Assembly: GCA_023249305.1 (NCBI GenBank)
Contig: JAHFCU010000004.1
Span: 10,399 to 74,398, forward strand
DNA: 64,000 nucleotides
From: Gemmatimonadota bacterium
Lineage (GTDB): Bacteria; Gemmatimonadota; Gemmatimonadetes; Gemmatimonadales; Gemmatimonadaceae
Reading direction: 5' to 3'
Part shown: positions 1 through 64,000 of the stretch, in pieces
Numbering within the stretch: the stretch's first letter is position 1
Layout of the letters: each line of letters begins with the position of its first letter
The notes under the pieces: generated by a model
Told to the model about the DNA's origin: nothing
Seen by the model: only the letters and a program-made list of their open reading frames with translations
The model's database searches: none
Program-made: the position numbers and the translations under genes

Positions 1-191
1 TCGGCAATCCCGTAGAGTCTGGTGCGCAGGTCGTTGGCGGTGATCGCGCTAACCGTCGGACGCGTCGCCCACATGGCGGGGCCCTCGTCGGGCCAGACCA
101 CCTTGGAGACGGCGGGCTTGGACTGCGCGTCGAGCGCGCCAGCAGTGACAGAGAGCGCGGTAGCGAGTAAGAGGCGGGCGTGGTGTTTCAC
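1..191 (-). CDS. hypothetical secreted protein, N-terminal part only (gene runs off the left edge)
   Basis: The minus-strand frame opens at GTG (plus 189-191), with GAGGA 6 nt upstream. It reads VKHHARLLLATALSVTAGALDAQSKPAVSKVVWPDEGPAMWATRP..., which looks like a signal peptide. The frame stays open to position 1. It is absent from the ORF track because there is no stop in the window. Confidence 0.45.
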   Translation of the reverse strand, partial: MKHHARLLLATALSVTAGALDAQSKPAVSKVVWPDEGPAMWATRPTVSAITANDLRTRLYGIA

Positions 192-341
192 GTGGGATCC
201 TCGGGTGACGCGTGCGCGCCGTGGGGACGCACGACCGACTGCAATTCTACGAAGAGGGTCGCCCCACTGTTCAGGCGGCGCGGCCTTGTCGCCACGCGGG
301 GCTCGTGGGTACACTCGAGGGACCCGCTCAGCGAGGCTCTT

Positions 342-1301
342 GTGCGCCGTCAGCCGATCTTCCTTGTCCTCATGTCGCTCGCCCCGCTCGCCGCGCGGTC
401 ACAGGCCACACCGCTCGCGCCGCCGCTGGCGTCAACTCGACAGGGCCAGGTCGAAGCGCCGCCGCTCTTTGTGAGCACCGATTGGCTCGTGCAGCACCTG
501 CGCGACCCGAACCTCGTGCTGCTGCATGTCGGCGCGGCTGGCGACTACCCCGCCGCTCACATCGCGGGCGCGCGGCTCGTCAGCGTCGCCGATCTGTCGG
601 TCAATGATACGGCGCGCAAGCTGAGCGTCGAGATGCCCGGCGCGGACACGCTGCGCGCGCGGCTCGAGGCGCTGGGGATCTCCGACCACTCGCGCATCGT
701 CGTCTACTACGCGAAGGACATAGTGTACCAGGCCACCCGCATCCTGATGACCTTGACGTATGCAGGGCTGGGCGATCGCGCGTCGCTGCTTGACGGCGGA
801 ATGGGCAAGTGGGTGGCGGAGGGCAACCCGACGACCGCGGACGTTGCCGCGCCTCGCGCTGGCTCGTTGTCACCGCTGGCGATCAAGCCGTTCGTCGTCG
901 ATGCAGCGTATGTGCAATCGGTGCTTGGCAAGGCCGGTGTGTCCGTCGTGGACGCACGCGACACCGTGTTCTACTCCGGGTCGCGCACCGGCGGCAGTCC
1001 ATCCGCTCCGCACCGCGCGGGCCGCATCCCCGGCGCGCGTAGCGTGCCCTATTCCACGCTGACCGACGCATCGTTGCGCATCCGGCCGACCGCGTCGCTA
1101 CGCGAGGCCTTCGACGCGGCCGGCGTGCGGCCTGGCGACGTCGTCATCGGCTACTGCCACACGGGCCAGCAGGCAACGACGATGCTGCTCGCCGCGCGCG
1201 CGCTCGGCCATCCGGTGCTGCTCTACGACGGCTCGTTCCAGGACTGGTCGGCGCATACGGAGTTGCCGGTGGAGACGGGAGCGCCGCGCAAGGCGCCCTA
1301 A
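342..1301 (+). CDS. tandem rhodanese-domain sulfurtransferase, probably exported
   Basis: ORF 180..1301. It has a two-rhodanese layout, and the C-terminal domain carries the active-site loop CHTGQQAT. I moved the start to GTG 342 (GAGG 5 nt upstream), which gives VRRQPIFLVLMSLAPLAARSQA. ATG 372 is the alternative start. Confidence 0.85.
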   Translation: MRRQPIFLVLMSLAPLAARSQATPLAPPLASTRQGQVEAPPLFVSTDWLVQHLRDPNLVLLHVGAAGDYPAAHIAGARLVSVADLSVNDTARKLSVEMPGADTLRARLEALGISDHSRIVVYYAKDIVYQATRILMTLTYAGLGDRASLLDGGMGKWVAEGNPTTADVAAPRAGSLSPLAIKPFVVDAAYVQSVLGKAGVSVVDARDTVFYSGSRTGGSPSAPHRAGRIPGARSVPYSTLTDASLRIRPTASLREAFDAAGVRPGDVVIGYCHTGQQATTMLLAARALGHPVLLYDGSFQDWSAHTELPVETGAPRKAP

Positions 1302-1314
1302 CTGAACACGACTG

Positions 1315-1342
1315 AGGATATGGAATCCGGATTCCAGATCCT
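1315..1342. terminator. near-perfect 28-bp palindrome between convergent genes (candidate bidirectional terminator; related to the dispersed GATTCAGGAT repeat family)
   Basis: TGGAATCCGGATTCCA (1321-1336) is a perfect palindrome, extended by AGGAT/ATCCT arms with one mismatch. It lies between the stops at 1301 (+) and 1352 (-). There is no U-tract. Confidence 0.4.
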
Positions 1343-1351
1343 GAATCGTCG

Positions 1352-2683
1352 TCACTTGATGCGTGCCATCTCCAGCCGCGCGCCCTTGTCGTCCTGCACG
1401 CCCATGTACACGACGCCCGGGCCGAAACCCGAAATCACGCGGCCGAACGGCAGCTTCACACGGTCAATCAAGTCGCCCTTGCCGTTGATCACGTCGTAGA
1501 TCGGACCCGCGTCGCTGGGCGCGGTCGTGCGCACCCACACGTTGCCGTCGTCATCTGAGCGCACGGAGCCCGGCCGGAACACGGGGCGGTAGTCGGGCAG
1601 CTCCTTGGCGCCAACGAGGTTGATGCTTGGCGCGCTGATCTGCTGGACGCCCTGTTGCGGACGACCACCGCCGCCACCTGGTCCTTCGACGCGCATCTCA
1701 ATACGCACGTTCCCACCGCCGCCCGCTCCGCCAAGCATCGTGTTCGCGTTGGCCACGCCCTGTTGCATCGCGCGGTTGATGTTCTCGCGCTGCTTCTCGA
1801 CTTCCACTTTCACCGAGTCGAGGAACTTCTGTTTGGCGTCGTCGTCGAGGCGCTCCCAGCTGTAAGGGATCTTCGACGTCGTCGTCCACTTGCCGTCGGT
1901 GCCGAGCCAGTCTACGTGGTAGTCCTTGCCGCGCACGACCGCGAGCCGGCCGTCGGGAAGCAGCGCCCAGTCGTCCACCACCGGCATCGGGTTGGTTTGC
2001 ACGCTGATGCGCATGGCCCCCTTGTCGTCCTGCGTGACCGACACGCTGGCCTTCGGGATCTTGAAATAGGTCGCGGTGTCGAGGGCGCGCGTCGCAAGAT
2101 TCACTCGGTACACCGGCGCCGTGTCAGCCTGCTCGGGAACGCGCATCGGCTGTCCCGGCTGGGGCGGGCCGCCCATGTTCATGCCGCGCATGTTGGGCAT
2201 GACGAAGCCGCGGTATACAATGCGTCCCTGCGGATCCACGCCCGGTGTGCCAAACGGACCGCCAATCATGAACGTCGCGTCCTGCGGGCGCGGAATAGCC
2301 ATCACGCGCACCACCTCGCCCTTGCCGTCGATGACAAGCATGGAGAGCGACTGCGGATCGATAAACAGCGATGAATCGCCGCGGTAGTTCATCAGCCCGG
2401 CGAGGCGGCTGCTGTAGCTGTTGGCCGTGGCCGGCGTTGTGTCGGCGATGACCGACTTCCGGTTGAAGGCGGAGTCCAGCACGATGAGCTGGCGACGCGT
2501 CAGGTCGTTGACGATGGCGCCGCCGCCCGGCAGCGGACGCACCGCGGACACCGACCCAAGGAGATCGGCGGGCGACACCTTCATGATGGGTCCCAGCGGA
2601 CGCACCGGGGGCAGCGGCTGCTGCGCCGCGAGCGGCGCGGCCATCAGCGCCAAGGACGCAATCAAGCGAATGCGAGTGAACAT
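1352..2683 (-). CDS. hypothetical secreted protein, co-transcribed with the upstream receptor gene
   Basis: ORF 1352..3025, trimmed to ATG 2683. This gives MFTRIRLIASLALMAAPLAAQQ (signal peptide). The longer frame overlaps the upstream gene. No family is recognisable, but the composition is rich in beta-strand-forming residues. Confidence 0.6.
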   Translation of the reverse strand: MFTRIRLIASLALMAAPLAAQQPLPPVRPLGPIMKVSPADLLGSVSAVRPLPGGGAIVNDLTRRQLIVLDSAFNRKSVIADTTPATANSYSSRLAGLMNYRGDSSLFIDPQSLSMLVIDGKGEVVRVMAIPRPQDATFMIGGPFGTPGVDPQGRIVYRGFVMPNMRGMNMGGPPQPGQPMRVPEQADTAPVYRVNLATRALDTATYFKIPKASVSVTQDDKGAMRISVQTNPMPVVDDWALLPDGRLAVVRGKDYHVDWLGTDGKWTTTSKIPYSWERLDDDAKQKFLDSVKVEVEKQRENINRAMQQGVANANTMLGGAGGGGNVRIEMRVEGPGGGGGRPQQGVQQISAPSINLVGAKELPDYRPVFRPGSVRSDDDGNVWVRTTAPSDAGPIYDVINGKGDLIDRVKLPFGRVISGFGPGVVYMGVQDDKGARLEMARIK

Positions 2684-2715
2684 GTTGGTTCGAAAGGAGA
2701 AGGGAGCAAGTCGGC

Positions 2716-5700
2716 TTAGCGGGAAATCATGACCTGCGTGACGCCGGGGCCACCGCCGCCACCACCCATGAAGATGAATGGGCCGCCACCCGTTCCGCCA
2801 ACCGTGGCGGAGCGGATGGACGTCAGGTACCAGTGGTCGAGGTGAGCCGCCACGAGCGCCGGCAGCATGCGGCGCTGTTCGGCGTTCAGGATCTCTTTCA
2901 CGCGCGGCGCCACTTCGTCGAGCACGTCCACCGACGCTTCGCGCGTCTTCTTGTAGAGCGAATATGCCGTCTCGTGCTTGTAGTCGTCGCTGAGTCCGGC
3001 GAGTTCCTTGATCACCGGCGCCCACATCCGGTTGAGCCGAATCAGATAGGCGCGGTTGATCGTCGCGAGGCTGTCGCCCTGCGCCGAGGTAAGGTGCAGG
3101 CTGTCGGTCTGGCGCAGGATCATCGCCATCGGATTGATCGTGACGCCGCCGGCGCCGTACATCGCGTTCAGCTGGGACTCAGTCGCCTTCTGCCCCGACA
3201 GGCGGCGACCGCGGTCGAGCTGCTGCGTCAACAACTGCCGCTCACGCGCCGGCCCGAGGTCGAAGCGCACCATCGCCGTGACCGTCACGGGCTGGCGGAT
3301 GGTGTTCTGCGACGGCTTGGTCGAGCCGAAGCGCTGGTTCACTTCGTACGTGAAGCGTTGCGTCAGCTGGTTGAAGCCGCGCACGTAGAGCAGCGTCGCC
3401 TCGGGCTGGATCGTCTGGCCCCAGCCGCGGAGGTTGTTCTCGCCGTGCAGCAGCAGGTCGGCCGCACCGATCGGGTTGCTAACCTGTAACTGGATATTGG
3501 CGCGCTGCGGCAGGTGCAGCTTGATGGGGTTGAACGAGACGTTGAGCAGCGCCGTGTGCGTCCACGGTCCTTGGCAGCTGCTGCGCCCGGCAAGTTGGCC
3601 CAGCTGCGACTCGAGGCAGTGCTTGGCGCCGCCCGTCGAGTTGTCGAGCAGGGTCTGCATCGCCGCCTTGAGCGCCGGATCGGTCGTCGTCGCCGGGTTC
3701 GCGATGAATGCGCGGTCGTTGTACAGTCCGTCGCCGTTCACGTCACCGCCGATCCCCGGCGTGTACGGCGTGCCGCCGCGGACGTTGCCGAACCAGTTCA
3801 CGCGCACGGCGTCGAAGAAATTGTAGTTGAGCGAGTATTGCACCTGGTGACGCGAGTCGAAGCTCGACCGCGACCACGCGACGGCGCGTGGATCGCCCGT
3901 GGTGCTCTGGAAGCCGCGGTACTGCTCGCGCACGTTGCTGTACACGTACCCGACACTCCACGTCAGCTTCGAACTGAACGTCATCGGGGTCAGACGCAGA
4001 GAGAGCTGCTTCGACTCGGACTTCAGGTCCGAACGCGCCTCGTAGACCGCGTTGTACTCGGGGTGCACGCGCGAGTCGCGCGGCGCCGAGATGCCGGTGG
4101 CCGCGTCAATGCTCGTCACCGGCACGTACACCGGCCGACCGCCCTCGGCTGCCAGCGTGAAACTCGGCACGCCACCAAAGTTGAGGTCGTAGTTGCCGGG
4201 CTGGTTTTGGTTCTGTGAGTAAGTGAAGTCCACCGTCGCGGTGAATCGCCCGCCAACCAGCGGCCCGTTCCACTGCAGGTTGCCTCGCACGCTGCGCGGC
4301 GCCTGCCAGTCCTTGGCAAACAGGTTGACATTCGGCGCGACGTTTGTGAAGGGCGAAGCCACCGAACCGTCGGCGCACGCCGATGGAATGGACGCGGGAT
4401 TCGTAAGCCACGTGCTCCACGCCTGCGCCGGAACCGTCGCCCCATAGCAGCCGAGCTGCTGCACCGCCGACGCAAGCCCGGTGTTGTCGAGCGCCGAGCC
4501 GAGCAGCGTTGCCTGCGGCACGTTCTGGAACACGCCCACGCCACCGCGCACCACGGCGCGCGGACCACGGATGGCACCTTCGAAGCCCGGGATCTGCGCC
4601 CCTTCGCCGTACTGCAGGGAGAAACCGAGGCGCGGGCTCACGTACACGTGATCGGGCGTGTGGTCGTTGCTCCTGCTGAACAGCCGCTCAATGGCGGGAT
4701 TCTCGGCTGGCCCGGCGCCGAAGCGGTTGCCGTCCACGCGCACGCCGTACTGGATCTGCAGATCGCTGTTCTTGCGCCACGCGTCGCCCAGCGCGACGGC
4801 GCCCACCGTCTCCGCGCCGTCGCGCACGCGCGGCGAGAGTTGCCGCATGAACGACGCGGCGCGATTGGCCTCGAGGTCGGCGAGCGACAGGTACGAGAAC
4901 GACCCGAGCTGGTTGGTGGTCTGGTCCTGGTCGAACACGTCGCGGCGCAACTCGGTCGTGAGCTTCAGCCGGTGCTTGTTGTTGTGCGAGAACCACGACA
5001 GCGTGTTGATGAAGCCGAGGCTTGAGTTCGTCGCCTTGGCGTCGAGGAAGGAGCTTCCGCCGAACTGCACCGAACGCAGCCCCGAGGTGCCGTCGGGCAG
5101 TTGCGAGTTGACGCGCACCGACCCGCTGGGCAGGTCGTAGTACGGGTTGCCCTCGTTGTGCGAGTTGCCGTACGTGATGTTCGTCTCGGTGAGGAAACCG
5201 GAGAGCAGGCCGGACTCGAAGTACGCCGAATGACGGAACTGCGCGCCGGCGTTGTAGCTGGTGCGCTCGCCACTGTGTCCCGGCAGCTCGCCGATGCCGC
5301 CACCCACCGGCGCACTGCGGTTGGCGGAGCCGTTGAACGTGAGCGCATACGCGGCGCCGGTGCGCGAACCAATCGGCGCGAGATTGAGTGTCGCCAGCAC
5401 CGAGCCGTTGTCGGTGTTCCGGTTCGACAGCGAGCCTCGCGGAGACAGCGGAATGCCCTTGGCGCGCAGGATGTTGAGCAAGCGCGTCGCCGAGTCGGGG
5501 CTGATGCCGCTGGTCACGAGACCCGTGGACGATGTGTTGAGCAGCGTCTGCAGGTCGTTGGACCGGCGTCCGGCCTGATACGAGAAGTTGTAGAACATTT
5601 CGTCGATCTTCAGCGGGCCCGACAAGAGGCCGCCGAGCGACACATTGCTGTACTGTTGGCCCAGCGCCTGCGCCGCGCGATCGGTCCACTGCAGCGCCGG

Positions 5701-6474
5701 CGCGTCGAGGTTCAGCGAGTTTGTGCGCGTGGTGAAGTTGTTGCCGGTGGGGGATCGAATGTTGAACTGCGCCCCGCTGAAGCCGCCGCGTGATACGTCG
5801 TACGGGCTGGTGGAGAGCGAACTCGACACGCCGGCGTCACGCGGGACGTCCGCGCCGGTGAACGAGCCGCCGTTCAGCGTCGTCGCGTTTTGGTCGGGCG
5901 TGAGACCGAGTACCGAGAAGCCCGAAGCATCGCCGCTGGTGCCCGGCACCAGCGTGACGCCGGGAAGTGACGCCGCCATCGCGGCGAGGTTGCCCGCATC
6001 GGCGCTCGACACGTTGCCGGGATTGACGCTGCGCTCGCTGCCCGAGATGTCGGGCTGCCGGTCGTCGCGATTGGCGCGTGTGCGCTCGCCCGGCGTCACG
6101 CGCACCGCCTCGAGCTCCGTCATCGCGCGTGACAGCCTGGCGTCGGCGATGAGAATCTCCTGATCGGCCGTCCGCTTGACCTCAAAGCGCTTCATGGAGA
6201 AGCCGATGGCCTGAACGGTGACCATGTAGTCGCCGTCGCCGTTGGGAAACGTGATCGTGAAACGCCCGCCGTTGTCCGTGAGCGCGCGGCGCGTGACGTT
6301 GCCGCTCAGTGAGACGGCTTGCACGCGCGCGCCGGCGATGGGAATGGAGTCCTCGCCAACGATGCGGCCGCGAATGACATCCACGGATTGCGCGGCGGCG
6401 CGGGACGGAACGGACCAGGCCAGGGCGGCGATCACCGCGGCGGCAAGAAGACGACGGACGCTCAGAACGGGCAT
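2716..6474 (-). CDS. CarboxypepD_reg-domain TonB-dependent-receptor-like outer-membrane protein with a C-terminal non-barrel extension
   Basis: 1252 aa. Signal peptide is MPVLSVRRLLAAAVIAALAWSVPSRAAAQ. The carboxypeptidase-regulatory-like domain reads IRGRIVGEDSIPIAGARVQAV...TDNGGRFTITF...GDYMVTVQAIGF. It is followed by a plug-like segment and then a long segment rich in beta-strand-forming residues. The last 172 aa are helical and Gly-rich. Confidence 0.85.
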   Translation of the reverse strand: MPVLSVRRLLAAAVIAALAWSVPSRAAAQSVDVIRGRIVGEDSIPIAGARVQAVSLSGNVTRRALTDNGGRFTITFPNGDGDYMVTVQAIGFSMKRFEVKRTADQEILIADARLSRAMTELEAVRVTPGERTRANRDDRQPDISGSERSVNPGNVSSADAGNLAAMAASLPGVTLVPGTSGDASGFSVLGLTPDQNATTLNGGSFTGADVPRDAGVSSSLSTSPYDVSRGGFSGAQFNIRSPTGNNFTTRTNSLNLDAPALQWTDRAAQALGQQYSNVSLGGLLSGPLKIDEMFYNFSYQAGRRSNDLQTLLNTSSTGLVTSGISPDSATRLLNILRAKGIPLSPRGSLSNRNTDNGSVLATLNLAPIGSRTGAAYALTFNGSANRSAPVGGGIGELPGHSGERTSYNAGAQFRHSAYFESGLLSGFLTETNITYGNSHNEGNPYYDLPSGSVRVNSQLPDGTSGLRSVQFGGSSFLDAKATNSSLGFINTLSWFSHNNKHRLKLTTELRRDVFDQDQTTNQLGSFSYLSLADLEANRAASFMRQLSPRVRDGAETVGAVALGDAWRKNSDLQIQYGVRVDGNRFGAGPAENPAIERLFSRSNDHTPDHVYVSPRLGFSLQYGEGAQIPGFEGAIRGPRAVVRGGVGVFQNVPQATLLGSALDNTGLASAVQQLGCYGATVPAQAWSTWLTNPASIPSACADGSVASPFTNVAPNVNLFAKDWQAPRSVRGNLQWNGPLVGGRFTATVDFTYSQNQNQPGNYDLNFGGVPSFTLAAEGGRPVYVPVTSIDAATGISAPRDSRVHPEYNAVYEARSDLKSESKQLSLRLTPMTFSSKLTWSVGYVYSNVREQYRGFQSTTGDPRAVAWSRSSFDSRHQVQYSLNYNFFDAVRVNWFGNVRGGTPYTPGIGGDVNGDGLYNDRAFIANPATTTDPALKAAMQTLLDNSTGGAKHCLESQLGQLAGRSSCQGPWTHTALLNVSFNPIKLHLPQRANIQLQVSNPIGAADLLLHGENNLRGWGQTIQPEATLLYVRGFNQLTQRFTYEVNQRFGSTKPSQNTIRQPVTVTAMVRFDLGPARERQLLTQQLDRGRRLSGQKATESQLNAMYGAGGVTINPMAMILRQTDSLHLTSAQGDSLATINRAYLIRLNRMWAPVIKELAGLSDDYKHETAYSLYKKTREASVDVLDEVAPRVKEILNAEQRRMLPALVAAHLDHWYLTSIRSATVGGTGGGPFIFMGGGGGGPGVTQVMISR

Positions 6475-6708
6475 CGGAAAGGGGCTTCGGGACGGGACAG
6501 CATTGGTACAGGAGCGAGCAACCTGCTGATTGGTACCACTCGGGGGATCTGACGGTTTACCCTCGGCGAGCGCACCCTATCGTACGCGCGTGCTCAGCCG
6601 AGTGTTTCCGTCGCGTTGAATACAGGCTGGCGCGCACAAGCGTTGGCCTCGCCGCGCAGGTCGATCGCACACTTACGCGGCTCGGCTCGAGCCTAGCGAC
6701 GCGCCTCG

Positions 6709-8139
6709 CTACGACAGATCCGCCGGGGGCTCGCCAAGCAGGTAGCGCAGGACGTCGTGGGCTGTGTACGACAACCGGCCCCGGGCGACCGCAGCGAGTT
6801 CGCGGACGCTATCGCCGCTCGTGACGAGCGGCGGCTCCACCTCGCCGCTTTTGCGCAGTTGGCCCAACCCGATCGCGGACATGAGGCCGTTGCAGAGGCA
6901 GCGCCTCCCGGCCGTGTTCTCCACGGTCCCGCCCGCGTTCACGTAATCGCGCACCGGCGCCGCAGAACAGCGGTATACGAGCCGGCCGTTTTCACCACGC
7001 GCGGCCGTGCGCAGATAACCCAAGTCGCAGAGGCGCTCGCGCGTGTCGTCCTGCTGCGCGATGGACGCGGTCTCGATAAGCTTGAAGGGAAAGCCAGTCG
7101 GCGACGCGATGGGATCGGTGCGCACGCTGATCTCCCCGGCCGCGACGGCCGCGAGCACGCGACGCTTGATGTCGGCGCTGAATCCCGACTCGTCCGAATA
7201 GGCAAAGGCAGTGCCCACTTGGATGCCGGCCGCCCCCTCTCGGCGCGCCTGCTCGAGCCCTTCCGCCGTGCCCGCGCCGCCAGCGAGCCAGAAGGGAACA
7301 CCGAGCGCGCGCATCGCGCCGAGATCCACGACGTCGCGCGCACCGTACACCGGCTCGCCACGCGCGTTGAGCTGCGGTGTGCCGCGCGGCGGCGCGTTGT
7401 GCCCGCCAGCGGTGGGACCCTCGACAACGAAGCCCTCCACCGTTCCCGTCGCCTTTCGCGCGAGATTCGTGGCGAGCGTATGCGCCGCGACGATCGCGTA
7501 GAAATCGGGACGCCTGAGCGACACATCCGTCAGTCCGTGTGCCGCCGGATCGAACGAGAGCGTGACCGGCTGGTCCGATGGCTGCCCGTCGACATCCATG
7601 CGCAGCGTTGCCGGCGCGTGGATTGCCATCATGTCGAGCGCGCCCGGAATCTCGCGGGGGATTCCCGCCCCCATGACCACGACATCCGCGCCGGCAAGCA
7701 TCGCGCCGTAGAGTGACGCGAGCGTCGGCATCTGCACCTTGGTCAACAGGTTGACGCCCACTCGGCCATGGTGTCCTTCCTTGGCCAGCCAGACTTCTAC
7801 GAAGTTGGCGGCGATGGTGACTCGATCACGAAAGGTGCTGACCGCCTGCCGGTACATCGGTAGCACGGCGTACGGCTCGCCCGGCGCACGACCGCCCGGC
7901 TTGAAGAAGCGGCGCAGCATCTCGGCGGCGACTTCCGGCTTTGGGAAGTGGGCGAGTGCGCGACGCACGGCTCCGCACGGATCACCGTCCTGAAGCCGTC
8001 GCACGAAGACCGTGTCGAGCGCCGTCCCCGACACAATGCCAAGCTGTCCCATCGCGGCGACGGCGCGCGCCAGCCTCCAGTTGGAGACGGCGACGCCCAT
8101 CCCTCCCTGGATGACCAGGGGAAGTGCTGCTGCCGTCAT
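6709..8139 (-). CDS. nitronate monooxygenase (2-nitropropane dioxygenase / FabK-like FMN oxidoreductase) family protein
   Basis: 476 aa. The N-terminus LPLVIQGGMGVAVSNWRLARAVAAMGQLGIVSG and the TIM-barrel FMN motifs (GGHN, FWLAGGAG) are typical of the NMO family. Confidence 0.8.
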   Translation of the reverse strand: MTAAALPLVIQGGMGVAVSNWRLARAVAAMGQLGIVSGTALDTVFVRRLQDGDPCGAVRRALAHFPKPEVAAEMLRRFFKPGGRAPGEPYAVLPMYRQAVSTFRDRVTIAANFVEVWLAKEGHHGRVGVNLLTKVQMPTLASLYGAMLAGADVVVMGAGIPREIPGALDMMAIHAPATLRMDVDGQPSDQPVTLSFDPAAHGLTDVSLRRPDFYAIVAAHTLATNLARKATGTVEGFVVEGPTAGGHNAPPRGTPQLNARGEPVYGARDVVDLGAMRALGVPFWLAGGAGTAEGLEQARREGAAGIQVGTAFAYSDESGFSADIKRRVLAAVAAGEISVRTDPIASPTGFPFKLIETASIAQQDDTRERLCDLGYLRTAARGENGRLVYRCSAAPVRDYVNAGGTVENTAGRRCLCNGLMSAIGLGQLRKSGEVEPPLVTSGDSVRELAAVARGRLSYTAHDVLRYLLGEPPADLS

Positions 8140-8249
8140 GTCGCTCCAAGAGAGGTGGTGCGGGATTGGCCACGACGGCGATGGGGCATTTGGGGCACCG
8201 GCGTTCGTGGTCCCCGCGCGACCAAGCGAGCGTCGCAGGGAACGGACTG

Positions 8250-8304
8250 AAAAATGACCGGAGCCGGCCCGATTGTCTATCGGGTCGGCTCGGAAAGGTC
8301 ATTT
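8250..8304 (-). terminator. intrinsic terminator downstream of the gamma-lyase gene
   Basis: The inner stem is GAGCCGGCCCGAT/ATCGGGTCGGCTC (13 bp, one G-T pair). The outer stem is AAATGACC/GGTCATTT. On the minus strand the hairpin is followed by TTTTT (plus A-run 8250-8254). Confidence 0.55.
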
Positions 8305-8328
8305 CGGACCGGTTGCGCGCTGCGCGGG

Positions 8329-9546
8329 CTACGGCGCCATCGCGGGCGCCCGATCGTGCAGTTCGAGGCGCGACGCCACTTCGGCCAGTGCGTGATCGAG
8401 GTCGCGCCAGACGTCGCGCACATCTTCGAGCCCGACACTGAGCCGCAGCAGTCCGCCGCTGATGCCCGCCTTTTCGCGCGCGTGCTTATCCACCACCCGA
8501 TGCGTAAGCGCCGCGGGCGGCTGGATGAGCGTGTCGGTGGAGCCAAGGCTTACGGCAGGCGTGATGAGCTCAAGTGCCTCGACGAAGTGGCGCATCACCG
8601 CGGGATCATCGCTCGCCAGTTCGAACGCGAGTACGCTTCCCGGCCCCGCCATCTGACGGCCGAGCAGGCGACGCGGATCCTGTCCCGGGAGCGCGGGAAA
8701 ACGGACGCTCGCGATGCGGCGGTCATCAACGAGGCGCTTGGCGATCTCGATCGCCGTCTCCTGCGCGCGAAGGACGCGCAGTTCCAGCGTGGGCAGGCCG
8801 CGATGCAGGAGGAATGACGCCAGCGGATGGAGCAGACCACCGGTCGCGGCGCGGACGTGCTTGATGTCGCGCACGAGCGCGTGCGGCCCAGCGACGACGC
8901 CGGCCAGCACGTCGCCGTGCCCACCGAGGAACTTGGTGGCGCTGTGCAGTACGAGCGACGCGCCGAGCTCGAGCGGCCGCTGCAAGACCGGCGTGGCGAA
9001 GGTCGAGTCCACGAGCACCGGCACCTCGCCCGCCTGCTTGACCACCGCCTTGATATCGACGAGCTCGAGCGTCGGGTTGCCCGGCGTTTCGATCACGACG
9101 AGGCAGGTGTTTGGCCGCAGCGCCGCGGTGATGCGATCGGGCGTCGTCCACGTGACGCTGTGGCCGAGGAGGCGCGACGTCAGCAGATGGTCGGCGGTGC
9201 CATAGAGCGGCCGCACCGCGACGACATGCATGCCGCGTGTCTTGGCGGCGAGCAGGACGGCGGTGAAGGCGGCCATCCCTGACGAGAACGCGGCGGCATC
9301 CTCCGCCCCTTCGAGTTCAGCAAGCGCTTTCTCGAAGCGATCAGTGGTCGGATTGAACAGCCGCTGATAGACGAATGTTCCCTGCGGCTCATCTCCCGCG
9401 ACGAGGCTGTCGAACGACCGGGCGGCCTCGTCCAGGTTGGGAGTCGGGTACGTGGAGCTGAAATCGATGGGCGGCGCGTGCACACCCTTTTCAATGAAGT
9501 CCCCGCGTCCGGCGTGGACGGCGCGGGTGGAGAAACTCCTGTCCAT
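8329..9546 (-). CDS. Cys/Met-metabolism PLP-dependent enzyme (methionine gamma-lyase / cystathionine gamma-synthase family)
   Basis: 405 aa. It begins TRAVHAGR and carries the PLP-lysine motif SATKFLGGHGD. Its size and layout fit the gamma-lyase family. Confidence 0.85.
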   Translation of the reverse strand: MDRSFSTRAVHAGRGDFIEKGVHAPPIDFSSTYPTPNLDEAARSFDSLVAGDEPQGTFVYQRLFNPTTDRFEKALAELEGAEDAAAFSSGMAAFTAVLLAAKTRGMHVVAVRPLYGTADHLLTSRLLGHSVTWTTPDRITAALRPNTCLVVIETPGNPTLELVDIKAVVKQAGEVPVLVDSTFATPVLQRPLELGASLVLHSATKFLGGHGDVLAGVVAGPHALVRDIKHVRAATGGLLHPLASFLLHRGLPTLELRVLRAQETAIEIAKRLVDDRRIASVRFPALPGQDPRRLLGRQMAGPGSVLAFELASDDPAVMRHFVEALELITPAVSLGSTDTLIQPPAALTHRVVDKHAREKAGISGGLLRLSVGLEDVRDVWRDLDHALAEVASRLELHDRAPAMAP

Positions 9547-9571
9547 CTCCAGCTCCTTGTTCGGTTCGACG

Positions 9572-9586
9572 GTGCTATATTAGCAC
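9572..9586. promoter_or_regulatory. candidate operator: perfect palindrome GTGCTATATTAGCAC in the divergent promoter region
   Basis: This is a 15-bp perfect inverted repeat in a 50-bp AT-rich spacer, between the gamma-lyase start (9546, -) and the Lrp start (9597, +). Confidence 0.4.
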
Positions 9587-9596
9587 TATCCTCCAA

Positions 9597-10115
9597 ATGG
9601 ACCAAGATATGCAGAATAGTATTCGGAAACACCCGGATCCGTCGCTTATAGACCGAATAGACCGTGGCATTCTGGCCTACTTGCAGAACGATGCGCGGAT
9701 TTCCAACAAAGAGCTCGCGGCCAAGGTCGGACTCGCGCCGTCGAGCTGCCTCAGCCGCGTGCGCCGGCTCGAGGCGTCAGGCGCATTGCTTGGGTACCAC
9801 GCGGAAGTGGATCCGCGCGTTCACGGCGTCACGCTCGAGGCACTCGTCGCCGTGCGCTTGGAGAAGCACGCACGCGCGGCCATCGCGGGCTTCGAACGCC
9901 ACCTCAGCACGCTTGCCGAGGTGCGCGGAATCTTTCACGTGGCGGGTGCGAACGACTACCTGGTGCACGTCGCCGTGCGCGACTCGGAGCACCTGCGCGA
10001 CTTTCTGCTGTCGGCGTTCGCGACGCGCCCGGAAGTGGCGCACCTTGAGACGTCGCTCATCTTCTCGCACCGGCGCAACCCGCGCTTCGGCGGCGTCCCG
10101 CAAGCCTCGACGTAG
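9597..10115 (+). CDS. Lrp/AsnC family transcriptional regulator
   Basis: 172 aa. The HTH region reads DRGILAYLQNDARISNKELAAKVGLAPSSCLSRVRRLEASGAL and is followed by a RAM/ACT-like C-terminal domain. Confidence 0.9.
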   Translation: MDQDMQNSIRKHPDPSLIDRIDRGILAYLQNDARISNKELAAKVGLAPSSCLSRVRRLEASGALLGYHAEVDPRVHGVTLEALVAVRLEKHARAAIAGFERHLSTLAEVRGIFHVAGANDYLVHVAVRDSEHLRDFLLSAFATRPEVAHLETSLIFSHRRNPRFGGVPQAST

Positions 10116-10128
10116 CGCTTCGGCGGCG

Positions 10129-10905
10129 CTACGACAACTTGAACTTCCTGATGGCCGCGCGCGTGAACTCGCCGAGCGCCAGCTCGCCGACAATGGTCGC
10201 GCGCTCATCGAGGAGGTCCTTCCAGTCGTCGGTGCCCTCCCACAGCACACGCTTGATGGCGCGCACCGCAGCCGGATTCGCCGCCGCGAGCTGCGCGGCG
10301 CGCGCCGCCACTGCCTCATTGAGCGCCGCCGCGCCGGGGACGACCCGCGTGTACAGCCCGTGCTGCTCGGCCCAGGCCGCGTCGCGCCACTCGGCGTCGA
10401 GCGCCATCGCGCCGAAGGCTCCGACGCCAACCTTGTGCGCGATCACCGGGCCGACAACGAACGGACCAATGCCGAGGGCGAGCTCGCTGAGCTTGAGCGA
10501 CGCCTGCTCGACGGCGATCGCGTAGTCTGACGCCGCGACGAGGCCGACGCCGCCGCCCGTGACCTTGCCCTGCACCGCCGTGACGATGGGCACCGGCGCG
10601 CCGATCATCGCGAGAATCACGCGGGCAAAGCCGAGGAAGAACTCCTTGCCATCCTCGGGCGACTCAAGGCCGGCCAGCTCGTCGAACGACGCGCCCGCGC
10701 AAAACACGCCCTGCCCTTCGCTGCGCAGCACGATGACCCGCACGTCGTCGCGCTCTCCCGTGTGCTCGACCGTCGAGGCGAGCGACCGCAGCAATGTGCC
10801 GGGCAGCGAGTTGCTCTTGACGTGGCTGAACGTGATGGTCGCGATGCCGGCAGCCACGTGGAGGTCCACGGAGCCGTCGTCGGAGAACACCGTCGTTGTC
10901 GTCAT
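10129..10905 (-). CDS. enoyl-CoA hydratase/isomerase (crotonase) family protein, possibly the PaaF-type hydratase of the cluster
   Basis: ORF 10129..11106, trimmed to ATG 10905 (MTTTTVFSDDG...). The crotonase fold motifs VFCAGASFDE and GKVTGGGVGL are present. The gene is divergent from paaA. Confidence 0.8.
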   Translation of the reverse strand: MTTTTVFSDDGSVDLHVAAGIATITFSHVKSNSLPGTLLRSLASTVEHTGERDDVRVIVLRSEGQGVFCAGASFDELAGLESPEDGKEFFLGFARVILAMIGAPVPIVTAVQGKVTGGGVGLVAASDYAIAVEQASLKLSELALGIGPFVVGPVIAHKVGVGAFGAMALDAEWRDAAWAEQHGLYTRVVPGAAALNEAVAARAAQLAAANPAAVRAIKRVLWEGTDDWKDLLDERATIVGELALGEFTRAAIRKFKLS

Positions 10906-11026
10906 GGCTGGTTGGGCGTGATACCGAAAGAAAGGCGCGCACGCTAGCTTGAGCGTCACCCCAAGATACGATGTCGGCGCGCCCCGCGGCTGCCGCGGTC
11001 GCGCCGGTCGCGCGGAGGCCCCCCGT

Positions 11027-11971
11027 ATGACCACGACGTCCACGGCGTCCGAAGATTCCTCCCGGCTCGCGCAGTTCGAGGCGCGAATCGCCGCGGACGA
11101 GTCCATCGAACCGAAGGACTGGATGCCCGAGCGCTACCGGAAGCAGTTGATCCGGATGATGGCGCAGCACGCGCATTCCGAGGTGGTGGGAATGCTCCCC
11201 GAGGGGAACTGGATCACGCGCGCGCCGACGCTGCGGCGCAAGATGGTCCTGCTGGCCAAGGTGCAGGATGAGGCCGGCCATGGTCTCTACATCTACTGCG
11301 GCACCGAGACGCTCGGCGTGGACCGCCACGACCTCGTGCAGGAACTGCTCGACGGCAAGGCGAAGTACTCGAGCATCTTCAACTACCCGACGCTGACCTG
11401 GGCGGACATCGGCGCCATCGGCTGGTTGGTGGACGGCGCGGCGATCGTGAACCAGACCATGCTCGCCAAGGCCTCGTTCGGACCGTACGCCCGGGCGATG
11501 GTGCGCATCTGCAAGGAAGAGAACTTTCACAAGCGCCAAGGTTACGAGATCATGGCGACCCTCGCGCGCGGCACGGGCGCCCAGCGCGCCATGGCGCAGG
11601 ATGCGCTCAACCGGTGGTGGTGGCCGTCGCTGATGATGTTCGGCCCGCACGACAAGGACTCGACGAACAGCGACGAGCTGATGCGCTGGGGCATCAAGCG
11701 CAAGAGCAACGACGAGCTGCGCCAGCGCTTCGTCAACATGACCATCGTGCAGGCGCAGGCGATTGACCTCACGGTGCCCGATGCCGACCTGAAGTACAAC
11801 GAGATGACCGGAGACTGGGAGACGGGGCCGATTGACTGGGACGAGTTCTGGCGCGTGGTCAAGGGCAACGGACCGTGCAACAAGGAACGGCTCGACGCAC
11901 GGCGCAAGGCAGACGCTGATGGCGCCTGGGTGCGCGCGGCAGCGTCGGCGTACGTGGAGAAACACGCATGA
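11027..11971 (+). CDS. paaA: 1,2-phenylacetyl-CoA epoxidase, catalytic subunit A
   Basis: ORF 10949..11971, trimmed to ATG 11027. It has di-iron ferritin-like motifs ([11 protein letters not shown] ... DEAGHG). There is an ATGA overlap with paaB. Confidence 0.9.
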
Positions 11972-12267
11972 CCCAGTCTCCCGCCGAGAGATCCTGGCCG
12001 CTTTGGGAGGTTTTCACCCAGAGCAAGGAGGGTGAGCCTCACCAGCACGCGGGCAGCGTGCACGCCACTGACGCCGAACATGCGCTACAGAATGCGCGCG
12101 ACGTTTACGCGCGCCGCAACGAGGCCGTTAACCTCTGGGTCGTGCCGAGCGTGGTCATCACCGCGAGCACGCCGGAGGACGTTGGACCGTTTTTCGATCC
12201 GGCCAATGACAAGGCGTACCGACATCCGCAGTTCTACAAGGTGCCCAAGGGCGTGAAGGTCTTCTGA
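11968..12267 (+). CDS. paaB: 1,2-phenylacetyl-CoA epoxidase subunit B
   Basis: 99 aa. The sequence WPLWEVF...HAGSVHA.D.E.AL..ARD.Y.RR is typical of PaaB. The gene is translationally coupled on both sides. Confidence 0.9.
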
Positions 12268-13025
12268 TGCCGCCGCACCCCGCTCTCGTCCCCGCCCTGC
12301 TGCGGATCGGCGATGATCGCCTCGTGCTCGGCCACCGGACCTCCGAATGGTGCGGCCACGCCCCGATCCTCGAGGAGGACGTCGCGCTGGTCAACATCGC
12401 ACTCGATCTGATTGGACAGGCCAACCTCGTGCTGCAGCACGCGGGCGCGCTCGAAGGCACGGGGCGCGACCAGGATGCGCTTGCGTTCTTCCGCGAGGCG
12501 GTCGAGTTCCGAAACGCCCTTTTGTGCGAGTTGCCCAAGGGCGACTTTGGCGTGACGATCGTGCGACACTTCTTCCACAGCCTGTTCAGCGTGCTGCAGT
12601 GGGAGGCGCTGTCGCGATCAGCCGACACCACGCTCGCCGGCATCGCGGCGAAGGCGCTCAAGGAAAGCCGCTATCACGCGCGCCATTCGGGCGGGTGGGT
12701 GATCCGACTCGGCGATGGCACTGACGAAAGCCATCGACGTGCGCAGGAAGCAGTGGACGCGCTCTGGTCGTACACGGGCGAGCTCTTCATGCAGCCCGCG
12801 AATGAGGCGGACCTGGTCTCTGCCGGACTCACCCCGGACGTATCGACGCTCGAGCCCGCGTGGCGCGCGCAGGTGGACGACGTGCTGCGCCGCGCGACGC
12901 TCCGCGTCCCCGAGGTCGTGTGGATGCAGCGCGGCGGGCGCGACGGCCGGCACACCGAGCACCTCGGCCACATGCTGGCGGAAATGCAGATCGTCGCGCG
13001 GTCGCATCCGGGGGCGCAGTGGTGA
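12267..13025 (+). CDS. paaC: 1,2-phenylacetyl-CoA epoxidase subunit C
   Basis: 252 aa. The sequence LLRIGDDRLVLGHRTSEWCGHAPILEEDVALVNIALDLIGQA is typical of PaaC. There is a TGATG overlap with paaB. Confidence 0.85.
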   Translation: MPPHPALVPALLRIGDDRLVLGHRTSEWCGHAPILEEDVALVNIALDLIGQANLVLQHAGALEGTGRDQDALAFFREAVEFRNALLCELPKGDFGVTIVRHFFHSLFSVLQWEALSRSADTTLAGIAAKALKESRYHARHSGGWVIRLGDGTDESHRRAQEAVDALWSYTGELFMQPANEADLVSAGLTPDVSTLEPAWRAQVDDVLRRATLRVPEVVWMQRGGRDGRHTEHLGHMLAEMQIVARSHPGAQW

Positions 13026-13516
13026 GCACGCGCGCGCAGGTCCTCGCCTGGCTCGACGACGTCAAGGATCCCGAGGTTCCGGTGCTCTCGGTGGTGGAAC
13101 TCGGCGTCGTGCGTGACGCGCAAGTGGATGCCGACGGCGGCGTGACTGTCACTGTGACGCCGACGTACACTGGATGTCCGGCGATGCGCGTGATCGAGGA
13201 CTCTATCCGTGAGGCGCTGCTGCTGCGCGGCGCACCGCGCGTCACGGTGGCGACCGTGTTCACGCCGGCGTGGACCACCGATTGGATTCCCGAATCAGCG
13301 CGTGCGAAACTCGAGGCCTACGGCATCGCGCCGCCCGGCCCGGCGAGCGCGGTGGACGAACTCGTGCCGTTGCGGCGCGCGGACATCGCGGTCCGTTGCC
13401 CGTGGTGCAAGTCCATGCACACGACACTGCGCAGCGAGTTCGGCAGCACGTCGTGCAAGGCGCTGTGGGTCTGTGACGAGTGCCGTCAGCCGTTTGAGGC
13501 GTTCAAGGCGATATAG
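13022..13516 (+). CDS. paaD: phenylacetate degradation protein PaaD (SUF/FeS-assembly-like domain plus C-terminal Cys cluster)
   Basis: ORF 12860..13516, trimmed to GTG 13022, which overlaps the paaC stop (GTGA). The sequence contains DPEVPVLSVVELGVVRD ... TPTYTGCPA ... CPWC....C..C. Confidence 0.8.
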   Translation: MSTRAQVLAWLDDVKDPEVPVLSVVELGVVRDAQVDADGGVTVTVTPTYTGCPAMRVIEDSIREALLLRGAPRVTVATVFTPAWTTDWIPESARAKLEAYGIAPPGPASAVDELVPLRRADIAVRCPWCKSMHTTLRSEFGSTSCKALWVCDECRQPFEAFKAI

Positions 13517-13522
13517 CTTGCG

Positions 13523-13575
13523 CAGAGAACAACAGAGAACAACAGAGAACAACAGACTACAACAGACCAAGACAG
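13523..13575 (+). repeat. decamer tandem array A: (CAGAGAACAA)x3-CAGACTACAA-CAGACCAAGA-CAG
   Basis: Read directly from the sequence. The period is 10 bp, and the array starts 7 nt after the paaD stop. Confidence 0.95.
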
Positions 13576-13673
13576 CTTCGCCTTGGAGGGGCCGAGGGAG
13601 CGGACGCCTTCTTTCGTTTCCTCCCGAAACGATTTGATGCGTGTGCAGCGTGACTCGGAGCGTAGGGTGCCGC

Positions 13674-14081
13674 ATGCACCAGTACGAGAAACTCCAGCTC
13701 TGGAAGCGGGGGATTGCGCTGGCCGCTCACCTGCTTCGTCGGGCGCGAGCCGCTGGCGGGGCTTGGGGGGAACGGGCACTCTGGGAACAGATCACCAGGG
13801 CCGCCACGAGCATTCCTACAAATGTCGCTGAGGGCGCGCAGCGTGGATCGAACCGGGAGTTTGCGCGCTTCCTCGGGATTGCCACGGGCTCAGCCGCTGA
13901 ACTGCACTCGCTGATCTACCTCGCCGCCGAGGGCGGATCGCTCGGCCGGTCGGAGGCTCAGACGCTCGCTGGTGAAGCACAACAGCTTCGACGGATGGCC
14001 GCCGCCCTGCGCGCCCGCGCTGAAGGTTCTCGCAGAGAGAGCACTGAGCGCAGGGCAGAGCGCGTGCGCCGCCGGATCTGA
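13674..14081 (+). CDS. four-helix-bundle protein (23S rRNA intervening-sequence protein family, TIGR02436/PF05635 type)
   Basis: ORF 13641..14081, trimmed to ATG 13674. The sequence is YEKLQLWKRGIALA...QITRAATSIPTNVAEGAQRGSNREFARFLGIATGSAAELHSLIYLA, which is the family signature (IP.NIAEG, F..FL.IA.GS..E). Confidence 0.85.
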   Translation: MHQYEKLQLWKRGIALAAHLLRRARAAGGAWGERALWEQITRAATSIPTNVAEGAQRGSNREFARFLGIATGSAAELHSLIYLAAEGGSLGRSEAQTLAGEAQQLRRMAAALRARAEGSRRESTERRAERVRRRI

Positions 14082-14102
14082 CTCGAACGCGTTCGCCCTG
14101 CC

Positions 14103-14168
14103 CCTCTGTTGTAGTCTGTTGTAGTCTGTTGTAGTCTGTTGTACTCTGTTGTGCTCTGTTTCACTCTG
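14103..14168 (-). repeat. decamer tandem array B; reverse complement reads CAGAGTGAAA-CAGAGCACAA-CAGAGTACAA-(CAGACTACAA)x3-CAGAGG
   Basis: Read directly from the sequence. The array is inverted relative to array A and ends 2 nt before the stop codon of the convergent E1 gene. Confidence 0.95.
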
Positions 14169-14170
14169 CG

Positions 14171-16267
14171 CTATAGCGCCACTAGCGCCTCGATCCGCTC
14201 GCCAATCCGCTCCACCGTCGGCACGATCGCGTTGAGCAAGTCGGTGTGATACGCGACGGGAATGTCGGCTGGCGCGAGCCGCTGCACCGGCGCGTCGAGG
14301 TGCCAGAACGCGTCGCTTGCCACCGTCGCCGCGATTTCCGCGCCGAATCCCGCGGTCAGGTTGTCCTCGTGCACCACGAGGCAGCGCCCCGTCTTCTCGA
14401 CCGACGCGAGCACCGCCGCCTTGTCCCACGGCGCCACCGTGCGCAGGTCAATGAGCTCCACCGCGCCGCCGAATCGCTCCGCGGCTTCGGTGCACCGAAG
14501 CACCATCGCGCCCCACGTGACGACCGTGAGGTCCGTTCCCTCACGCACCACGCGCGCACGGCCGAAAGGCAGCACGTACTCGTCACCCGGGTATGGCGCG
14601 CTGCCGTCGGACGTCATCAGCAGCGAGCGGTGCTCGAAGAAGATCGCGGGATCGAGCCCGCGCATCGCGGCGCGCAACAGCCCGACGGCGTCGGACGCGT
14701 TGGAGGGAACTGCCACGTGCCACCCGTACGCATGCGCGAAGCGCACCTCGTCAGAGAGCGAATGCCACGGATCGCCGACATCCTTGCCGAATCCGCCCGG
14801 CATCCGCACGATGACCGGCGCGGCGAACCGATTGCGCGTGCGCCAGCGCATCGTGCCGAGGTTGTTCAGTTGCTCGGCGGCTGGATCGGCGTACTTGCGG
14901 AACTGGATCTCGGTGACGGGGACGAGCCCGGCGATCGCCATCCCGGACGCACGCCCGATGATGCCCTCCTCCGACAGCGAGGTGTCGAACACGCGCGCCG
15001 CGCCGTGCTTCTTCTGCAGGCCTTCCGTGACGAGGTGCACGCCGCCCTTGCGGCCGACGTCTTCGCCGAAAACGAGCACGCGCGGATTCGCGGCGAGTTC
15101 CACGTCCAGCGTGCGGCGCACGGCCTCCTGGAAGCGCAGCACCGTGCCGCCCAGCGACGGCTTGTCCGTGCCGCGCAGTCGCGTACGCTCCGCCGCCGGC
15201 ATGCCGCCCATGACCGCGGCTTCCTCGTCGCCGTAGACGAAGCGCCCCACCTCCGCTGCACTGGGCGCCGGCCGCGCGCGCGCCGCATCCACCGCCGCGC
15301 GCACCTCGTCGTCCACTGAGCGCATCATGTCGTCCCACGCGCGCGCCGTCATGAGCGCCGGCACGAGATACGCCTTGAGCTTCGGCAACGGGTCGCGCGT
15401 GAAGTCGGCCGCGATTTCCTCGTCGGTGCGATATCCCTTCTGGTTGTCCGGTCCGGAATGGCTGTTGAGTCGCGGCACGGTGAGATGCACCAGCGCGGCG
15501 CCGCATCCTGAACGGACGTGCGCGACGCATTCGGCCAACAGTCGCGCGGTCTCATCCGGGTTGGTGCCATCGCCGTCGCGAATGAACAGCTCGCCGAACG
15601 ACTGCAAGTTGCGCGCGATGTTCGCTCCTGGAGTCTGCATCGCGCCGCGCACCGAGATGCCGAGGTCGTTGTCCTCGATGTAGAACAGCATCGGCAGCCT
15701 GAGCGTCGTCGCCATTGTCAGCGCTGACCAGAAGCCGTTAGTCGCCACCGACCCGTCGCCGCCAAGCACGACGCCGATGGCGCCCTCGTACGACTCGTCC
15801 TTGAGCACGTCGCGATGATACGTGACGGCCTGCGCCCAGCCGGCAACCGGCGTGTACTGCGAGCCCACATCACCGGACATTGGCAGCACGGTGCAGCCGC
15901 TGCCGGGACGCGGCAGGTTGCACACGACGCCGATGTCGCGGCCGTCGCTGAAGCCGCCGGCGCGCCCCAGCGGGCTTCCGTGCGCGTCTTCGAGGCTCAG
16001 GCCCAGCGACAGGAGCAGCGGTCGCGAGCGGTAGTACGCCCCCGCGGCGTCGTGCGCTCCGGTCAGCAGTGACCCGAGGATCACCTGCGCCACTTCGTGG
16101 CCCTTCGCCGAGAACTGGTACTGGACCACGTGCTCCTTGGGCGTCGTCGCCTTCGAGCGATTTAGCAGCTCCTCGAGGTCGTCGAGGGTGCGCGACGCGA
16201 CGGCCGTGCGGGCAATCCGCACCCAGTCAAACTGCGGATCGGGAGAGGCGGCGTTCTTGGCGGCCAT
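14171..16267 (-). CDS. fused 2-oxoacid dehydrogenase E1 component (alpha/beta fusion, thiamine-diphosphate dependent)
   Basis: ORF 14171..16318, trimmed to ATG 16267. The N-terminal half has the TPP motif GGDGSVATNGFW...LPMLFYIEDNDLGIS. The C-terminal half is E1-beta-like (VLVFGEDVG..GGVH.VT.GL...FDT.LSEEGIIG). No E2 or E3 gene is nearby. Confidence 0.85.
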   Translation of the reverse strand: MAAKNAASPDPQFDWVRIARTAVASRTLDDLEELLNRSKATTPKEHVVQYQFSAKGHEVAQVILGSLLTGAHDAAGAYYRSRPLLLSLGLSLEDAHGSPLGRAGGFSDGRDIGVVCNLPRPGSGCTVLPMSGDVGSQYTPVAGWAQAVTYHRDVLKDESYEGAIGVVLGGDGSVATNGFWSALTMATTLRLPMLFYIEDNDLGISVRGAMQTPGANIARNLQSFGELFIRDGDGTNPDETARLLAECVAHVRSGCGAALVHLTVPRLNSHSGPDNQKGYRTDEEIAADFTRDPLPKLKAYLVPALMTARAWDDMMRSVDDEVRAAVDAARARPAPSAAEVGRFVYGDEEAAVMGGMPAAERTRLRGTDKPSLGGTVLRFQEAVRRTLDVELAANPRVLVFGEDVGRKGGVHLVTEGLQKKHGAARVFDTSLSEEGIIGRASGMAIAGLVPVTEIQFRKYADPAAEQLNNLGTMRWRTRNRFAAPVIVRMPGGFGKDVGDPWHSLSDEVRFAHAYGWHVAVPSNASDAVGLLRAAMRGLDPAIFFEHRSLLMTSDGSAPYPGDEYVLPFGRARVVREGTDLTVVTWGAMVLRCTEAAERFGGAVELIDLRTVAPWDKAAVLASVEKTGRCLVVHEDNLTAGFGAEIAATVASDAFWHLDAPVQRLAPADIPVAYHTDLLNAIVPTVERIGERIEALVAL

Positions 16268-16360
16268 GGCCAGACAAATATCGGAGCCGTGACGGGTGGC
16301 CGGAAGCGGCACCGTCACGGCATTATTGTACGGAGTTGCTGCCAGGCACAGTCGCGCATC

Positions 16361-16516
16361 GCCGTCCGTCGTCTGTCGTCGTCTGTCGTCGTCTGTCGTC
16401 GTCTGTCGTCGTCTGTCGTCGTCTGTCGTCTGCTGTCGTCTGCTGTCGTCTGCTGTCGTCTGCTATCGGCCGCTCGCCGTCCGCCGTCTGCCGTCCACCG
16501 TCTACCGTCCGCCGTC
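16361..16516 (-). repeat. decamer tandem array C: plus strand (GTCTGTCGTC)x6-(TGCTGTCGTC)x3 plus a degenerate period-10 tail; reverse complement CAGACGACGA
   Basis: Read directly from the sequence. There are about 15 units in the same orientation as array B. The array ends 1 nt before the paaG ATG. Confidence 0.95.
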
Positions 16517-16517
16517 A

Positions 16518-17300
16518 ATGCCCCCCCTGCTTGTCACCCGCGATTGCGGCGTGCTTCGCCTCACGCTGAACCGGCCGGACGTCCTGAACAGCTTCACGCG
16601 TGAGCTCTCGCACGCGGTGCAGCAGGCGCTGCGTGACGCGGCCAGCGATGACATCGTGCGCGCGGTGCTGCTTACCGGCGCGGGGCGCGGCTTCTGCGCC
16701 GGCCAGGACTTGGCCGAGGCGATGCCCGCGGACGGAACTGTTCCCGATCTTGGCGACTTCGTGCGTGACTCGTGGAATCCGGTCGTGAGCGCCATTCGCC
16801 ACCTGGAGAAGCCCGTGGTGTGCGCGGTGAATGGCGTCGCGGCCGGGGCGGGCGCGAATCTCGCGTTCGCCTGCGACATCATCTTCGCGGCAACCACCGC
16901 GACCTTCGTGCAGTCGTTCACGAAGATCGGCGTTATTCCCGATAGCGGCGGCACGTTCATCCTGCCGCGCCTCGCGGGCCTGCATCGCGCCGCAGTGATG
17001 ACGATGCTCGCCGAGAAGATGACCGCCGAGCAGGCACAAGAGATCGGCCTCGTGTATCGCGTTGTCGCACCCGAGTCGCTCGTGGAGATTGCGTTCGCGA
17101 CGGCGGCGCACCTCGCCACGCAGCCAACGCGCGCACTCGGCCTCATCAAACGCGCGTTCAATCGCTCACTCGGCGTGGACCTCGACGCGCAGCTGGCGTT
17201 CGAGGAAGAACTGCAGCGCGAGGCGGGGCGTACCGCTGACTACGCCGAGGGCGTGCGCGCGTTTCTCGAGAAGCGCGCGCCGCGCTTCTCGGGCCGGTAG
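16518..17300 (+). CDS. paaG: 2-(1,2-epoxy-1,2-dihydrophenyl)acetyl-CoA isomerase (crotonase family)
   Basis: ORF 16296..17300, trimmed to ATG 16518; the longer frame only translates the repeat array. LRLTLNRPDVLNSF...LLTGAGRGFCAGQDL closely parallels E. coli PaaG. Confidence 0.8.
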   Translation: MPPLLVTRDCGVLRLTLNRPDVLNSFTRELSHAVQQALRDAASDDIVRAVLLTGAGRGFCAGQDLAEAMPADGTVPDLGDFVRDSWNPVVSAIRHLEKPVVCAVNGVAAGAGANLAFACDIIFAATTATFVQSFTKIGVIPDSGGTFILPRLAGLHRAAVMTMLAEKMTAEQAQEIGLVYRVVAPESLVEIAFATAAHLATQPTRALGLIKRAFNRSLGVDLDAQLAFEEELQREAGRTADYAEGVRAFLEKRAPRFSGR

Positions 17301-17305
17301 TCCGC

Positions 17306-18562
17306 ATGCTGTCGTCAGCGACCGTGGTCGGCGTCGTCGGCGCGGGCGCGATGGGACGAGGTATCGCGCAGGTGGCCGCGGCGGCTGGTCACGCGGTGGT
17401 GCTCGCCGATGCCAAGCCCGGAGCCGCCGCGGACGCGCGCGCCGCCATCGGCAAGGCGCTTGCATCGTTGGTCGCCAAGGGCAAGCTCGACGCGGCGGCG
17501 CGCGATGCAACGCTCACCCGCATCGCAGCGGTGGCTGCCGCGCCCGCGACGCTTTCCGCCAGCGCTGCCCCGCTGGACGCAGCGGCGTTCGCGCACTGCG
17601 GCCTCGTCTTCGAGGCGATCATCGAAGATCTTGCGGCGAAGCGCGACCTGTTCGCTCGGCTTGCTGACGCCGTGGCTGGCGACGCCGTGCTCGCGACCAA
17701 TACCTCGTCGCTGTCAGTGGCGGCGATTGCCGCGGGCTGTCCGTCGCCGGAACGCGTCCTTGGGCTTCACTTTTTCAATCCGCCGCCGCTGATGCCGCTC
17801 GTGGAGGTTGTTCCGTGGGCCGGCACGTTCCCGGCGCTCGCCGATGCCGCGCTGGCGCTCATGACGGCGTGGGGTAAGACCGCGGTGCAGTGCGCCGACA
17901 CGCCCGGGTTCATCGTCAACCGGATCGCGCGTTCGTTCTATGGCGAAGCGATTCGCATTGCCGAAGAAGGCACCGCGAACTACGCGACGATTGACTGGGC
18001 GATGCGCACGATCGGCGGCTTCCGCATGGGGCCGTTCGAGTTGATGGACTTCATCGGCAACGACGTGAACTTCACGGTCACGCGCGCCATCTACGAGGGG
18101 TTCTTCTTCGAGCCGCGGTATCGGCCGTCGCTTACGCAGCAACGGCTCGTGGCCGCCGGCCACCTCGGCCGCAAGACGGAGCGCGGCTACTACGACTATC
18201 GCGACGGCGCCGCAGCGCCCGAGCCGGTGCAGGACCGGGCACTGGGTGCCCGAATCGTCGAGCGTATCCGCGCGATGCTGATTAACGAAGCGGTTGACGC
18301 CTTGCGGTTACATCTCGCGAGCGCCGAGGCAATAGACACCGCGATGGAGAAGGGCGCCAACTATCCCGGCGGACCGCTCCTGTGGTGCGACCAACTCGGC
18401 GCGGCAGCGGTTCTCGAGCAGATGGAAGCGCTGCATGCCGAGTTCGGCGAGGATCGGTATCGGCCGAGCCCGATGCTGCGGCAGGTGGTGCGCGAACGGC
18501 GCACGTTCCGCCGTAACGCGACGCGCGACCCGAAAGCGGACCACATCAAGGGCGACCCATGA
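17306..18562 (+). CDS. paaH: 3-hydroxyadipyl-CoA / 3-hydroxyacyl-CoA dehydrogenase
   Basis: 418 aa. It has a Rossmann motif (VGVVGAGAMGRGIAQVAA) and 3HCDH C-terminal domains. Its position in the cluster also fits. Confidence 0.85.
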   Translation: MLSSATVVGVVGAGAMGRGIAQVAAAAGHAVVLADAKPGAAADARAAIGKALASLVAKGKLDAAARDATLTRIAAVAAAPATLSASAAPLDAAAFAHCGLVFEAIIEDLAAKRDLFARLADAVAGDAVLATNTSSLSVAAIAAGCPSPERVLGLHFFNPPPLMPLVEVVPWAGTFPALADAALALMTAWGKTAVQCADTPGFIVNRIARSFYGEAIRIAEEGTANYATIDWAMRTIGGFRMGPFELMDFIGNDVNFTVTRAIYEGFFFEPRYRPSLTQQRLVAAGHLGRKTERGYYDYRDGAAAPEPVQDRALGARIVERIRAMLINEAVDALRLHLASAEAIDTAMEKGANYPGGPLLWCDQLGAAAVLEQMEALHAEFGEDRYRPSPMLRQVVRERRTFRRNATRDPKADHIKGDP

Positions 18563-19770
18563 CCAACGCATTCATCGCCGGCGGACTCCGCACGCCGATC
18601 GGCTCGCTCGGCGGCGGGCTCAGCGACGTGCGCACCGACGATCTCGCCGCGCACGCCATTCGCGAATTGTTGCGGCGATACGCGTCGCTCGATCCCGACG
18701 ACATCACTGACGTCATTCTCGGGTGCGCGAATCAGGCCGGCGAGGATAATCGCAACGTCGCGCGCATGGCGCTGCTCCTCGCGGGACTGCCGGTTGCAGT
18801 ACCCGGCGAGACGGTGAACCGTCTGTGTGCGTCGGGGCTCGCCGCCATCGCGAGCGCGGCCCGCGGCGTCGCCGTCGGGGACGGCGATCTGTACGTGGCC
18901 GGCGGCGTCGAGAGCATGACGCGCGCGCCGTACGTCTTCTCCAAGGCGAGCAGGGCGTTCGCGCGCGACCAAGAGCTCTTCGACACGTCACTCGGCTGGC
19001 GGTTCGTGAACCCGGTGATGAAAGAACGCTACGGCATTGACTCGATGGGCCAGACCGCAGAGCACGTCGCCGAGGAGCACAAGGTTAGCCGCGCCGACCA
19101 GGACGCGTTCGCACTGTGGTCGCAGCGCAAGGCGGCGGCCGCACGCGACGAAGGGCGGCTCGCGGAGGAGATTGCTGCCGTGACAGTCCCGCAGAAGAAG
19201 GGCGAGCCGCACGTCGTCGCGACCGACGAATTCATCCGCGGCGATTCCACGGCTAGCGGGCTCGCGAAGCTCAAGCCCGCATTCCGCTTCGACGGCAAAG
19301 GCTCCGTGACGGCGGGAAACTCGTCAGGGCTCAACGACGGCGCGGCTGCGGCGTTCGTCTGCTCCGAGAACGGGGCGCGCCGCCACGGGCTCACGCCGCT
19401 GGCGCGCATCGTCACGACGGCGGCGGCCGGCGTTGAACCGCGCACAATGGGCATGGGCCCGGTCCCCACTTCGCAAAAGGTGTTGGCCAAGACCGGACTC
19501 ACAATTTCGCAGTTGGACATCATCGAGATCAACGAGGCGTTCGCCGCGCAGGTGCTCGCGTCGCTGCGCGCGCTCGGTGTCGCCGACGATGATCCGCGCG
19601 TGAACCCGAACGGCGGCGCCATCGCGCTCGGCCATCCGCTCGGCATGTCAGGCGCGCGGCTTGCAATCACGGCCGCGCGGCAGCTGCAGCAAAGCGGCGG
19701 CCGCTATGCCCTGGTGACGATGTGCGTGGGCGTCGGCCAAGGCATGGCCGCCATTCTCGAGCGCGTGTAG
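18559..19770 (+). CDS. paaJ: 3-oxoadipyl-CoA / 3-oxo-5,6-dehydrosuberyl-CoA thiolase
   Basis: 403 aa. Thiolase motifs are present: NRLCASGL (active-site Cys), NPNGGAIALGHPLG and CVGVGQG. There is an ATGA overlap with paaH. Confidence 0.85.
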   Translation: MTNAFIAGGLRTPIGSLGGGLSDVRTDDLAAHAIRELLRRYASLDPDDITDVILGCANQAGEDNRNVARMALLLAGLPVAVPGETVNRLCASGLAAIASAARGVAVGDGDLYVAGGVESMTRAPYVFSKASRAFARDQELFDTSLGWRFVNPVMKERYGIDSMGQTAEHVAEEHKVSRADQDAFALWSQRKAAAARDEGRLAEEIAAVTVPQKKGEPHVVATDEFIRGDSTASGLAKLKPAFRFDGKGSVTAGNSSGLNDGAAAAFVCSENGARRHGLTPLARIVTTAAAGVEPRTMGMGPVPTSQKVLAKTGLTISQLDIIEINEAFAAQVLASLRALGVADDDPRVNPNGGAIALGHPLGMSGARLAITAARQLQQSGGRYALVTMCVGVGQGMAAILERV

Positions 19771-19772
19771 CG

Positions 19773-20375
19773 ATGGCGAGCATCTACTCGTTCGAAGGCT
19801 TCGTGCCCGTGGTGCACGAGAGCGCGTTCATCCACGCTAACGCGACGGTCGTCGGCAACGTAGTGATCGGGCGCGACGTGTACGTCGGGCCGAGCGCAGT
19901 GATTCGCGGCGACTGGGGCGGCATCGAAATCGCGGACGGCTGCAACGTGCAGGAAGGCTGTGTTATCCACATGTTCCCGGGCGTCGTCGTGCGGCTCGAG
20001 GAAGCGGCGCACATCGGCCACGGTGCGGTCGTGCACGGCGCGCACGTGGGGCGCAACGTGCTCATCGGCATGAACGCCGTGGTGATGGATCGGGCCGACA
20101 TCGGCGACGAGAGCATCGTCGGCGCGCTCTGTTTCGTGCCGAGCGAAATGCAGGTGCCGCCGCGTTCGCTCGTGCTCGGCTATCCCGCCAAGATCGTGAA
20201 GCCGGTGAGCGACGAGATGCTCGCCTGGAAGAGTGCGGGCACGCGACTCTATCAGGGGTTGCCCGCGCGGCTGCGCGAGTCGCTGCAGCCATGCGAGCCG
20301 CTGCGCGAAGTGCCGGCGGACCGCGCGGCACAGGCGGCGACGTACCAGACTTGGAAGGAGACGCAGCGCGACTGA
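19773..20375 (+). CDS. paaY: hexapeptide-repeat (gamma-carbonic-anhydrase-like) protein, PaaY-type
   Basis: ORF 19722..20375, trimmed to ATG 19773. The sequence MASIYSFEGFVPVVHESAFIHANATVVGNVVIG shows left-handed beta-helix repeats. The position between paaJ and paaZ fits. Confidence 0.75.
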   Translation: MASIYSFEGFVPVVHESAFIHANATVVGNVVIGRDVYVGPSAVIRGDWGGIEIADGCNVQEGCVIHMFPGVVVRLEEAAHIGHGAVVHGAHVGRNVLIGMNAVVMDRADIGDESIVGALCFVPSEMQVPPRSLVLGYPAKIVKPVSDEMLAWKSAGTRLYQGLPARLRESLQPCEPLREVPADRAAQAATYQTWKETQRD

Positions 20376-20384
20376 CGCGCCGCG

Positions 20385-22496
20385 ATGGAGATCCCCCCGA
20401 TGAGCACGACCCAGCTGGCTCCCACTCCGCTCGACCCAACCGGCCGCGCCCCGCGTGCGCTGTTCAACTACGCCGAAGGCGCGTGGGTGCACGGCACCGG
20501 TGCACGCACGCTGTTGCACCACGCCGTCACGGGCGCGGTGATCGCCGAGGCGGGGAGCGGCGGACTCGATTTTGGCTCGATGGTGCGCTACGGGCGCGCG
20601 GTCGGCGGCCCGGCGCTCCGGGCAATGACGTTCCATCAGCGCGCGCGAATGCTGAAGGCACTCGCACAGTACCTGATGGCGCGCGTCGAGGGCTATTACA
20701 CGATCTCCGCCGCCACTGGTGCCACGCGCCGCGACGGGTGGGTGGACATCGAGGGCGGCATCGGCACGCTGTTCGCCTACGCGTCACGCGGCCGGCGTGA
20801 GTTTCCCGACGAGCCATTCCATGTCGAGGGGCCCACGGAAGTGTTGTCGAAGGGCGGCACATTCGTGGGGCGGCACATCTGCGTGCCACTCGAGGGCGTC
20901 GCGGTGCACGTCAACGCGTTCAACTTCCCCGTGTGGGGCATGCTCGAGAAACTCGCGCCAACGCTGCTCGCCGGGGTTCCCGCGATCGTGAAGCCGGCGA
21001 CGGTCACGAGTTTTCTCACGGAGGCCGTCTTCGCGGGAATCATCGAGAGCGGCATTCTCCCGGCAGGGAGCGTGCAGCTCATCTGCGGGAGCGCGGGCGA
21101 CCTGCTCGACCAGCTCGACGAGCAGTGCGCGGTGGCATTCACGGGCAGCGCCGACACGGCGCGCGCGCTGCGCCTGCGCGACGCGATCGTGCGCCGCAAC
21201 GTGCGGTTCAATGCCGAGGCTGATTCGCTGAATTTCTCGATGCTCGGGCCCGATGCATCACCCGGCAGCGAGGAGTTTGCGCTCTTTATCAAGGAAGTCG
21301 CGAACGAGATGACATCGAAGGCCGGCCAGAAGTGCACGGCCATCCGTCGCACATTGGTGCCCGCGGCGCTCGTCGGCGAAGTAAGCGCGGCGCTCGCGGC
21401 GCGGCTGGCCGGTGTGGTCATCGGCGACCCGGCGGTGGAGGGCGTGCGCATGGGGCCACTCGCGGCGCAGGCCCAGGTGGGCGAGGTGCAGCGGGCTGTG
21501 GATGCCATCGCGCAGGACACGGAACTCGTGTACGGCGAGATCGGATTGCCGGACGTGACGGGTGCCGACGCCGCGCGCGGCGCGTTCTACCCGATTCTGC
21601 TCTTCGCCTCTCGGGACCCACTGCGCCGCGCCGCGCCGCACGACGTCGAGGCCTTCGGCCCCGTGAACACGCTCATGCCGTACGAGAGCGTGGACGAGGC
21701 GATTGAGCTCGCCAAACGCGGCCGCGGCTCGCTCGTGGGCTCGGTGTTCACCGCGGACGATTCCATCGCGCGCACGGTCGTGCTCGGCACCGCGGCGTAT
21801 CACGGACGATTGTTGCTCGCGAATCGCCACACAGCCAAGGAGAGCACCGGGCACGGCTCGCCGCTCCCGCACCTCGTGCACGGCGGCCCCGGCCGCGCCG
21901 GCGGCGGCGAGGAGCTGGGCGGCGCGCGCGGCGTGCTGCACTTCATGCAGCGCACCGCGCTGCAAGGCTCGCCTACCACGCTCTCGCACGTGGTGCACGA
22001 GTACATGCCTGGCGCGGCAATGTCGGGTGACGCGGTGCATCCGTTCCGCAAGCATTTCGACGAGCTCGCGATCGGCGAGACGTTCCACACGTCGTCGCGC
22101 ACCATCACCGGCGACGACGTGGACCGCTTCTCGAATCTCTCGGGCGACCACTTCTACGCACACCAGAGCGACGAGTTGGCGCGGCAGGGCGTCTTCGAGC
22201 GCAAGGTGGCGCACGGCTACTTCGTGCTCTCGGCGTCGGCGGGTTTGTTCGTGGATCCTGCGCCGGGACCGGTGCTCGCCAACTATGGATTGGAGGGGCT
22301 CCGCTTCGTGAGGCCCGTGTATCCGGGCGACGCAATCCACGCGCGGCTCACGTGCAAGCAGAAGACGGCGAAGGAGACACCGCCGGACGGCATCCCGCAG
22401 GGTGTGGTCGCGTGGGACGTGGAAGTACGGAACCAGGCCGAAGAGCCCGTCGCGGTCTACACGATCCTCACGCTCGTGCGGCGGCGTGCTTCATAG
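20385..22496 (+). CDS. paaZ: bifunctional oxepin-CoA hydrolase / 3-oxo-5,6-dehydrosuberyl-CoA semialdehyde dehydrogenase
   Basis: 703 aa. It has an N-terminal aldehyde dehydrogenase domain and a C-terminal MaoC hot-dog domain (GDHFYAHQSDE...). The N-terminus aligns by eye with E. coli PaaZ (GPALRAMTFHQRARMLKALAQYL). ATG 20400 is an alternative start. Confidence 0.9.
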   Translation: MEIPPMSTTQLAPTPLDPTGRAPRALFNYAEGAWVHGTGARTLLHHAVTGAVIAEAGSGGLDFGSMVRYGRAVGGPALRAMTFHQRARMLKALAQYLMARVEGYYTISAATGATRRDGWVDIEGGIGTLFAYASRGRREFPDEPFHVEGPTEVLSKGGTFVGRHICVPLEGVAVHVNAFNFPVWGMLEKLAPTLLAGVPAIVKPATVTSFLTEAVFAGIIESGILPAGSVQLICGSAGDLLDQLDEQCAVAFTGSADTARALRLRDAIVRRNVRFNAEADSLNFSMLGPDASPGSEEFALFIKEVANEMTSKAGQKCTAIRRTLVPAALVGEVSAALAARLAGVVIGDPAVEGVRMGPLAAQAQVGEVQRAVDAIAQDTELVYGEIGLPDVTGADAARGAFYPILLFASRDPLRRAAPHDVEAFGPVNTLMPYESVDEAIELAKRGRGSLVGSVFTADDSIARTVVLGTAAYHGRLLLANRHTAKESTGHGSPLPHLVHGGPGRAGGGEELGGARGVLHFMQRTALQGSPTTLSHVVHEYMPGAAMSGDAVHPFRKHFDELAIGETFHTSSRTITGDDVDRFSNLSGDHFYAHQSDELARQGVFERKVAHGYFVLSASAGLFVDPAPGPVLANYGLEGLRFVRPVYPGDAIHARLTCKQKTAKETPPDGIPQGVVAWDVEVRNQAEEPVAVYTILTLVRRRAS

Positions 22497-22517
22497 CGCG
22501 TGGGCGCGAGGTTGCGG

Positions 22518-22535
22518 CGCGCTTCGTGAAGCGCG
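22518..22535. terminator. small hairpin between convergent paaZ and acetoacetyl-CoA synthetase ends
   Basis: The stem is CGCGCTT and AAGCGCG with loop CGTG (7-bp stem). There is no clear U-tract. Confidence 0.35.
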
Positions 22536-22553
22536 GCCACGGCTTTGTACGCG

Positions 22554-24602
<2,049 letters not shown>

Positions 24603-24730
24603 TAGCGAAAGATGCTATATTGATCCGAGTAGAACCACGCGTGGAGACCATCCGCCGAGTTCGACTTTGCCAGGGCGGCAACCACGCCTGGCGTTCAAAT
24701 CAAATCCCCACTCGCAGGAGAGCGCAGCTT

Positions 24731-25756
24731 ATGCGATTCCGAAACCTCACCGTGGCACTCTCGTTCGCCGCGGCCCTGCCGCTGGCAGCGCAGACGTTTA
24801 CGCCGGTGGAAATCGGCGCGTATGGCCAGTACACAAAGTTCGCAGACGTGACGAAGCTCGACCCGGCGTTCGGGCTCGGAGGGCTCGTCAGCGTTCCGCT
24901 GTTTCAACGCTTCGCGTTTCAGTACGAAGGCGATTTCGGCTCAACGAACAGCAGCCGGGTCGGCGACCTCACCGCGTTGAACCACCGCTTCGACATCGTT
25001 TATCACGTGCCGATCGGCGATCGCCGGACCTTCTTCGTGGGCGGTGGTTGGACGGGATCGCAGTATCGCACCGATACGACGAAGAACCAGTACGACTCGG
25101 GCCTGAACCTCCAGGCCGGTTTTCGCTTCTGCCTAGGCGACAACTGGGCGCTGCGCACCAGCGCGGTGATGGACTTCAAGGATCCGTCCGACCAGATCCC
25201 GACGGGCGATCGGACGCAGACGTTGAGCCTGCGCGCGGGCATCAGCCGGTTCTTCGGCGGCAAGGACGCGAACTCGCCGTGCGTCGTGATCGTGCCGCCG
25301 CCCCCGCCACCGCCCGCTCCGGCACCTCCGCCCCCGCCTCCGCCGCCGCCGGCTCCCAAGCCTGCTGCCGCTCCGCCGCCACCACCGCCCCCGCCGCCGG
25401 CTCCGGCTCCGAAGCCACGCGAGATCTTCCGGCTCACCGGCATTTATTTCGACTTCGACAAGAGCGACCTGAAGAAGGCCGGCAAGGACACGCTCGAGGC
25501 CGCGGTGAAGTACTTGAATGCGAATCCGGGAGCTAAGGTGGAGATCCAGGGGCACACGGACAGCCTTGGTACCGATGCGTACAACCGATCGCTGTCGGAC
25601 CGGCGCGCCACCGTGGTGATGAAATACCTGCGGTCGCGCGGCATTGAAGCGTCGCGCATGAGCACCAAGGGCCTGGGTGAGAACGAACCAACGGCTGACA
25701 ACGGCACCAAGGAAGGACGCGCGCTGAACCGGCGCGCGGTGATCATCGAGTTGTAG
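24731..25756 (+). CDS. OmpA-family outer-membrane protein (beta-barrel, poly-proline linker, OmpA/MotB C-terminal domain)
   Basis: ORF 24578..25756, trimmed to ATG 24731 (AGGAGAG 8 nt upstream). The signal peptide is MRFRNLTVALSFAAALPLAAQ. The C-terminus reads FDFDKSDL...GHTDS.G...YN..LS.RRA..V..YL. Confidence 0.85.
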   Translation: MRFRNLTVALSFAAALPLAAQTFTPVEIGAYGQYTKFADVTKLDPAFGLGGLVSVPLFQRFAFQYEGDFGSTNSSRVGDLTALNHRFDIVYHVPIGDRRTFFVGGGWTGSQYRTDTTKNQYDSGLNLQAGFRFCLGDNWALRTSAVMDFKDPSDQIPTGDRTQTLSLRAGISRFFGGKDANSPCVVIVPPPPPPPAPAPPPPPPPPPAPKPAAAPPPPPPPPPAPAPKPREIFRLTGIYFDFDKSDLKKAGKDTLEAAVKYLNANPGAKVEIQGHTDSLGTDAYNRSLSDRRATVVMKYLRSRGIEASRMSTKGLGENEPTADNGTKEGRALNRRAVIIEL

Positions 25757-25816
25757 GGCGATTGAGGATCACAACTCCGTATTTGGCCTACAGTTGAGGT
25801 ATCGGATCGATCGCAG

Positions 25817-25845
25817 ACGGGGGCGCCGAACGGCGCCCCCGTTTG
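25817..25845 (+). terminator. intrinsic terminator after the OmpA gene
   Basis: The stem is ACGGGGGCGCC and GGCGCCCCCGT with loop GAAC (11-bp stem), followed by TTT. Confidence 0.5.
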
Positions 25846-26098
25846 CGTCGTGTGACGACGGTGCGGACACGACGCGGCGAATGCAAGGGGAAAATCCCTT
25901 CTGTAACACGCGCGAAGTACTCTTGCCGACTCGCGGGTTTGGACCGCATCTTCTGGATGGTTCGTCGTCCCCGCCCCTTCGTCTGGAGCGATCCTTTCGC
26001 TTCGAGGACGCGGGACCACTTCCCAAGCTCCATCGACTCGGCGTCGTCGAGCCGATGGTCGGGTTTGTTTCACTGTCTTCCAATCCACGGTACACCAC

Positions 26099-29000
26099 AT
26101 GATGAAGAAACGAGTTCTCATGGTGCTCATGGGATTGGTCTTTGCTGCGATGCCGCTCTGGGCGCAGCAGAAGACCATTACCGGCAAGGTGACCAGCGAC
26201 GTGGGTGCGCCGATTCAGGGCGCACAAGTCGTCGTGAAGGGCACCCGCTTCGGCACGTTGACCGATGCGCTCGGTAACTACTCCACGCGCGCCGACGTCG
26301 GCCAGGTGCTTCAGTTCCGGTTCATCGGCAACGCGATGCAGGAACGCACCGTCGGCGCCGCCGACGTCATCAACGTCGAGCTGAAGAAGGTGGCCACCAG
26401 CCTCGACGCGGTCGTCGTCTCGGCCCTCGGCCAGACGAGCGTGAAACGCGCGCTGGGCACGGCCCAGCAGCAGGTGGAAGGGGCGGACATCGCCGCGACC
26501 AATCGCGAGAACTTCATCAACGCGCTGCAGGGTCGCGTGGCCGGCGTCGAAGTGACGAGCAGCTCCGGCGTGCCCGGCGCCTCCTCGACGATCACGATCC
26601 GGGGCGTCAGCTCGCTGTCGAACAACAACCAGCCGCTGATGATCCTTGACGGCCTGCCGATGGACAACAAGACGCTCAACACGGGCGTCCTCGCATCGGA
26701 CAACCCGGCGAGCGGCGTGGGCCTCGCCAACCGCTTCCTGGACTTCACGAACCGCGCGTCCGATCTCAACCCTGAGGACATTGAGAGCCTCGTGGTCCTC
26801 AAGGGGCCGGAGGCCTCCGCGCTCTACGGCATTGACGCCGCCAACGGCGCCATCGTCATCACGACGAAGCGCGGGAAGCCCGGCACGGGCGGCTTCGAGT
26901 ACAACAACAGCTTCATTACGTCGTTCCCGGGCAAGTACTACGATCTGCAGAAAGTGTACGGTCCGACCGCCACGCTCGCCACGAGCACCGCCAATTTCAT
27001 CTATTGGGGCCTGCCGTATGCGCCGGGCACGCAGTTCTATGACAACATCAAGAACTTTTTCCAGAATTCGCTGACGCAGAAGCACAACCTGAGCTTCAGC
27101 GGCGCCGCGCCGGACAACCGCATCAACTACCGCGTGTCGGTGTCGGCGGACAAGCAGGATGGCGTGGTCCCGAACAACTTCTACAACCGTGTCACGCTGA
27201 TGGCCGCCACGCAGGGCATCGTGAACCGGTGGCTCAAGGCCGACGCGTCGCTGACGTATTCTTACAGCACGAGCAACCAGCCGTGGCGCGGCGCCGGCAG
27301 CCCGATGCTCGGCCTCATGATCTGGCCGCAGACGGATGACGCGTCGCAATGGCTAACCGCGGCGGGCACGCGGCGCCGCCTGACGCTCGCGTCCGCATCT
27401 ACCGAGACGGACAATCCGTACTTCGGCGTCAACAAGAACAAGCTCCAGGCGACCAACAATCGTGTGCTCAGCAATGTCGGCCTGACGATCGCCCCGTGGC
27501 AGTGGGGCAACCTCAAGACCAATATCGGCATTGACCAGTACGCGAACGGCAACCTGCTCCTGAAGCATCCGGAGAGTACGCTCGGCTACGCCGCCAACGG
27601 CATACTCGACGTCGCCGACAATACGGTGCGCAACATCTCGGCGCAGACGGTGCTCAACTTCAACGCGGTGCAGCTGCCCTACGGGCTGTCGGTGTCCGGA
27701 CTGGTCGGCAACTCGGTGCTCGATGCACGGGACAACACGAATGCCGAGAAAGGCTCGAACTTCCTGGACCCGAACTATGTGTCCATGAACAACACCGACC
27801 TGGTGTCACGCTTTGCCTGGACGAACTTGTTCCGCCGGCGCCTGGTCAGCGCCTTCGGAAGCGCGACGGTCAACTACAACCAGTACCTGTACGTCACGGT
27901 CACCGGCCGCAACGACTGGACGTCCACCATCCCGAAGGAGCGCAACTCCTTCTTCTATCCCTCGATCAACTCGTCGTTCATCTTCTCCGACGCGTTCCCG
28001 GGGATCGCCAAGTACGTGACGGGCAAGATTCGCTCGGGCTGGGCGCAGGTGGGCAAGGACGCGCGCCCGTACGCCGACAAGCCGTCCCTCGAGTCGAAGA
28101 CGACACCGTACGGTGGCTATGGGTACGGCTTCACCGGCCCGAACCCGGGTCTCAAGCCAGAGTTCGCCACGTCGCAGGAAGTCGGCGTCGAACTGAACTT
28201 CCTGGACGAACGTCTCGGCGTCGATGCGACGGTGTACAAGAAAGAAACGAACGATCAGATCATCATCGGCGCCCGTGGCAGCTATGCCACCGGGTTCGTC
28301 CTGATGAACCTGAATGGCGCGAAGACGCGCACGTCGGGTTGGGAACTCACGCTGCGCGGCACGCCGTACATCAAGGGTGACAAATCCTGGGACGTCCAGG
28401 CCAACCTGATGCACGCGCGCGCCATCACCGTGAGCCTGCCATTCCTGTATCCCGAGTATTACAACTCGGACACGTGGCTCTACGGCAACGTGCGCAACGG
28501 CACGATGGCGGGCGCAAGCCTGATGTCGTTGACCGGCCTTTTCTATCTGCGTAACAACGCCGGTCAGCTGCTGATCTCGCCGACGTCCGGCCTGCCGATT
28601 CAGGCGGCGAACTTCATTGACCGCGGGTACGATCGGCAGCCGAAGTGGACGATGGGTGTCACCAACACGTTCCGCTACCGCAAGTTCTCGATGAACTTCC
28701 TGCTCGACATCCGGCACGGCGGCGACATCTTCAACGCCACCGATCACTACCTGACGACGCGCGGCCTCGCCATGCGCACTCTCGATCGTGAGGTGCCCCG
28801 CGTGATTCCCGGGGTCCTCCAGGACGGCAAGGAGAACACCGCGACCCCGACGATCAACACGATCGTCGTCGTCCCGGCGCAGAACAACTCCTACTACACG
28901 GGGATGAGCGAAGAGCTGTTCATCGAGAAGAACATCAACTGGGTGCGGCTCAAGGACATCACGCTGCGCTATCAGTTGCCGGCCAAGTACTTCGGCGCTC

Positions 29001-29179
29001 GCGACGCCAGCGTGTTCATCACCGGCACAGACCTGTGGATCAAGACGAACTACACCGGGCTTGATCCGACCGCCAACTCGAGCACGGCCGCGTCGGCAGG
29101 TTCGAGCGCCATCGGCATGGACTACGGCAACTTCTCGACGCCGAAGAGCATGAGCTTCGGGCTCAAGGTAGGGTTCTAG
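26099..29179 (+). CDS. SusC/RagA-family TonB-linked outer-membrane protein
   Basis: 1026 aa. It has a signal peptide and a CarboxypepD_reg domain (ITGKVTSDVGAPIQGAQVVVKGTRFGTLTDALGNYS). The plug reads GRVAGVEVTSSSGVPGASSTITIRGVSSL.NN.PL...DG. The protein ends in the aromatic motif FGLKVGF. Confidence 0.9.
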   Translation: MMKKRVLMVLMGLVFAAMPLWAQQKTITGKVTSDVGAPIQGAQVVVKGTRFGTLTDALGNYSTRADVGQVLQFRFIGNAMQERTVGAADVINVELKKVATSLDAVVVSALGQTSVKRALGTAQQQVEGADIAATNRENFINALQGRVAGVEVTSSSGVPGASSTITIRGVSSLSNNNQPLMILDGLPMDNKTLNTGVLASDNPASGVGLANRFLDFTNRASDLNPEDIESLVVLKGPEASALYGIDAANGAIVITTKRGKPGTGGFEYNNSFITSFPGKYYDLQKVYGPTATLATSTANFIYWGLPYAPGTQFYDNIKNFFQNSLTQKHNLSFSGAAPDNRINYRVSVSADKQDGVVPNNFYNRVTLMAATQGIVNRWLKADASLTYSYSTSNQPWRGAGSPMLGLMIWPQTDDASQWLTAAGTRRRLTLASASTETDNPYFGVNKNKLQATNNRVLSNVGLTIAPWQWGNLKTNIGIDQYANGNLLLKHPESTLGYAANGILDVADNTVRNISAQTVLNFNAVQLPYGLSVSGLVGNSVLDARDNTNAEKGSNFLDPNYVSMNNTDLVSRFAWTNLFRRRLVSAFGSATVNYNQYLYVTVTGRNDWTSTIPKERNSFFYPSINSSFIFSDAFPGIAKYVTGKIRSGWAQVGKDARPYADKPSLESKTTPYGGYGYGFTGPNPGLKPEFATSQEVGVELNFLDERLGVDATVYKKETNDQIIIGARGSYATGFVLMNLNGAKTRTSGWELTLRGTPYIKGDKSWDVQANLMHARAITVSLPFLYPEYYNSDTWLYGNVRNGTMAGASLMSLTGLFYLRNNAGQLLISPTSGLPIQAANFIDRGYDRQPKWTMGVTNTFRYRKFSMNFLLDIRHGGDIFNATDHYLTTRGLAMRTLDREVPRVIPGVLQDGKENTATPTINTIVVVPAQNNSYYTGMSEELFIEKNINWVRLKDITLRYQLPAKYFGARDASVFITGTDLWIKTNYTGLDPTANSSTAASAGSSAIGMDYGNFSTPKSMSFGLKVGF

Positions 29180-29247
29180 CCATGACACCGACCAACAGCA
29201 CCTCAGCGCGCGGCGGTTCGCGCGAAATCACCTTGAAGAAACAGCCT

Positions 29248-30825
29248 ATGAAACTGCTCCGCGGTCTCGTGCTCGCCGGCGTGCTGCTCGTGCCGACGAC
29301 GAGCTGCAAAGTGCAGGACTTCCTCGCCGTCAACAACAACCCAAATGGGCCGAGCTTGGTTGCACCCCAGCTGTCCCTGCCGGCGATGCTCTACTGGATG
29401 AATGTGGCGAATCCGTACGAAGGTCGCTACGTGGGAGAGTACACCCAGATGCACCTGTTCTGTTGCTCGAGCCCGCCGCGCACGTGGACTCGCATGGGGT
29501 ACGATCCAACGAGCGACAACGGTGGCATCCACTGGTACATCACCTACTGGCAGCTCGGGCAGAACCTGGTGGACGCCATCAACAACGCCGAGGCGGGCCA
29601 GCGTTGGGACCTTGCCGGCGTAGCGTACTTCCTGAAAGCGTGGGGTTGGCTATCCGCCACCGGCACCTACGGCGAACTGCCGATCAAGCAAGCCTTTGAC
29701 CAGACGCGGTACTACTTCGACTACGACACGCAGGAGTACGCCTATTCCGAGGTGCTCCGGCTGATCAACGTGTCGATCGCCGACCTGAAGCGCACTGACG
29801 GCATCCAGGACTCCACCACGTGGAGCCGGTACGACAAGGTCTATAGCGGCTCAAAGGCGAAGTGGCTGAAGGCCGCATACGGCCTCAAGGCCATTGCGTT
29901 GAACCACTTCTCCGCGAAGTCCACGTACTCCCCGTCGGCGGTCATCGCCAACGTGGACTCGTCGTTCGTGAGCGCCGCCGACGATTGGCTGCTCCCGTAT
30001 CCCAACACCCAGCCGGGTACGGACGGCAACTTCTGGGGGCCGTCCCGCGGGAACGTCACGTCCATGCGTCAGACCACGTTCATCCTCAACCTGATGAACG
30101 GCACGGTGACGGGCACCGCCGATCCACGTATGACGCGCATGCTCGCGCCATCTCCGGACGGGCTGTATCGCGGCTACGACATCAACGCCACAGCGGCCAT
30201 CTCGCCGTCGACCACGGCGCCGATGAACTTCTATGGCTACACCAGCACCCCGGCCTTGGGCTTGGCGAGCCGCTACATCTTTGACGACAAGACCAAGTTC
30301 CCGCTCATCACGTACGCGGAACTGCAGTTCATCAAGGCCGAGGCGGCGTATCGCGCGGGCGACAAGGCCACGGCACTGACCGCGTACCGGAATGGCATCT
30401 CGACGCACATTGATTTCGTGAACGCACGGAATCTGGACAACGGCCAGTCGCCGATTCAGATCACCGCGGCGGAGAAGAGCGCCTTCCTCGCCGACGTGAA
30501 GATCGTGCCGGCCTCCGCGTCCGGCCTCACCCTCAGCCAGGTCATGATTCAGAAGTACATCGCGCTCTGGGAGTGGGGCTTTGACGAGACCTGGATGGAC
30601 CTGCGGCGGTTCCACTACACCGACATTGATCCGGCGACGGGCACGCAGGTGTATCCCGGATTCGCGATTCCAACGAACCTGTATCCGGACAACGGCAGCA
30701 AGCCGGTGTACCGTATTCGTCCGCGCTACAACTCCGAGTACGTGTGGAACGTTGCCGCGCTCACCGCACTGGGAGCGATGGCGGCGGACTACCACACGAA
30801 GCAGATCTGGATCGTCAACCCATAA
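29248..30825 (+). CDS. SusD/RagB-family nutrient-binding lipoprotein
   Basis: ORF 29182..30825, trimmed to ATG 29248 (MKLLRGLVLAGVLLVPTTSC, with a lipobox). It has TPR-like helical content and F.KAEAAYR-type motifs. It lies immediately downstream of susC. Confidence 0.8.
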   Translation: MKLLRGLVLAGVLLVPTTSCKVQDFLAVNNNPNGPSLVAPQLSLPAMLYWMNVANPYEGRYVGEYTQMHLFCCSSPPRTWTRMGYDPTSDNGGIHWYITYWQLGQNLVDAINNAEAGQRWDLAGVAYFLKAWGWLSATGTYGELPIKQAFDQTRYYFDYDTQEYAYSEVLRLINVSIADLKRTDGIQDSTTWSRYDKVYSGSKAKWLKAAYGLKAIALNHFSAKSTYSPSAVIANVDSSFVSAADDWLLPYPNTQPGTDGNFWGPSRGNVTSMRQTTFILNLMNGTVTGTADPRMTRMLAPSPDGLYRGYDINATAAISPSTTAPMNFYGYTSTPALGLASRYIFDDKTKFPLITYAELQFIKAEAAYRAGDKATALTAYRNGISTHIDFVNARNLDNGQSPIQITAAEKSAFLADVKIVPASASGLTLSQVMIQKYIALWEWGFDETWMDLRRFHYTDIDPATGTQVYPGFAIPTNLYPDNGSKPVYRIRPRYNSEYVWNVAALTALGAMAADYHTKQIWIVNP

Positions 30826-31623
30826 ATGACCATGACCAAACTCAGAACTCTCGCGCTGCTGCTCGGAGCGGCCCTGGTCGCTTCGTGCGGTGACCAGGCG
30901 AATCAGGTGATCGCCGGGCCGGAGCCGAATGCAGTCACGCGCATCCGTTTCTTCAACTTTTCCGTCGGCGGTCCTGGCGTGCACTTCTACGCCAACGACA
31001 CGAAGGTGGCGGGGGCGGCTGAAGTGGGCTTCACGCAGGACCGCTTCCTTGGCACCGCCACGGGCGGCACCGAGTCCATTACGGGCACGGCTTTTGGCGG
31101 TGTGACGTCGGGCGGCTACTACAACTCGATCGCGCCGGGAACGTACACGTTCAATGCGCGCATCGCGGCGACCGTCGACAACGGCCTGAAGATCGCAAAC
31201 ATCGTGAAGGCCATTGAATCGGGCAAGAAGTACTCGGTCTTCCTAAGCGGCGCGTATGACGCGACGGCAAAGACGACCGATGGCTTTGTCGTCGAGGACC
31301 CGTACAGCGAGTCGTACGACTGGAACAACGTCCAGGTGCGCTTCGTGAACACGAGCTACAACTCGTCGCCGATGACCCTGTACGCCAAGAACCAGACGAC
31401 CACCGCGGAAACGGCGGTCGGTGCCGATGTGGCGTACAAGGGCGCCGGCGCGTACGTGACGCTGGCTGCGGGTACGTACGATTTCCGAGCCTATGTCAGC
31501 GCCTCGGCCACGAACCCGTTCACGCGCACGGCCGTCTCGCTCACCGCGGGCAGGATCTACACGATCTCGACTCGCGGCAGTGCGACGACGGGGCAGTTCC
31601 TCGATAATACCGCGAACAGGTAG
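30826..31623 (+). CDS. DUF4397-like lipoprotein
   Basis: 265 aa. The lipobox is LLGAALVASC. It has repeated VRF(F/V)N.S ... Y ... motifs typical of DUF4397. Its start abuts the susD stop. Confidence 0.65.
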   Translation: MTMTKLRTLALLLGAALVASCGDQANQVIAGPEPNAVTRIRFFNFSVGGPGVHFYANDTKVAGAAEVGFTQDRFLGTATGGTESITGTAFGGVTSGGYYNSIAPGTYTFNARIAATVDNGLKIANIVKAIESGKKYSVFLSGAYDATAKTTDGFVVEDPYSESYDWNNVQVRFVNTSYNSSPMTLYAKNQTTTAETAVGADVAYKGAGAYVTLAAGTYDFRAYVSASATNPFTRTAVSLTAGRIYTISTRGSATTGQFLDNTANR

Positions 31624-31624
31624 G

Positions 31625-31790
31625 GTGATGCAGGACTTGGATTCAGGATTGCGATAGTGGGTTTGGATTCAGGATCGCGATAGACGATGGTTGGTGCGAT
31701 GGGGGGCTCCGCGAGGGGTCCCCCATCGTGCATCGAAATCAGTTATCCTAATCCTGAGTCGCAATCCTGAATCCAAATCCTCAATCGTCC
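31625..31790. repeat. composite low-GC intergenic repeat element (two direct and one inverted copy of TTGGATTCAGGATTGCGA around a GC hairpin)
   Basis: Copies lie at 31637-31654 (+), 31663-31680 (+, 1 mismatch) and 31759-31776 (-, identical). The central hairpin spans 31697-31728, with a 14-bp stem including G-U pairs and a GCGA loop. Confidence 0.8.
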
Positions 31791-31791
31791 G

Positions 31792-33033
31792 TTGAGCCGC
31801 ATCCTCCTCGTCGACGCCGACGCCTTCTTCGTCGCCGTGGCCCGCGCGGTGGATCCCGCGGGCGCCGGCGTGGCACGGCTGCTGATCGTCGGCGGCCGTC
31901 CGGGATCGCGCGGCGTCGTCTGCTCGGCGAGCTACGAGACGCGCGCCTTCGGCGTGCGCAGCGGCATGCCCATCTCGCAGGCGATGCGCCTCTGCCCGCA
32001 GGCGATGTGCGTGCCGGTGCCGCGCACGGCGTGCAGCGACACGAGCCGCGCCATCCGGCACGTCCTCGACCAGTTCACGCCCGTGGTCGAGGCGGCGAGC
32101 ATCGACGAGTGGTACCTCGACCTTTCGGGCACCGAGGCCCTCTACGGCCACGAGCCCGTCGCCGTAACGGCGCGGCGCATCCGCGACACCGTCGTCGCGA
32201 AGACGGGTATGCGCGTCTCGATTGGTGTCGGCCCCAACAAGCTCGTAGCCAAGCTCGCCGCGGAGCGGGCCAAGCCCAAACCGGGGACGCAGGCCACGGG
32301 CGTGCACGTCGTCGGGCAGGCGGATGTTGCCGCATTCATGGCCACGCTCGAACTCGGCGACATCCCAAGCATCGGCCCCAAACTGCAGGAGAAACTGAAG
32401 AAGGTCGGGTTGGTCGGCGTGCGTGACGTGCTCGAGGCGGATCCGGAGAACCTCGCGCGTTGGCTCGGGCGCGAGACGGCCTACCGTGTGCTCAGCAAGT
32501 CGCGCGGCGAGAGCCAAGCGGCGGTGGAACCGCACGCACCGGTCAAGCAGGTGAGCCGAGAGGAGACGTTTGATCGCGATGTCGCTGACGCGGCCGCGCT
32601 GCGTCACGAACTTCTCCTGCTCTCGCACCGCGTGGCCGCTGACCTGCGCCACGACGGTCTGGAAGCGCACACGGTGACCGTCAAGGTGCGCGACCAACGT
32701 TTCGTGACGCGCACGATCAGCCGCACGTTCGACGAGCCCATCTCGTCCGACGCCGCGGTTGCCGCCGCAGCCCGCGACCTGCTGCGCGAGCTGCGCACCG
32801 GCTGGACGATCCCGGTGCGGCTCGCGGGGGTCGCCCTCTCGCGGTTCACTCCGGCACGGGACGCCGAGCAGCTCACGATGTTCGATGCGGCCAAGTCCGT
32901 GGAGACGCCGCGCGACCGGGCGCTATCGCGCGCGGTGGATCGCGTCCGCGAGAAATTCGGCGACGCGTCTATCCGTGCCGGCGCGCCGCGGGCCACTCCG
33001 TTGGGCGAGAAGGGCGCGCGGAAGCCGCGCTGA
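31792..33033 (+). CDS. dinB: DNA polymerase IV (Y-family translesion polymerase)
   Basis: 413 aa with a TTG start. The sequence reads ILLVDADAFFVAVARAVDP ... CSASYETRAFGVRSGMP ... SIDEWYLDLSG ... RVSIGVGPNKLVAKLAA. Confidence 0.9.
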   Translation: MSRILLVDADAFFVAVARAVDPAGAGVARLLIVGGRPGSRGVVCSASYETRAFGVRSGMPISQAMRLCPQAMCVPVPRTACSDTSRAIRHVLDQFTPVVEAASIDEWYLDLSGTEALYGHEPVAVTARRIRDTVVAKTGMRVSIGVGPNKLVAKLAAERAKPKPGTQATGVHVVGQADVAAFMATLELGDIPSIGPKLQEKLKKVGLVGVRDVLEADPENLARWLGRETAYRVLSKSRGESQAAVEPHAPVKQVSREETFDRDVADAAALRHELLLLSHRVAADLRHDGLEAHTVTVKVRDQRFVTRTISRTFDEPISSDAAVAAAARDLLRELRTGWTIPVRLAGVALSRFTPARDAEQLTMFDAAKSVETPRDRALSRAVDRVREKFGDASIRAGAPRATPLGEKGARKPR

Positions 33034-33089
33034 CGAGGGGCCGCGAGCGCGTAGCGCGCCCAGCGCACGGCACGCATCTTCCATGCGCC

Positions 33090-33602
33090 ATGTCCACTCG
33101 TGCTTCTCGCCTCGTGCCGGCGGCCGCCGCGGCCGCGCTGGTACTCGCCGCGTGCAGCGGTGACAAGTCGCCGACCGACACTAACCCTCCGCCGACGACG
33201 ACGGCCAACACTGTTTCCTTCGGCACTGCCAAGGCGACGGTGGCCATCGCCGAGTCATGTGCGTCGCGCGGACACGGGTTGATGGGCGTCACGCGGATGG
33301 CTGCAGACAGTGGAATGCTCTTCGTCTTCGCATACGACAGCTACCGGCAATTCTATATGAAGGATACGCCGATTCCACTCTCCATTGCGTTTCTCGATCT
33401 CAACAAGAAGGTCGTCTTCCTCGCCGACATGGCGCCCAACGACTCGATCGCCCGCTACGGCGGGCTGAGTTCCCCGCAAATGCGCTACGCGCTCGAGATG
33501 AACCAGGGGTGGTTTGCGTCGCACGGCGTCACGGTCGGGACGTACGGCTCCTTCACCGTGCCCAGCGGGCTCGTCATCGAGAATGATTGCTTTGTGCCTT
33601 GA
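33090..33602 (+). CDS. DUF192-domain lipoprotein
   Basis: 170 aa. The lipobox is LVLAAC. The sequence GLMGV..M..DSGMLFVF......FYMKDT.IPLSIAFLD is typical of DUF192/COG1430. Confidence 0.7.
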   Translation: MSTRASRLVPAAAAAALVLAACSGDKSPTDTNPPPTTTANTVSFGTAKATVAIAESCASRGHGLMGVTRMAADSGMLFVFAYDSYRQFYMKDTPIPLSIAFLDLNKKVVFLADMAPNDSIARYGGLSSPQMRYALEMNQGWFASHGVTVGTYGSFTVPSGLVIENDCFVP

Positions 33603-33643
33603 CCTCTCATCGGCCCCTTTTCCCGATTCACCCCGAGTTCGCC

Positions 33644-35194
33644 ATGTATTCGTTGCTTCCGCTGCTGCTCGCCCTCGTCGCCGCCCGCGCCGATTCCGTT
33701 GACATCCTGATCAAGGGTGGCGCGGTGTACGACGGCTCGGGCAAACCCGCGGTGGTGACCGACGTCGGCCTGCGCGGCGACCGCATCGTCTTCATCGGCG
33801 ATGCGGCGAAGGCCAAGCTGAAGGCCGGCCAGGTCATCGATGCAAAGGGACTCATCGTCGCGCCGGGGTTCATCAACCCTCATTCGCACTCGATGGAAGG
33901 CGTCGAGCGCTTCAACGATGAGCGCCGGAAGAACATCCCCGAACTGATGCAGGGTATCACCACCGTCACCAACGGCCCGGACGGTCGTGGCCCCTACGAC
34001 GTGGCGCGCATCCAGGGCGAAACTGAGAAGAAGGGACTCGGCACCAACACGTTTGCGCTGGTGGGCTTTGGCACGGTGAAGAGCAAGGTGACGGGCAGCT
34101 CCTCGGCGCCGGCGACGATCGCGCAGGTGGACAGCATGCGCAAGCTCATTGACAAGGGGATGCGCGAGGGGGCGTTCGGCGTCGGCGCGGGGCTGTTCTA
34201 CGCACCGCAAAGCTACGCCTCCACCGAGGAGGCCATCGCCGTCATCTCCGCGGCCAAGCCCTACGGCGGCATTTACGATTCGCACCAGCGTGACGAGAGT
34301 TCGTATACCATCGGGCTTATGAACTCGACGCGCGAGGCGATCCGCATTGGGCGCGAGTCGGGGCTCGTCACCAACATCGGCCATGTGAAGGCACTCGGCG
34401 TGGACGTGTGGGGCTATGCCGACAGCGTCCTGCGGTTGATGCGCCAGGAGCGAGCCACGGGGCACATGGTCGTGGCCGACCAGTATCCATGGACGGCGAG
34501 CGGAACGGGGCTGAGCGCGGCCCTGCTGCCGCGGTGGGTGCAGGCGGGCGGGCGTGACTCGATGCTCGCGCGCATCGCCGATCCGGCGTTGAAGACGAAA
34601 ATGCTCGCCGAGATGCGCGACAACCTGCGCCGCCGCGGCGGCGACAGCACGCTGCGGCTGATCAACGGCGGCGAGAACGCCAAGCCGTACATCGGCAGGA
34701 CGCTCAAGCAGGTGGCGGCCGAGAAGGGGACGCCGGCCGTGGAGACCGCCCTGGAATTGATCCGCACGGGAGTCGACATGGGGGTCGCCTCGTTCAACAT
34801 GACCGAGGCGGACATCGAGACGTTCATGAAGGATCCATACGTGATGACGAGTTCGGACGGGTCGGGTGGCCACCCGCGGCTGTACGGCACGTATCCGCGC
34901 AAGATCCGGCGCTACGTGCTCGACAAGCCGGTGATCACGATGCAGCGCATGGTGCAGTCGTCGTCGGCGCAGGTCGCCGACGTGTACGGCCTCACGGAAC
35001 GTGGGTGGCTGAAGACTGGGTACTTTGCCGACGTCATCATCTTCGACCCAAAGACGATTCGCGAACTAGCCACGTACGAGGAGCCGGAGAAGCTGAGCGT
35101 CGGCATGCGTTGGGTGTTCGTGAATGGCAAGGCAGCGGTGGCGGACGGGCAGCCGACGGGGGTGATGGCTGGGAAGGCCTTGCGAAAGAGATAA
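33644..35194 (+). CDS. N-acyl-D-amino-acid deacylase (D-aminoacylase) family amidohydrolase, secreted
   Basis: ORF 33587..35194, trimmed to ATG 33644. It has a signal peptide, then ILIKGGAVYDGSG ... GLIVAPGFINPHSH (HxH metal site) ... SDG. Confidence 0.8.
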   Translation: MYSLLPLLLALVAARADSVDILIKGGAVYDGSGKPAVVTDVGLRGDRIVFIGDAAKAKLKAGQVIDAKGLIVAPGFINPHSHSMEGVERFNDERRKNIPELMQGITTVTNGPDGRGPYDVARIQGETEKKGLGTNTFALVGFGTVKSKVTGSSSAPATIAQVDSMRKLIDKGMREGAFGVGAGLFYAPQSYASTEEAIAVISAAKPYGGIYDSHQRDESSYTIGLMNSTREAIRIGRESGLVTNIGHVKALGVDVWGYADSVLRLMRQERATGHMVVADQYPWTASGTGLSAALLPRWVQAGGRDSMLARIADPALKTKMLAEMRDNLRRRGGDSTLRLINGGENAKPYIGRTLKQVAAEKGTPAVETALELIRTGVDMGVASFNMTEADIETFMKDPYVMTSSDGSGGHPRLYGTYPRKIRRYVLDKPVITMQRMVQSSSAQVADVYGLTERGWLKTGYFADVIIFDPKTIRELATYEEPEKLSVGMRWVFVNGKAAVADGQPTGVMAGKALRKR

Positions 35195-35253
35195 AGGATA
35201 TGGATTCAGGATTACGATAGAGGATTGGGATTGAGGATTTCGATTTTCGATTG
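35195..35253. repeat. copy of the GGATTCAGGAT repeat family followed by degenerate GGATT/CGATT units
   Basis: 35200-35217 ATGGATTCAGGATTACGA has 2 mismatches to the 31.6-kb copies. It is followed by AGGATTGGGATTGAGGATTTCGATTTTCGATTG. Confidence 0.7.
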
Positions 35254-35274
35254 CTCACCACCTTCCTGCTCATC

Positions 35275-36822
35275 ATGCGTTACCGCTTGCGTTTCCTGCT
35301 CATCGCGGTTTTCACTTCTCTCGCTGCGTCCCTGCACGCTCAATCCGCCCGCGACCAGGTGCGCGCGTGGCGCGAGACGCGTGAACCGCAGATTGTCCGC
35401 GAGTACGCGGAGTTTCTCGCAATCCCGAACACGAAGAACGACGGCTCGGCGCTGCGGCGCAACGCGGCGGCCATCGTCGGGATGCTGCAGAAGCGCGGCG
35501 TCATAGCGCGCCTGCTCGAGAACGCGCCGTGGCCGCCGGCCGTCTTCGGCGAACTGCGCGCGCCGGGCGCGAGGCGCACGATCGTGATCTACGCCCACTA
35601 TGACGGCCAGCCGGTGGACGCGAGCGAGTGGCGCGGCGGCGCGCCATTCGCGGCCCAGCTCCGCGAACTGCGCGGCGTCGACTGGGTCGACGTGCCGATT
35701 CCGGACCGCGGCCGGCTCAATCCCGAGGCACGCATCTTCGCGCGCGGCGCCGGCGACGACAAGGCGCCGATCATCGCCATCATGAACGCGCTCGACGCCC
35801 TGAAGGCCGCCGGCAAGCAGCCCACGATCAACATGAAGTTCGTCTTCGAGGGCGAGGAAGAATCGGGGTCCGCGCATCTGCCGCTGATACTTGAGGCGAA
35901 CCGCGCGCTGCTCAACGCCGACGCGTGGCTCTTCTGCGACGGACCCACGCACCAGAGCCGACAGATGCAAGTCGCGTTCGGTGCGCGCGGCTCGATGGGG
36001 CTCGAGCTCACGGTGTATGGCCCGTCGCACGCACTGCACAGCGGACACTACGGCAACTGGGCACCGAACCCTGGTATGCTCCTCACCGAGCTCGTCTCCT
36101 CGCTGCGTGACGTGGACGGGCGGATCTTGGTGAAAGGGTACTACGACGACGTCGTGCCGCCCACGGCGAGGGAACTCGCCGCCGTACGCGCGCTGCCACC
36201 CGTGGATTCGGCACTGCGCCGCGAACTGCTGCTCAACGGGACCGAAGCCAACGATGCGCTGCTCGCCGAACGCATCATGCTGCCGGGCCTGAACGTGCGC
36301 GGGATGCGCGTGGGTCAGGTGGAAGGACTCGCCGCGAACGCCATTGCCACGGATGCCAAGGCGTCGTTCGACTTCCGGCTCGTGCCCAAGCAGACGCCCG
36401 CGCGGGTGCGAGAACTGGTCGAAACGCACCTGCGTGCGCACGGGTGGTTCATTACGCACACGGCAGCAACGGACGCCGAGCGGCTCACGCATCGCAAGGT
36501 GGTGCGCCTGTCGTGGGGCGCTGGCGATGAGGCGACGCGCGTCAGCCTCGACCAGCCGATCTCGCAGGCGCTCACCGCCACGCTCGACGAGATGCTCGGC
36601 CAGCGGGTACTGCGTGTGCCCACGCTCGGCGGTTCCCTGCCTACGAGCATGATCGAACACGCGCTGGGCGTGCCGCTGGTGATCTTCCCGATCGCGAATC
36701 ACGACGACAATCAGCACGCCAAGGACGAGAACTTGCGCCTGCAGAATCTGTGGGACGGCATCGAGGCGTATGCGGCCATCATGACGCGACTGGATGCACA
36801 CTGGCCGAAAGTCACCCCGTGA
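35275..36822 (+). CDS. M20-family metallopeptidase (dipeptidase-like), secreted
   Basis: ORF 35251..36822, trimmed to ATG 35275. It has a signal peptide, then VIYAHYDGQPV ... ARGAGDDKAPI ... FEGEEESGS. Confidence 0.8.
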   Translation: MRYRLRFLLIAVFTSLAASLHAQSARDQVRAWRETREPQIVREYAEFLAIPNTKNDGSALRRNAAAIVGMLQKRGVIARLLENAPWPPAVFGELRAPGARRTIVIYAHYDGQPVDASEWRGGAPFAAQLRELRGVDWVDVPIPDRGRLNPEARIFARGAGDDKAPIIAIMNALDALKAAGKQPTINMKFVFEGEEESGSAHLPLILEANRALLNADAWLFCDGPTHQSRQMQVAFGARGSMGLELTVYGPSHALHSGHYGNWAPNPGMLLTELVSSLRDVDGRILVKGYYDDVVPPTARELAAVRALPPVDSALRRELLLNGTEANDALLAERIMLPGLNVRGMRVGQVEGLAANAIATDAKASFDFRLVPKQTPARVRELVETHLRAHGWFITHTAATDAERLTHRKVVRLSWGAGDEATRVSLDQPISQALTATLDEMLGQRVLRVPTLGGSLPTSMIEHALGVPLVIFPIANHDDNQHAKDENLRLQNLWDGIEAYAAIMTRLDAHWPKVTP

Positions 36823-37181
36823 TGACCGAGCCGGAGTCCGACGGCGTTTCACCTCTCGACGCGGATGAGTTTCTGCAGCGCGTGCGCGGAGACATCGCGC
36901 TCGCTGGGGCAATGGCTCAGCTGTTCTGCAGCGAGTACCCACGGCAGCTCGATGTCGTCCGTCGTGCAATCGCGACGAACGACGCGAGCGCCGTTGAGCA
37001 GGCGGCCCATGCGCTGCGGGGTGCGGTGATGAACTTCTCCGCCGAGCCGGCGGCGCGGGAGGCGGCACGACTGGAAGTGATGGGGCGAACGGGCGATCTT
37101 ACAGGCGCCGTCGCCGCGCTGCGCGCGCTGGAGGCGGAGCTCGACCGGTTGGCCCTCGCCCTGCGGGAGATGACGTCATGA
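36822..37181 (+). CDS. Hpt (histidine phosphotransfer) domain protein
   Basis: ORF 36750..37181, trimmed to ATG 36822, which overlaps the M20 stop by 1 nt. The Hpt signature AAHALRGAVMNFSA is present, and the protein is all-helical. Confidence 0.65.
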   Translation: MTEPESDGVSPLDADEFLQRVRGDIALAGAMAQLFCSEYPRQLDVVRRAIATNDASAVEQAAHALRGAVMNFSAEPAAREAARLEVMGRTGDLTGAVAALRALEAELDRLALALREMTS

Positions 37182-37645
37182 AGCGGCGCTATACGGTGCT
37201 CCTCGCCGACGATGATAAGGTGCAGACGGCGATGCTCTCATCGCAGCTGCGCACGCGGGGATATTCGGTGGCGGCCGCGTATGACGCCACGTATACCTCG
37301 ATGGTCGTGATGAAGAGCCCGCCCGACGTGGTCGTGCTTGACATTCAGATGCCTGGGGGCACGGGCCGAGCCGTGCTCGGGCGCCTCAAGGCAAATGCGA
37401 AGACGATGCAGATTCCCATCATCGTCCTCAGCGGCATCGCGGACCGTCGCGTGATCGAGGAAGCCCGCGGCCTCGGCGCGTGCGACTACCTCGTGAAGCC
37501 GGTGGACATTGACACGCTCGAGGCGTCGATCCGGCGTGCACTCGGCCTGCCTGAGTCCACGCCGTCGAGCGAGCCGCCGAAAGACACCACGACGGAACCA
37601 CCGTCAGGCGCGCCGGCTCCTCCATCGCCGCCTGTGGCGCCCTGA
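37178..37645 (+). CDS. response regulator, receiver domain only (Pro-rich tail)
   Basis: 155 aa. The sequence reads VLLADDD ... VVVLDIQMPGGTG ... IPIIVLSG ... DYLVKP. There is an ATGA overlap with the Hpt gene. Confidence 0.85.
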   Translation: MKRRYTVLLADDDKVQTAMLSSQLRTRGYSVAAAYDATYTSMVVMKSPPDVVVLDIQMPGGTGRAVLGRLKANAKTMQIPIIVLSGIADRRVIEEARGLGACDYLVKPVDIDTLEASIRRALGLPESTPSSEPPKDTTTEPPSGAPAPPSPPVAP

Positions 37646-37682
37646 CCAAACGCCCGCGCGATTCGCCGCGGGCGATTCCATT

Positions 37683-39566
37683 ATGTCGCACCCCCTCGAC
37701 GATCTTTTCATCGCGTTCCAGACGGCGCTCGCCGGCCGCTATTCGATTGATCGGGAGATCGGCCGCGGCGGCATGGGAATCGTCTACCTCGCGCGCGAAG
37801 TGGACCTTGACCGTCCGGTCGCCATCAAGTTGCTCCCGCCGGAGCGCGCGCTCGATGACGTCGTCCGTGAGCGGTTCCTGCGCGAGGCGCGGACTGCCGC
37901 GCGACTGTCGCATCCGAACATCATCCCGATACACGCGGTAGACGAAACGGGCGGCTTCGTGTACTACGTGATGGCCTTCGTGGACGGCGAGTCGCTGGCA
38001 CAGCGGGTGCGCACGCGTGGCCCGCTGCCGGCGTCCGAAGGCGCGCGCCTGTTGCGCGAGGCGGCGTGGGCGCTCGCCAGCGCGCACGCACAGGGCGTGG
38101 TGCATCGCGACGTGAAGCCCGACAACATTCTTATCGAATCGGCATCGCAGCGTGTGCTCGTCGCCGACTTCGGCATCGCCGCTGCCTTGGGCGACGCGAG
38201 CGGTGACGGTGTGAGCGGCACGCCCGAGTTCATGAGCCCCGAGCAGGCGCTCGGCCACGAACTCGATGCGCGCAGTGATCTCTATTCGCTGGGCGCGACG
38301 GCATTTTTCGCCTTCTCTGGTCGCCTGCCGTTCGAGGGCAGCACCCCCACCGAAGTGCTCGCGAAGCAAGTCACCGAGCCGGCGGCGCCGCTCGGATCGC
38401 TCGGGGTCCCCGTGCCGCGCAAAGTGGCGTCGCTCGTGGATCGCTGCCTGGCGAAGGACCCTGCACACCGCCCCGCGAGCGCCACCGCGCTAGCCGAACA
38501 ACTTGGCGTGGCGCTCGAACAGCGGCGTGAAGTCCCCGTGGCTTTGCGCGCGTTCGCCAAGCGCAACGGCCGGCTCGACGGCGGAGGAACGCTGCTCAGC
38601 GCGTTCGGCGTCTTGCTTGCGTCCGTCAGCGTGTCGGCATTCTACGGCGGTTGGGCGGGCCTCGGCGCGCTGGTCGTCGGCTCGACGTTGCTCCCCTTCG
38701 CCGCGCTCGCGGCGGCGGCGCGTCGGTTGGCGCGATTGGGCTTCGCGCACATTGACGTCGCCCCGGCCTTTCAGGCGGAGATGGACGCGACGCGCGAGGA
38801 ACTGGCTGTAGAGCACGCGCCCGAGGCGACGCGGGCGGAACGCTGGCTCAAGCCGGTCGTGCTAGCGAGCGCTCTCACTGCCGCTGGGTCTCTCAGCGGA
38901 CTTCTGGTCCTGCTCGCGTCGGGTGGACCACCGGGACCGTGGGTGCGCTGGCTCCCCCAACTCCTGCTAGGGTCATGGTCAACATTCATACTGAGTGGCA
39001 TGGGCTTCCTCGCCCTGCTGCAGCGCCGTCGCGACGTGGACACCGGATTCTGGGCGGGAGTCTGGAACAGCCGGATCGGCCGCGCGGCGTGGTCGCTTGG
39101 ACGCCGACTGATTCGCGGACCGATCACCGAGTCGGCCATCACGCATCGGGCAACCGAGTTGTCACTCGGCATGGCCGCTGAGAGTCTGTTTCACAGTTTG
39201 CCGCGTGCGACGCGCGAGCAACTCGGTGACTTACCATCGGTACTGCATCGCCTGCAGGACGACGCGCAGCAACTGCGACATCATCTGGACGGACTGCAGG
39301 ACGTGCTGAACGACGCTGGCGAAGGCGCGACGGCGGAATCGTACGAACCGGTGCGCCGCGACCGCGACACACTGCAGGCGAAGCTCGGCGAGACGGTGGC
39401 CGCGCTGGAGACGATTCGCCTGAACTTGCTGCGCCTGCACGCGGGATCGCTCAGCGTCGCCGGTCTCACGACGCACATCGGACTCGCGGCGGACGTTTCG
39501 GCCGAAGTCGAGCGCCTGCTTGCCGCCCAGGACGAAGTACAGCGGCTCCTCAAGCAGCCCGAGTAG
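37683..39566 (+). CDS. membrane-anchored Ser/Thr protein kinase
   Basis: ORF 37509..39566, trimmed to ATG 37683. Kinase motifs are GRGGMGIVYLA, AIK, HRDVKPDNIL, DFG and GTPEFMSPE. Several hydrophobic segments and a helical C-terminus follow. Confidence 0.85.
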   Translation: MSHPLDDLFIAFQTALAGRYSIDREIGRGGMGIVYLAREVDLDRPVAIKLLPPERALDDVVRERFLREARTAARLSHPNIIPIHAVDETGGFVYYVMAFVDGESLAQRVRTRGPLPASEGARLLREAAWALASAHAQGVVHRDVKPDNILIESASQRVLVADFGIAAALGDASGDGVSGTPEFMSPEQALGHELDARSDLYSLGATAFFAFSGRLPFEGSTPTEVLAKQVTEPAAPLGSLGVPVPRKVASLVDRCLAKDPAHRPASATALAEQLGVALEQRREVPVALRAFAKRNGRLDGGGTLLSAFGVLLASVSVSAFYGGWAGLGALVVGSTLLPFAALAAAARRLARLGFAHIDVAPAFQAEMDATREELAVEHAPEATRAERWLKPVVLASALTAAGSLSGLLVLLASGGPPGPWVRWLPQLLLGSWSTFILSGMGFLALLQRRRDVDTGFWAGVWNSRIGRAAWSLGRRLIRGPITESAITHRATELSLGMAAESLFHSLPRATREQLGDLPSVLHRLQDDAQQLRHHLDGLQDVLNDAGEGATAESYEPVRRDRDTLQAKLGETVAALETIRLNLLRLHAGSLSVAGLTTHIGLAADVSAEVERLLAAQDEVQRLLKQPE

Positions 39567-39617
39567 CAGACGACGGCTAGGGAATTCGCGCGCCCAGCGT
39601 GAGCAGTCTGTCGCTGC

Positions 39618-40121
39618 TTACCGCCCCGTGGACCCGAACCCGCCGTTGCGGGTGGTCGTCGCCTTCACTTCTCCGCGGGTGAAGTCACTCGTTTCGTATC
39701 GCGCCAGTACCAGTTGCGCGATGCGCTCGCCGTGCCTGATGACCAGTTCCCGCGTGCCCCTGTGCCCCACCGGAACGCACCACTCGTCCGGGTAGTCCGC
39801 GTCGATCGTCCCCGGCGAGTTCACGATCACGATGTCCGTCTTGAGCGAAGTGCCCGAGCGCGGACGCACTTGCGCTTCGATGCCGACCGGGAGCCGCGTG
39901 CGGAAGCCGAGCGGCACGAGCGCCCGTTCACCCGCATGCAGCACCAGCACCGCCGTGCCGTCACGCATTTCAGTGGCCCGCTCCGACATGACGCCGTCGA
40001 GAAACACCCGTACCGAGCGTCCGGTAAGGTACGCGGCGAGGTCATAGCCGGCGCTGTGTTCCGTGGCGCGCGTCGGCGGTATGACGTCGGGATGGAGCGG
40101 TTCGAAGATGATGGCGGTCAC
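39618..40121 (-). CDS. dut: dUTP diphosphatase
   Basis: ORF 39618..40223, trimmed to GTG 40121. Motifs are SAGYDL, RPRSG, GTIDADY and FGSTG. Confidence 0.85.
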   Translation of the reverse strand: MTAIIFEPLHPDVIPPTRATEHSAGYDLAAYLTGRSVRVFLDGVMSERATEMRDGTAVLVLHAGERALVPLGFRTRLPVGIEAQVRPRSGTSLKTDIVIVNSPGTIDADYPDEWCVPVGHRGTRELVIRHGERIAQLVLARYETSDFTRGEVKATTTRNGGFGSTGR

Positions 40122-40319
40122 AGGCAAGTGAGCCAGAGGTGGACGTCGAGGTCGTCGCACACTTGGCGACGCGCGGAATGTAGTGCGCGCGGCTCCGTCC
40201 GTCTGCTGGGCCCTTCCGCCCACGCGCCGCGCCGGCCCAGGGAACCGTTGGGCCGCGGTGGCCTATTATCTTTGTGCTGTCGAGTCGTCGTCGGCGTTGT
40301 TCCCCCCACCGGGTCCCGC

Positions 40320-42137
40320 GTGCCTGCCGTGATCAGCCTCCCATCGTCCCGACTCTTCCGATTTACGCTCACCGCGACGCTCTGCGTGGCGGGCACGCTT
40401 CACGCCCAGCGCCGCCCGATGAATCCAGGCGGCGGCCCGCCGCGCGGCGGGCCGCCGGGCGAACGCGTCGAACCCGCCCCGCTTCCCGACATCACGTACG
40501 ACACTACGACTCCCGAGGGGGCAGCGCGGGCGGCGCAACGTCGGTTCGAGTTGCTGCGTCGCAACAACCTTCCCACTGCCCATAGCTCACGCCCCAGCAA
40601 CTGCGACGAGCAGGTCGGCCGGTGGTGCTACTGGTACGATGAGAAGGCGCCCAAGTCGATCGAGCTCGGCGTGGTCTCGCACGGACGCGATTCGCTGATG
40701 CGCGTGCTCGACTCGCTGGCCCGCATCGTCCCGGCCAACCGCTGGATTGTCGGCCAGCGCATCAGGTATCTCGCCGAAGCCCAGCGCCACGACGACGCGC
40801 TCAACGCGGCGCGCGCGTGCCAGTCCGACGGGTGGTGGTGCGCGGGGCTGGTTGCGTTCAGCCAGCACATGCGCGGCGACTACGCCGCCGCAGACAGCGG
40901 CTTCCGCCTGGTGCAGTCGCAGATGACAGAGCGCGAGCGCTGCCAGTGGCGCGACATCTCGCTGCTCATTGACGATGATACGCGGCAGGAATACCGCCGC
41001 CTCCCGTGCGGCGCCGAACGCGAGGCGTTCGAGGATCGCGTCTGGTGGTACTCACGCACGCTGTACGGATTGCGCGGCAACGACTCGCGCACCGAGTGGA
41101 ACGCCCGCCAGTTGATGGTGCGCCTCTATCAGGATGGGCCGGGCGCGTATCAGTTCGGCTTCGATGAAGACGAACGCGAACTACTGCTGCGCTTCGGCTG
41201 GCCGCGCTACTGGGCCCGAGGCGGTGGCGATCCGCGCAGCGGCGGCTTCAGCATCGTGACCGATGAGGCATCGCCCGCGTACCGCTACATCCCCGCAGGC
41301 AATGTGCTCGGCAATCCGGCGCTTTCCGACTCGGCGCAGTGGCGCCTCCACCGGCCGCCGGTGATTGGCCGGTATGCCCCGCCCTACGCGCGCACGCTTG
41401 TCGCCCTCGAGCATCAGCAGGCGATGTTCCGTCGCGGTGATTCAGCGCTGCTCGTGATGTCGTACGACGTCTCGGGGGTGAAGGGCCTGGGCGACGCCGC
41501 GCGCCGACGCGCGGCGCTGGTGGTGGCGCAGGGCGAGCAACCGCGGCCGCGCATCACCGCCCGCGACCGGGCCAGCGTACGCGACACGATGTCGGTGTCG
41601 GGCACGTGGGGACCAATGCTCTTCAGCGGCGAGGTGTGGGCGCCTGATTCGAGCGTCGTCGCCCGCGCGCGCTACGGCGTGCATCCGCCCTATGCGGTGG
41701 ACACGCGGGTCACGGTGTCGGACCTGCTCTTCTACAAGCCGTCGGGCGCATCGCCAAGCTCAGTGCCAGAGGCGCTCGCCCTCGCGCTGCCCACCGAGCG
41801 CGTGGTGGCGGGAGCACCGCTTGGTGTGTACTGGGAGACCTACGGCACGAATCCGGATGGCGAGCAGATAGGGCTCACGGTCACGGTGGTGCGCGAAGTG
41901 GAGGAGGGCGGATTCCTCCGGCGCAAGAACGAGCAGTTGCGCCTCGTCCGCCAGGCGACGCCGGTAAGCGTGTCGGTGAACGACCTTACCATGCGCGGGC
42001 ACACGACGTCGCCGCGCGCGGTGCAACTGGACCTCTCGACGCTCAAAAAGGGCGCGTACATCGTACAGCTCGAGATTGAAGTCGCGGGCCAGTACCCCCT
42101 GCGGGCCGATCATCGCATCGAGATCGTGGAGAGGTAG
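40320..42137 (+). CDS. hypothetical secreted protein (Cys/Trp-rich N-terminal half)
   Basis: ORF 39714..42137; its first 400 nt are antisense to dut. I trimmed it to GTG 40320, which gives VPAVISLPSSRLFRFTLTATLCVAGTLHAQ. GTG 40329 is an alternative start. No family assigned. Confidence 0.5.
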   Translation: MPAVISLPSSRLFRFTLTATLCVAGTLHAQRRPMNPGGGPPRGGPPGERVEPAPLPDITYDTTTPEGAARAAQRRFELLRRNNLPTAHSSRPSNCDEQVGRWCYWYDEKAPKSIELGVVSHGRDSLMRVLDSLARIVPANRWIVGQRIRYLAEAQRHDDALNAARACQSDGWWCAGLVAFSQHMRGDYAAADSGFRLVQSQMTERERCQWRDISLLIDDDTRQEYRRLPCGAEREAFEDRVWWYSRTLYGLRGNDSRTEWNARQLMVRLYQDGPGAYQFGFDEDERELLLRFGWPRYWARGGGDPRSGGFSIVTDEASPAYRYIPAGNVLGNPALSDSAQWRLHRPPVIGRYAPPYARTLVALEHQQAMFRRGDSALLVMSYDVSGVKGLGDAARRRAALVVAQGEQPRPRITARDRASVRDTMSVSGTWGPMLFSGEVWAPDSSVVARARYGVHPPYAVDTRVTVSDLLFYKPSGASPSSVPEALALALPTERVVAGAPLGVYWETYGTNPDGEQIGLTVTVVREVEEGGFLRRKNEQLRLVRQATPVSVSVNDLTMRGHTTSPRAVQLDLSTLKKGAYIVQLEIEVAGQYPLRADHRIEIVER

Positions 42138-42171
42138 TGGCGCGGCGCCGGCGGCGATCGTCTTCAGGCAG

Positions 42172-43263
42172 ATGATAAACCTGCATCGCTCGCTGCTCTT
42201 CGCCGCCGTGATCGGCGGTGCTGCCCTTCCGATTCGCGCACAGAACCCCGCGCCTCCGGCCACGCCTCCGGCCACACCGCCGGCCACACCACCGGCCGCG
42301 CCGAGCGTAGCGGCGCCCGCCAGCCAGGCACAGACCGACAAGCCCGTGATCCCCGGGAAGACTGCCGCGCGTAAGAATGCCGCCGGCAAGCGCGCCAAGA
42401 ACGCGGCCGTGCCCGTGGATAGCGAGGCCAGGCTCGATTCAATCTTGAACTTGCGCTGGCCCGTGAAGGGACCGGAGCCATTGCCGGGCTCGGTCCTCCC
42501 GGGTAAGCGCATCGTGGCGTACTACGGCAATCCGCTGTCGAGGCGCATGGGCGTTCTCGGCGAATACGAACCAGAGCAGATGCTCGCTATGCTCGACAGC
42601 GAGGTGAAGGCGTGGACGCAAGCCGATCCGACGACGCCCGTGCAGCCGGCCCTGCAGCTCATCGCCGTTGTCGCACAGGGCAATGCGGGACCCGACGGCA
42701 GGTATCGTGCGCGTATGCCCGATACGCTCATCGAACGCGTCGCGTCGTGGGCAGCGAAGCGCAGTGCGCTCGTCTTCCTCGACATCCAGGTGGGCAAGAG
42801 CACGCTACAGGAAGAGCTGCCGCGCCTCGAGAAGTTCCTTTCGCGGCCGAACTTCCACCTCGGCATTGACCCCGAGTTCTCGATGAAGAAGGGCGGCGTG
42901 CCCGGCAAGAAGATCGGCACGTACGACGCCGAGGACGTGAACTACGCGTCGCGCTTCCTGCAGGAGCTCGTGACGCGCTACAAGCTTACGCCCAAGGTGC
43001 TGGTCGTGCACCGCTTCACGCGCAATGGCGTGACGAACACGCCGCGCATTATGCTCGACGCGCGTGTGCAGGTGGTGATGGATATGGACGGCTTTGGCCC
43101 GCCGCACCTAAAGCGCGGCACGTTTCGCTCGTGGATCAAGGCGGAGCCTGTGCAGTTCGTCGGCTGGAAGCAGTTCTACAAGCCGAGGAACGACAATCCG
43201 CGCACGACGATCGCGGAGATCCTGAAGCTCAACCCACGGCCACTGTATATACAGTACCAGTAG
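42172..43263 (+). CDS. hypothetical secreted protein with (PPAT)3 Pro-rich linker
   Basis: ORF 42076..43263, trimmed to ATG 42172 (MINLHRSLLFAAVIGGAALPIRAQ). No family assigned. Confidence 0.55.
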   Translation: MINLHRSLLFAAVIGGAALPIRAQNPAPPATPPATPPATPPAAPSVAAPASQAQTDKPVIPGKTAARKNAAGKRAKNAAVPVDSEARLDSILNLRWPVKGPEPLPGSVLPGKRIVAYYGNPLSRRMGVLGEYEPEQMLAMLDSEVKAWTQADPTTPVQPALQLIAVVAQGNAGPDGRYRARMPDTLIERVASWAAKRSALVFLDIQVGKSTLQEELPRLEKFLSRPNFHLGIDPEFSMKKGGVPGKKIGTYDAEDVNYASRFLQELVTRYKLTPKVLVVHRFTRNGVTNTPRIMLDARVQVVMDMDGFGPPHLKRGTFRSWIKAEPVQFVGWKQFYKPRNDNPRTTIAEILKLNPRPLYIQYQ

Positions 43264-43280
43264 CACGCGTTCCTCGCGTC

Positions 43281-44753
43281 CTACCGCACGAAGTAGTCCC
43301 CGACGCGGATGCCGTAATGGTCCGCGTCGAGCGTCTCGACTATCGAGCGCGTGAAGTGGCCGTTCGCATCCGTCTCGCCCAAGTCGGCTTGCACTCCGGG
43401 GTGGAATAGGTTCCCCTCGCGGTCGCTGACGATGTAGACGAGCGGCCGGTCGGAAAGCTCCGGATCGGGATTCACTCCGCGTGACACCGCAATCTCAAAC
43501 GTGTCGAGCAGCAGGACCGTCCCCACGGGATACGCGCCGAGCATTTCCACGAAGGCGCGCACGCAGGTGGGATCAAGAAACGTGTCGGCCGTGCGCTTCA
43601 TTTCAGCGACGTATTCTGCCGGCCGGCGAACAGGCGTGCGATAGCCGAGGTTCGTCGTCGCCGCATCGAAGATCTCGATCACGCTGACGATCCGGCTGTA
43701 CAGCCCCACCGGACGCTGGCGGAGGCGCCGCGGGTATCCGCCGCCGTCCGGCTTCAGGTGATGCTCGTACGCCACGAGCATCGCGTGGTACGGATACTCG
43801 CCGTGCTCGCGCACCTGGAACAGCGTGAGCACACCGAGCCAGGTGTGGCCGGTGATGATGCGCCAGTCGTCCGCGGAGAGCGCGCCCTTCTGCTCGAGAA
43901 TCTCCGGAGCGATGCGCGCCTTGCCGCAGTCGTGGAACAGTGCGGCCAGCCCGAGATCATACAGTTGCGTGTGTGACAGCCCGAGCCGGCGCCCCAGCGC
44001 GACGGCGAATATGCAGACGTTCACCGCGTGCGTGAACGTGGCGTCCTCGTACTCACGCACGGTGGTGAGACCCAGCATCGAGGCTTCGTCCGTGAGAATA
44101 CGGTCCACAACCGACTGCACGGTGCGCTTGAGCGCCCGTAGGTTGGGCCCGTGTCCCTGCGCGATGGCGCGCATCACCTCGGCGGCCGCCGCCACCGAGC
44201 GCGCATACGCGCCCTTGGCCAGGTCGGCCGACGCCTCGGCCCCTGCCCCGCCCTCTTCGGCCTTCACGGGCGGCTCGATCTCAAACGCCGTGACGCCGGC
44301 CGATTCGAGCCGCTGCCGCAGCGCGTGATAGCGGATCGTGCCGCTGGCGCCAGTCGGTGAGTTGAGCGCGACCACGAGCACCGACCAGTCGCGTACTGTC
44401 GCCGCGGGCGACACGCGCAGCACGCCGGTGCCGCTCGCCCGGCACTGGGCGATCAGGTACGCAACCATTGCGTAGTTGTCGAGGTCGAGCCGCAGGCGCG
44501 TCTGGTTGACGAAGAGGAACTCGCCGGCGATGCGCAGTTCCATCACACCGTCTTCCGAGGTGAGCACCGCGGCCGCGGCTTGCAGGTCGTGCACCGACTT
44601 CTGCACGACCGGATTATCGGCCGGGTAGAGGCGCAGGCTGCGCATCGCGCCGCCGAAGGCCTGCACCAGCGCGCGCCCGCCGGCGCGCACCGCACCCTCG
44701 TCCACATCGCGCACCGGCATGGCGGCGCTGCTCCGCGCGTCGGGAGCGGTCAT
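43281..44753 (-). CDS. HD-GYP domain protein (cyclic-di-GMP phosphodiesterase family) with an N-terminal uncharacterised domain
   Basis: 490 aa. HD-GYP motifs are HAVNVC ... LFHDCGK ... EHHLKPDGGGYP. Confidence 0.85.
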   Translation of the reverse strand: MTAPDARSSAAMPVRDVDEGAVRAGGRALVQAFGGAMRSLRLYPADNPVVQKSVHDLQAAAAVLTSEDGVMELRIAGEFLFVNQTRLRLDLDNYAMVAYLIAQCRASGTGVLRVSPAATVRDWSVLVVALNSPTGASGTIRYHALRQRLESAGVTAFEIEPPVKAEEGGAGAEASADLAKGAYARSVAAAAEVMRAIAQGHGPNLRALKRTVQSVVDRILTDEASMLGLTTVREYEDATFTHAVNVCIFAVALGRRLGLSHTQLYDLGLAALFHDCGKARIAPEILEQKGALSADDWRIITGHTWLGVLTLFQVREHGEYPYHAMLVAYEHHLKPDGGGYPRRLRQRPVGLYSRIVSVIEIFDAATTNLGYRTPVRRPAEYVAEMKRTADTFLDPTCVRAFVEMLGAYPVGTVLLLDTFEIAVSRGVNPDPELSDRPLVYIVSDREGNLFHPGVQADLGETDANGHFTRSIVETLDADHYGIRVGDYFVR

Positions 44754-46492
44754 GCGTCACCTCCGCGCGCCAACGCGGCCCGCACCGCCTGCCGCACCAG
44801 CGGCTCGTCCGTGTCGGCGGCGGCGCGCAGCACGTCGCGCGCCGCCGGTGTATTGACGCGTCCAAGCGCCGCGGCGGAGCAGGCACGGGTGTCCGGATCA
44901 GACTTGCGCTTGAAGAATCCCTTCGCTCCGATGAGCTGCCCCGAGAGCCACGGCACTCCCGTGTCGCCGCACAGCGCGCCGTACAGCTCGAACAAGGCGC
45001 GCCGCTCGTGCCCGTCCATCTCGCGCACTTCCTGGCTCTGCACGCGCTCGGTCACTCGTGCGAGCACCGGGCGGTAGGCGGCCGACGCGAGTGCCCTCAG
45101 CGCGGTCGTGCGCAACGCGGTGTTCTCGTCATTCATCGCCCGCTCGACGCCAGCCAGCGCGCGCGGCGTGGCAATCGCGATGAGCGCCGCCAGAGCGGCG
45201 GCGCGCCGCGGCTCTTCCGCGTGCCCGAGCTGCTTTACCAGCGCCACCACTGATGCGTCGAGCCGCTGCGCGCCGCAACGCCGCATCGCCTCGAACGCCA
45301 CATCATCGCGCTCGGCATGGACGAGCTTCACGAGCTCCGCCGGGTCAGTGGAGGCGAGCCGTTCGCTTGCCGCGGCGTAAAGCATACGCAACTCGTGATG
45401 ACGCGACTCGGCCATCCAGCGAAAAATCGCGCCCAGCGCCGTGGGATTGAGTCGCGCGAGTACCTCGCTGACGGACGCGCTGGTCGGCTGCAGCTCGGCG
45501 GTGTCCACCCACTCCAGCAGCGGATCGAGCAGCGCAGGATCACTCAATCGCGACCCGAACTGCACGACCGCGGCGCGCGCCTCGTCGGACATACCGTGGC
45601 CCCGCGTGACCGCCAGGCTGGACTCGCGCAGCAGGTGCGCCATCGCCTCGAACGAACGCGACGACAGGTGCAGGAGCATGAGCGCATCGAGCTGCCGAGC
45701 GACTTCGGCGCGCACCGCAGGGTCGCGCTGCAGCTCGAAGATGTCGAGCAGCACATCGGTGACGTCGCGCCGAAGGTCGGCCTCGTACTCGCGCGCGATG
45801 CCATCGCGGAGATGCCGCATCGCCTCGGCGCGCGCCTGCGCCGCCGCTTCGTCCGGAGCAGCATCGGCGCGCAGGAGTCTCTCGAGCGCGCTGCCGCGCG
45901 CCGCTTCCGCTCGCCGCCGCGCCGCCTCGACTGCTTCGCGGGTATCACCGCGCACTGTCGTGGAGGCCGGCCAGCGTCCCGGCGTCGCCGACGGATCGAG
46001 CGGCGCCCCTTCGCTGCTGACCGTGTCCACGTAGCGGTACGACAGGTGCGAGAAGTCCTGCGCCCAGAGCAGCGTCAGCACATCCTCTTCCCAATCTTGC
46101 GCACGCCGTACCTTCGGGATGATGTCGAGAAGCGCCTCGATCTCCTCCTCCTCGAAGCCGCGCGAGAGCGTGACCTGCCGCACGCCGTCCTTGAAGAGCG
46201 TCCACGGCAGCGAGTCGGATGCCTTCTCCGGCTCGTCGAGCACCACCTCGCGGCCGCAGGTCAACTGTGTCTCGCTCACCTGCAGCGTCACCGCGCCGGT
46301 CTCGTCCCACACGTGACGGAACGCCACACGTAGCGCCTCGAGCGTCTTCAGGTAGGTCGGATTGGTGATTGGGTAGAGCTGATGCAGCCGCACCGTCTTG
46401 TCGAGCTGACGCAGCAACTCCTGCAGCAGTTCCGGCGCGCATGGCGGCGGACTGACGGCGTCAACGGCGTCGTGGGCGTCGGGCGTGCTCAT
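44750..46492 (-). CDS. hypothetical protein with C-terminal HEAT-like repeats
   Basis: 580 aa. The C-terminus has repeated A/L-rich helices of the form ...R..A..AL..., which are HEAT/PBS-lyase-like. There is a 4-nt overlap (ATGA) with the HD-GYP gene. Confidence 0.6.
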   Translation of the reverse strand: MSTPDAHDAVDAVSPPPCAPELLQELLRQLDKTVRLHQLYPITNPTYLKTLEALRVAFRHVWDETGAVTLQVSETQLTCGREVVLDEPEKASDSLPWTLFKDGVRQVTLSRGFEEEEIEALLDIIPKVRRAQDWEEDVLTLLWAQDFSHLSYRYVDTVSSEGAPLDPSATPGRWPASTTVRGDTREAVEAARRRAEAARGSALERLLRADAAPDEAAAQARAEAMRHLRDGIAREYEADLRRDVTDVLLDIFELQRDPAVRAEVARQLDALMLLHLSSRSFEAMAHLLRESSLAVTRGHGMSDEARAAVVQFGSRLSDPALLDPLLEWVDTAELQPTSASVSEVLARLNPTALGAIFRWMAESRHHELRMLYAAASERLASTDPAELVKLVHAERDDVAFEAMRRCGAQRLDASVVALVKQLGHAEEPRRAAALAALIAIATPRALAGVERAMNDENTALRTTALRALASAAYRPVLARVTERVQSQEVREMDGHERRALFELYGALCGDTGVPWLSGQLIGAKGFFKRKSDPDTRACSAAALGRVNTPAARDVLRAAADTDEPLVRQAVRAALARGGDA

Positions 46493-46695
46493 CTCGCTCC
46501 AAGATACCGTCGTGGCCTTGCGCTGGCATCATGCCCCTGACTCTTCGCCTCGCGCGGGTGAAATCGCGTCGCTCCGCCGCTCCCGCGGCCGGAATGTCCC
46601 GGCGGGGGCATTGTGAAATTCTCTCCGCCTGCCATCTTCTCCACGGTTCCCATGGCTGGTCTTCCGGTCTCCAACTCCTGAAGCGCCGACTTCCG

Positions 46696-47841
46696 ATGAC
46701 CTCGACCTACGCGGCCATTACCGGCTGGGGCAAGTGCATGCCGCCCGCCGTCCTCACGAATGACGATCTCTCGACGTTTCTCGACACGAACGACGAGTGG
46801 ATCACGACGCGTACTGGCATGAAGGAGCGCCGGATTTCGCACGTCAGCGGCATCGAGATGGCCTCGCTGGCCGCGTCGCGTGCGCTCGCGTGCGCCGGAC
46901 TCGCCGCAGGCGACGTGGACCTCATCGTCTTCGGAAGCACCAGCTACGAGGAGCAGGTGCCCAACACCGCTTCGGCGGTGCAAGTGAAGCTCGGGGCCAG
47001 GAGCGCGGCCTCGATGGACGTGAACACGGCGTGCACGAGCTTTCTCTACGGCCTCACCTCGGCCACGTCCATGATCCGCACGGGCGTGGTGCGCAACGCC
47101 GTGGTCATCGGCGTCGAACTCATCAGCCCGTACATGGACTGGAGCAATCGCAATGTGGCGGTGCTGTTCGGTGACGGCGCCGCCGCCGTCGTCTTGCAGG
47201 CCACGGACAAGAAAGAAGGCGTGCTTGGCAGCGTGCTCGGCTGCGACGCCGAGGCACGCGCGGTGTTGCGCATCCGCGGCTTCGGCTGTGGCTATGCCAA
47301 CCGCGGCGTCTCACTCGGCGATACACTCTGGGACTTCGACGGGCCGCAGATCTTCAAGCGCGCCGTCAAGGGAATGAGCGAGGCGTCGGCCAGGGTGATG
47401 GCATCGTGCGGCGTCACCGCCGACGACATTGATCTCTGCATTCCGCACCAGGCCAACCTCCGCATCATCGAGGGCGTGGCCAAGTACGCCGGTGTGCCGA
47501 TGGAGAAGGTGATACTCACCGTGCAGAAGTACGGCAACATGAGCGCGGCCACGGTGCCGGTGGCGCTCGTCGAAGCGCTCGAGGAAGGACGCGTGCGCCC
47601 GGGCGCCACGCTGCTGATGCCAGCGTTTGGCGGCGGCCTCACCTTCTGCTCGCTCTTGGTGAAGTGGGGCGATCGCGTGACGCCGCTCGGCGAGTCAGAC
47701 CGCCAGCTGCCGCCGGCCACCAAGACCGCCCTCGAAATGGTCAATGAATACCGCGCGGGCCAAGATCCGCACGGCCGGTCGAAGGCCGGCTTGATGTCGC
47801 CGGTGTTCGTCGAGGCTGCCGCGAGCGCCGCGACCGCCTGA
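46696..47841 (+). CDS. 3-oxoacyl-ACP synthase III (KAS III / FabH-like) with a roughly 50-aa C-terminal extension
   Basis: ORF 46531..47841, trimmed to ATG 46696. Motifs are NDEWITTRTGMKERR, NTACTSFLYG (active-site Cys), HQANLRI and GNMSAATVP. Confidence 0.8.
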   Translation: MTSTYAAITGWGKCMPPAVLTNDDLSTFLDTNDEWITTRTGMKERRISHVSGIEMASLAASRALACAGLAAGDVDLIVFGSTSYEEQVPNTASAVQVKLGARSAASMDVNTACTSFLYGLTSATSMIRTGVVRNAVVIGVELISPYMDWSNRNVAVLFGDGAAAVVLQATDKKEGVLGSVLGCDAEARAVLRIRGFGCGYANRGVSLGDTLWDFDGPQIFKRAVKGMSEASARVMASCGVTADDIDLCIPHQANLRIIEGVAKYAGVPMEKVILTVQKYGNMSAATVPVALVEALEEGRVRPGATLLMPAFGGGLTFCSLLVKWGDRVTPLGESDRQLPPATKTALEMVNEYRAGQDPHGRSKAGLMSPVFVEAAASAATA

Positions 47842-47921
47842 CCGCCTGACTGCCTAATCGTCTGACCACGCGCGCCGCGGCCGCGCGGTGCGCATCCACT
47901 TGCCACGGCGCTCGCTCGGCC

Positions 47922-49514
47922 TCAGACCTTCGTCGGCACCTGCGCCATCGCGCGCTCGGCGAGCGCCGTGATCGTCAGAGACGGATTCACGCCCGGATTC
48001 GCCGGCATCGCCGAGCCGTCGCAGATCAGCATGTTCTGGTAGCCGAACACGCGGTGGTCGCAGTCAATCACGCCGGTGGATGCATCCGCTCCGATCACCG
48101 CGCCGCCGAGGATGTGCGCCGTGGTCGGGATGTTGGCCGCGGCCTCGAGTAAACTGCTCTGCGCCACGCCCCCCGTATAACGCGCAAGAAACTCGGCCGC
48201 CTCGTTCGCCTTCGGAATGAACGTGGGATTCGGCTTCTCCGCGTCTTGTTCGGTTCCGATCGTCACGCCGCGGCCGAACCAGCCTCGCTTGGCGCGGAAT
48301 CGCATCGCGTTGTCGCTCGACTGCATCACGAGGATGATCAGCGAGCGTCTGCTCCACCCGACGGGCCAGAGCGTGCCGAACGAGCGCAGCGGATGGCGGA
48401 CAAACTGCCAGAGCAGCATCAGCGGCCGGGTGAGCCGTGTGCCATTGCCCGTGAGCGGTGCCTCCAGCAGTGCGACGGCGTCGCCGTGCTTGCCGTACGT
48501 GCAGAGCTCGATGTGCGTGTCGTAGTCGGGGTGAATGCTGGCGCTGATCGCGACGTCGGCCCACGGCTTCTTGGTGTCATCGGGCAGCGTGACGGCGAGG
48601 ATTGATTCACTGTTGCTGCGCACCAGGGCGCCCAGTCGGTCGCTAATGAGTGGCAGCGATCCGCCGTGCTTGAGGTTCGCGAGCAGTTCACCTGTGCCGA
48701 GCGCCCCGGCCGAGAAGACGACGCCTCGCGCGGTGAACGTGCGCTGGTTCTTCCGAACCCAGGCGCCCGGTCGTTCCGTCGTCACCTCGTAGCCGTCGCT
48801 GCCATCCGCCGCGCCGAGTGGACGCACGTCCACGACACCGTGCTCGGCAAGTACCGAAGCGCCTTTCCGCTCGGCAAACCAGAGATAGTTCTTGAGCAGC
48901 GTGTTCTTGGCGCCGTCTCGGCAGCCGACCATACACGCGCCACAGCGCGTGCATCCCGTGCGCGGCGGGCCTTCGCCGCCGAAGTACGGATCCGGCACTT
49001 CCTCGCCCGCCTTGCCGAAGAACACGCCCACCGGCGTGCGTGTGAATGTGTCGGCCACGCCGAAATGCTCGCCAAGCGCCTTGATGAGCTCCTGCCCGTC
49101 GCTGCCGAACGGCACTTGTTGCACGCCGAGCATACGCTCCGCGGTGTCGTAGTGTGGCGCGAGCTCCGCTGGCCAGTCGGCGAGGCCCTTCCACTGCGGA
49201 TTCTCGAAGAACGCAGGCTTCGCGCGATAGAGCGTGTTCGCGTACACGGCACTGCCGCCGCCCACCGCGGTGCCGCTGGCGATGAAGATGTCCTTGAACG
49301 GCGTGAGACGAAAAATGCCGCGCAGCCCGAGTGAAGGCGCCCAGAGCCATCGGCGCAGCTCCCACGTGCTCTTGGCGTAGTCTTCATCGCGATATCGCCG
49401 CCCGGCTTCGAGCACGGCGACGCGGTACCCCTTCTCCGTCAGCCGCAGCGCGGAGACGCTACCGCCGAATCCGGAGCCGACGATGATCCAGTCGTAATCG
49501 AGCGCCGGTGTCAT
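47922..49514 (-). CDS. GMC-family FAD oxidoreductase (cholesterol-oxidase-like)
   Basis: ORF 47922..49682, trimmed to ATG 49514. The sequence DYDWIIVGSGFGGSVSALRL is an FAD-binding fold, and a C-terminal GMC motif (H..GG..IG) is present. Confidence 0.85.
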   Translation of the reverse strand: MTPALDYDWIIVGSGFGGSVSALRLTEKGYRVAVLEAGRRYRDEDYAKSTWELRRWLWAPSLGLRGIFRLTPFKDIFIASGTAVGGGSAVYANTLYRAKPAFFENPQWKGLADWPAELAPHYDTAERMLGVQQVPFGSDGQELIKALGEHFGVADTFTRTPVGVFFGKAGEEVPDPYFGGEGPPRTGCTRCGACMVGCRDGAKNTLLKNYLWFAERKGASVLAEHGVVDVRPLGAADGSDGYEVTTERPGAWVRKNQRTFTARGVVFSAGALGTGELLANLKHGGSLPLISDRLGALVRSNSESILAVTLPDDTKKPWADVAISASIHPDYDTHIELCTYGKHGDAVALLEAPLTGNGTRLTRPLMLLWQFVRHPLRSFGTLWPVGWSRRSLIILVMQSSDNAMRFRAKRGWFGRGVTIGTEQDAEKPNPTFIPKANEAAEFLARYTGGVAQSSLLEAAANIPTTAHILGGAVIGADASTGVIDCDHRVFGYQNMLICDGSAMPANPGVNPSLTITALAERAMAQVPTKV

Positions 49515-49566
49515 GGCGTCGCTGCGGATCGTGGTGACGGCATCGACGCGCGTCGTCGCCGGTGGG

Positions 49567-50094
49567 CTAGTCGTCGCGGTACGGCGACGCGCCGTAGCCG
49601 AGTTCGCCGAAGATCTCCGCGGCGCTCTTGCGGCGCGGGGCGCCCTTGTGGCGCGGCCGCGCGTGGAGCGGCGGCCGTTCACTCGGCGGCAACAGGTCCT
49701 TCACCATCTCGACGAGCTGGTGGCTCAGGTGCTGGCCGTACTTGTACAGCGCCACGACACGCTTCTTGTTGCCGAGGAGAAACGCGAGGATCGCCTTATC
49801 CTTCTTGGCCGCGTTGCACGCCTTGCAGCAGAGCACGAGGTTGTCGCGCCGGTCATAGGCCGTCTGTCCGCGCCGCGGCGTCACGTGGTCGAGCGTGATG
49901 CTGCGCGGCGGCACCGCGCGCTCGCAATAGGCGCACACGGGTCCGTGTTGCTCGAGCAGCCACTCGCGGGTGTCGCTGTACGCGGCGCGTCCGGTGGGGA
50001 CCGACGTGAGCGTCACCCGCGGAGCGGCGGTGTAGGCGCCGCCTTTCTTGCGGCGCGACCGGCGGCGCGAGCGAGCCGGAGGCTTGGCGCTCAT
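49567..50094 (-). CDS. HNH endonuclease-domain protein with a very basic N-terminus
   Basis: 175 aa. The HNH signature is CAYCE...LDHV.PR......DNLVLCC..CN..K. Its ATG overlaps the upstream stop (TGATG). Confidence 0.8.
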   Translation of the reverse strand: MSAKPPARSRRRSRRKKGGAYTAAPRVTLTSVPTGRAAYSDTREWLLEQHGPVCAYCERAVPPRSITLDHVTPRRGQTAYDRRDNLVLCCKACNAAKKDKAILAFLLGNKKRVVALYKYGQHLSHQLVEMVKDLLPPSERPPLHARPRHKGAPRRKSAAEIFGELGYGASPYRDD

Positions 50095-51014
50095 CAGGGT
50101 TGCTGCCTCGCCGGTCCGGCGGCCTTGACCTGCGCCTTCGTCTTGTACGCCATGTCCGGCGGCGCGTCCCCATTCGGCCAGTCGAGTTCCTTACCCGGAA
50201 TATCCGGACGCGGCCGCGAGAGCAAAAAGCCGGCCACATCATTGGCGATGGAATCGGCAACGAAGCCCGGCGCGTCGAACGGCATATGGTGATGCACGAA
50301 TGCCGCGACGATCCGCTGGCGCGACATCTCCGACCCGATCGTGAACGACCCCTTCCCCCACAGCGGTGGCCCGGGGTTCAAGACGCCGAGGCTCTTGCCT
50401 CCCTGCCCTTCGGGCCCGTGGCACCGCGAGCAGTACAGTGCGAACTGCGTCTTGCCGCGCACGGTGTCGGGTGAAATCAGGGGAATCGAGTCCACCGCGA
50501 GTCCCCCATGCGGCCCCTTCGGCATGTCCTTGGAGAGCCACGTCATGTACGCCACGATGTCGCGCAGGTCGGCGCTGCCGGCAGGCAGCGGCTTGCCGTT
50601 CAGGCTCCGGCGGAAGCAGTCGTTGATACGGTCCTCGAGGCTCACCGTCGTGCCCGTGCGCGCCCACTGCGCCGGATAGCGGTTCGAGACGCCCACCCAC
50701 GGATTTCCGAACGGCTTGCGTCCCTTGTTGAGATGGCACGACGTGCAGCGCAGTTCGTTGCCTGCGAACGCCGGCAGCGAGTCACGGGTGGCCGTCAGGA
50801 GCGCCAAGCCGCGCTGAATCGAGCGTGACGCGGAATCCTGCGTCAACAGCGACTCCGCCGGCGCCGGCAGAAGCGTGTCGGGTGCCGCGGCTGTCGTCGT
50901 GGCCGGCGCCTTCTCGCCGCCGCTGCACGCGGCGACGATGACGAACGCGCTCATCAGCGCCCACGGAGCGCGCGCGACGCGCGCTGACCGCGACTGACCT
51001 TCAACCTGACGCAT
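50094..51014 (-). CDS. di-haem c-type cytochrome lipoprotein (TsdA-like family by motif resemblance)
   Basis: ORF 50094..51065, trimmed to ATG 51014 (GGAGG 8 nt upstream). The lipobox is FVIVAAC. There are two CxxCH sites (CTSCH, CSRCH) and an RINDCFRRSLNG segment. Confidence 0.75.
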   Translation of the reverse strand: MRQVEGQSRSARVARAPWALMSAFVIVAACSGGEKAPATTTAAAPDTLLPAPAESLLTQDSASRSIQRGLALLTATRDSLPAFAGNELRCTSCHLNKGRKPFGNPWVGVSNRYPAQWARTGTTVSLEDRINDCFRRSLNGKPLPAGSADLRDIVAYMTWLSKDMPKGPHGGLAVDSIPLISPDTVRGKTQFALYCSRCHGPEGQGGKSLGVLNPGPPLWGKGSFTIGSEMSRQRIVAAFVHHHMPFDAPGFVADSIANDVAGFLLSRPRPDIPGKELDWPNGDAPPDMAYKTKAQVKAAGPARQQP

Positions 51015-51134
51015 CGCGCAAGCCTCCGAACCAAGGTGATGAGGGAGTAATCTGCGCGCCGTCACGCCATCGTACCAGACGGTGAGCGGCCGCTTCCTCT
51101 TCCCGAACTGCCCGCTGCGCCCTCAATTCGTGGC

Positions 51135-53918
51135 ATGCTCATTCCACTCGCTCTCGCCTTTCAGGCCCGCGTCGCCGCCCCATCGCTTCCGAAGCGCGAC
51201 ATCCCCGACCCCGGTGTCATCGCGACCGATCAGCGCGTTACACCCGCGGGTGTGCAGTCTGTCTTCACTGGCCGAGTCAGCGGCGTGCGCTTCGGCGCGT
51301 CGTCGAGCGAACTCTGGGTCGCCGCGCCGGGTGGCGCGTATCGCCTGAACTGGACCGAGAACCGCGTGATCGCGCACGGCGCGTACGACGGCCGGCCCGG
51401 CGTGCAGGGCGTCGCCTTCGATGTCGCGACGAACCGCGCCTACGTCACGAGCGTCGGCCGACTGCCGGCGTCGGTTGCGAACAACCGCGTGCCCGGCGAG
51501 CCGGAGAAGCCCGGCGCGCGCGTCATCGCCCAGCTGCGCGCCTTCGCCCTCGGCGGCGCACCGCCTGAGGTGCCGGGATCACCGCCCAAGGCCGCACTCG
51601 CGTTCCGCACGGATTCGATCGGCGACTATCTCGCCGGATCACCCTCGCTGGCGCGTGCGAAGAACGCGAGCGGGCATCGGCCGCTCGTCGTTCCGCTCCC
51701 CGCGAATGACTACCTCGCCCTCTTCGACGCCGACGATGGCACTCCGCTCGGCGGCGTCGCGCTCGGCGTGCTCCCCGTCGCGAGCGTCACCAGTGACGAC
51801 GGCGCCACCGCGTGGGTGAGTGTCTTCGGCGGCGCAAAGCCGACGGCGAGGAGTCGCGCGTCGCTTCAGTGCTGCGATCCGCGCGCCGAACGCGTGCGCG
51901 TCGACGCGCGCGGCATCGCCGAGCGCGGCAACGTCGTGCAGGTGGACCTCGTGGCCCACACCGTGACGGCATCCATCGAGACGGGGTTGCATGCCATCGG
52001 CATTGCCTGGGACCAACCGCGCGCCCTCTTGTATGTCGCCAACGGAAACTCTGACGACATCACCGTGGTGGACACCCGCGCCGCGCGTCCCGTCGGCTCG
52101 ATCACCATCGCGCCGTTCCACGAACGCAAGATTGGGCTTGCTCCGACCGCGGTCGCGCTCGCGCCCGATGGGCGCACACTCTTCGTGGCGCTCGGCGGCA
52201 TCAACGCCGTCGCGATGTACGATGTGAGCGCCGGCGCGGCCGCGTCGGCCAAGCTGCTTGGTCTCATTCCGACTGGTTGGTACCCAACGTCGCTCGACGT
52301 CAGCGCCGAGGGCCGCACGCTCGCGGTCGGCACGCTCCTCGGCGTCGGGTCGGGCCAGGGACGCGCGTCCGGACATCCTGGTGTGAAGGGCGGCTACGTG
52401 CACGCCAATCGCGGCTCGGTGAACGTCATTGCTGTGCCGACGAGCGCACAACTCACGGCCTACACCACCAGCGTCGCGCAAAACAACCGGCTCACGCTCA
52501 CGAAGGATGCCGCGCGGGAGATCGCGCCACGCCGCAATGTGGTCGCGCGCCCCGTGCCTGAGCGTCCGGGCGAGCCAAGCCCCATTCAGCACGTGGTCTT
52601 CATCATTCGCGAGAACCGCACGTATGACCAGGTGCTCGGCGACCTCGGTCGCGGCGCCGGCGATTCGTCGCTTGTGCTGTACGGCCGCGACGTCACACCA
52701 AACACGCACGCGCTCGCCGAGCAGTTCGTCACGCTCGACCACTTCTTCGCGAGCGGCGGGAACAGCGCGGATGGTCATCAATGGCTCACACAGGCCAACG
52801 AGACGGAGTATCCGTATTGGCCGCTGTACCAGGGACGCAGCTACCCCTTCGCCGGCGAGGATGCGCTCACCTACTCGAGCGGCGGCTTCCTCTGGGAAGC
52901 GGCCCAGCGGCTGAAGAAGACAGTCTCCATCTTCGGCGAGTATGCTCCGGAGCTGCATAAGCAGACCGCCAAGATGCGCAGCGACATGCTCGCCGAGTGG
53001 AAGAGCCGTGCGTCGTTGCCTGCCGGTTACTTTTCGGAGCGTTTCAAGAAGCTCTACAACACCCGCAGCGACATTCCGTCGCTGGATCGGGCGCTGGTGC
53101 GCGAGTACCCGGGTTGGACACTGGGCGCTCCAGATGTCGCTTCCGCCGAGGTTATCCTCGACCACCTCAGGAAGTGGGAGGCCGCCAAGGCGATGCCCAA
53201 CCTCGTGATGGTCATTCTCCCCAGCGATCACACCGAGGGCACGAGCGCGGGCTGGTGCACGCCGAAAGCTTGCGTGGCGGATAACGACCTCGCGACCGGC
53301 AGGGTCGTTGAAGGTCTCAGTCACTCGTCCTTCTGGCCCTCGATGGCCATTCTCGTCGTGGAAGACGATGCGCAAGACGCGGTGGACCACATTGATGGCC
53401 ATCGCACCGTCGCGCTTGTTGCGAGCCCGTACGCGCGACGAGGCGTCGTGGATGGCACGTTCTACAGCCAGCCGTCCATGGTGAAAACCATCGAGTTGAT
53501 GCTTGGCCTTCCCGCGCTCTCGATGTTCGACCTCGTCGCGACGGACATGCACGCCAGCTTCCTCGCGCCAGGCGAGAAACCCGACCTCACGCCGTTTGTG
53601 GCGCTCGAACCGAAGCAGAGCCTGTTCGACGTGAATGTGAAAGTCGGCGCGATCACCGGCCCGTACGCTGCCGAACGACGGGCCGCTGCCCTGGCGAGCG
53701 CACGTATGGACTTCTCGCAGCCCGACGCCGCGCCGTCCGATCGGCTCAATGCCATCCTCTGGCACGATGCCCGCGGATGGAACGTCCCGTATCCGGGCGT
53801 GAAGCGCGCCGTGTTCTTCCCGCTCAGCATTCATCTCGCCGATGACGAACGCGAAGAACGGTCCGACCGCACGCCGCGTGCGAGCACGGCGCGGGTCAGC
53901 GCGCCGCAACGCAAGTGA
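51135..53918 (+). CDS. fusion protein: YVTN/YncE-type beta-propeller plus phosphoesterase (PLC/AcpA, PF04185-type) domain
   Basis: 927 aa. The N-terminal half has repeated ...YV.N...D.I.V.D motifs. The C-terminal half starts with HVVFIIRENRTYDQVLGDL, the phosphoesterase-family signature. Confidence 0.75.
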   Translation: MLIPLALAFQARVAAPSLPKRDIPDPGVIATDQRVTPAGVQSVFTGRVSGVRFGASSSELWVAAPGGAYRLNWTENRVIAHGAYDGRPGVQGVAFDVATNRAYVTSVGRLPASVANNRVPGEPEKPGARVIAQLRAFALGGAPPEVPGSPPKAALAFRTDSIGDYLAGSPSLARAKNASGHRPLVVPLPANDYLALFDADDGTPLGGVALGVLPVASVTSDDGATAWVSVFGGAKPTARSRASLQCCDPRAERVRVDARGIAERGNVVQVDLVAHTVTASIETGLHAIGIAWDQPRALLYVANGNSDDITVVDTRAARPVGSITIAPFHERKIGLAPTAVALAPDGRTLFVALGGINAVAMYDVSAGAAASAKLLGLIPTGWYPTSLDVSAEGRTLAVGTLLGVGSGQGRASGHPGVKGGYVHANRGSVNVIAVPTSAQLTAYTTSVAQNNRLTLTKDAAREIAPRRNVVARPVPERPGEPSPIQHVVFIIRENRTYDQVLGDLGRGAGDSSLVLYGRDVTPNTHALAEQFVTLDHFFASGGNSADGHQWLTQANETEYPYWPLYQGRSYPFAGEDALTYSSGGFLWEAAQRLKKTVSIFGEYAPELHKQTAKMRSDMLAEWKSRASLPAGYFSERFKKLYNTRSDIPSLDRALVREYPGWTLGAPDVASAEVILDHLRKWEAAKAMPNLVMVILPSDHTEGTSAGWCTPKACVADNDLATGRVVEGLSHSSFWPSMAILVVEDDAQDAVDHIDGHRTVALVASPYARRGVVDGTFYSQPSMVKTIELMLGLPALSMFDLVATDMHASFLAPGEKPDLTPFVALEPKQSLFDVNVKVGAITGPYAAERRAAALASARMDFSQPDAAPSDRLNAILWHDARGWNVPYPGVKRAVFFPLSIHLADDEREERSDRTPRASTARVSAPQRK

Positions 53919-53988
53919 GCAGCCGTGCGTTTCGAACGTAAATGACCTGCCTGCGTCTTCCTCGCTGGAATCCCTCGGAGAACTGTCC

Positions 53989-56900
53989 GTGCGTCGTGCC
54001 CCGCGTCGTGCCTTAATTGCAGCAATCGCCGCTCTAGCGGCCGTCCTCCCCCACGTTGCTGGTGCCCAAGCGCGCGCGCCGTTCGACGCACTGCATTTCC
54101 GCGAGATCGGCCCCGCCGCCACCGGCGGTCGCATCCACGACGTGCAGATTGACCCGCGCAACCCGGCGGTGCTGTACGTCGCGTCCGCGTCGGGTGGCAT
54201 CTGGAAGTCCACCAACAAGGGACTCACCTGGAAGGACATCTTCGTGGGTCAGCCCGACAACACGTTCGGTGCGCTCGCCATCTTCGACGGGGACACTCGC
54301 ATCATCTGGGCCGGCACCGGCGAGCAGAACAATCGGCAGAGCTCGTCGTGGGGCGGCGGCGTCTATCGCACCACCGATGGTGGCGACTCGTGGAGCTTCC
54401 TCGGCTTGCACGACACGCGTTCGATAGGGCGCGTTGTCGCCCATCCGACCGATCCTGCCGTCGCTTGGGTGGCGGCCGTCGGAAACCTGTGGAAGCCGAC
54501 CGCCGAACGCGGCGTGTTCAAGACCACCGACGCGGGCCGCACGTGGACCAAGGTGCTCTACGTGGATTCGCTGACCGGCGCGACGGACCTCGTCATGGAT
54601 CCGCACAATTCGCAGGTGCTGTACGCCGCCACGTATCAGCGATTGCGCAAGACGTTCGGCTTCAACGGCGGCGGCCCGGGCAGCGCCATCTACAAGACCA
54701 CCGACGGCGGTGCGACGTGGACGAAGCTCGAGAACGGCGTCCCTGCCGGTGACCGGGGACGCATCGGCCTTGCCATCGCGCAGTCGCGCCCGGACGTGCT
54801 CATCGCGACCATCGAGCACGCGACAGCAGGAGGTACATACCGCACCGAGGACGCGGGCGCGACGTGGAAGCGCATGAGCGCCGCGAATCCGCGGCCGATG
54901 TACTACAGCAAGCCCACCATCGACCCGACCAACTCGCTGCGGGTCTGGCTTCCCGGCACGTACATCGTGAAGAGCGAGAACGGCGGCGCGACGTTCGAGG
55001 AGGCGCCGACATCGCCCACCTACGACGTCGGGCTCAAGACCGACCATCACGTGCTGCTCGTGGATCCTGCGAATCCGTCGCACATCTACGTCGGAGGCGA
55101 CGGCGGCCTGCACGAGAGCTTCGACATGGGGAAGACGTACATCCGCCTGAACAACATCCCCATCGGGCAGATCTACAAGATCGCCGTGGACGATCGCGAT
55201 CCGTATTGGATCTACGCTGGCTTTCAGGACAACCACTCCTTCATGGGCCCGAGCGCCACGCGGCACTGGCTAGGCATCCTCAACCAGGACTGGTTCGAAA
55301 TCGGTTTCAGCGACGGTACCGGCAAGGCGGTGGACAAGGCCGACTGGCGCAGGGTGTACTCGTCGTCGAGCGGCGGCAACTTGTCGCTCGCGGATCCGGT
55401 CACTGGCGATGTCATGGGCATCACGCCGCGCCCACCGCAAGGCGAGCCGCCTTACCGCTTCGACTGGGACGCACCGGTCATCGCATCCAGGCACACCGGC
55501 GGCACAGTGTATCTCGGCGGAAACCGGCTGTTCATCTCCAAGGACTATGGTTCGTCGTGGACGCGCACCGACGATCTCACGCGCAGTATCAACCGCGATA
55601 CGCTCGTGATGATGGGCGTGAAGAACCGCGACATCCGTCTTTCGCGCAATGATGGCGACGCGATCAGCGAGATCACGGCCATCGCCGAGTCGCCGCTCGA
55701 CGCGAAGATCCTCTGGGTCGGCACCGACGACGGCAACGTGCAGTTGAGCACCGACGGCGGCGCAACATGGAGCAATCTCAGCGCGAACATTCGCGGCGCG
55801 CCGGATGGCGCCTATGTTGGCGAGATCGTCGCGTCTGCCGCTTCCAGGGCCACCGCGTACGTGGCCATTGACGCGCACCGAGACGGTGACTTTGCGCCGT
55901 ATCTCGTCCGCACCACCGACTTCGGCCAGTCGTGGTCGGCCGTTACCAGCGGCCTGCCTCGCGACGACGCTTCCGTTCGCGCGCTCACCGAGTATCCGGG
56001 CAAGGCCAACGTGCTGTTCGCGGGCACGGAACGCGCGCTGTTCGTCACGCACGACAGCGGCGCGCACTGGAACAAGCTGAGCGCGAACCTCCCTACTACG
56101 CGCTACGATGACATTCTCGTGCACCCGCGCACGAAGGACCTCGTCCTCGGCACGCACGGACGCAGCCTGTGGTTGCTCGACGACGCCTCGCCGATCGCCG
56201 AGTGGACGCCGGAACTCGCCGCCAAGCGCGCGCACCTGTTCGCCGTGCCGCGCGCGACGCTGACGCTGTACTGGGAAGACGTGTCGAACATGGCGCACTA
56301 CTTCTACGCGGCGGAGAATCCCGCCGAAGGCGCTGCGTTCACGTACCATCTTGCACAGCCCGCGAAGCAGGTGCGCTTGCTCGTCACGACGAAGGACGGC
56401 AAGGCGCTGCGCGAGATCGCGGGCCCCACGGCCGCCGGCGTGATTCACCGCGTGCAGTGGGATCTTCGGTATCCGCTGCCGACGGGCGCGGCGCGCTTGG
56501 GCGGCGGCGGTGGCGGCGGTGAGGAAGGCGGCGGTGGCGGCGGCCCCGGCGCGCAACGCGCGGGCGTCGTCCAACTCCCGATTCCCGCGCACGACATCGC
56601 GGCGCGGGGCCCGATGGTGGCGCCCGGTGCGTTCAAGGTTTCGCTCGAGGTGGACGGTGTGATCGTCGAGTCGCGCTCCTTCGACGTGCGCGCTGATCCC
56701 GCCTCGACGCTGAAGCTCGCCGATCACAAGGCGCGCGAAGCGTTCGCCGTCGAAGTGATGCAGAAGCTCGCGCACATGGACTCACTCGCGGCGCGAATCG
56801 GCGCCAAGCGAGCCGCGTCCACTGGCGCGGAGGCCGAGCGGCTGCAAGCGCTCGAGCAACGGCTGGTTGGCGGGCGCGGTGTCTTCGGCGGCGGCGCGGG

Positions 56901-57207
56901 TGGCGGTGCGGGTGGCGGCGCGGGTGGCGGCGCGGGTGGTGGCGCGGGTGGTGGCGCGGGTGGCGCCGGCGGCGCTGGTGGCGGACCCGGTGGACGCGGA
57001 CCGCAGGCGGTGCGCCAGCGCCTCGGCACGCTGCTCTCGGTCTATGCGAGCTCGGGGGCACGCACGGGCACGATGTCGCCGCCGACTGGTGCGATGCGCA
57101 CGACGCTCATCGAGGCGAAGAACGAACTGTCCACGATCGAGCGGGAATTCGCGGACGCGGTCAAGTCGACGAAGCCGACGCCATCGCCAGCCCCGAAGTC
57201 GCCCTAA
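53989..57207 (+). CDS. sortilin/VPS10-like BNR (Asp-box) repeat beta-propeller protein with Gly-rich inserts
   Basis: ORF 53842..57207, trimmed to GTG 53989, just past the preceding gene. It has a signal peptide. There are many Asp-box motifs (S.DGG.TW: TTDGGDSW, TTDAGRTW, TTDGGATW, TEDAGATW, STDGGATW, THDSGAHW). Confidence 0.8.
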   Translation: MRRAPRRALIAAIAALAAVLPHVAGAQARAPFDALHFREIGPAATGGRIHDVQIDPRNPAVLYVASASGGIWKSTNKGLTWKDIFVGQPDNTFGALAIFDGDTRIIWAGTGEQNNRQSSSWGGGVYRTTDGGDSWSFLGLHDTRSIGRVVAHPTDPAVAWVAAVGNLWKPTAERGVFKTTDAGRTWTKVLYVDSLTGATDLVMDPHNSQVLYAATYQRLRKTFGFNGGGPGSAIYKTTDGGATWTKLENGVPAGDRGRIGLAIAQSRPDVLIATIEHATAGGTYRTEDAGATWKRMSAANPRPMYYSKPTIDPTNSLRVWLPGTYIVKSENGGATFEEAPTSPTYDVGLKTDHHVLLVDPANPSHIYVGGDGGLHESFDMGKTYIRLNNIPIGQIYKIAVDDRDPYWIYAGFQDNHSFMGPSATRHWLGILNQDWFEIGFSDGTGKAVDKADWRRVYSSSSGGNLSLADPVTGDVMGITPRPPQGEPPYRFDWDAPVIASRHTGGTVYLGGNRLFISKDYGSSWTRTDDLTRSINRDTLVMMGVKNRDIRLSRNDGDAISEITAIAESPLDAKILWVGTDDGNVQLSTDGGATWSNLSANIRGAPDGAYVGEIVASAASRATAYVAIDAHRDGDFAPYLVRTTDFGQSWSAVTSGLPRDDASVRALTEYPGKANVLFAGTERALFVTHDSGAHWNKLSANLPTTRYDDILVHPRTKDLVLGTHGRSLWLLDDASPIAEWTPELAAKRAHLFAVPRATLTLYWEDVSNMAHYFYAAENPAEGAAFTYHLAQPAKQVRLLVTTKDGKALREIAGPTAAGVIHRVQWDLRYPLPTGAARLGGGGGGGEEGGGGGGPGAQRAGVVQLPIPAHDIAARGPMVAPGAFKVSLEVDGVIVESRSFDVRADPASTLKLADHKAREAFAVEVMQKLAHMDSLAARIGAKRAASTGAEAERLQALEQRLVGGRGVFGGGAGGGAGGGAGGGAGGGAGGGAGGAGGAGGGPGGRGPQAVRQRLGTLLSVYASSGARTGTMSPPTGAMRTTLIEAKNELSTIEREFADAVKSTKPTPSPAPKSP

Positions 57208-57228
57208 CGCATCAATGGGTGCTCGCGC

Positions 57229-57250
57229 CGCGTGCCGCTACCGGCACGCG
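57229..57250. terminator. hairpin between convergent genes
   Basis: The stem is CGCGTGCCG and CGGCACGCG with loop CTAC (9-bp perfect stem). There is no U-tract. Confidence 0.4.
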
Positions 57251-57253
57251 ACG

Positions 57254-59903
57254 CTACTCGGTGCCGCCTTCGTCAAGCGTCTCCCGTACGCGGCGGGTCA
57301 ACGCTTCCTGAGAGAACGGCTTCGGGATGAAGTGCAGGCCAGACTCGAGCACGCCGCGATTCGCCTCCACGTCGGCCGCATACCCTGACATAAACAGCCG
57401 CTTCATGCCGGGATACAGCGCGAGGAGGTGTTGCGCGAGGTCGCTCCCGTTCATCTCCGGCATCACCACATCGGTAATGAGCAACTGAATTTCTCCCGGA
57501 TGCTCCGCGGCGATGCGTATCGCCTCTCCCGGAGAGCCCGCGCGAAGCACGCGATACCCCTGCCGCTCGAGCATCCGCGCGGTGAGCGCGAGGAGGCCCG
57601 GTTCGTCCTCGGCCAGCAGGATCGTCTCCTGCCCCCGCAGTCCCCCGGGCGACAGCCCGGGTGACGCCGCCCGCGGATCCTCGCCCACATGCCGCGGCAG
57701 GTAGATGCCGATGGAACTACCGCTCCCCAGACTGCTCGACACGTCGACGAAGCCGTCGTTCTGGCGCACGATGCCCCACACCGTGGCAAGGCCGAGTCCG
57801 GTGCCCTTCCCAACGGCTTTCGTCGTGTAGAACGGCTCGAACAGGTGCGAGAGCGTTTCCGTGCTCATGCCGACGCCGTTGTCCGTCACGGACAACAGCA
57901 CATACTCGCCTGCGGCCACTTCCGGATGCATCGCCAGCTCAGCCGCCGTGAACGTGCGATGCGTTGTTTCAATCACGAGCCGGCCCGGACCGGTGATGGC
58001 ATCGCGCGCATTGACGCAAAGGTTGGCCAGAATCTGGTCCACCTGCGACGGATCGACCTTCACCGGCCAGAGCGACGGCTGCGGCTTCCATTCGATGGTG
58101 ATATCCTCGCCGATGAGTCGCTCGAGCATCTTCAGCATGCCGGTTACGGTGTCGTTCAGGTCGAGCACCTTCGGCGCCACGGCTTGTCGGCGCGCGAAGG
58201 CCAGCAGCTGGCGCGTGAGCTCCACCGAACGCACGGCCGCGCGCCGCACCTCCTCGAGGTCCTCGCGCAGCGGGTCGCCCGCCGCCACCTGCTCGAGTGC
58301 AATGTCCACGTTGCCGAGGATGACGCCCAACATGTTGTTGAAGTCGTGCGCGACGCCGCCTGCCAGCCGTCCCACCGATTCCATCTTCTGCGCCTCGGTT
58401 CGCGTCGCCCACCTCGACCTGCATGTTGACCGCGACATCGAAGATGCTTCGATCCTTGCGGCGATGCCGTGACTCGAAGCGGTCCTGCCCGCTTGCCGCG
58501 AGCCTCGACAGGTGGCTCGCGATCTCAGCGGGCGATTCGTTGGCTTCGATGTCCGCAACGTGCATTTCCAGCAGATCGGCCACGCCGTAGCCGCTCATCG
58601 TCGCGTACGCTTCGTTGACCTCGAGGAGGCGCCCCTCCCTGTCGGCCAGCACAAAACCGTCCATCGCCGTCTGCAGGATGGCACGGTGCCGCTCTTCGCT
58701 TTGCCGTAATGCCTCCTCGGCAGCTCGACGCTCCGTGATGTCCTGGATCGTGCCGGTCATCGCCACGACGGCACCGTCCCGTCGCTCGAGCTCGCCCAGT
58801 CCGTGCACCCATCGCACCGCGCCGTCGCTCGGCCGGACGATGCGGTACTCGTTGTCGAACAACACCCCGCGCCCAATCACCTCCTGCTCGAGGTACCGCG
58901 TCATGCGCTCCCGATCCTCTGGGTGGATAAGGGCGATCCAGTCGCTGATCGGATGCTCCGACGCCTGCGTGATGCCGAAAATCTGGTCTAGCACGCGGGA
59001 CGACCGCCACGTCGCCACCACGAAGTCAGCGCGATACGAGCCGATGTGCGCCACGCGCTGCGACTCGCGGAAGAAATACTCATTCTCGCGCAACGCGGCA
59101 TCCTTCGCGTGTTGCTCGGTCACATCGCGCGACACCGTGACCATCGCCGGCGCGCCGTCGAAGAGTACGACGACACCTTGCACTTCCACCATCACGCGCG
59201 TGCCGTCCGCGCAGACGGCGCCAAGCTCCACGGCCGGCGTCGTCGTGCCGACACCACGCGCCACGGCCGCCTGCGTGCGCTGTCGAACGAACTCCCGGTG
59301 TTCGGGCGCCGTGAAGTCGAACACCGAGGCGCCGATCAGCGCCGGCAACGATGGTGTGCGATACAACGTGAGTGCCGCGGCGTTCGCGAACAGCACACGG
59401 CCATCGCGATGCACGATGATCGGGACCGGTGACCACTCGAGGAGCGTACGGTAGCGCAATTCACTCTCGTGCAGTGCCTGCTCGATACGCTTGCGCTCCG
59501 AGATGTCGCGGGAGACGCCGAACAGGCCGATCACCGTGCCGTGGGCGTCCTTCACCGGTCCCTTGGTGGTCAGAAACGTCCGCGGCACACCGCCCAACTC
59601 CAGCGTGTCCTCGGTGGTCTTCGTGACACCCAATGCCATGATCTCGGCATCGATCGCCATCGTCGCCCGGGCCTGTTCCGGCGAGTGCAGCACCCTGTCG
59701 TCGTGGCCGATGATTGCATCGCGCGGCATGCCCGCAAGGCGGCATACTGCCGCGCTGATCAGCACGTACCGGCCACGCGTGTCCTTGAGGTAAATGGCAT
59801 CGGTCGTACCCTCCGCCACCGACTCCAGGATCGTCTGACCCCGAAGCAGTTGCTCGGTCGGGCCCGGGGCTACTGCCACCACCTTTCGCTTCCGCGTGCT
59901 CAT
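57254..59903 (-). pseudogene. PAS(x4)-HisKA-HATPase-receiver hybrid sensor histidine kinase, reading frame broken near 58395-58420
   Basis: ORF 57969..60152 (true start ATG 59903) carries four PAS modules, then turns to nonsense after ...FDVAVNMQVEVGD. ORF 57254..58558 becomes meaningful from ...TEAQKMESVGRLAGGVAHDFNN (H-box) through the N/G boxes and a receiver domain (LLITDVVMP). The two frames are offset by +1. Confidence 0.75.
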
Positions 59904-60049
59904 CGTCCGACCTCTCCACGATTCGGCGGCAGGAGCAACTCGACTGCAATCTCCACGCGGGGGGTGCCCCCAGCAAGGTACGGCCGACCCGTCGCCCCAC
60001 GCGACATCGCACGGTAAATTCGCGCCACACCCGACTGCTTCGGAGCCCC

Positions 60050-61534
60050 ATGCCCTGTATCCTGGCTCTCGACCAAGGAACCACCAGCTCGCGGGCAATC
60101 CTCTTCGATCACGAAGGCGGCATCGTCGCCGTCGCGCAATGCGAGTTCCCACAGCTGTTCCCGAAGCCCGGTTGGGTCGAGCATGACCCGGCCGACATCT
60201 GGTCCACGCAACTTGCCGTCGCCGCCGAGGTGATGCGCAAGGCCAATCTCACCGCGACAGACATCGCGGCCATTGGCATCACCAACCAGCGCGAAACCAC
60301 GATCGTGTGGGATCGCGACACGGGCGTCCCCGTCGGCAACGCGATTGTCTGGCAGGACCGGCGCACCGCGTCGTTCTGCGACGCGCTCAAGAAGCGCAAG
60401 CTCGACCGCGTGATCCGCCGCAAGACAGGCCTGGTGGTGGATGCCTATTTCTCGGCGACCAAAGTGCAGTGGATCCTGCGGCACGTCCCCGGTGCGCGTA
60501 CGAAGGCGAAGGCCGGCAAGCTCGCCTTCGGCACCGTGGATTCGTGGCTCGTCTGGAATCTCACGGGCGGTCTGGTGCACGTCACCGACGCGAGCAATGC
60601 GTCGCGCACGATGCTCTATGACATCCGCCGCGGTGACTGGGACGACGACCTCCTGAGGATCTTCGGCGTGCCGCGCTCAATGCTGCCGGACGTTCGCTCG
60701 TCGAGCGAGGTATACGGGCGCACGACGCTCCTCGGCGGTTCGATCCCCATTGCCGGCATCGCCGGCGACCAGCAGGCCGCGCTCTTCGGCCAGGTCTGCA
60801 CGAAGCCGGGGATGGTGAAGAGCACCTACGGCACCGGTTGCTTCATGCTGATGAACACCGGCATCGCGCCCATCGCCTCACGGAACAACCTCCTCACGAC
60901 GGTGGCTTGGCGCATCGGCAATCGCACGGAGTACGCGCTCGAGGGGAGCATCTTCATCGCCGGCGCGGTTGTGCAGTGGCTGCGCGACGGACTCGGGATC
61001 ATCCGCTCGTCCGCTGAGGTGGAGTCGCTCGCAGCATCCGTTCCGGATACGCATGGCGTGTATCTCGTCCCTGCGTTCGCCGGACTCGGAGCGCCGCACT
61101 GGGACCAGTACGCGCGCGGCCTTCTCGCGGGAATTACGCGCGGCGCGACTCGCGCGCATATCGCGCGCGCTGCACTCGAGGGCATCGCCCTGCAGGTGAT
61201 GGACGTGCTCCACGCCATGGAAGCCGACGCCGGCATCCACCTCAGGGAACTGCGCGTGGATGGCGGTGCGTGCAGCAACAACCTGCTCATGCAGATGCAG
61301 GCCGACGTGCTGAACGTGCCCGTCGTGCGGCCGATGGTCGCCGAGACGACGGCACTCGGCGCGGCGTATCTCGCGGGTCTCGCCGTCGGTTTCTGGCAGA
61401 ATCAGGCCGACATCGCGCGGCATTGGCGGGCCGATCGCCGATTCGCACCGCTAATGAAACCGGCGGCGAGAAAGACACTCGCCGCCGGCTGGATCAAGGC
61501 GCTGAAGCGCGCCAAGGGGTGGGAGGCACCATAG
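60050..61534 (+). CDS. glpK: glycerol kinase
   Basis: 494 aa. The sequence reads [17 protein letters not shown] ... GWVEHDP..IW ... [11 protein letters not shown] ... [14 protein letters not shown]. Confidence 0.95.
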
Positions 61535-61544
61535 CGCCGCCCGG

Positions 61545-61961
61545 TCAGTTCACAACCACGGTGCCGCGCATTCCCGAGTGCAGGGTGCAATTGAAGCCGA
61601 ACGTCCCCGCGGTCGAGAAGGCGCGAGCCACTGAACCGCTTGACTGGGTGGCGATGTTGGCAGGGGCACCCGTCACTGCGTCGAAGTTCACGTTGTGCTC
61701 GGCCTGGAATGTGAACGTCACGGTAGTCCCCTTCGCGACGGAGAGGCTGGTCGGATTGAAGGCGTTTGACGCGGTCCCGATGATCTCGTTCGTCGCTGGC
61801 ACCGATGGCGTGCTCGGTGTTCCGCCGGTCGGCGTGCCTGGCGTTGTATACGGCGACGTGGGGTCGCCGCTGTTACCGCCGCCCGGGCCACCGCCTCCGC
61901 CGCACGCCACGAGGAGGGCAAGCACGAGCACGACGGGGCCGGACCGTTTCATGGGGGGCAC
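61545..61961 (-). CDS. cupredoxin (plastocyanin/azurin-family blue copper) lipoprotein
   Basis: 138 aa. The lipobox is LLVAC, followed by a Gly/Pro/Thr linker. Putative copper ligands are H (AEHNV) and C..H..M (FNCTLHSGMRGTVVV). The start is either GTG 61961 or ATG 61952. Confidence 0.7.
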   Translation of the reverse strand: MPPMKRSGPVVLVLALLVACGGGGGPGGGNSGDPTSPYTTPGTPTGGTPSTPSVPATNEIIGTASNAFNPTSLSVAKGTTVTFTFQAEHNVNFDAVTGAPANIATQSSGSVARAFSTAGTFGFNCTLHSGMRGTVVVN

Positions 61962-62205
61962 GGTACCTCCGGGGGGAAGAGGATCTTTTCTTACTACTAA
62001 GCATCTTACATCTTGACCAGTCGGGATGCCAGTCCTGAACTACTACCCCGATTTCATGAGAGCCGATCCAGTACTGCGCCTTGCAACGTTCTCGCTGCGC
62101 AGCGCCTCCTGTATGCCGACTGACGGCTCAGTTCGTCCGTGACCTGGCTCACACACGCGGCCCCCTCGCCGCGGCTTTTCGCGCGGCGCTGCTCGCGCGG
62201 ACTTG

Positions 62206-62391
62206 TCAGTCGTCCGTTGGGGCGTCCGCCGCCGGCGTCTCGCCCGCTTCCTCTGGTGCGGCGGCACCTTCATCCACCGCGCTGTCCGGCGCGTTCCCGC
62301 GCTCGCGCTTGCGCGCGAGCTTCTCCAAGCGCTTTTGCTGGCGGGCCAGTTCTTTCTGACGCTTCTGGAAATTGAAGTTCGGCCTTGCCAC
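62206..62391 (-). CDS. candidate small protein (61 aa), basic N-terminus and acidic C-terminus
   Basis: This is the tail of ORF 62206..62829. GTG 62391 is preceded by GGAG 7 nt upstream. The sequence is VARPNFNFQKRQKELARQQKRLEKLARKRERGNAPDSAVDEGAAAPEEAGETPAADAPTDD. The upstream part of the long ORF overlaps the decarboxylase gene in another frame. Confidence 0.35.
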   Translation of the reverse strand: MARPNFNFQKRQKELARQQKRLEKLARKRERGNAPDSAVDEGAAAPEEAGETPAADAPTDD

Positions 62392-62528
62392 GCATGCGCT
62401 CCGTCGGGGATGCTGAAACATACCGAGTGGTACACGCAGGCGCAGGCCAGTCTCGTCGAGCGTCAGCTCGGCACGGTTCTTCCGCGAATGCCCAAGGCGC
62501 CGCGCGTATTGGGGCCCGGCGATTCGGG

Positions 62529-63980
62529 TTATGACGCCAGGATGCGCTCTGCTTCCTCTGCCAACTGCGCCACGCACGCTTCCATTTCCCCTGCCCTCGT
62601 GCGAAAGCTCAGCACACAGACGCGCGCCAAGTGCCGGCCGGCCACGGTGCAACCGGTCAGCATCACCCGGCCTCTCGCCGTCACCCGCTCCATCAGCGCC
62701 GCAGTCGCCGCATTGCGCGCGTCGAGTGTGGCGAGCTTCGGCCCCTCGAGATGAAAGGCGAAGAGCGACAGTTGCGGCCACGCATCCATCACGACGCCCG
62801 GAATCTGCGCCACGCGTTCCGCCGCCCACACGGCCAGCGCGCGCTTCTCGGCGATCGCCGCACGGTAGCGCGCGGCCCCGAACAGCTTGAGGGCCAGCCA
62901 GACTCTGAGCCCCGGAAACCCGCGCGACAGTTCGGGACCGTACTGGCTGGGATCGTAGAACTCGTCAGTGCTCGCCGGCAAGTAACCCGCCGTCGCCGTG
63001 TGCACGGCGCGTAGCGCTGAGCCGTCGCGCACCAGCAGCGCTCCTGTGCCGTAGGGCAGAAACATCCCCTTGTGCGGATCGAGCGTGAGCGAGTCGGCGC
63101 GCGGCAGGCCGGCCAGCAGCGGCCGCAACTCAGGCACGGCGTGGAAGAATGCGCCGTACGCGCCATCGACGTGGTGCCACATCCCCTCCGCGGCGCACAC
63201 GTCGGCGATCGCGTCCAGTGGGTCAACCGCGCCGGTGTTCGTGGTGCCCGCCGACGACACCACCATGAACGGCCGCCGGCCCGCCATGCGATCAGCGGCG
63301 ATCGCCGCCTTGAGCACGTCCGCGCGCATGCGGTACTGCGCGTCGGCGGAAATCAAGCGAACGCGATCCGCAAAGATGCCAGCCAGCTTTGCAGATTTCT
63401 CGATCGAGTGATGTCCCTGATCGGACGTGTACAACGTCCCCCCGCGGATGTCCGTTCCGAGGTACCGTTCGCGCGCGCAGAGGATGGCGTTGAGCGTCGC
63501 CATCGAGCCGCCGGGGGTCAGCAAGCCGCTCGTCCCTTCGGGGAAGCACATCCACTCGCGCAGCCACTCGAGCACATTGGCCTCGAGTTGCACCAGCGCG
63601 GGCGCCGCTTGCCACACGCCGGTGTAGCGGTTGGTCGTGTCGGCGATGAAGTCGGCCAGCGCGGCGGGATAGACGCCGCCACCGGGGATGTAGGCCAGAT
63701 ATCCGGGACCCGGCGTCGTGAACGACCGCGGGATCAGTTCGTCGAACAGATGTTCAAGCAGCAGCTCGAAATCCGCTCCACGCTCTGGGATTGGTTCGCG
63801 AAGCGCACGGCAGAGGGCCGCGGCGTCCACGTCGCCTCGGCTCGGCTGGTCGCTGAGCGAGGCGAGGTGCGCGACGGCGCGATCCACGACGGCGCGACCC
63901 ATCGCCCGCATCACGTCGGGCGAGAGCTCAAGGTTCGCGTCCGCCGCCGCGGGCGTCCGTGCAGAAGAAGCGTCTGACAT
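62529..63980 (-). CDS. group II pyridoxal-dependent (aromatic-L-amino-acid type) decarboxylase
   Basis: 483 aa. The sequence reads SSAGTTNTGAVDP ... WHHVDGAYG ... LDPHKGMFLPYGTG (PLP lysine). Confidence 0.85.
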   Translation of the reverse strand: MSDASSARTPAAADANLELSPDVMRAMGRAVVDRAVAHLASLSDQPSRGDVDAAALCRALREPIPERGADFELLLEHLFDELIPRSFTTPGPGYLAYIPGGGVYPAALADFIADTTNRYTGVWQAAPALVQLEANVLEWLREWMCFPEGTSGLLTPGGSMATLNAILCARERYLGTDIRGGTLYTSDQGHHSIEKSAKLAGIFADRVRLISADAQYRMRADVLKAAIAADRMAGRRPFMVVSSAGTTNTGAVDPLDAIADVCAAEGMWHHVDGAYGAFFHAVPELRPLLAGLPRADSLTLDPHKGMFLPYGTGALLVRDGSALRAVHTATAGYLPASTDEFYDPSQYGPELSRGFPGLRVWLALKLFGAARYRAAIAEKRALAVWAAERVAQIPGVVMDAWPQLSLFAFHLEGPKLATLDARNAATAALMERVTARGRVMLTGCTVAGRHLARVCVLSFRTRAGEMEACVAQLAEEAERILAS

Positions 63981-64000
63981 GTCCGGAAAGATACCGCCGC

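What the first reader, a model, noticed from the sequence alone, without database searches (positions are those of the whole stretch)
13517..14170. Four-helix-bundle (23S-rRNA-IVS / Avd-type) gene enclosed by inverted arrays of 10-bp tandem repeats, sitting between two convergent stop codons
A 0.65-kb unit lies between the paaD stop (13514-13516) and the stop of the convergent E1 gene (14171-14173).

Its parts are:
- Array A (13523-13575): (CAGAGAACAA)x3-CAGACTACAA-CAGACCAAGA.
- A 135-codon four-helix-bundle ORF (13674-14081).
- Array B (14103-14168), whose reverse complement reads CAGAGTGAAA-CAGAGCACAA-CAGAGTACAA-(CAGACTACAA)x3.

The two arrays are inverted relative to each other. They share the outer end GCGCAGAG and the same outer-to-inner gradient of unit variants, with CAGAG.. 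outside and CAGACTACAA inside. They therefore behave as one composite terminal inverted repeat of about 55-65 bp, not two independent microsatellites.

In a transcript they could pair into a long imperfect stem with the ORF in the loop. This resembles the ORF-bearing intervening sequences of 23S rRNA that gave this protein family its name, where the stem is an RNase III substrate. To my knowledge the same fold family also contains the Avd accessory protein of diversity-generating retroelements. The window contains no reverse transcriptase, template/variable repeat pair or transposase.

A stand-alone IVS-like cassette with decamer-array arms inside a catabolic operon is not something I can place in a described class.
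Basis: partly seen in the sequence, partly recalled or inferred. Interest (0 to 1): 0.7.

Follow-up and report, generated by a model that had tools for sequence, protein, structure and literature searches.

The report
Repeat-armed four-helix-bundle gene cassette
A small four-helix-bundle gene wedged between two convergent genes is bracketed by mirror-image arrays of 10-base repeats. The same layout surrounds relatives of this gene across bacterial phyla, so the ORF-bearing "intervening sequences" known from ribosomal RNA look like one case of a wider, exchangeable gene cassette.

Summary
Array A (13523-13575), a 135-codon PF05635/TIGR02436 ORF (13674-14081) and array B (14104-14168) lie exactly between the paaD and E1 stop codons. 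The arms form the longest inverted repeat in the 64-kb window and pair in predicted RNA folds (z about -8).

The source is a Gemmatimonadaceae genome.
- **Other sites.** Homologous cassettes with CAGAG-core decamer arms occur at this site in five other genomes, and also between ftsA|ftsZ and mlaD|TonB-receptor genes.
- **Empty sites.** Close relatives have an empty junction or a different gene there.
- **Inversion.** In one genome the cassette is inverted in situ.
- **Replacement.** In two near-identical backgrounds (E1 99% aa) the cassette differs as a unit (4HB 69% aa).
- **Family-wide.** 36 of 69 distant PF05635 genes from metagenomes carry flanking inverted repeats, mostly 7-mer arrays, against 0 of 155 control positions. 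Finished cyanobacterial plasmids show the same.

Best reading: a stand-alone IVS-type cassette. Its arms probably form an RNase III-type duplex in read-through RNA and act as recombinogenic ends in DNA. The mechanism is inferred, not shown. I found no description of this class in the searched literature.

The parts
13520..13575 (+). 5' arm (array A). It reads GCG + (CAGAGAACAA)x3, CAGACTACAA, CAGACCAAGA, CAG. It is purine-rich with 42% G+C in a 67-68% G+C genome, and starts 3 nt after the paaD stop.
   Evidence: inverted repeat I1, 56 nt, 86%. Searches give composition and units.
13576..13673 (+). Unique spacer between the 5' arm and the start codon. It holds a block (GATTTGATG, about 13631-13639) that corresponds to the motif GAATGGTGA. 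That motif is conserved 34-42 nt upstream of the ATG in cassettes at all three genomic sites. A TTG-type hexamer lies about 20 nt further upstream. It is possibly the cassette's own promoter or 5' leader (inferred).
   Evidence: Ungapped comparison of 12 cassettes. The simple scan found no sigma-70 consensus match. There is a weak terminator-like hairpin at 13594-13611.
13674..14081 (+). [quoted passage not shown]
   Evidence: HMM scores above the curated cutoffs. (PDB 2gsc 5.8e-25, 2rld 9.5e-11). (AlphaFold pLDDT 93.9; Foldseek 2gsc TM 0.89, 2rld 0.88, Avd 4dwl/8ube 0.80-0.84). (intact ORF in all relatives examined; dN/dS about 0.1-0.2, with dS saturated).
14104..14171 (+). 3' arm (array B), pyrimidine-rich. 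Its reverse complement reads CAGAGTGAAA, CAGAGCACAA, CAGAGTACAA, (CAGACTACAA)x3. It ends in CTCTGCGC, abutting the E1 stop codon.
16367..16460 (+). Related third array (array C): (CGTCGTCTGT)x6 and (CGTCTGCTGT)x3-4, followed by 7-mers (CCGTCYR) up to the paaG start at about 16518. It is in direct orientation with array B and inverted relative to array A. It lies in the divergent E1/paaG intergenic region. Whether it belongs to the cassette is uncertain.
   Evidence: (family D1 joins B and C at 68-76% identity). (7-mer arrays of GGCAGAC type at the same place in relatives with and without the cassette).

Best explanation
This is a stand-alone 'intervening-sequence-type' cassette. It consists of a PF05635 four-helix-bundle gene with about 100 nt of its own upstream leader, enclosed by two inverted arrays of a 10-nt unit (conserved core CAGAG plus five variable bases).

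**Shown here**
- The architecture is a trait of the protein family, not of this locus. It recurs at three sites in Gemmatimonadaceae and, mostly with 7-8-nt units, around distant homologues in many phyla.
- The two arms evolve in concert.
- The cassette is a discrete unit that can be absent, inverted in place, or replaced by a divergent cassette in an otherwise near-identical genomic background.

**Inferred mechanism**
- **At the RNA level:** any transcript reading through from paaD or from E1 contains both arms. The arms pair into a duplex of about 55 bp with the gene in the loop. RNase III-type cleavage of that duplex would sever the cassette from the flanking mRNAs and leave each with a stem at its 3' end. 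The 23S rRNA IVSs that carry the same gene family are cut this way. This would make the insertion harmless between convergent genes, inside operons (ftsA|ftsZ, cas6|cas4) and inside rRNA.
- **Expression of the gene:** it is probably expressed from its own signal in the spacer.
- **At the DNA level:** the same arms are recombinogenic ends. They account for the inversion, for the keeping of the two arms alike, and for cassette exchange.

The biochemical role of the protein is unknown. By fold it is related to the nucleic-acid-binding, pentameric DGR accessory protein Avd.
For: **Anatomy and pairing**
- Searches give the anatomy.
- Searches put the A:B stem in the MFE and centroid folds (z -8.1 and -6.8).

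**Same site in relatives**
- L001/L002, L005, L007 and L166 carry the cassette between paaD and E1, with units CAGAGTACGA, CAGAGAACGG, CAGAGTGCGA and CAGAGTGGAA.

**Other sites, same protein clade (55-65% identity to the paa-site proteins) and same CAGAG-type decamer arms (CAGAA units in L168, 11-mers in L087)**
- ftsA|ftsZ, antisense: L167 and L168.
- mlaD|TonB-dependent receptor: L170/171, L086, L087 and L092.

**Concerted arms**
- The majority units of the two arms differ by 0.9 positions within a locus and by 2.8 between loci (p = 1.5e-4).

**Presence/absence**
- The junction is empty, 3-28 nt, in L009, L013 and L016.
- An unrelated gene sits there in L006, L008 and L012.

**In-situ inversion**
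- L004 has the same outer junction sequences as L005, but the spacer and ORF are flipped.

**Replacement as a unit**
- L001 and L005 have E1 at 99% aa (dS 0.064) but 4HB at 69% aa (dS 2.4).
- DNA identity is 98-100% up to the paaD stop codon. It falls to 40-75% across arms and ORF, and recovers about 20 nt inside E1.

**Family-wide**
- 36 of 69 distant homologues have flanking inverted repeats of at least 36 bits. The controls gave 0 of 155 control positions, 0 in direct orientation and 1 of 69 with permuted flanks.
- 34 of 53 arms are tandem arrays, mostly of period 7 or 14.
- Finished cyanobacterial plasmids show the same arrangement.

**Published precedent**
- The stem of the Coxiella 23S IVS is formed by its terminal inverted repeats, encloses an S23p ORF and is cut by RNase III.
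- Tandem GACAGAT heptamers of variable copy number lie just upstream of the ORF, and the 5' cleavage site is at the start of the first repeat (PMC4990558).
Against: - **No expression data.** Transcription through the arms, duplex formation in vivo and RNase III cleavage are all untested.
- **Weak support for RNA-level selection.** Mismatches between arms are largely transversions (57), with only a weak excess of sense-strand G:U (43) over A:C (25). Selection on RNA pairing is therefore not demonstrated, and DNA-level gene conversion alone could keep the arms alike.
- **Pairing does not explain the core.** The conserved CAGAG core across three sites points to a sequence-specific ligand.
- **Arms may lie outside the gene's own transcript.** In the mla-site cassettes a GC-rich hairpin sits between the ORF and the 3' arm, and a conserved motif lies upstream of the ORF.
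- **No canonical promoter.** The simple sigma-70 scan found none in the spacer.
- **Arrays occur without the gene.** Arrays lacking any 4HB gene are found at the same junction and elsewhere in this lineage.
- **The exchange may be ordinary recombination.** The L001/L005 exchange could be homologous recombination in the flanking genes, not a cassette-specific mechanism.
Confidence: 0.5

Rival explanations
1. The arms are primarily DNA ends of a mobile or site-specific recombination element. They would be subterminal repeat arrays bound by the 4HB pentamer or by a recombinase encoded elsewhere, and RNA pairing would be incidental.
For: - One protein clade sits at three unrelated sites with the same CAGAG core.
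- The breakpoints of the L001/L005 replacement lie at or within about 20 nt of the arm ends.
- L004 is inverted in situ.
- A second cassette family with a shared, non-tandem 50-nt inverted repeat occurs in at least four different flanking contexts.
- The core is conserved beyond what pairing alone requires.
Against: - There is no transposase or recombinase in or next to the cassette. Gene calls with Pfam in L001, L004, L005 and L166-L171 show none.
- No target-site duplication was seen.
- Proteins cluster loosely by site and differ by 30-40% between sites, so moves are rare and old.
- The last seven E1 codons were swapped together with the cassette, which fits homologous recombination in the flanks.
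Confidence: 0.25
2. The arrays are multivalent binding sites for the ring-shaped 4HB pentamer on single-stranded or duplex RNA. This would resemble TRAP binding GAG repeats, or Avd gripping DGR RNA. It would give autoregulation, or a ribonucleoprotein acting in trans on the many ORF-less arrays.
For: - The 5-nt core is conserved and repeated five or more times per arm.
- The unit differs with the protein clade even within the same bacterial family. L169 has a 33%-identical protein and different, GGTRCCT-type arms.
- The closest solved homologues are pentamers (2gsc and 2rld, five chains each), and the fold matches RNA-bound Avd in 8ube.
- CAGAG/CAGAC-core arrays without a gene occur nearby.
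Against: - This is pure inference, with no binding data.
- Unit length varies from 7 to 11 nt across the family.
- Repeat numbers range from 3 to about 20 and are unequal between arms.
- Co-variation of protein and unit cannot be separated from shared ancestry with these data.
Confidence: 0.15
3. The arrays are generic features of intergenic regions and bidirectional terminators in this lineage: an A-rich arm, a hairpin and a U-rich arm. The 4HB gene would be a passenger that landed in the loop of such a structure, with no functional coupling between gene and arms.
For: - ORF-less versions occur at the very same paaD|E1 junction. L041 has (GTGAGGT)n, a GC hairpin and (CCACCTT)n, and L053, L065 and L069/70 are similar.
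- An ORF-less inverted heptamer hairpin lies at window 31620-31795 (dG -97 kcal/mol, z -8.1).
- Heptamer arrays upstream of paaG and paaB occur whether or not the cassette is present.
- The 5' arms are purine-rich in 42 of 53 loci and low in G+C.
Against: - The association holds across phyla and repeat types: 36 of 69 against 0 of 155.
- It also holds in cyanobacterial plasmids, inside cas operons.
- The arms travel with the gene to three different sites and keep the same core.
- The arms are replaced together with the gene.
Confidence: 0.1

Closest known systems
ORF-bearing intervening sequences (IVS) of 23S rRNA (Leptospira, Coxiella burnetii and others) that encode S23p/PF05635 proteins
   Same: - The same protein family is encoded.
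- The ORF sits in the loop of a long stem formed by terminal inverted repeats.
- In Coxiella, tandem short repeats (GACAGAT heptamers, copy number variable between strains) lie just upstream of the ORF, and the 5' RNase III cleavage site is at the start of the first repeat (PMC4990558).
- The element is a self-contained insertion whose presence is polymorphic.
   Different: - It is not in rRNA. It lies between the stop codons of two convergent protein-coding genes, and Rfam finds no rRNA in the window.
- The arms are 55-65 nt arrays of a 10-nt unit, compared with a 28-bp stem in Coxiella.
- RNase III processing is not shown here.
- Relatives show inversion and whole-cassette replacement, which the one IVS paper I read (PMC4990558) does not report.
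Avd, the accessory variability determinant of diversity-generating retroelements
   Same: It has the four-helix-bundle fold. Foldseek gives 4dwl and 8ube TM 0.80-0.84 with probability 1.0. The solved homologues are pentamers.
   Different: - There is no sequence-level match to Avd.
- No reverse transcriptase appears in the +/-5 kb gene calls of orthologous loci.
- There is no template/variable repeat pair.
- Inverted tandem arrays are not, to my knowledge, part of DGR architecture.
Short tandemly repeated repetitive (STRR) heptamer sequences of heterocystous cyanobacteria, and REP/BIME-type intergenic palindromic repeats
   Same: These are short (7-nt) tandem units in intergenic DNA, often able to form hairpins. 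The arrays around cyanobacterial 4HB genes are of this kind: GGTGACA, AAAGCTA and GGGGAAA types. ORF-less inverted arrays also occur in this window.
   Different: As far as I know, and in the literature I could search, STRR and REP elements are described as non-coding repeats with no linked gene. Here the arrays bracket a specific protein family. The link to STRR itself rests on my own recollection of that literature and was not tested.
Transposons and MITEs with subterminal repeat arrays in inverted orientation
   Same: - It has terminal inverted repeats built from reiterated short units.
- It is a discrete unit with presence/absence polymorphism.
- It occurs at several genomic sites.
   Different: - No transposase is present.
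- No target-site duplication was seen.
- Copies at different sites are 30-40% diverged in protein sequence.
- The only cargo is a 120-135-aa helical protein.

Membership tests
PF05635 / TIGR02436 four-helix-bundle (S23p, '23S rRNA IVS protein') family | Profile match above the curated threshold | tested here: met
   PF05635 scores 82.4 bits against a cutoff of 33.8. TIGR02436 scores 83 bits against a cutoff of 24. A profile of the clade hits PDB 2gsc at 5.8e-25 and 2rld at 9.5e-11.
PF05635 / TIGR02436 four-helix-bundle (S23p, '23S rRNA IVS protein') family | Four-helix-bundle fold | tested here: met
   The AlphaFold model has pLDDT 93.9 and four long helices. Foldseek gives 2gsc TM 0.89 and 2rld TM 0.88.
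PF05635 / TIGR02436 four-helix-bundle (S23p, '23S rRNA IVS protein') family | Homopentameric ring assembly | not tested
   Only a monomer was modelled. The two solved homologues each have five chains.
23S rRNA intervening sequence (IVS) | Inserted in a helix of the 23S rRNA gene | tested here: not met
   Rfam finds no rRNA or any other family in the window. The flanks are the paaD and E1 coding sequences.
23S rRNA intervening sequence (IVS) | Terminal inverted repeats that form a stem enclosing the ORF | tested here: met
   The arms are 56 nt and 86% complementary. The stem is present in the MFE and centroid folds of both strands.
23S rRNA intervening sequence (IVS) | Excision from the transcript by RNase III | not testable with these tools
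   This needs RNA end-mapping or an in vitro cleavage assay. It has been shown for Coxiella (PMC4990558).
Diversity-generating retroelement (DGR) | Adjacent reverse transcriptase | tested here: not met
   The neighbours are paaA-D, E1, paaG and beta-oxidation genes. The Pfam-annotated gene calls within +/-5 kb in L001, L004 and L005 include no RVT family. The rest of the window was not screened.
Diversity-generating retroelement (DGR) | Template repeat / variable repeat pair | tested here: not met
   No long direct repeat pair occurs anywhere in the window apart from the tandem arrays themselves.
Transposon / MITE | Terminal inverted repeats | tested here: met
Transposon / MITE | Transposase (autonomous element), or many near-identical copies (MITE) | tested here: not met
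   The only ORF is the 4HB gene. There is one copy in the window. Copies at other sites are only 55-65% identical in protein.
Transposon / MITE | Target-site duplication | tested here: inconclusive
   TATAG occurs on both sides in the window. No consistent duplication is seen in L001, L004, L005, L167 or L170. The empty sites are too diverged to align base by base.
Invertible DNA switch (recombinase-driven) | Inverted repeats flanking a segment found in both orientations | tested here: met
   L004 compared with L005, L001 and the window: the outer junctions are the same and the inner segment is flipped. This is a difference between species, not within one population.
Invertible DNA switch (recombinase-driven) | Dedicated invertase nearby; both orientations within one population | tested here: not met
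   No recombinase appears in the gene calls around the cassette. Population heterogeneity could not be examined.

The most novel reading that the evidence does not exclude
PF05635 four-helix-bundle genes and short tandem-repeat arrays together form a previously unrecognised, phylum-spanning class of selfish or semi-domesticated cassette. The pentameric protein would specifically recognise its own repeat unit on RNA or DNA. The inverted arrays would let the cassette sit in any transcribed hairpin-like site (rRNA helices, terminators, operon junctions) and be cut out of host transcripts by RNase III. The abundant ORF-less arrays, including STRR-type heptamers of cyanobacteria and the array hairpins of Gemmatimonadaceae, would be its footprints or trans-targets.
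Probability: 0.25. Interest if true: 0.9.

Novelty: new variant of a known kind. Interest (0 to 1): 0.72.

Why it matters
The PF05635/TIGR02436 family is very large and still has no assigned function outside DGRs. ORF-bearing rRNA intervening sequences have been an unexplained curiosity since the early 1990s. Short tandem intergenic repeats such as cyanobacterial STRRs are also unexplained.

If the architecture found here is general, these three puzzles become one testable system. It would be a small nucleic-acid-binding protein gene that carries its own duplex-forming, recombinogenic repeat arms. It tolerates insertion into essential operons (ftsA|ftsZ), cas operons and rRNA, and it is exchanged between lineages much faster than its surroundings.

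It would also explain two side issues. One is why this domain scores as 'CRISPR-associated' in large screens. The other is why repeat finders may mis-call its arms.

Tried and rejected
- **Chance or independent microsatellites: rejected.** The arms are the longest inverted repeat in the window. They co-vary between genomes. The bracketing recurs.
- **DGR remnant: rejected.** There is no RT in the neighbourhood and no TR/VR pair.
- **Defence-system or phage protein: no support.** PADLOC-DB and PHROGs gave no hit. A scan of viral contigs found no relative.
- **Known RNA family: none.** Rfam gave no match in the whole window.
- **Canonical sigma-70 promoter in the spacer: none found** by the simple scan.
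- **G:U versus A:C mismatch asymmetry, as a test for RNA-level selection: inconclusive.** The counts were 43, 25 and 57 transversions, and the events are not independent.
- **Simple vertical inheritance of the cassette: rejected.** L001 and L005 have E1 dS 0.064 against 4HB dS 2.4, and the 4HB identities are incongruent with E1.
- **Independent opposite-orientation insertion in L004: judged less likely than in-situ inversion.** Both outer junction sequences are the same as in L005, and the proteins are close, at 75%.
- **An apparent array-length polymorphism between L145 and L146: not real.** It turned out to be a deletion inside the upstream gene.
- **Exact-sequence look-up of the window's own protein:** nothing found.
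- **Literature searches:** none of the searches found a description of repeat arrays around non-rRNA 4HB genes. The library lacks most subscription-journal papers.
Full report
**1. The observation**

The region reads exactly as described.
- paaD (12860-13516; PF23451/PF01883, TIGR02159) ends at 13514-13516.
- A fused E1 alpha/beta dehydrogenase gene on the minus strand ends at 14171-14173.
- Between them lie array A (13523-13575; TRF period 10, 4.4 copies), a 135-codon ORF (13674-14081) and array B (14104-14168; period 10, 6.5 copies).
- The ORF is a clear member of PF05635/TIGR02436, with scores well above the curated cutoffs.
- The arrays form a 56-nt, 86%-complementary inverted repeat that includes the outer GCGCAGAG ends. 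It is the longest inverted repeat within 4 kb in the whole 64-kb window.
- As RNA, either strand folds with the A:B stem in both the MFE and the centroid structure. The z-scores are -8.1 and -6.8, and none of the 20 shuffles for either strand folded as well.
- Rfam finds nothing in the window.

**2. Source and orthologous loci**

The nearest homologues of the protein are 60-70% identical and come from Gemmatimonadaceae metagenome-assembled genomes. Several of these sit in the same synteny: AsnC-type regulator, paaABCD, 4HB, E1 reversed, then paaG and beta-oxidation genes.

Each is again bracketed by inverted decamer arrays that abut, or lie within a few bases of, the two stop codons, but with a different unit:

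| Locus | Unit |
|---|---|
| L001/L002 | CAGAGTACGA |
| L005, L004 | CAGAGAACGG |
| L007 | CAGAGTGCGA |
| L166 | CAGAGTGGAA |

Across ten loci the first five bases (CAGAG) are conserved and the last five vary. The majority units of the two arms of one locus differ at 0.9 positions, against 2.8 for arms of different loci (permutation p = 1.5e-4). The arms therefore evolve in concert.

**3. Presence, absence, inversion and replacement**

A scan of species-representative genomes with the E1 protein returned 80 Gemmatimonadaceae loci.

- **Presence and absence.** Among the closest relatives (E1 77-91% identical) the paaD|E1 junction takes three forms:
  - occupied by the cassette (L007, plus the loci above);
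  - empty, with only 3-28 nt between the stops and no arrays (L009, L013, L016);
  - occupied by an unrelated small gene without arrays (L006, L012, L008).
- **Inversion.** In L004 the spacer and ORF are flipped relative to paaD and E1. Both outer junction sequences (…ATCTGA-GAACGGCAGAG… and …CTCTGCGCA-CTA…) are the same as in L005. This indicates in-situ inversion across the arms.
- **Replacement.** L001 and L005 are nearly the same genome here: E1 is 99% identical in protein, with dS 0.064. Their 4HB proteins are only 69% identical (dS 2.4), and their arrays differ.
  - DNA identity is 98-100% up to the paaD stop codon.
  - It falls to 40-75% across arm, spacer, ORF and arm.
  - It recovers about 20 nt inside the 3' end of E1.

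  The cassette has therefore been replaced as a unit. The 4HB identities are incongruent with those of E1.
- **Selection.** The ORF is intact in every locus examined, and dN/dS is about 0.1-0.2, although dS is saturated.

**4. Other sites**

The same protein clade (55-65% identity to the paa-site proteins) occurs with inverted CAGAG-type decamer arms (CAGAA units in L168, 11-mers in L087) in two other places.
- Between ftsA and ftsZ, antisense to both (L167; L168, which carries the same WGS accession prefix, JACPFW01, as L010).
- Between the convergent mlaD and a TonB-dependent receptor gene (L170/171, L086, L087 with 11-mers, L092).

Further points from these loci:
- The proteins group only loosely by site (84% between the two ftsA|ftsZ copies, 69% at the mla site, 59-75% at the paa site, against 55-67% between sites), so the site-to-site moves appear to be old.
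- The mla-site cassettes have a GC-rich hairpin between the ORF and the 3' arm.
- All cassettes share two blocks at fixed distance upstream of the ATG: a TTG-type hexamer, and GAATGGTGA at about -42 to -34. This suggests the cassette has its own expression signal, although no sigma-70 consensus is found.
- A 33%-identical homologue in another Gemmatimonadaceae genome (L169) has different, GGTRCCT-type inverted arms. The unit thus follows the cassette lineage and not the host lineage. This rests on a single example.

**5. Family-wide test**

A metagenome scan with a profile of the clade returned mostly distant homologues, 30-45% identical, from diverse samples.

I compared 350 nt upstream with 350 nt downstream of each gene:

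| Comparison | Inverted matches of at least 36 bits |
|---|---|
| Real flanks of 69 testable loci | 36 (29 at 44 bits or more) |
| 155 control positions in the same loci | 0 |
| Same flanks, direct orientation | 0 |
| Permuted flanks | 1 of 69 |

- Of 53 arms, 34 are tandem arrays. The periods are 7 (18 loci), 14 (5), 8 (2), 10 (8, the Gemmatimonadaceae clade) and 11 (1).
- The 5' arm is purine-rich in 42 of 53 loci and usually lower in G+C than the locus.
- Examples: (AGTGATG)x16 on both sides in L115, GAGTCGC in L139, GTGACAG in L156 and GGGGAARA in L164.
- A further group shares a non-tandem inverted repeat of about 50 nt and occurs in at least four unrelated flanking contexts.
- Three of four finished cyanobacterial plasmids examined confirm the pattern in isolates; the fourth, Calothrix sp. 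PCC 7716, has only short upstream repeats and no significant flanking inverted repeat:
  - Nostoc sp. ATCC 53789 pNsp_c has GGGGAAA-type arms.
  - Anabaena sp. 90 pANA02 has about 20 GGTGACA/GGGAACA units upstream and inverted TGTCACC units downstream. There the gene lies between cas6 and cas4.
  - Pseudanabaena galeata has the same cas6|cas4 position with AAAGCTA arrays.

**6. Relation to what is known**

- **Structure.** Sequence and fold place the protein with the solved pentameric S23p proteins 2gsc and 2rld. At fold level only, it also resembles DGR Avd.
[quoted passage not shown] Just upstream of its S23p ORF it has tandem GACAGAT heptamers whose number varies between strains (PMC4990558). 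The cassette here has the same anatomy outside rRNA.
- **Literature search.** I found no paper that describes repeat-array arms around non-rRNA members of this family. [quoted passage not shown] The cas6|cas4 insertions may account for this; that link is my inference.

**7. Mechanism**

Shown here:
- The cassette is a discrete unit that can be exchanged and inverted.
- Its arms are kept alike.
- The arrangement is a family trait.

Inferred:
- In read-through transcripts the arms form a long duplex that is an RNase III-type substrate, as in the rRNA IVSs.
- Cleavage would uncouple the cassette from the flanking mRNAs. This would explain why insertion is tolerated between convergent genes, within ftsA|ftsZ, within cas operons and within rRNA.
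- In DNA the arms act as substrates for recombination.

Caveats:
- The mismatch spectrum between arms does not demonstrate RNA-level selection.
- The conserved core suggests a sequence-specific ligand, possibly the 4HB pentamer itself.
- ORF-less arrays are frequent in this lineage. Examples:
  - heptamer arrays before paaG and paaB, and an 11-mer CAGAGAGACAA array that extends the PaaA C-terminus in relatives;
  - ORF-less inverted arrays at the paaD|E1 junction of more distant relatives;
  - an array hairpin at window 31620-31795 with z -8.1.

  The ORF-less and ORF-bearing forms may relate to each other as the ORF-less and ORF-bearing rRNA IVSs do. Alternatively, the gene may simply have landed in a pre-existing terminator-like array hairpin.

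**8. Verdict**

- The element fails the defining location test for a 23S IVS and the RT and TR/VR tests for a DGR, and it has no transposase.
- It is best filed as a new variant of the IVS kind: a stand-alone, repeat-armed four-helix-bundle cassette.
- The biochemical mechanism remains to be shown.

Noticed in passing
window 16367-16516: There is a third decamer array, (CGTCGTCTGT)x6 and (CGTCTGCTGT)x3-4, followed by 7-mers (CCGTCYR) that run up to the paaG start codon. It is direct with array B and inverted relative to array A, so the E1 gene is itself bracketed by related arrays. Relatives with and without the cassette all have GGCAGAC-type heptamer arrays at this position.
   Followed up: partly
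window 31620-31795; also 35190-35251 and 1300-1357: An ORF-less inverted array of GGATTCA/GGATTGC-type heptamers surrounds a GC-rich hairpin between two co-directional genes (RNA fold -97 kcal/mol, z -8.1). Related units recur at 35190-35251 and in a palindrome at 1300-1357. This looks like a dispersed, REP-like family of array hairpins in this genome.
   Followed up: partly
L001 3060-3257, L005 3098-3288 (paaA/paaB junction); window 11940-11971 for comparison: In relatives an 11-mer array (CAGAGAGACAA x4.4) starts where the window's paaA stops. It is translated as a 17-residue extension of PaaA. It is followed by a hairpin and 13-15 copies of a CCGCCAT-type heptamer up to the paaB start. In the window paaA and paaB overlap, with no array. 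The 11-mer array is also present in genomes that lack the 4HB cassette (L006, L009, L012).
   Followed up: partly
L001 vs L005, 4300-4353 and 4603-4700 (L001 coordinates): Apart from the cassette, two short patches inside or next to paaD are also strongly diverged (40-86% identity) between these otherwise 98-100% identical loci. This suggests mosaic recombination around the site.
   Followed up: no
L174 (Pseudanabaena galeata pPg_01) and L176 (Anabaena sp. 90 pANA02): In two cyanobacterial genera, four-helix-bundle genes with heptamer arrays are inserted between cas6 and cas4, in what is annotated as a type I-D CRISPR-Cas operon in Anabaena sp. 90. This may explain why the '23S rRNA IVP' domain appears among CRISPR-adaptation-associated domains in a published large-scale screen (PMC10910872; figure legend only).
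   Followed up: partly
window about 16290-16330 (minus strand) and relatives: A sequence GTACAATAATGCC is conserved upstream of E1 in the window and eight relatives, L011 with one substitution (L013 and L016 lack it). It looks like a canonical -10 element (TACAAT). This suggests ordinary sigma-70-type promoters in this lineage, unlike the conserved GAATGGTGA block upstream of the 4HB ORF.
   Followed up: no
L006 2330-2870, L012 2020-2560, L008 8280-8790: In the closest relatives that lack the cassette, the same paaD|E1 junction holds a gene of about 170 codons with an N-terminal signal/lipoprotein-like sequence, plus a second small gene in L008. The junction is therefore a general hotspot for small insertions.
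   Followed up: no
window 25294-25416 and 56869-56994: Tandem Repeats Finder reported G+C-rich arrays here with periods of 12 to 54 nt, multiples of three. They are probably coding low-complexity (Pro/Ala/Gly-rich) repeats and not related to the cassette arms.
   Followed up: no

Follow-up and report, generated by a model that had tools for sequence, protein, structure and literature searches.

The DNA analysed here, a stretch of 64 kb that is referred to as the window, belongs to a Gemmatimonas and carries paaA, paaB, paaC and paaD on the forward strand, followed by a gene for a four-helix-bundle protein, a fused E1 alpha/beta gene on the reverse strand and paaG on the forward strand, all of which had been called correctly in the first-pass annotation. 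Three tandem arrays, denoted A, B and C, lie between these genes, and the features of the locus are as follows.

13520-13575, + strand: array A (CAGAGAACAA x3, CAGACTACAA, CAGACCAAGA), the 5' inverted arm of an IVP cassette, beginning 4 nt past the paaD stop codon
13674-14081, + strand: IVP gene, coding for a four-helix-bundle / 23S-rRNA-IVS-protein (PF05635, TIGR02436; Avd-like), the cargo of the cassette
14104-14171, + strand: array B, made up of decamers of the TTGTAGTCTG type, which forms the inverted arm on the 3' side of the IVP cassette and adjoins the E1 stop codon
14171-16267, - strand: gene for a fused E1 alpha/beta thiamine-dependent dehydrogenase (Pfam E1_dh, Transket_pyr and Transketolase_C)
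16268-16359, no strand: spacer between the divergent E1 and paaG genes, the part outside the repeat, about 92 nt (alignment of 9 genus-level spacers)
16360-16366, + strand: array C, single heptamer CGCCGTC directly 5' of the decamers (unit parsing, pattern search)
16367-16466, + strand: array C, decamer block of 6x CGTCGTCTGT, 3x CGTCTGCTGT and 1x degenerate CGTCTGCTAT (TRF, repeat finding, unit parsing)
16467-16516, + strand: array C, heptamer tract rich in pyrimidine with about 7 copies of NNCCGTC (TRF, pattern search, unit parsing)
16518-17300, + strand: paaG, 2-(1,2-epoxy-1,2-dihydrophenyl)acetyl-CoA isomerase (Pfam ECH_1), the first gene of paaG-paaH-thiolase...paaZ

The paaG product scores 344.1 bits against the TIGR02280 PaaG profile, for which the cut-off is 345.15, and in relatives the alignment of its N-terminus begins at residue 1; the product of the IVP gene matches Pfam PF05635 (3.2e-23) and TIGR02436 (83 bits). 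Known RNA families (Rfam, including rRNA) and tRNAs were searched for throughout the 64-kb window and none were found.

Anatomy of array C

Array C is a composite and not a uniform tandem-repeat tract, but it is real. TRF detects it at 16367-16460 with a period of 10, 9.4 copies, 97% matches and a score of 146, and the 20-nt double unit of the decamer occurs 6 times, as opposed to 0 in 100 shuffles. Our parsing into six identical units, three identical variants and one degenerate copy agrees with the first-pass reading of the block, as does the end of the array, which stops at 16516 and is separated by a single A from the paaG ATG at 16518, and of the 250 nt between the E1 ATG (16267, - strand) and the paaG ATG 62% is repeat, close to the 60% given before. 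The array had however been described as some 15 decamers, whereas the period of 10 is limited to 10 units (100 nt; lag-10 identity 0.97), the final 50 nt have a period of 7 (lag-7 identity 0.77, lag-10 identity 0.45; TRF reports CGCCGTC x6) and one further heptamer lies 5' of the decamers. The heptamer pattern is matched 6 times vs 1.18 times expected. The heptamers at 16467-16516, previously taken for a degenerate tail, are the conserved part of the tract and older than the decamers, which expanded into a heptamer tract that has left the heptamer at 16360-16366 as a remnant.

ATG, GTG and TTG as well as stop codons are entirely missing between 16339 and 16517. An open reading frame (16296-17300) does cross the array in frame with paaG, but it is stop-free for the trivial reason that A is nearly absent, which excludes stop codons, and the candidate that the array is coding sequence was rejected, since the lengths of the arrays of relatives differ by non-triplets and protein homology begins at the ATG at 16518. 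With 30% G, the decamer is richer in this base than the heptamers of relatives, and is thus not optimised as G-poor. Units related to that of C are found elsewhere, namely upstream of paaB (loci L004, L007 and L084), upstream of a CHRD-like gene (L081) and in the arms of cassettes.

The IVP cassette and the position of E1

Arrays A and B form arms of 56 nt that are 86% complementary and enclose the IVP gene alone. In the RNA fold the two are paired (z = -6.4), and B is the true inverted partner of A. In relatives a PF05635 ORF lies within inverted repeats in 10 of 10 cassettes, and 9 of these have arms of period 10 in which a CAGAG/CTCTG core is kept at four different genomic sites. The cassettes sit between protein-coding genes, such as paaD/E1 and ftsA/ftsZ among others. 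This arrangement is reminiscent of the 23S rRNA intervening sequences with an S23p/IVP ORF known from Coxiella and Leptospira (PMC4990558), in that the terminal inverted repeats A and B enclose a PF05635 ORF and fold into a long stem, and in that the cassette is sporadic and looks horizontally acquired, the GC3 of the IVP gene being 0.71 vs 0.83-0.85 in the adjoining genes. The cassettes described here are however found in mRNA intergenic spacers and not in 23S rRNA helices, and their arms are period-10 tandem arrays. Array C differs further from the 23S type of cassette, since it has no inverted partner of its own and encloses nothing.

It had been proposed that A and C, by virtue of their inverted orientation, are the ends of a 3-kb insert comprising the IVP gene and E1, which splits an otherwise contiguous paa cluster. 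A and C do run in opposite orientation, with a likeness of 70-80% between their units and a distance of 2.8 kb, the paa genes of E. coli are contiguous, and relatives do have variable cargo between inverted decamer arms where paaD meets E1, for example 1.9 kb of it in L011. The proposal is however contradicted by the facts that the divergent E1(-)/paaG(+) pair is found at 118 Gemmatimonadaceae loci, that the order paaABCD(+) / E1(-) / paaG(+) is conserved across the family, and that the spacer between E1 and paaG is devoid of any array in 75 of 85 more distant relatives. Furthermore, it is the gap between paaD and E1 that varies, from 13 nt to 4.9 kb, with paaD abutting E1 at several loci (13-100 nt), and the variable cargo always lies between paaD and E1 and never includes the latter. 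A also pairs far better with B than with C, and neither a transposase nor a recombinase was found in the segment between A and C, where IVP and E1 are the only genes. Since the pair is kept at 118 loci and 75 of 85 distant spacers are free of arrays, E1 is an ancestral, fixed member of the paa cluster and not an insert, and C is not a segment boundary. An E1 gene in place but without arrays in relatives is the very outcome that the first-pass annotation had set against its own proposal, which is now practically untenable. A false lead is thereby removed: E1 is native to the cluster, no insert is bounded by arrays, and the variable or mobile element at the locus is the 0.65-kb IVP cassette with its arms A and B.

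The kinship between the arrays that had been pointed out previously does hold at the level of the units. The reverse complement of the C unit matches the A/B unit CAGACTACAA at 8 of 10 positions (p ~0.01 vs random decamers), and B and C are direct repeats with A inverted, just as annotated. The decamer of C furthermore fits the frame TYGT-NN-TCTG and the period of 10 of the IVP cassette arms, and a cassette-arm unit from L169, CTCTGTCGTC, is identical to the C unit GTCTGTCGTC at 9 of 10 positions. Comparison of the units thus indicates that C is related to A and B and represents a solo array of the arm type. The only array inverted relative to it is A, 2.8 kb off, and the intervening E1 is not cargo. 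The candidate of a purely local origin of the unit, independent of A and B, stems from the 9/10 identity between a heptamer extended by GTC and the decamer, but has been softened, since cassette arms at other loci share the frame and the unit of L169 reaches the same identity. Pairing between A and C in RNA was rejected: it amounts to about 7/10 per unit and would require a 2.8-kb read-through antisense to E1, and B is the better partner.

One may go further and envisage that the arrays and the Avd-like IVP genes form one system, in which cassettes spread between operon spacers and solo arrays such as C are binding platforms or footprints that put paaG under IVP- or RNase III-dependent post-transcriptional control. 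We regard this as decidedly unlikely; if true, the arrays and IVP would constitute a non-rRNA, repeat-armed relative of the 23S intervening sequences with a trans-acting protein. The unit family common to solo arrays and IVP arms also offers a way of probing by experiment what the 23S-IVS / Avd-like protein family does, a question of long standing. That the period of 10 is kept across the IVP cassette arms hints at a specific reader, an observation outside the explanation of C as an accessible leader given below.

The paaG leader in the genus and the family

Arrays ending 2-10 nt ahead of the ATG are present in 11 of the 12 genus-level E1/paaG spacers. They are pyrimidine-rich, have a period of 7 throughout and measure from about 20 to 85 nt, and their heptamer units differ (CCTCTAC, CCGTCTC, TCTACCA, ATCCCAC, GCCATCC and GTCTCCC); decamers are found in this genome only and are absent from the 11 other genus-level spacers. 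In position, the heptamer tract at 16467-16516 is homologous to the heptamer arrays of these close relatives. The earlier notion of a leader of variable repeat length is sound insofar as length differs between species, and it is from these between-species differences that length polymorphism and ongoing slippage might be expected. Sequences of the same species were not found, as an exact look-up of PaaG gave no match, PaaB retrieved only a 1.2-kb contig and a metagenome scan with E1 reached at best 90% identity.

A Shine-Dalgarno-like motif at -20..-4 occurs in 0 of the 12 genus-level spacers vs 11 of 23 in other genera of the family, in which paaG starts by Shine-Dalgarno sequence or leaderless. 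The last 40 nt before paaG are on average 75% pyrimidine, 16% G and 9% A in the genus. The non-repeat part of the spacer (16268-16359) contains motifs that are invariant in the alignment of genus-level spacers, namely AATAT near the E1 ATG, GGGTGGCCGGAAGCGG and CATTATTGTACGG, and is a candidate promoter/operator region for both E1 and paaG, with a paaG transcription start that would lie upstream of the array. The claim that promoter, 5' untranslated region and ribosome-binding region of paaG all lie inside the repeat thus stands for the ribosome-binding region and for most of the leader, but not for the promoter, for which the conserved block is available. The sequence GATATTT stands 7 nt ahead of the E1 ATG. 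A sigma-70 consensus scan around the arrays returned no promoter-like site, but the promoter element of the family is seemingly TATCTT-like and the scan is therefore uninformative; terminator-like sites around the arrays were not above shuffles in a search for intrinsic terminators.

The leader is predicted to fold weakly, with an MFE of -30.5 kcal/mol per 150 nt vs -60.8 +/- 9.2 for random windows, of which 0.8% fold more weakly, and with a z-score of +0.56 against shuffles. Around the paaG AUG the unpaired probability is 0.548 vs 0.342 +/- 0.083, a value reached by 0 of 150 random positions. A structured leader, as suggested in the first pass, or a riboswitch was consequently rejected, the z-score being positive and the MFE among the weakest 1% of windows; the leader is on the contrary predicted to be unusually unstructured. 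This predicted weakness would however follow trivially from the strand-asymmetric composition and need not be selected, and a purely neutral tract would look alike.

It should therefore be considered whether array C is purely neutral junk, a mutational by-product that is tolerated in the spacer with no effect on expression. Such arrays are indeed common in the family, with 78 non-triplet arrays in 2.0 Mb, mostly of period 7 or 8, in intergenic gaps of every type, although the assignment of neighbouring genes is approximate, since the GC3-based caller missed the IVP gene with its atypical GC3 (the arrays cited here were checked by eye). In the first 81 sequences TRF finds, at no fewer than 4 copies, 38 arrays of period 7, 13 of period 8, 7 of period 10 and 5 of period 11. 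Turnover is furthermore rapid, and heptamers, which have been ascribed to slippage of the polymerase, are the commonest class of prokaryotic long simple-sequence repeats (Mrazek 2007, as cited in PMC4679880). Neutrality is nevertheless made distinctly improbable by the facts that a pyrimidine-rich array lacking a Shine-Dalgarno sequence occupies the equivalent position in 11 of 12 species of the genus despite full turnover of the unit, that the arrays keep to one orientation with respect to the gene, and that the start region of paaG is more accessible than all 150 random positions. As for orientation, pyrimidine-rich units are found in the genus ahead of starts (paaG; paaB in L004, L007 and L084; 31750-31788 in the window) and purine-rich units past stops, but this rule draws on few independent sites and was framed after the data had been seen.

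Alternatively, C could be a contingency locus, in which gain and loss of units alter the length of the leader and switch or tune the paaG operon within populations in a phase-variable manner. Perfect repeats such as the six identical and then three identical decamers are highly prone to slippage, and array length varies greatly among species. The AGAT repeats of Moraxella catarrhalis UspA2, which lie between promoter and start codon and tune expression, are according to the review in PMC4679880 likewise a simple-sequence tract in a 5' untranslated region, with a copy number that varies between strains. The UspA2 tract, as described there, belongs however to a surface-protein gene of a host-adapted pathogen and has demonstrated copy-number effects. 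A contingency function of C seems very unlikely, since paaG, which codes for the ring-epoxide isomerase of phenylacetate degradation, is a catabolic gene of the housekeeping kind and not a surface, antigenic or host-interaction gene, since the array, with the conserved candidate promoter block upstream of it, leaves promoter geometry unaffected, and since an array without start and stop codons makes frame irrelevant.

We consider it rather probable that C is a composite, slippage-generated repeat tract that forms almost the whole 5' leader of paaG and keeps its start accessible. An older pyrimidine-rich heptamer tract (NNCCGTC / CCGTCTN), common to the whole genus at this exact position, would in this lineage have gained ten decamer copies (TCGTCGTCTG), and the presence of six identical decamers and then of three identical variants argues that these were amplified recently. 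The decamer belongs to the unit family TYGT-NN-TCTG of period 10 that is also found in the arms of mobile IVP cassettes, including A and B 2.2 kb off. It may have arisen within a heptamer through a 3-nt duplication (TGCCGTC + GTC, 9/10 identity) or else through conversion by the arm of a cassette. The tract was probably generated, and recently expanded, by slippage, and its size may change by replication slippage or unequal recombination. Being nearly free of A, without start or stop codons, without a Shine-Dalgarno sequence and with little predicted pairing, it may offer a single-stranded pyrimidine-rich platform up to -2 of the AUG. The tract presumably has a role in translation, where the heptamers would take the place of the Shine-Dalgarno sequence and keep the start codon accessible for initiation independent of it. 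Plausible readers would be ribosomal protein S1 or single-strand binders of the cold-shock type, among which CspB has a preference for the pyrimidine-rich heptamer GTCTTTG/T (PMC1904285), and tract length might be freely mutable, with little or no sequence-specific role.

Related repeats and possible readers

Cyanobacterial STRR heptamer repeats belong beside the long simple sequence repeats, a class to which array C can be compared. C has units in the range of 5-11 nt beyond chance, in one orientation near a start codon without a canonical Shine-Dalgarno sequence. It thereby resembles the long simple sequence repeats (Mrazek 2007, as cited in PMC4679880), which have units of 5-11 nt and exceed chance in length, heptamers being the commonest among them, with non-triplets confined to non-coding DNA and an origin by slippage, and the distribution of periods given above agrees with this class; in the account given there the class is however defined statistically only, and that account is silent on position at start codons or kinship with cassette arms. 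A parallel in position is found in Nostoc PCC 7120, where contiguous heptamers abut or overlap the start codons of genes with a non-canonical Shine-Dalgarno sequence and where deletion constructs pointed to an influence on translation and on the access of regulators (bioRxiv 10.1101/2022.06.06.494920). The Nostoc tracts differ from C in being AT-rich and of only 3-8 copies, and were studied by reporter assays, where C is known from its sequence.

In marine Beggiatoaceae, some Cyanobacteria and Bacteroidetes, heptamer direct repeats (TAACTGA in Beggiatoaceae) are found just upstream of start codons, mostly in forward orientation, in place of the Shine-Dalgarno sequence, with S1, Csp and CsrA as proposed readers and a function that is unproven (MacGregor 2015, PMC4679880). 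Like these, C consists of short intergenic head-to-tail units in one orientation a few nt from the start codon and overlaps the expected ribosome-binding site of a spacer without a Shine-Dalgarno sequence, and the likeness extends to the reverse-orientation copies past stop codons, and may extend to the indels by unit increments between relatives, both of which are reported for the former. The C unit is however unrelated to TAACTGA and GC-rich (CCGTCTN / TCGTCGTCTG), the units here are a drifting family and not one fixed word, the tract mixes periods of 7 and 10, and the C unit is found at one site only within the 64-kb window. A literature search for tandem repeats in Gemmatimonas returned none, and Gemmatimonadota is not among the phyla reported for heptamers at start codons; these poorly understood repeats are now extended to this phylum. 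By keeping a pyrimidine-rich, repeat-built paaG leader without a Shine-Dalgarno sequence while the unit turns over, the genus would furthermore provide a natural case for initiation independent of that sequence in a high-GC, little-studied phylum.

A sequence-specific reader has finally to be weighed, that is, an oligomeric protein, either the Avd-like IVP pentamer from the gene between A and B or a protein of the Csp or S1 type, that binds the arrays with one protomer per unit of 10 or 7 nt and through C controls translation or transcription of paaG. In favor of such a reader are the period of 10 and the core motif in the arms of most IVP cassettes, the frame of which is shared by C, as well as the homology between PF05635 and the DGR accessory protein Avd (PMC10053308), the binding of one heptamer per CspB protein (PMC4679880, PMC1904285), and the non-random orientation of arrays relative to genes. 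We nonetheless find it unlikely, since heptamer arrays persist in relatives without an IVP gene at the locus (L001, L004 and L010), since the covariation of the arms is equally explained by selection on the stem or by recombination between arms, and since the sequence of the units is not kept at the orthologous paaG site. Phased operators and iterons would conserve both the unit and a helical-repeat period at such a site, and the suggestion that a period of exactly one helical turn reflects phased protein binding is likewise in poor agreement with the finding that the orthologous arrays have a period of 7 and divergent units and that the invariant motifs of the spacer lie outside the array.

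Anatomy of the repeat tract upstream of paaG

The 250-nt spacer from the E1 ATG (16267, -) to the paaG ATG (16518, +) contains a statistically unambiguous repeat, array C, which Tandem Repeats Finder resolves into a period-10 array at 16367-16460 (9.4 copies, 97% matches, score 146) and a period-7 array of six CGCCGTC units at 16475-16516. The first-pass annotation had described this tract as some 15 decamers, and while the repeat is real and was correctly placed, parsing of the units by hand and by script yields ten decamers and a heptamer tract:

Repeat units of array C
16360-16366, +, single heptamer CGCCGTC
16367-16466, +, decamer block: CGTCGTCTGT x6, CGTCTGCTGT x3, CGTCTGCTAT x1
16467-16516, +, about seven heptamers NNCCGTC, then A, then the paaG ATG

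At lag 10, identity is 0.97 within the decamer block and 0.45 in the tail, whose identity at lag 7 is 0.77; the double decamer occurs six times as against none in 100 shuffles. The 156-nt tract contains only three A residues, and the paaG strand has neither ATG, GTG or TTG nor a stop codon from 16339 to 16517.

Relatives were collected by a PaaG scan with one genome per species (80 loci, nearly all Gemmatimonadaceae or Gemmatimonas, best identity 88%) and an E1 metagenome scan (80 further loci, best identity 90%); same-species sequence was not found in either scan or in further look-ups. In genus-level relatives (PaaG at least 80% identical) pyrimidine-rich heptamer arrays of about 20-85 nt occupy the same site immediately 5' of the paaG ATG, with units including CCTCTAC, CCGTCTC, TCTACCA, ATCCCAC, GCCATCC and GTCTCCC, and about 12 units of CCGTCTG/CCGTCCG in locus L164. 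A tandem array was scored in 11 of the 12 genus-level spacers, and its period is 7 in all but the decamers of the window. Given this positional homology and turnover of units, what had been called a degenerate tail is the older, conserved element and the decamer block a lineage-specific one. The block is embedded in the heptamer tract, with heptamer on either side, and since TGCCGTC + GTC is identical to the decamer at 9 of 10 positions, the latter may derive from the heptamer by a 3-nt duplication.

Gene order around E1

The gene calls of the first-pass annotation agree with Pfam and NCBIfam:

Genes of the paa region
10949-13516, +, PaaA, PaaB, PaaC, PaaD
13674-14081, +, IVP, the PF05635/TIGR02436 four-helix-bundle "23S rRNA intervening sequence protein"
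14171-16267, -, E1, fused alpha/beta thiamine-dependent dehydrogenase
start 16518, +, PaaG (TIGR02280, 344 bits against a cut-off of 345)
PaaH, thiolase and PaaZ-like protein, in the order paaG(+)-paaH-thiolase-paaZ

It had been proposed that arrays A and C, the former lying between paaD and the IVP gene, bound an insert that splits the paa cluster. The comparative data contradict this, since mapping by tblastn with the window proteins gives the family-wide order paaABCD(+) / E1(-) / paaG(+)-paaH-thiolase-paaZ, with the divergent E1/paaG pair present in 118 loci and its spacer no longer than 400 nt in 97 of these. Relatives with E1 at the same position and no arrays, the very observation named beforehand as speaking against an insert, are the rule, any tandem array being found in this spacer in only 10 of 85 loci with PaaG below 80% identity. 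The convergent paaD/E1 gap, on the other hand, varies from 13 nt to 4.9 kb, paaD directly abuts E1 in several genomes (L006, L044, L048, L142), and the variable DNA is always located between these two genes. Because the order is family-wide, the E1/paaG spacers are mostly array-free and the variable DNA is confined to paaD-E1, E1 is ancestral to, and fixed in, the paa cluster of Gemmatimonadaceae. As a conserved and divergently transcribed member, it might serve phenylacetate metabolism by, to give only an example, a 2-oxoacid step feeding the pathway.

Across about 100 loci (e.g. L011 92-2003, L081 8100-8790, L027 1066-4018) the paaD/E1 junction is a hot spot for cargo, among which are IVP and the combination of a CHRD-like gene with one for a 4Fe-4S membrane protein, and where decamer arrays are sometimes kept on one or both edges without IVP.

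Inverted arrays around the IVP gene

Arrays A (13520-13575) and B (14116-14171) form a pair of 56-nt inverted arms with 86% complementarity that enclose the IVP gene only, and in the predicted fold of the 660-nt A-IVP-B RNA the two arrays pair with each other, with the ORF between them (z = -6.4 relative to shuffles). Inverted arms accompany every retrieved Gemmatimonadaceae IVP gene (L003, L162/L163, L164, L165, L166, L167, L168, L169/L170), and a Bacteroidota IVP gene (L069) likewise lies between 30-nt inverted arms.

Spans of IVP cassettes
window, 13520-14171
L003, 7220-7814
L162, 2828-3483
L164, 2816-3555
L165, 2879-3514
L166, 2842-3428
L167, 2353-2948
L168, 2361-2975
L169, 2277-2969
L069, 8863-9307

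The arms are 42-83 nt long and 78-100% complementary, and in 9 of 10 Gemmatimonadaceae cassettes they are period-10 tandem arrays with a CAGAG core. Four intergenic sites are occupied, namely paaD/E1, ftsA/ftsZ, DciA/SMC-like and MlaD/TonB receptor (after MlaD), and in L164 the IVP gene is inverted relative to paaD and E1. Orthologous paaD/E1 cassettes differ in their units (CAGAGAACAA, CAGAGTGCGA, CAGAGTACGA, CAGAGAACGG), but the arms stay complementary and covary. Arms can persist with cargo other than IVP, as in L011, where they enclose 1.9 kb with the CHRD-like and 4Fe-4S membrane protein genes. The GC3 of the IVP gene (0.71, against 0.83-0.85 in its neighbours) is consistent with recent acquisition.

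Classical S23p-encoding 23S rRNA intervening sequences have inverted-repeat ends that form a stem cleaved by RNase III (PMC4990558). The cassettes share with these an IVP ORF within pairing inverted repeats but are found in mRNA spacers and have tandem arrays as arms, and they look like 23S-IVS-type elements in mRNA spacers. It should also be mentioned that Avd, an accessory protein of DGRs, belongs to PF05635 as well (PMC10053308). Array C was rejected as a member of the IVS class, since it is solo and encloses nothing.

The similarity of the C unit to those of A and B, noted in the first-pass annotation, is nonetheless real. Written as TCGTCGTCTG, it fits the cassette-arm frame TYGT-NN-TCTG of TTGTAGTCTG and TTGTTCTCTG (window), TCGTACTCTG (L162/L011/L027) and CCGTTCTCTG (L164/L165), and it is 9/10 identical to the L169 arm unit CTCTGTCGTC. 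The heptamers (CCGTCTG) look like this frame minus three bases, and the description that suits C best is that of a solo decamer array of the arm type which grew within an older heptamer tract; another solo array of decamers, (CGCCGTCCTC)x6, is found in L081, about 90 nt 5' of a CHRD-like gene. Speculatively, the similarity points to a link between solo arrays and repeat-armed IVP cassettes. A single IVP/array system acting on ordinary genes is improbable. A specific reader of the arrays, IVP or another oligomer, is kept alive by the conserved period 10 of the cassette arms, but is in poor agreement with the period 7 and drifting sequence of the arrays at the orthologous site and with relatives that have arrays but no IVP gene at this locus.

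In a sister clade (L006, L007, L011, L027, L032, L035, L084, L085) the E1/paaG spacers place a hairpin in the paaG leader whose arms are inverted heptamer arrays, (GCTNTAC)n ... (GTANAGC)n, a gene-free "empty" inverted-array element.

Initiation at paaG and start-proximal repeats in the family

The promoter of paaG had been thought to lie necessarily inside the repeat, but promoter candidates sit outside it, in the conserved 92-nt stretch that separates the array from the E1 ATG, where an alignment of nine genus-level spacers shows invariant AATAT (near the E1 ATG), GGGTGGCCGGAAGCGG and CATTATTGTACGG. At 16268-16335 complementary segments that partly covary (GCCGTGACGG...CCGTCACGGC in the window) lie on either side of the invariant 16-mer GGGTGGCCGGAAGCGG, and CATTATTGTACGG follows. 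This region may act as an operator or a promoter, or it may form a small hairpin in the leader of E1 or paaG. A TATCTT-like hexamer is found 6-8 nt 5' of many starts (window 46492, 63980, 8139, 10959, 9597) and upstream of paaG in L014, L015, L018, L024, L086, L090, L105 and L123, and Shine-Dalgarno (SD) motifs are scarce; in E1 itself, GATATTT precedes the ATG by 7 nt. The -10 element of the family thus seems to be non-canonical and TATCTT-like, and its location, often 7-8 nt from an ATG, suggests widespread leaderless mRNAs. Because of the invariant motifs and this -10 usage, we infer that paaG transcription starts in the conserved block and that the array forms its 5' leader.

None of the 12 genus-level paaG spacers has an SD-like motif at -20 to -4, and over their final 40 nt pyrimidines make up 75% on average, G 16% and A 9%. 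The paaG genes of other genera have either an SD (11/23) or a TATCTT element, which lies 6-8 nt 5' of the ATG. A structured leader, as earlier suggested, is disfavoured by folding predictions, which give the array RNA almost no structure: the MFE is -30.5 kcal/mol per 150 nt as against -60.8 +/- 9.2 for random windows of this 68% GC sequence, there is no excess of structure beyond shuffles, and the mean unpaired probability around the paaG AUG is 0.548 as against 0.342 +/- 0.083 at random positions (reached by 0 of 150). The most economical mechanism would be that slippage generates a pyrimidine-rich leader which selection tolerates, and any effect on translation would come from the leader leaving the start codon unpaired, so that initiation can proceed without an SD. 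Plausible readers are S1 or proteins of the cold-shock type. The CspB of B. subtilis has a preference for the pyrimidine-rich heptamer GTCTTTG/T, each heptamer being bound by one protein (PMC1904285, PMC4679880).

Over 2.0 Mb of related loci Tandem Repeats Finder reports 78 arrays with a non-triplet period of 5-14 and at least 3.8 copies. Most have period 7 or 8, nearly all are intergenic, and they often end 0-10 nt from a stop or start codon; array C is an ordinary kind of object for this family. Pure neutrality agrees with this ubiquity and turnover, but it fits less well with a pyrimidine-rich, SD-less tract kept genus-wide in a single orientation, and we consider it a doubtful explanation. 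A contingency locus is possible in principle, since perfect repeats are prone to slip, but gene function gives no support. Within the genus, pyrimidine-rich units precede starts (paaG; paaB in L004, L007, L084; the gene starting at 31792) and purine-rich units, roughly their reverse complements, follow stops (paaA in L003/L004; paaD in the window, L003, L027, L085; E1 in the window, L003, L011; window 35190-35254), a pattern of about seven independent sites noticed post hoc.

Cyanobacterial STRR repeats are one case for comparison. Array C is closest to intergenic heptamer direct repeats found immediately 5' of start codons in place of an SD, being itself tandem, intergenic, start-proximal and SD-less. 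The Nostoc heptamer repeats near start codons are a parallel (bioRxiv 10.1101/2022.06.06.494920), and more generically array C is a long simple sequence repeat of the type of Mrazek et al. (2007), of which, as summarised in PMC4679880, heptamers are commonest and slippage is the proposed cause. Our literature search found no report of such repeats in Gemmatimonadota, and array C extends the class of start-codon-proximal simple-sequence tracts to a new phylum and a mixed 7/10-nt period.

A second unit family consists of GGATT-type (GGATTCAGGATTGCGATAG-type) 13-mers, found as an inverted pair (31637-31683 / 31750-31788) and a single array (35190-35254). The two arrays of the pair have a GC-rich hairpin between them and stop 4 nt short of the start at 31792, the single array fills the gap from the stop at 35194 to the next gene, and GGATTNNGGATT occurs 10 times against 1.35 expected. 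The paaA-paaB spacer of relatives (L004 4804-5029; L003 5606-5652; L007 5939-6006) has purine-rich 11-mers, CAGAGAAACAA x4, 3' of the paaA stop, followed in L004 by 15-18 pyrimidine-rich heptamers GCCGTCC reaching the paaB start; in the window paaA overlaps paaB without an array. Triplet-compatible tandem repeats of periods 3, 12, 30 and 54 lie inside long ORFs (25294-25416, 42251-42302, 56890-56983) and probably encode low-complexity Pro/Gly/Ala-rich protein segments.
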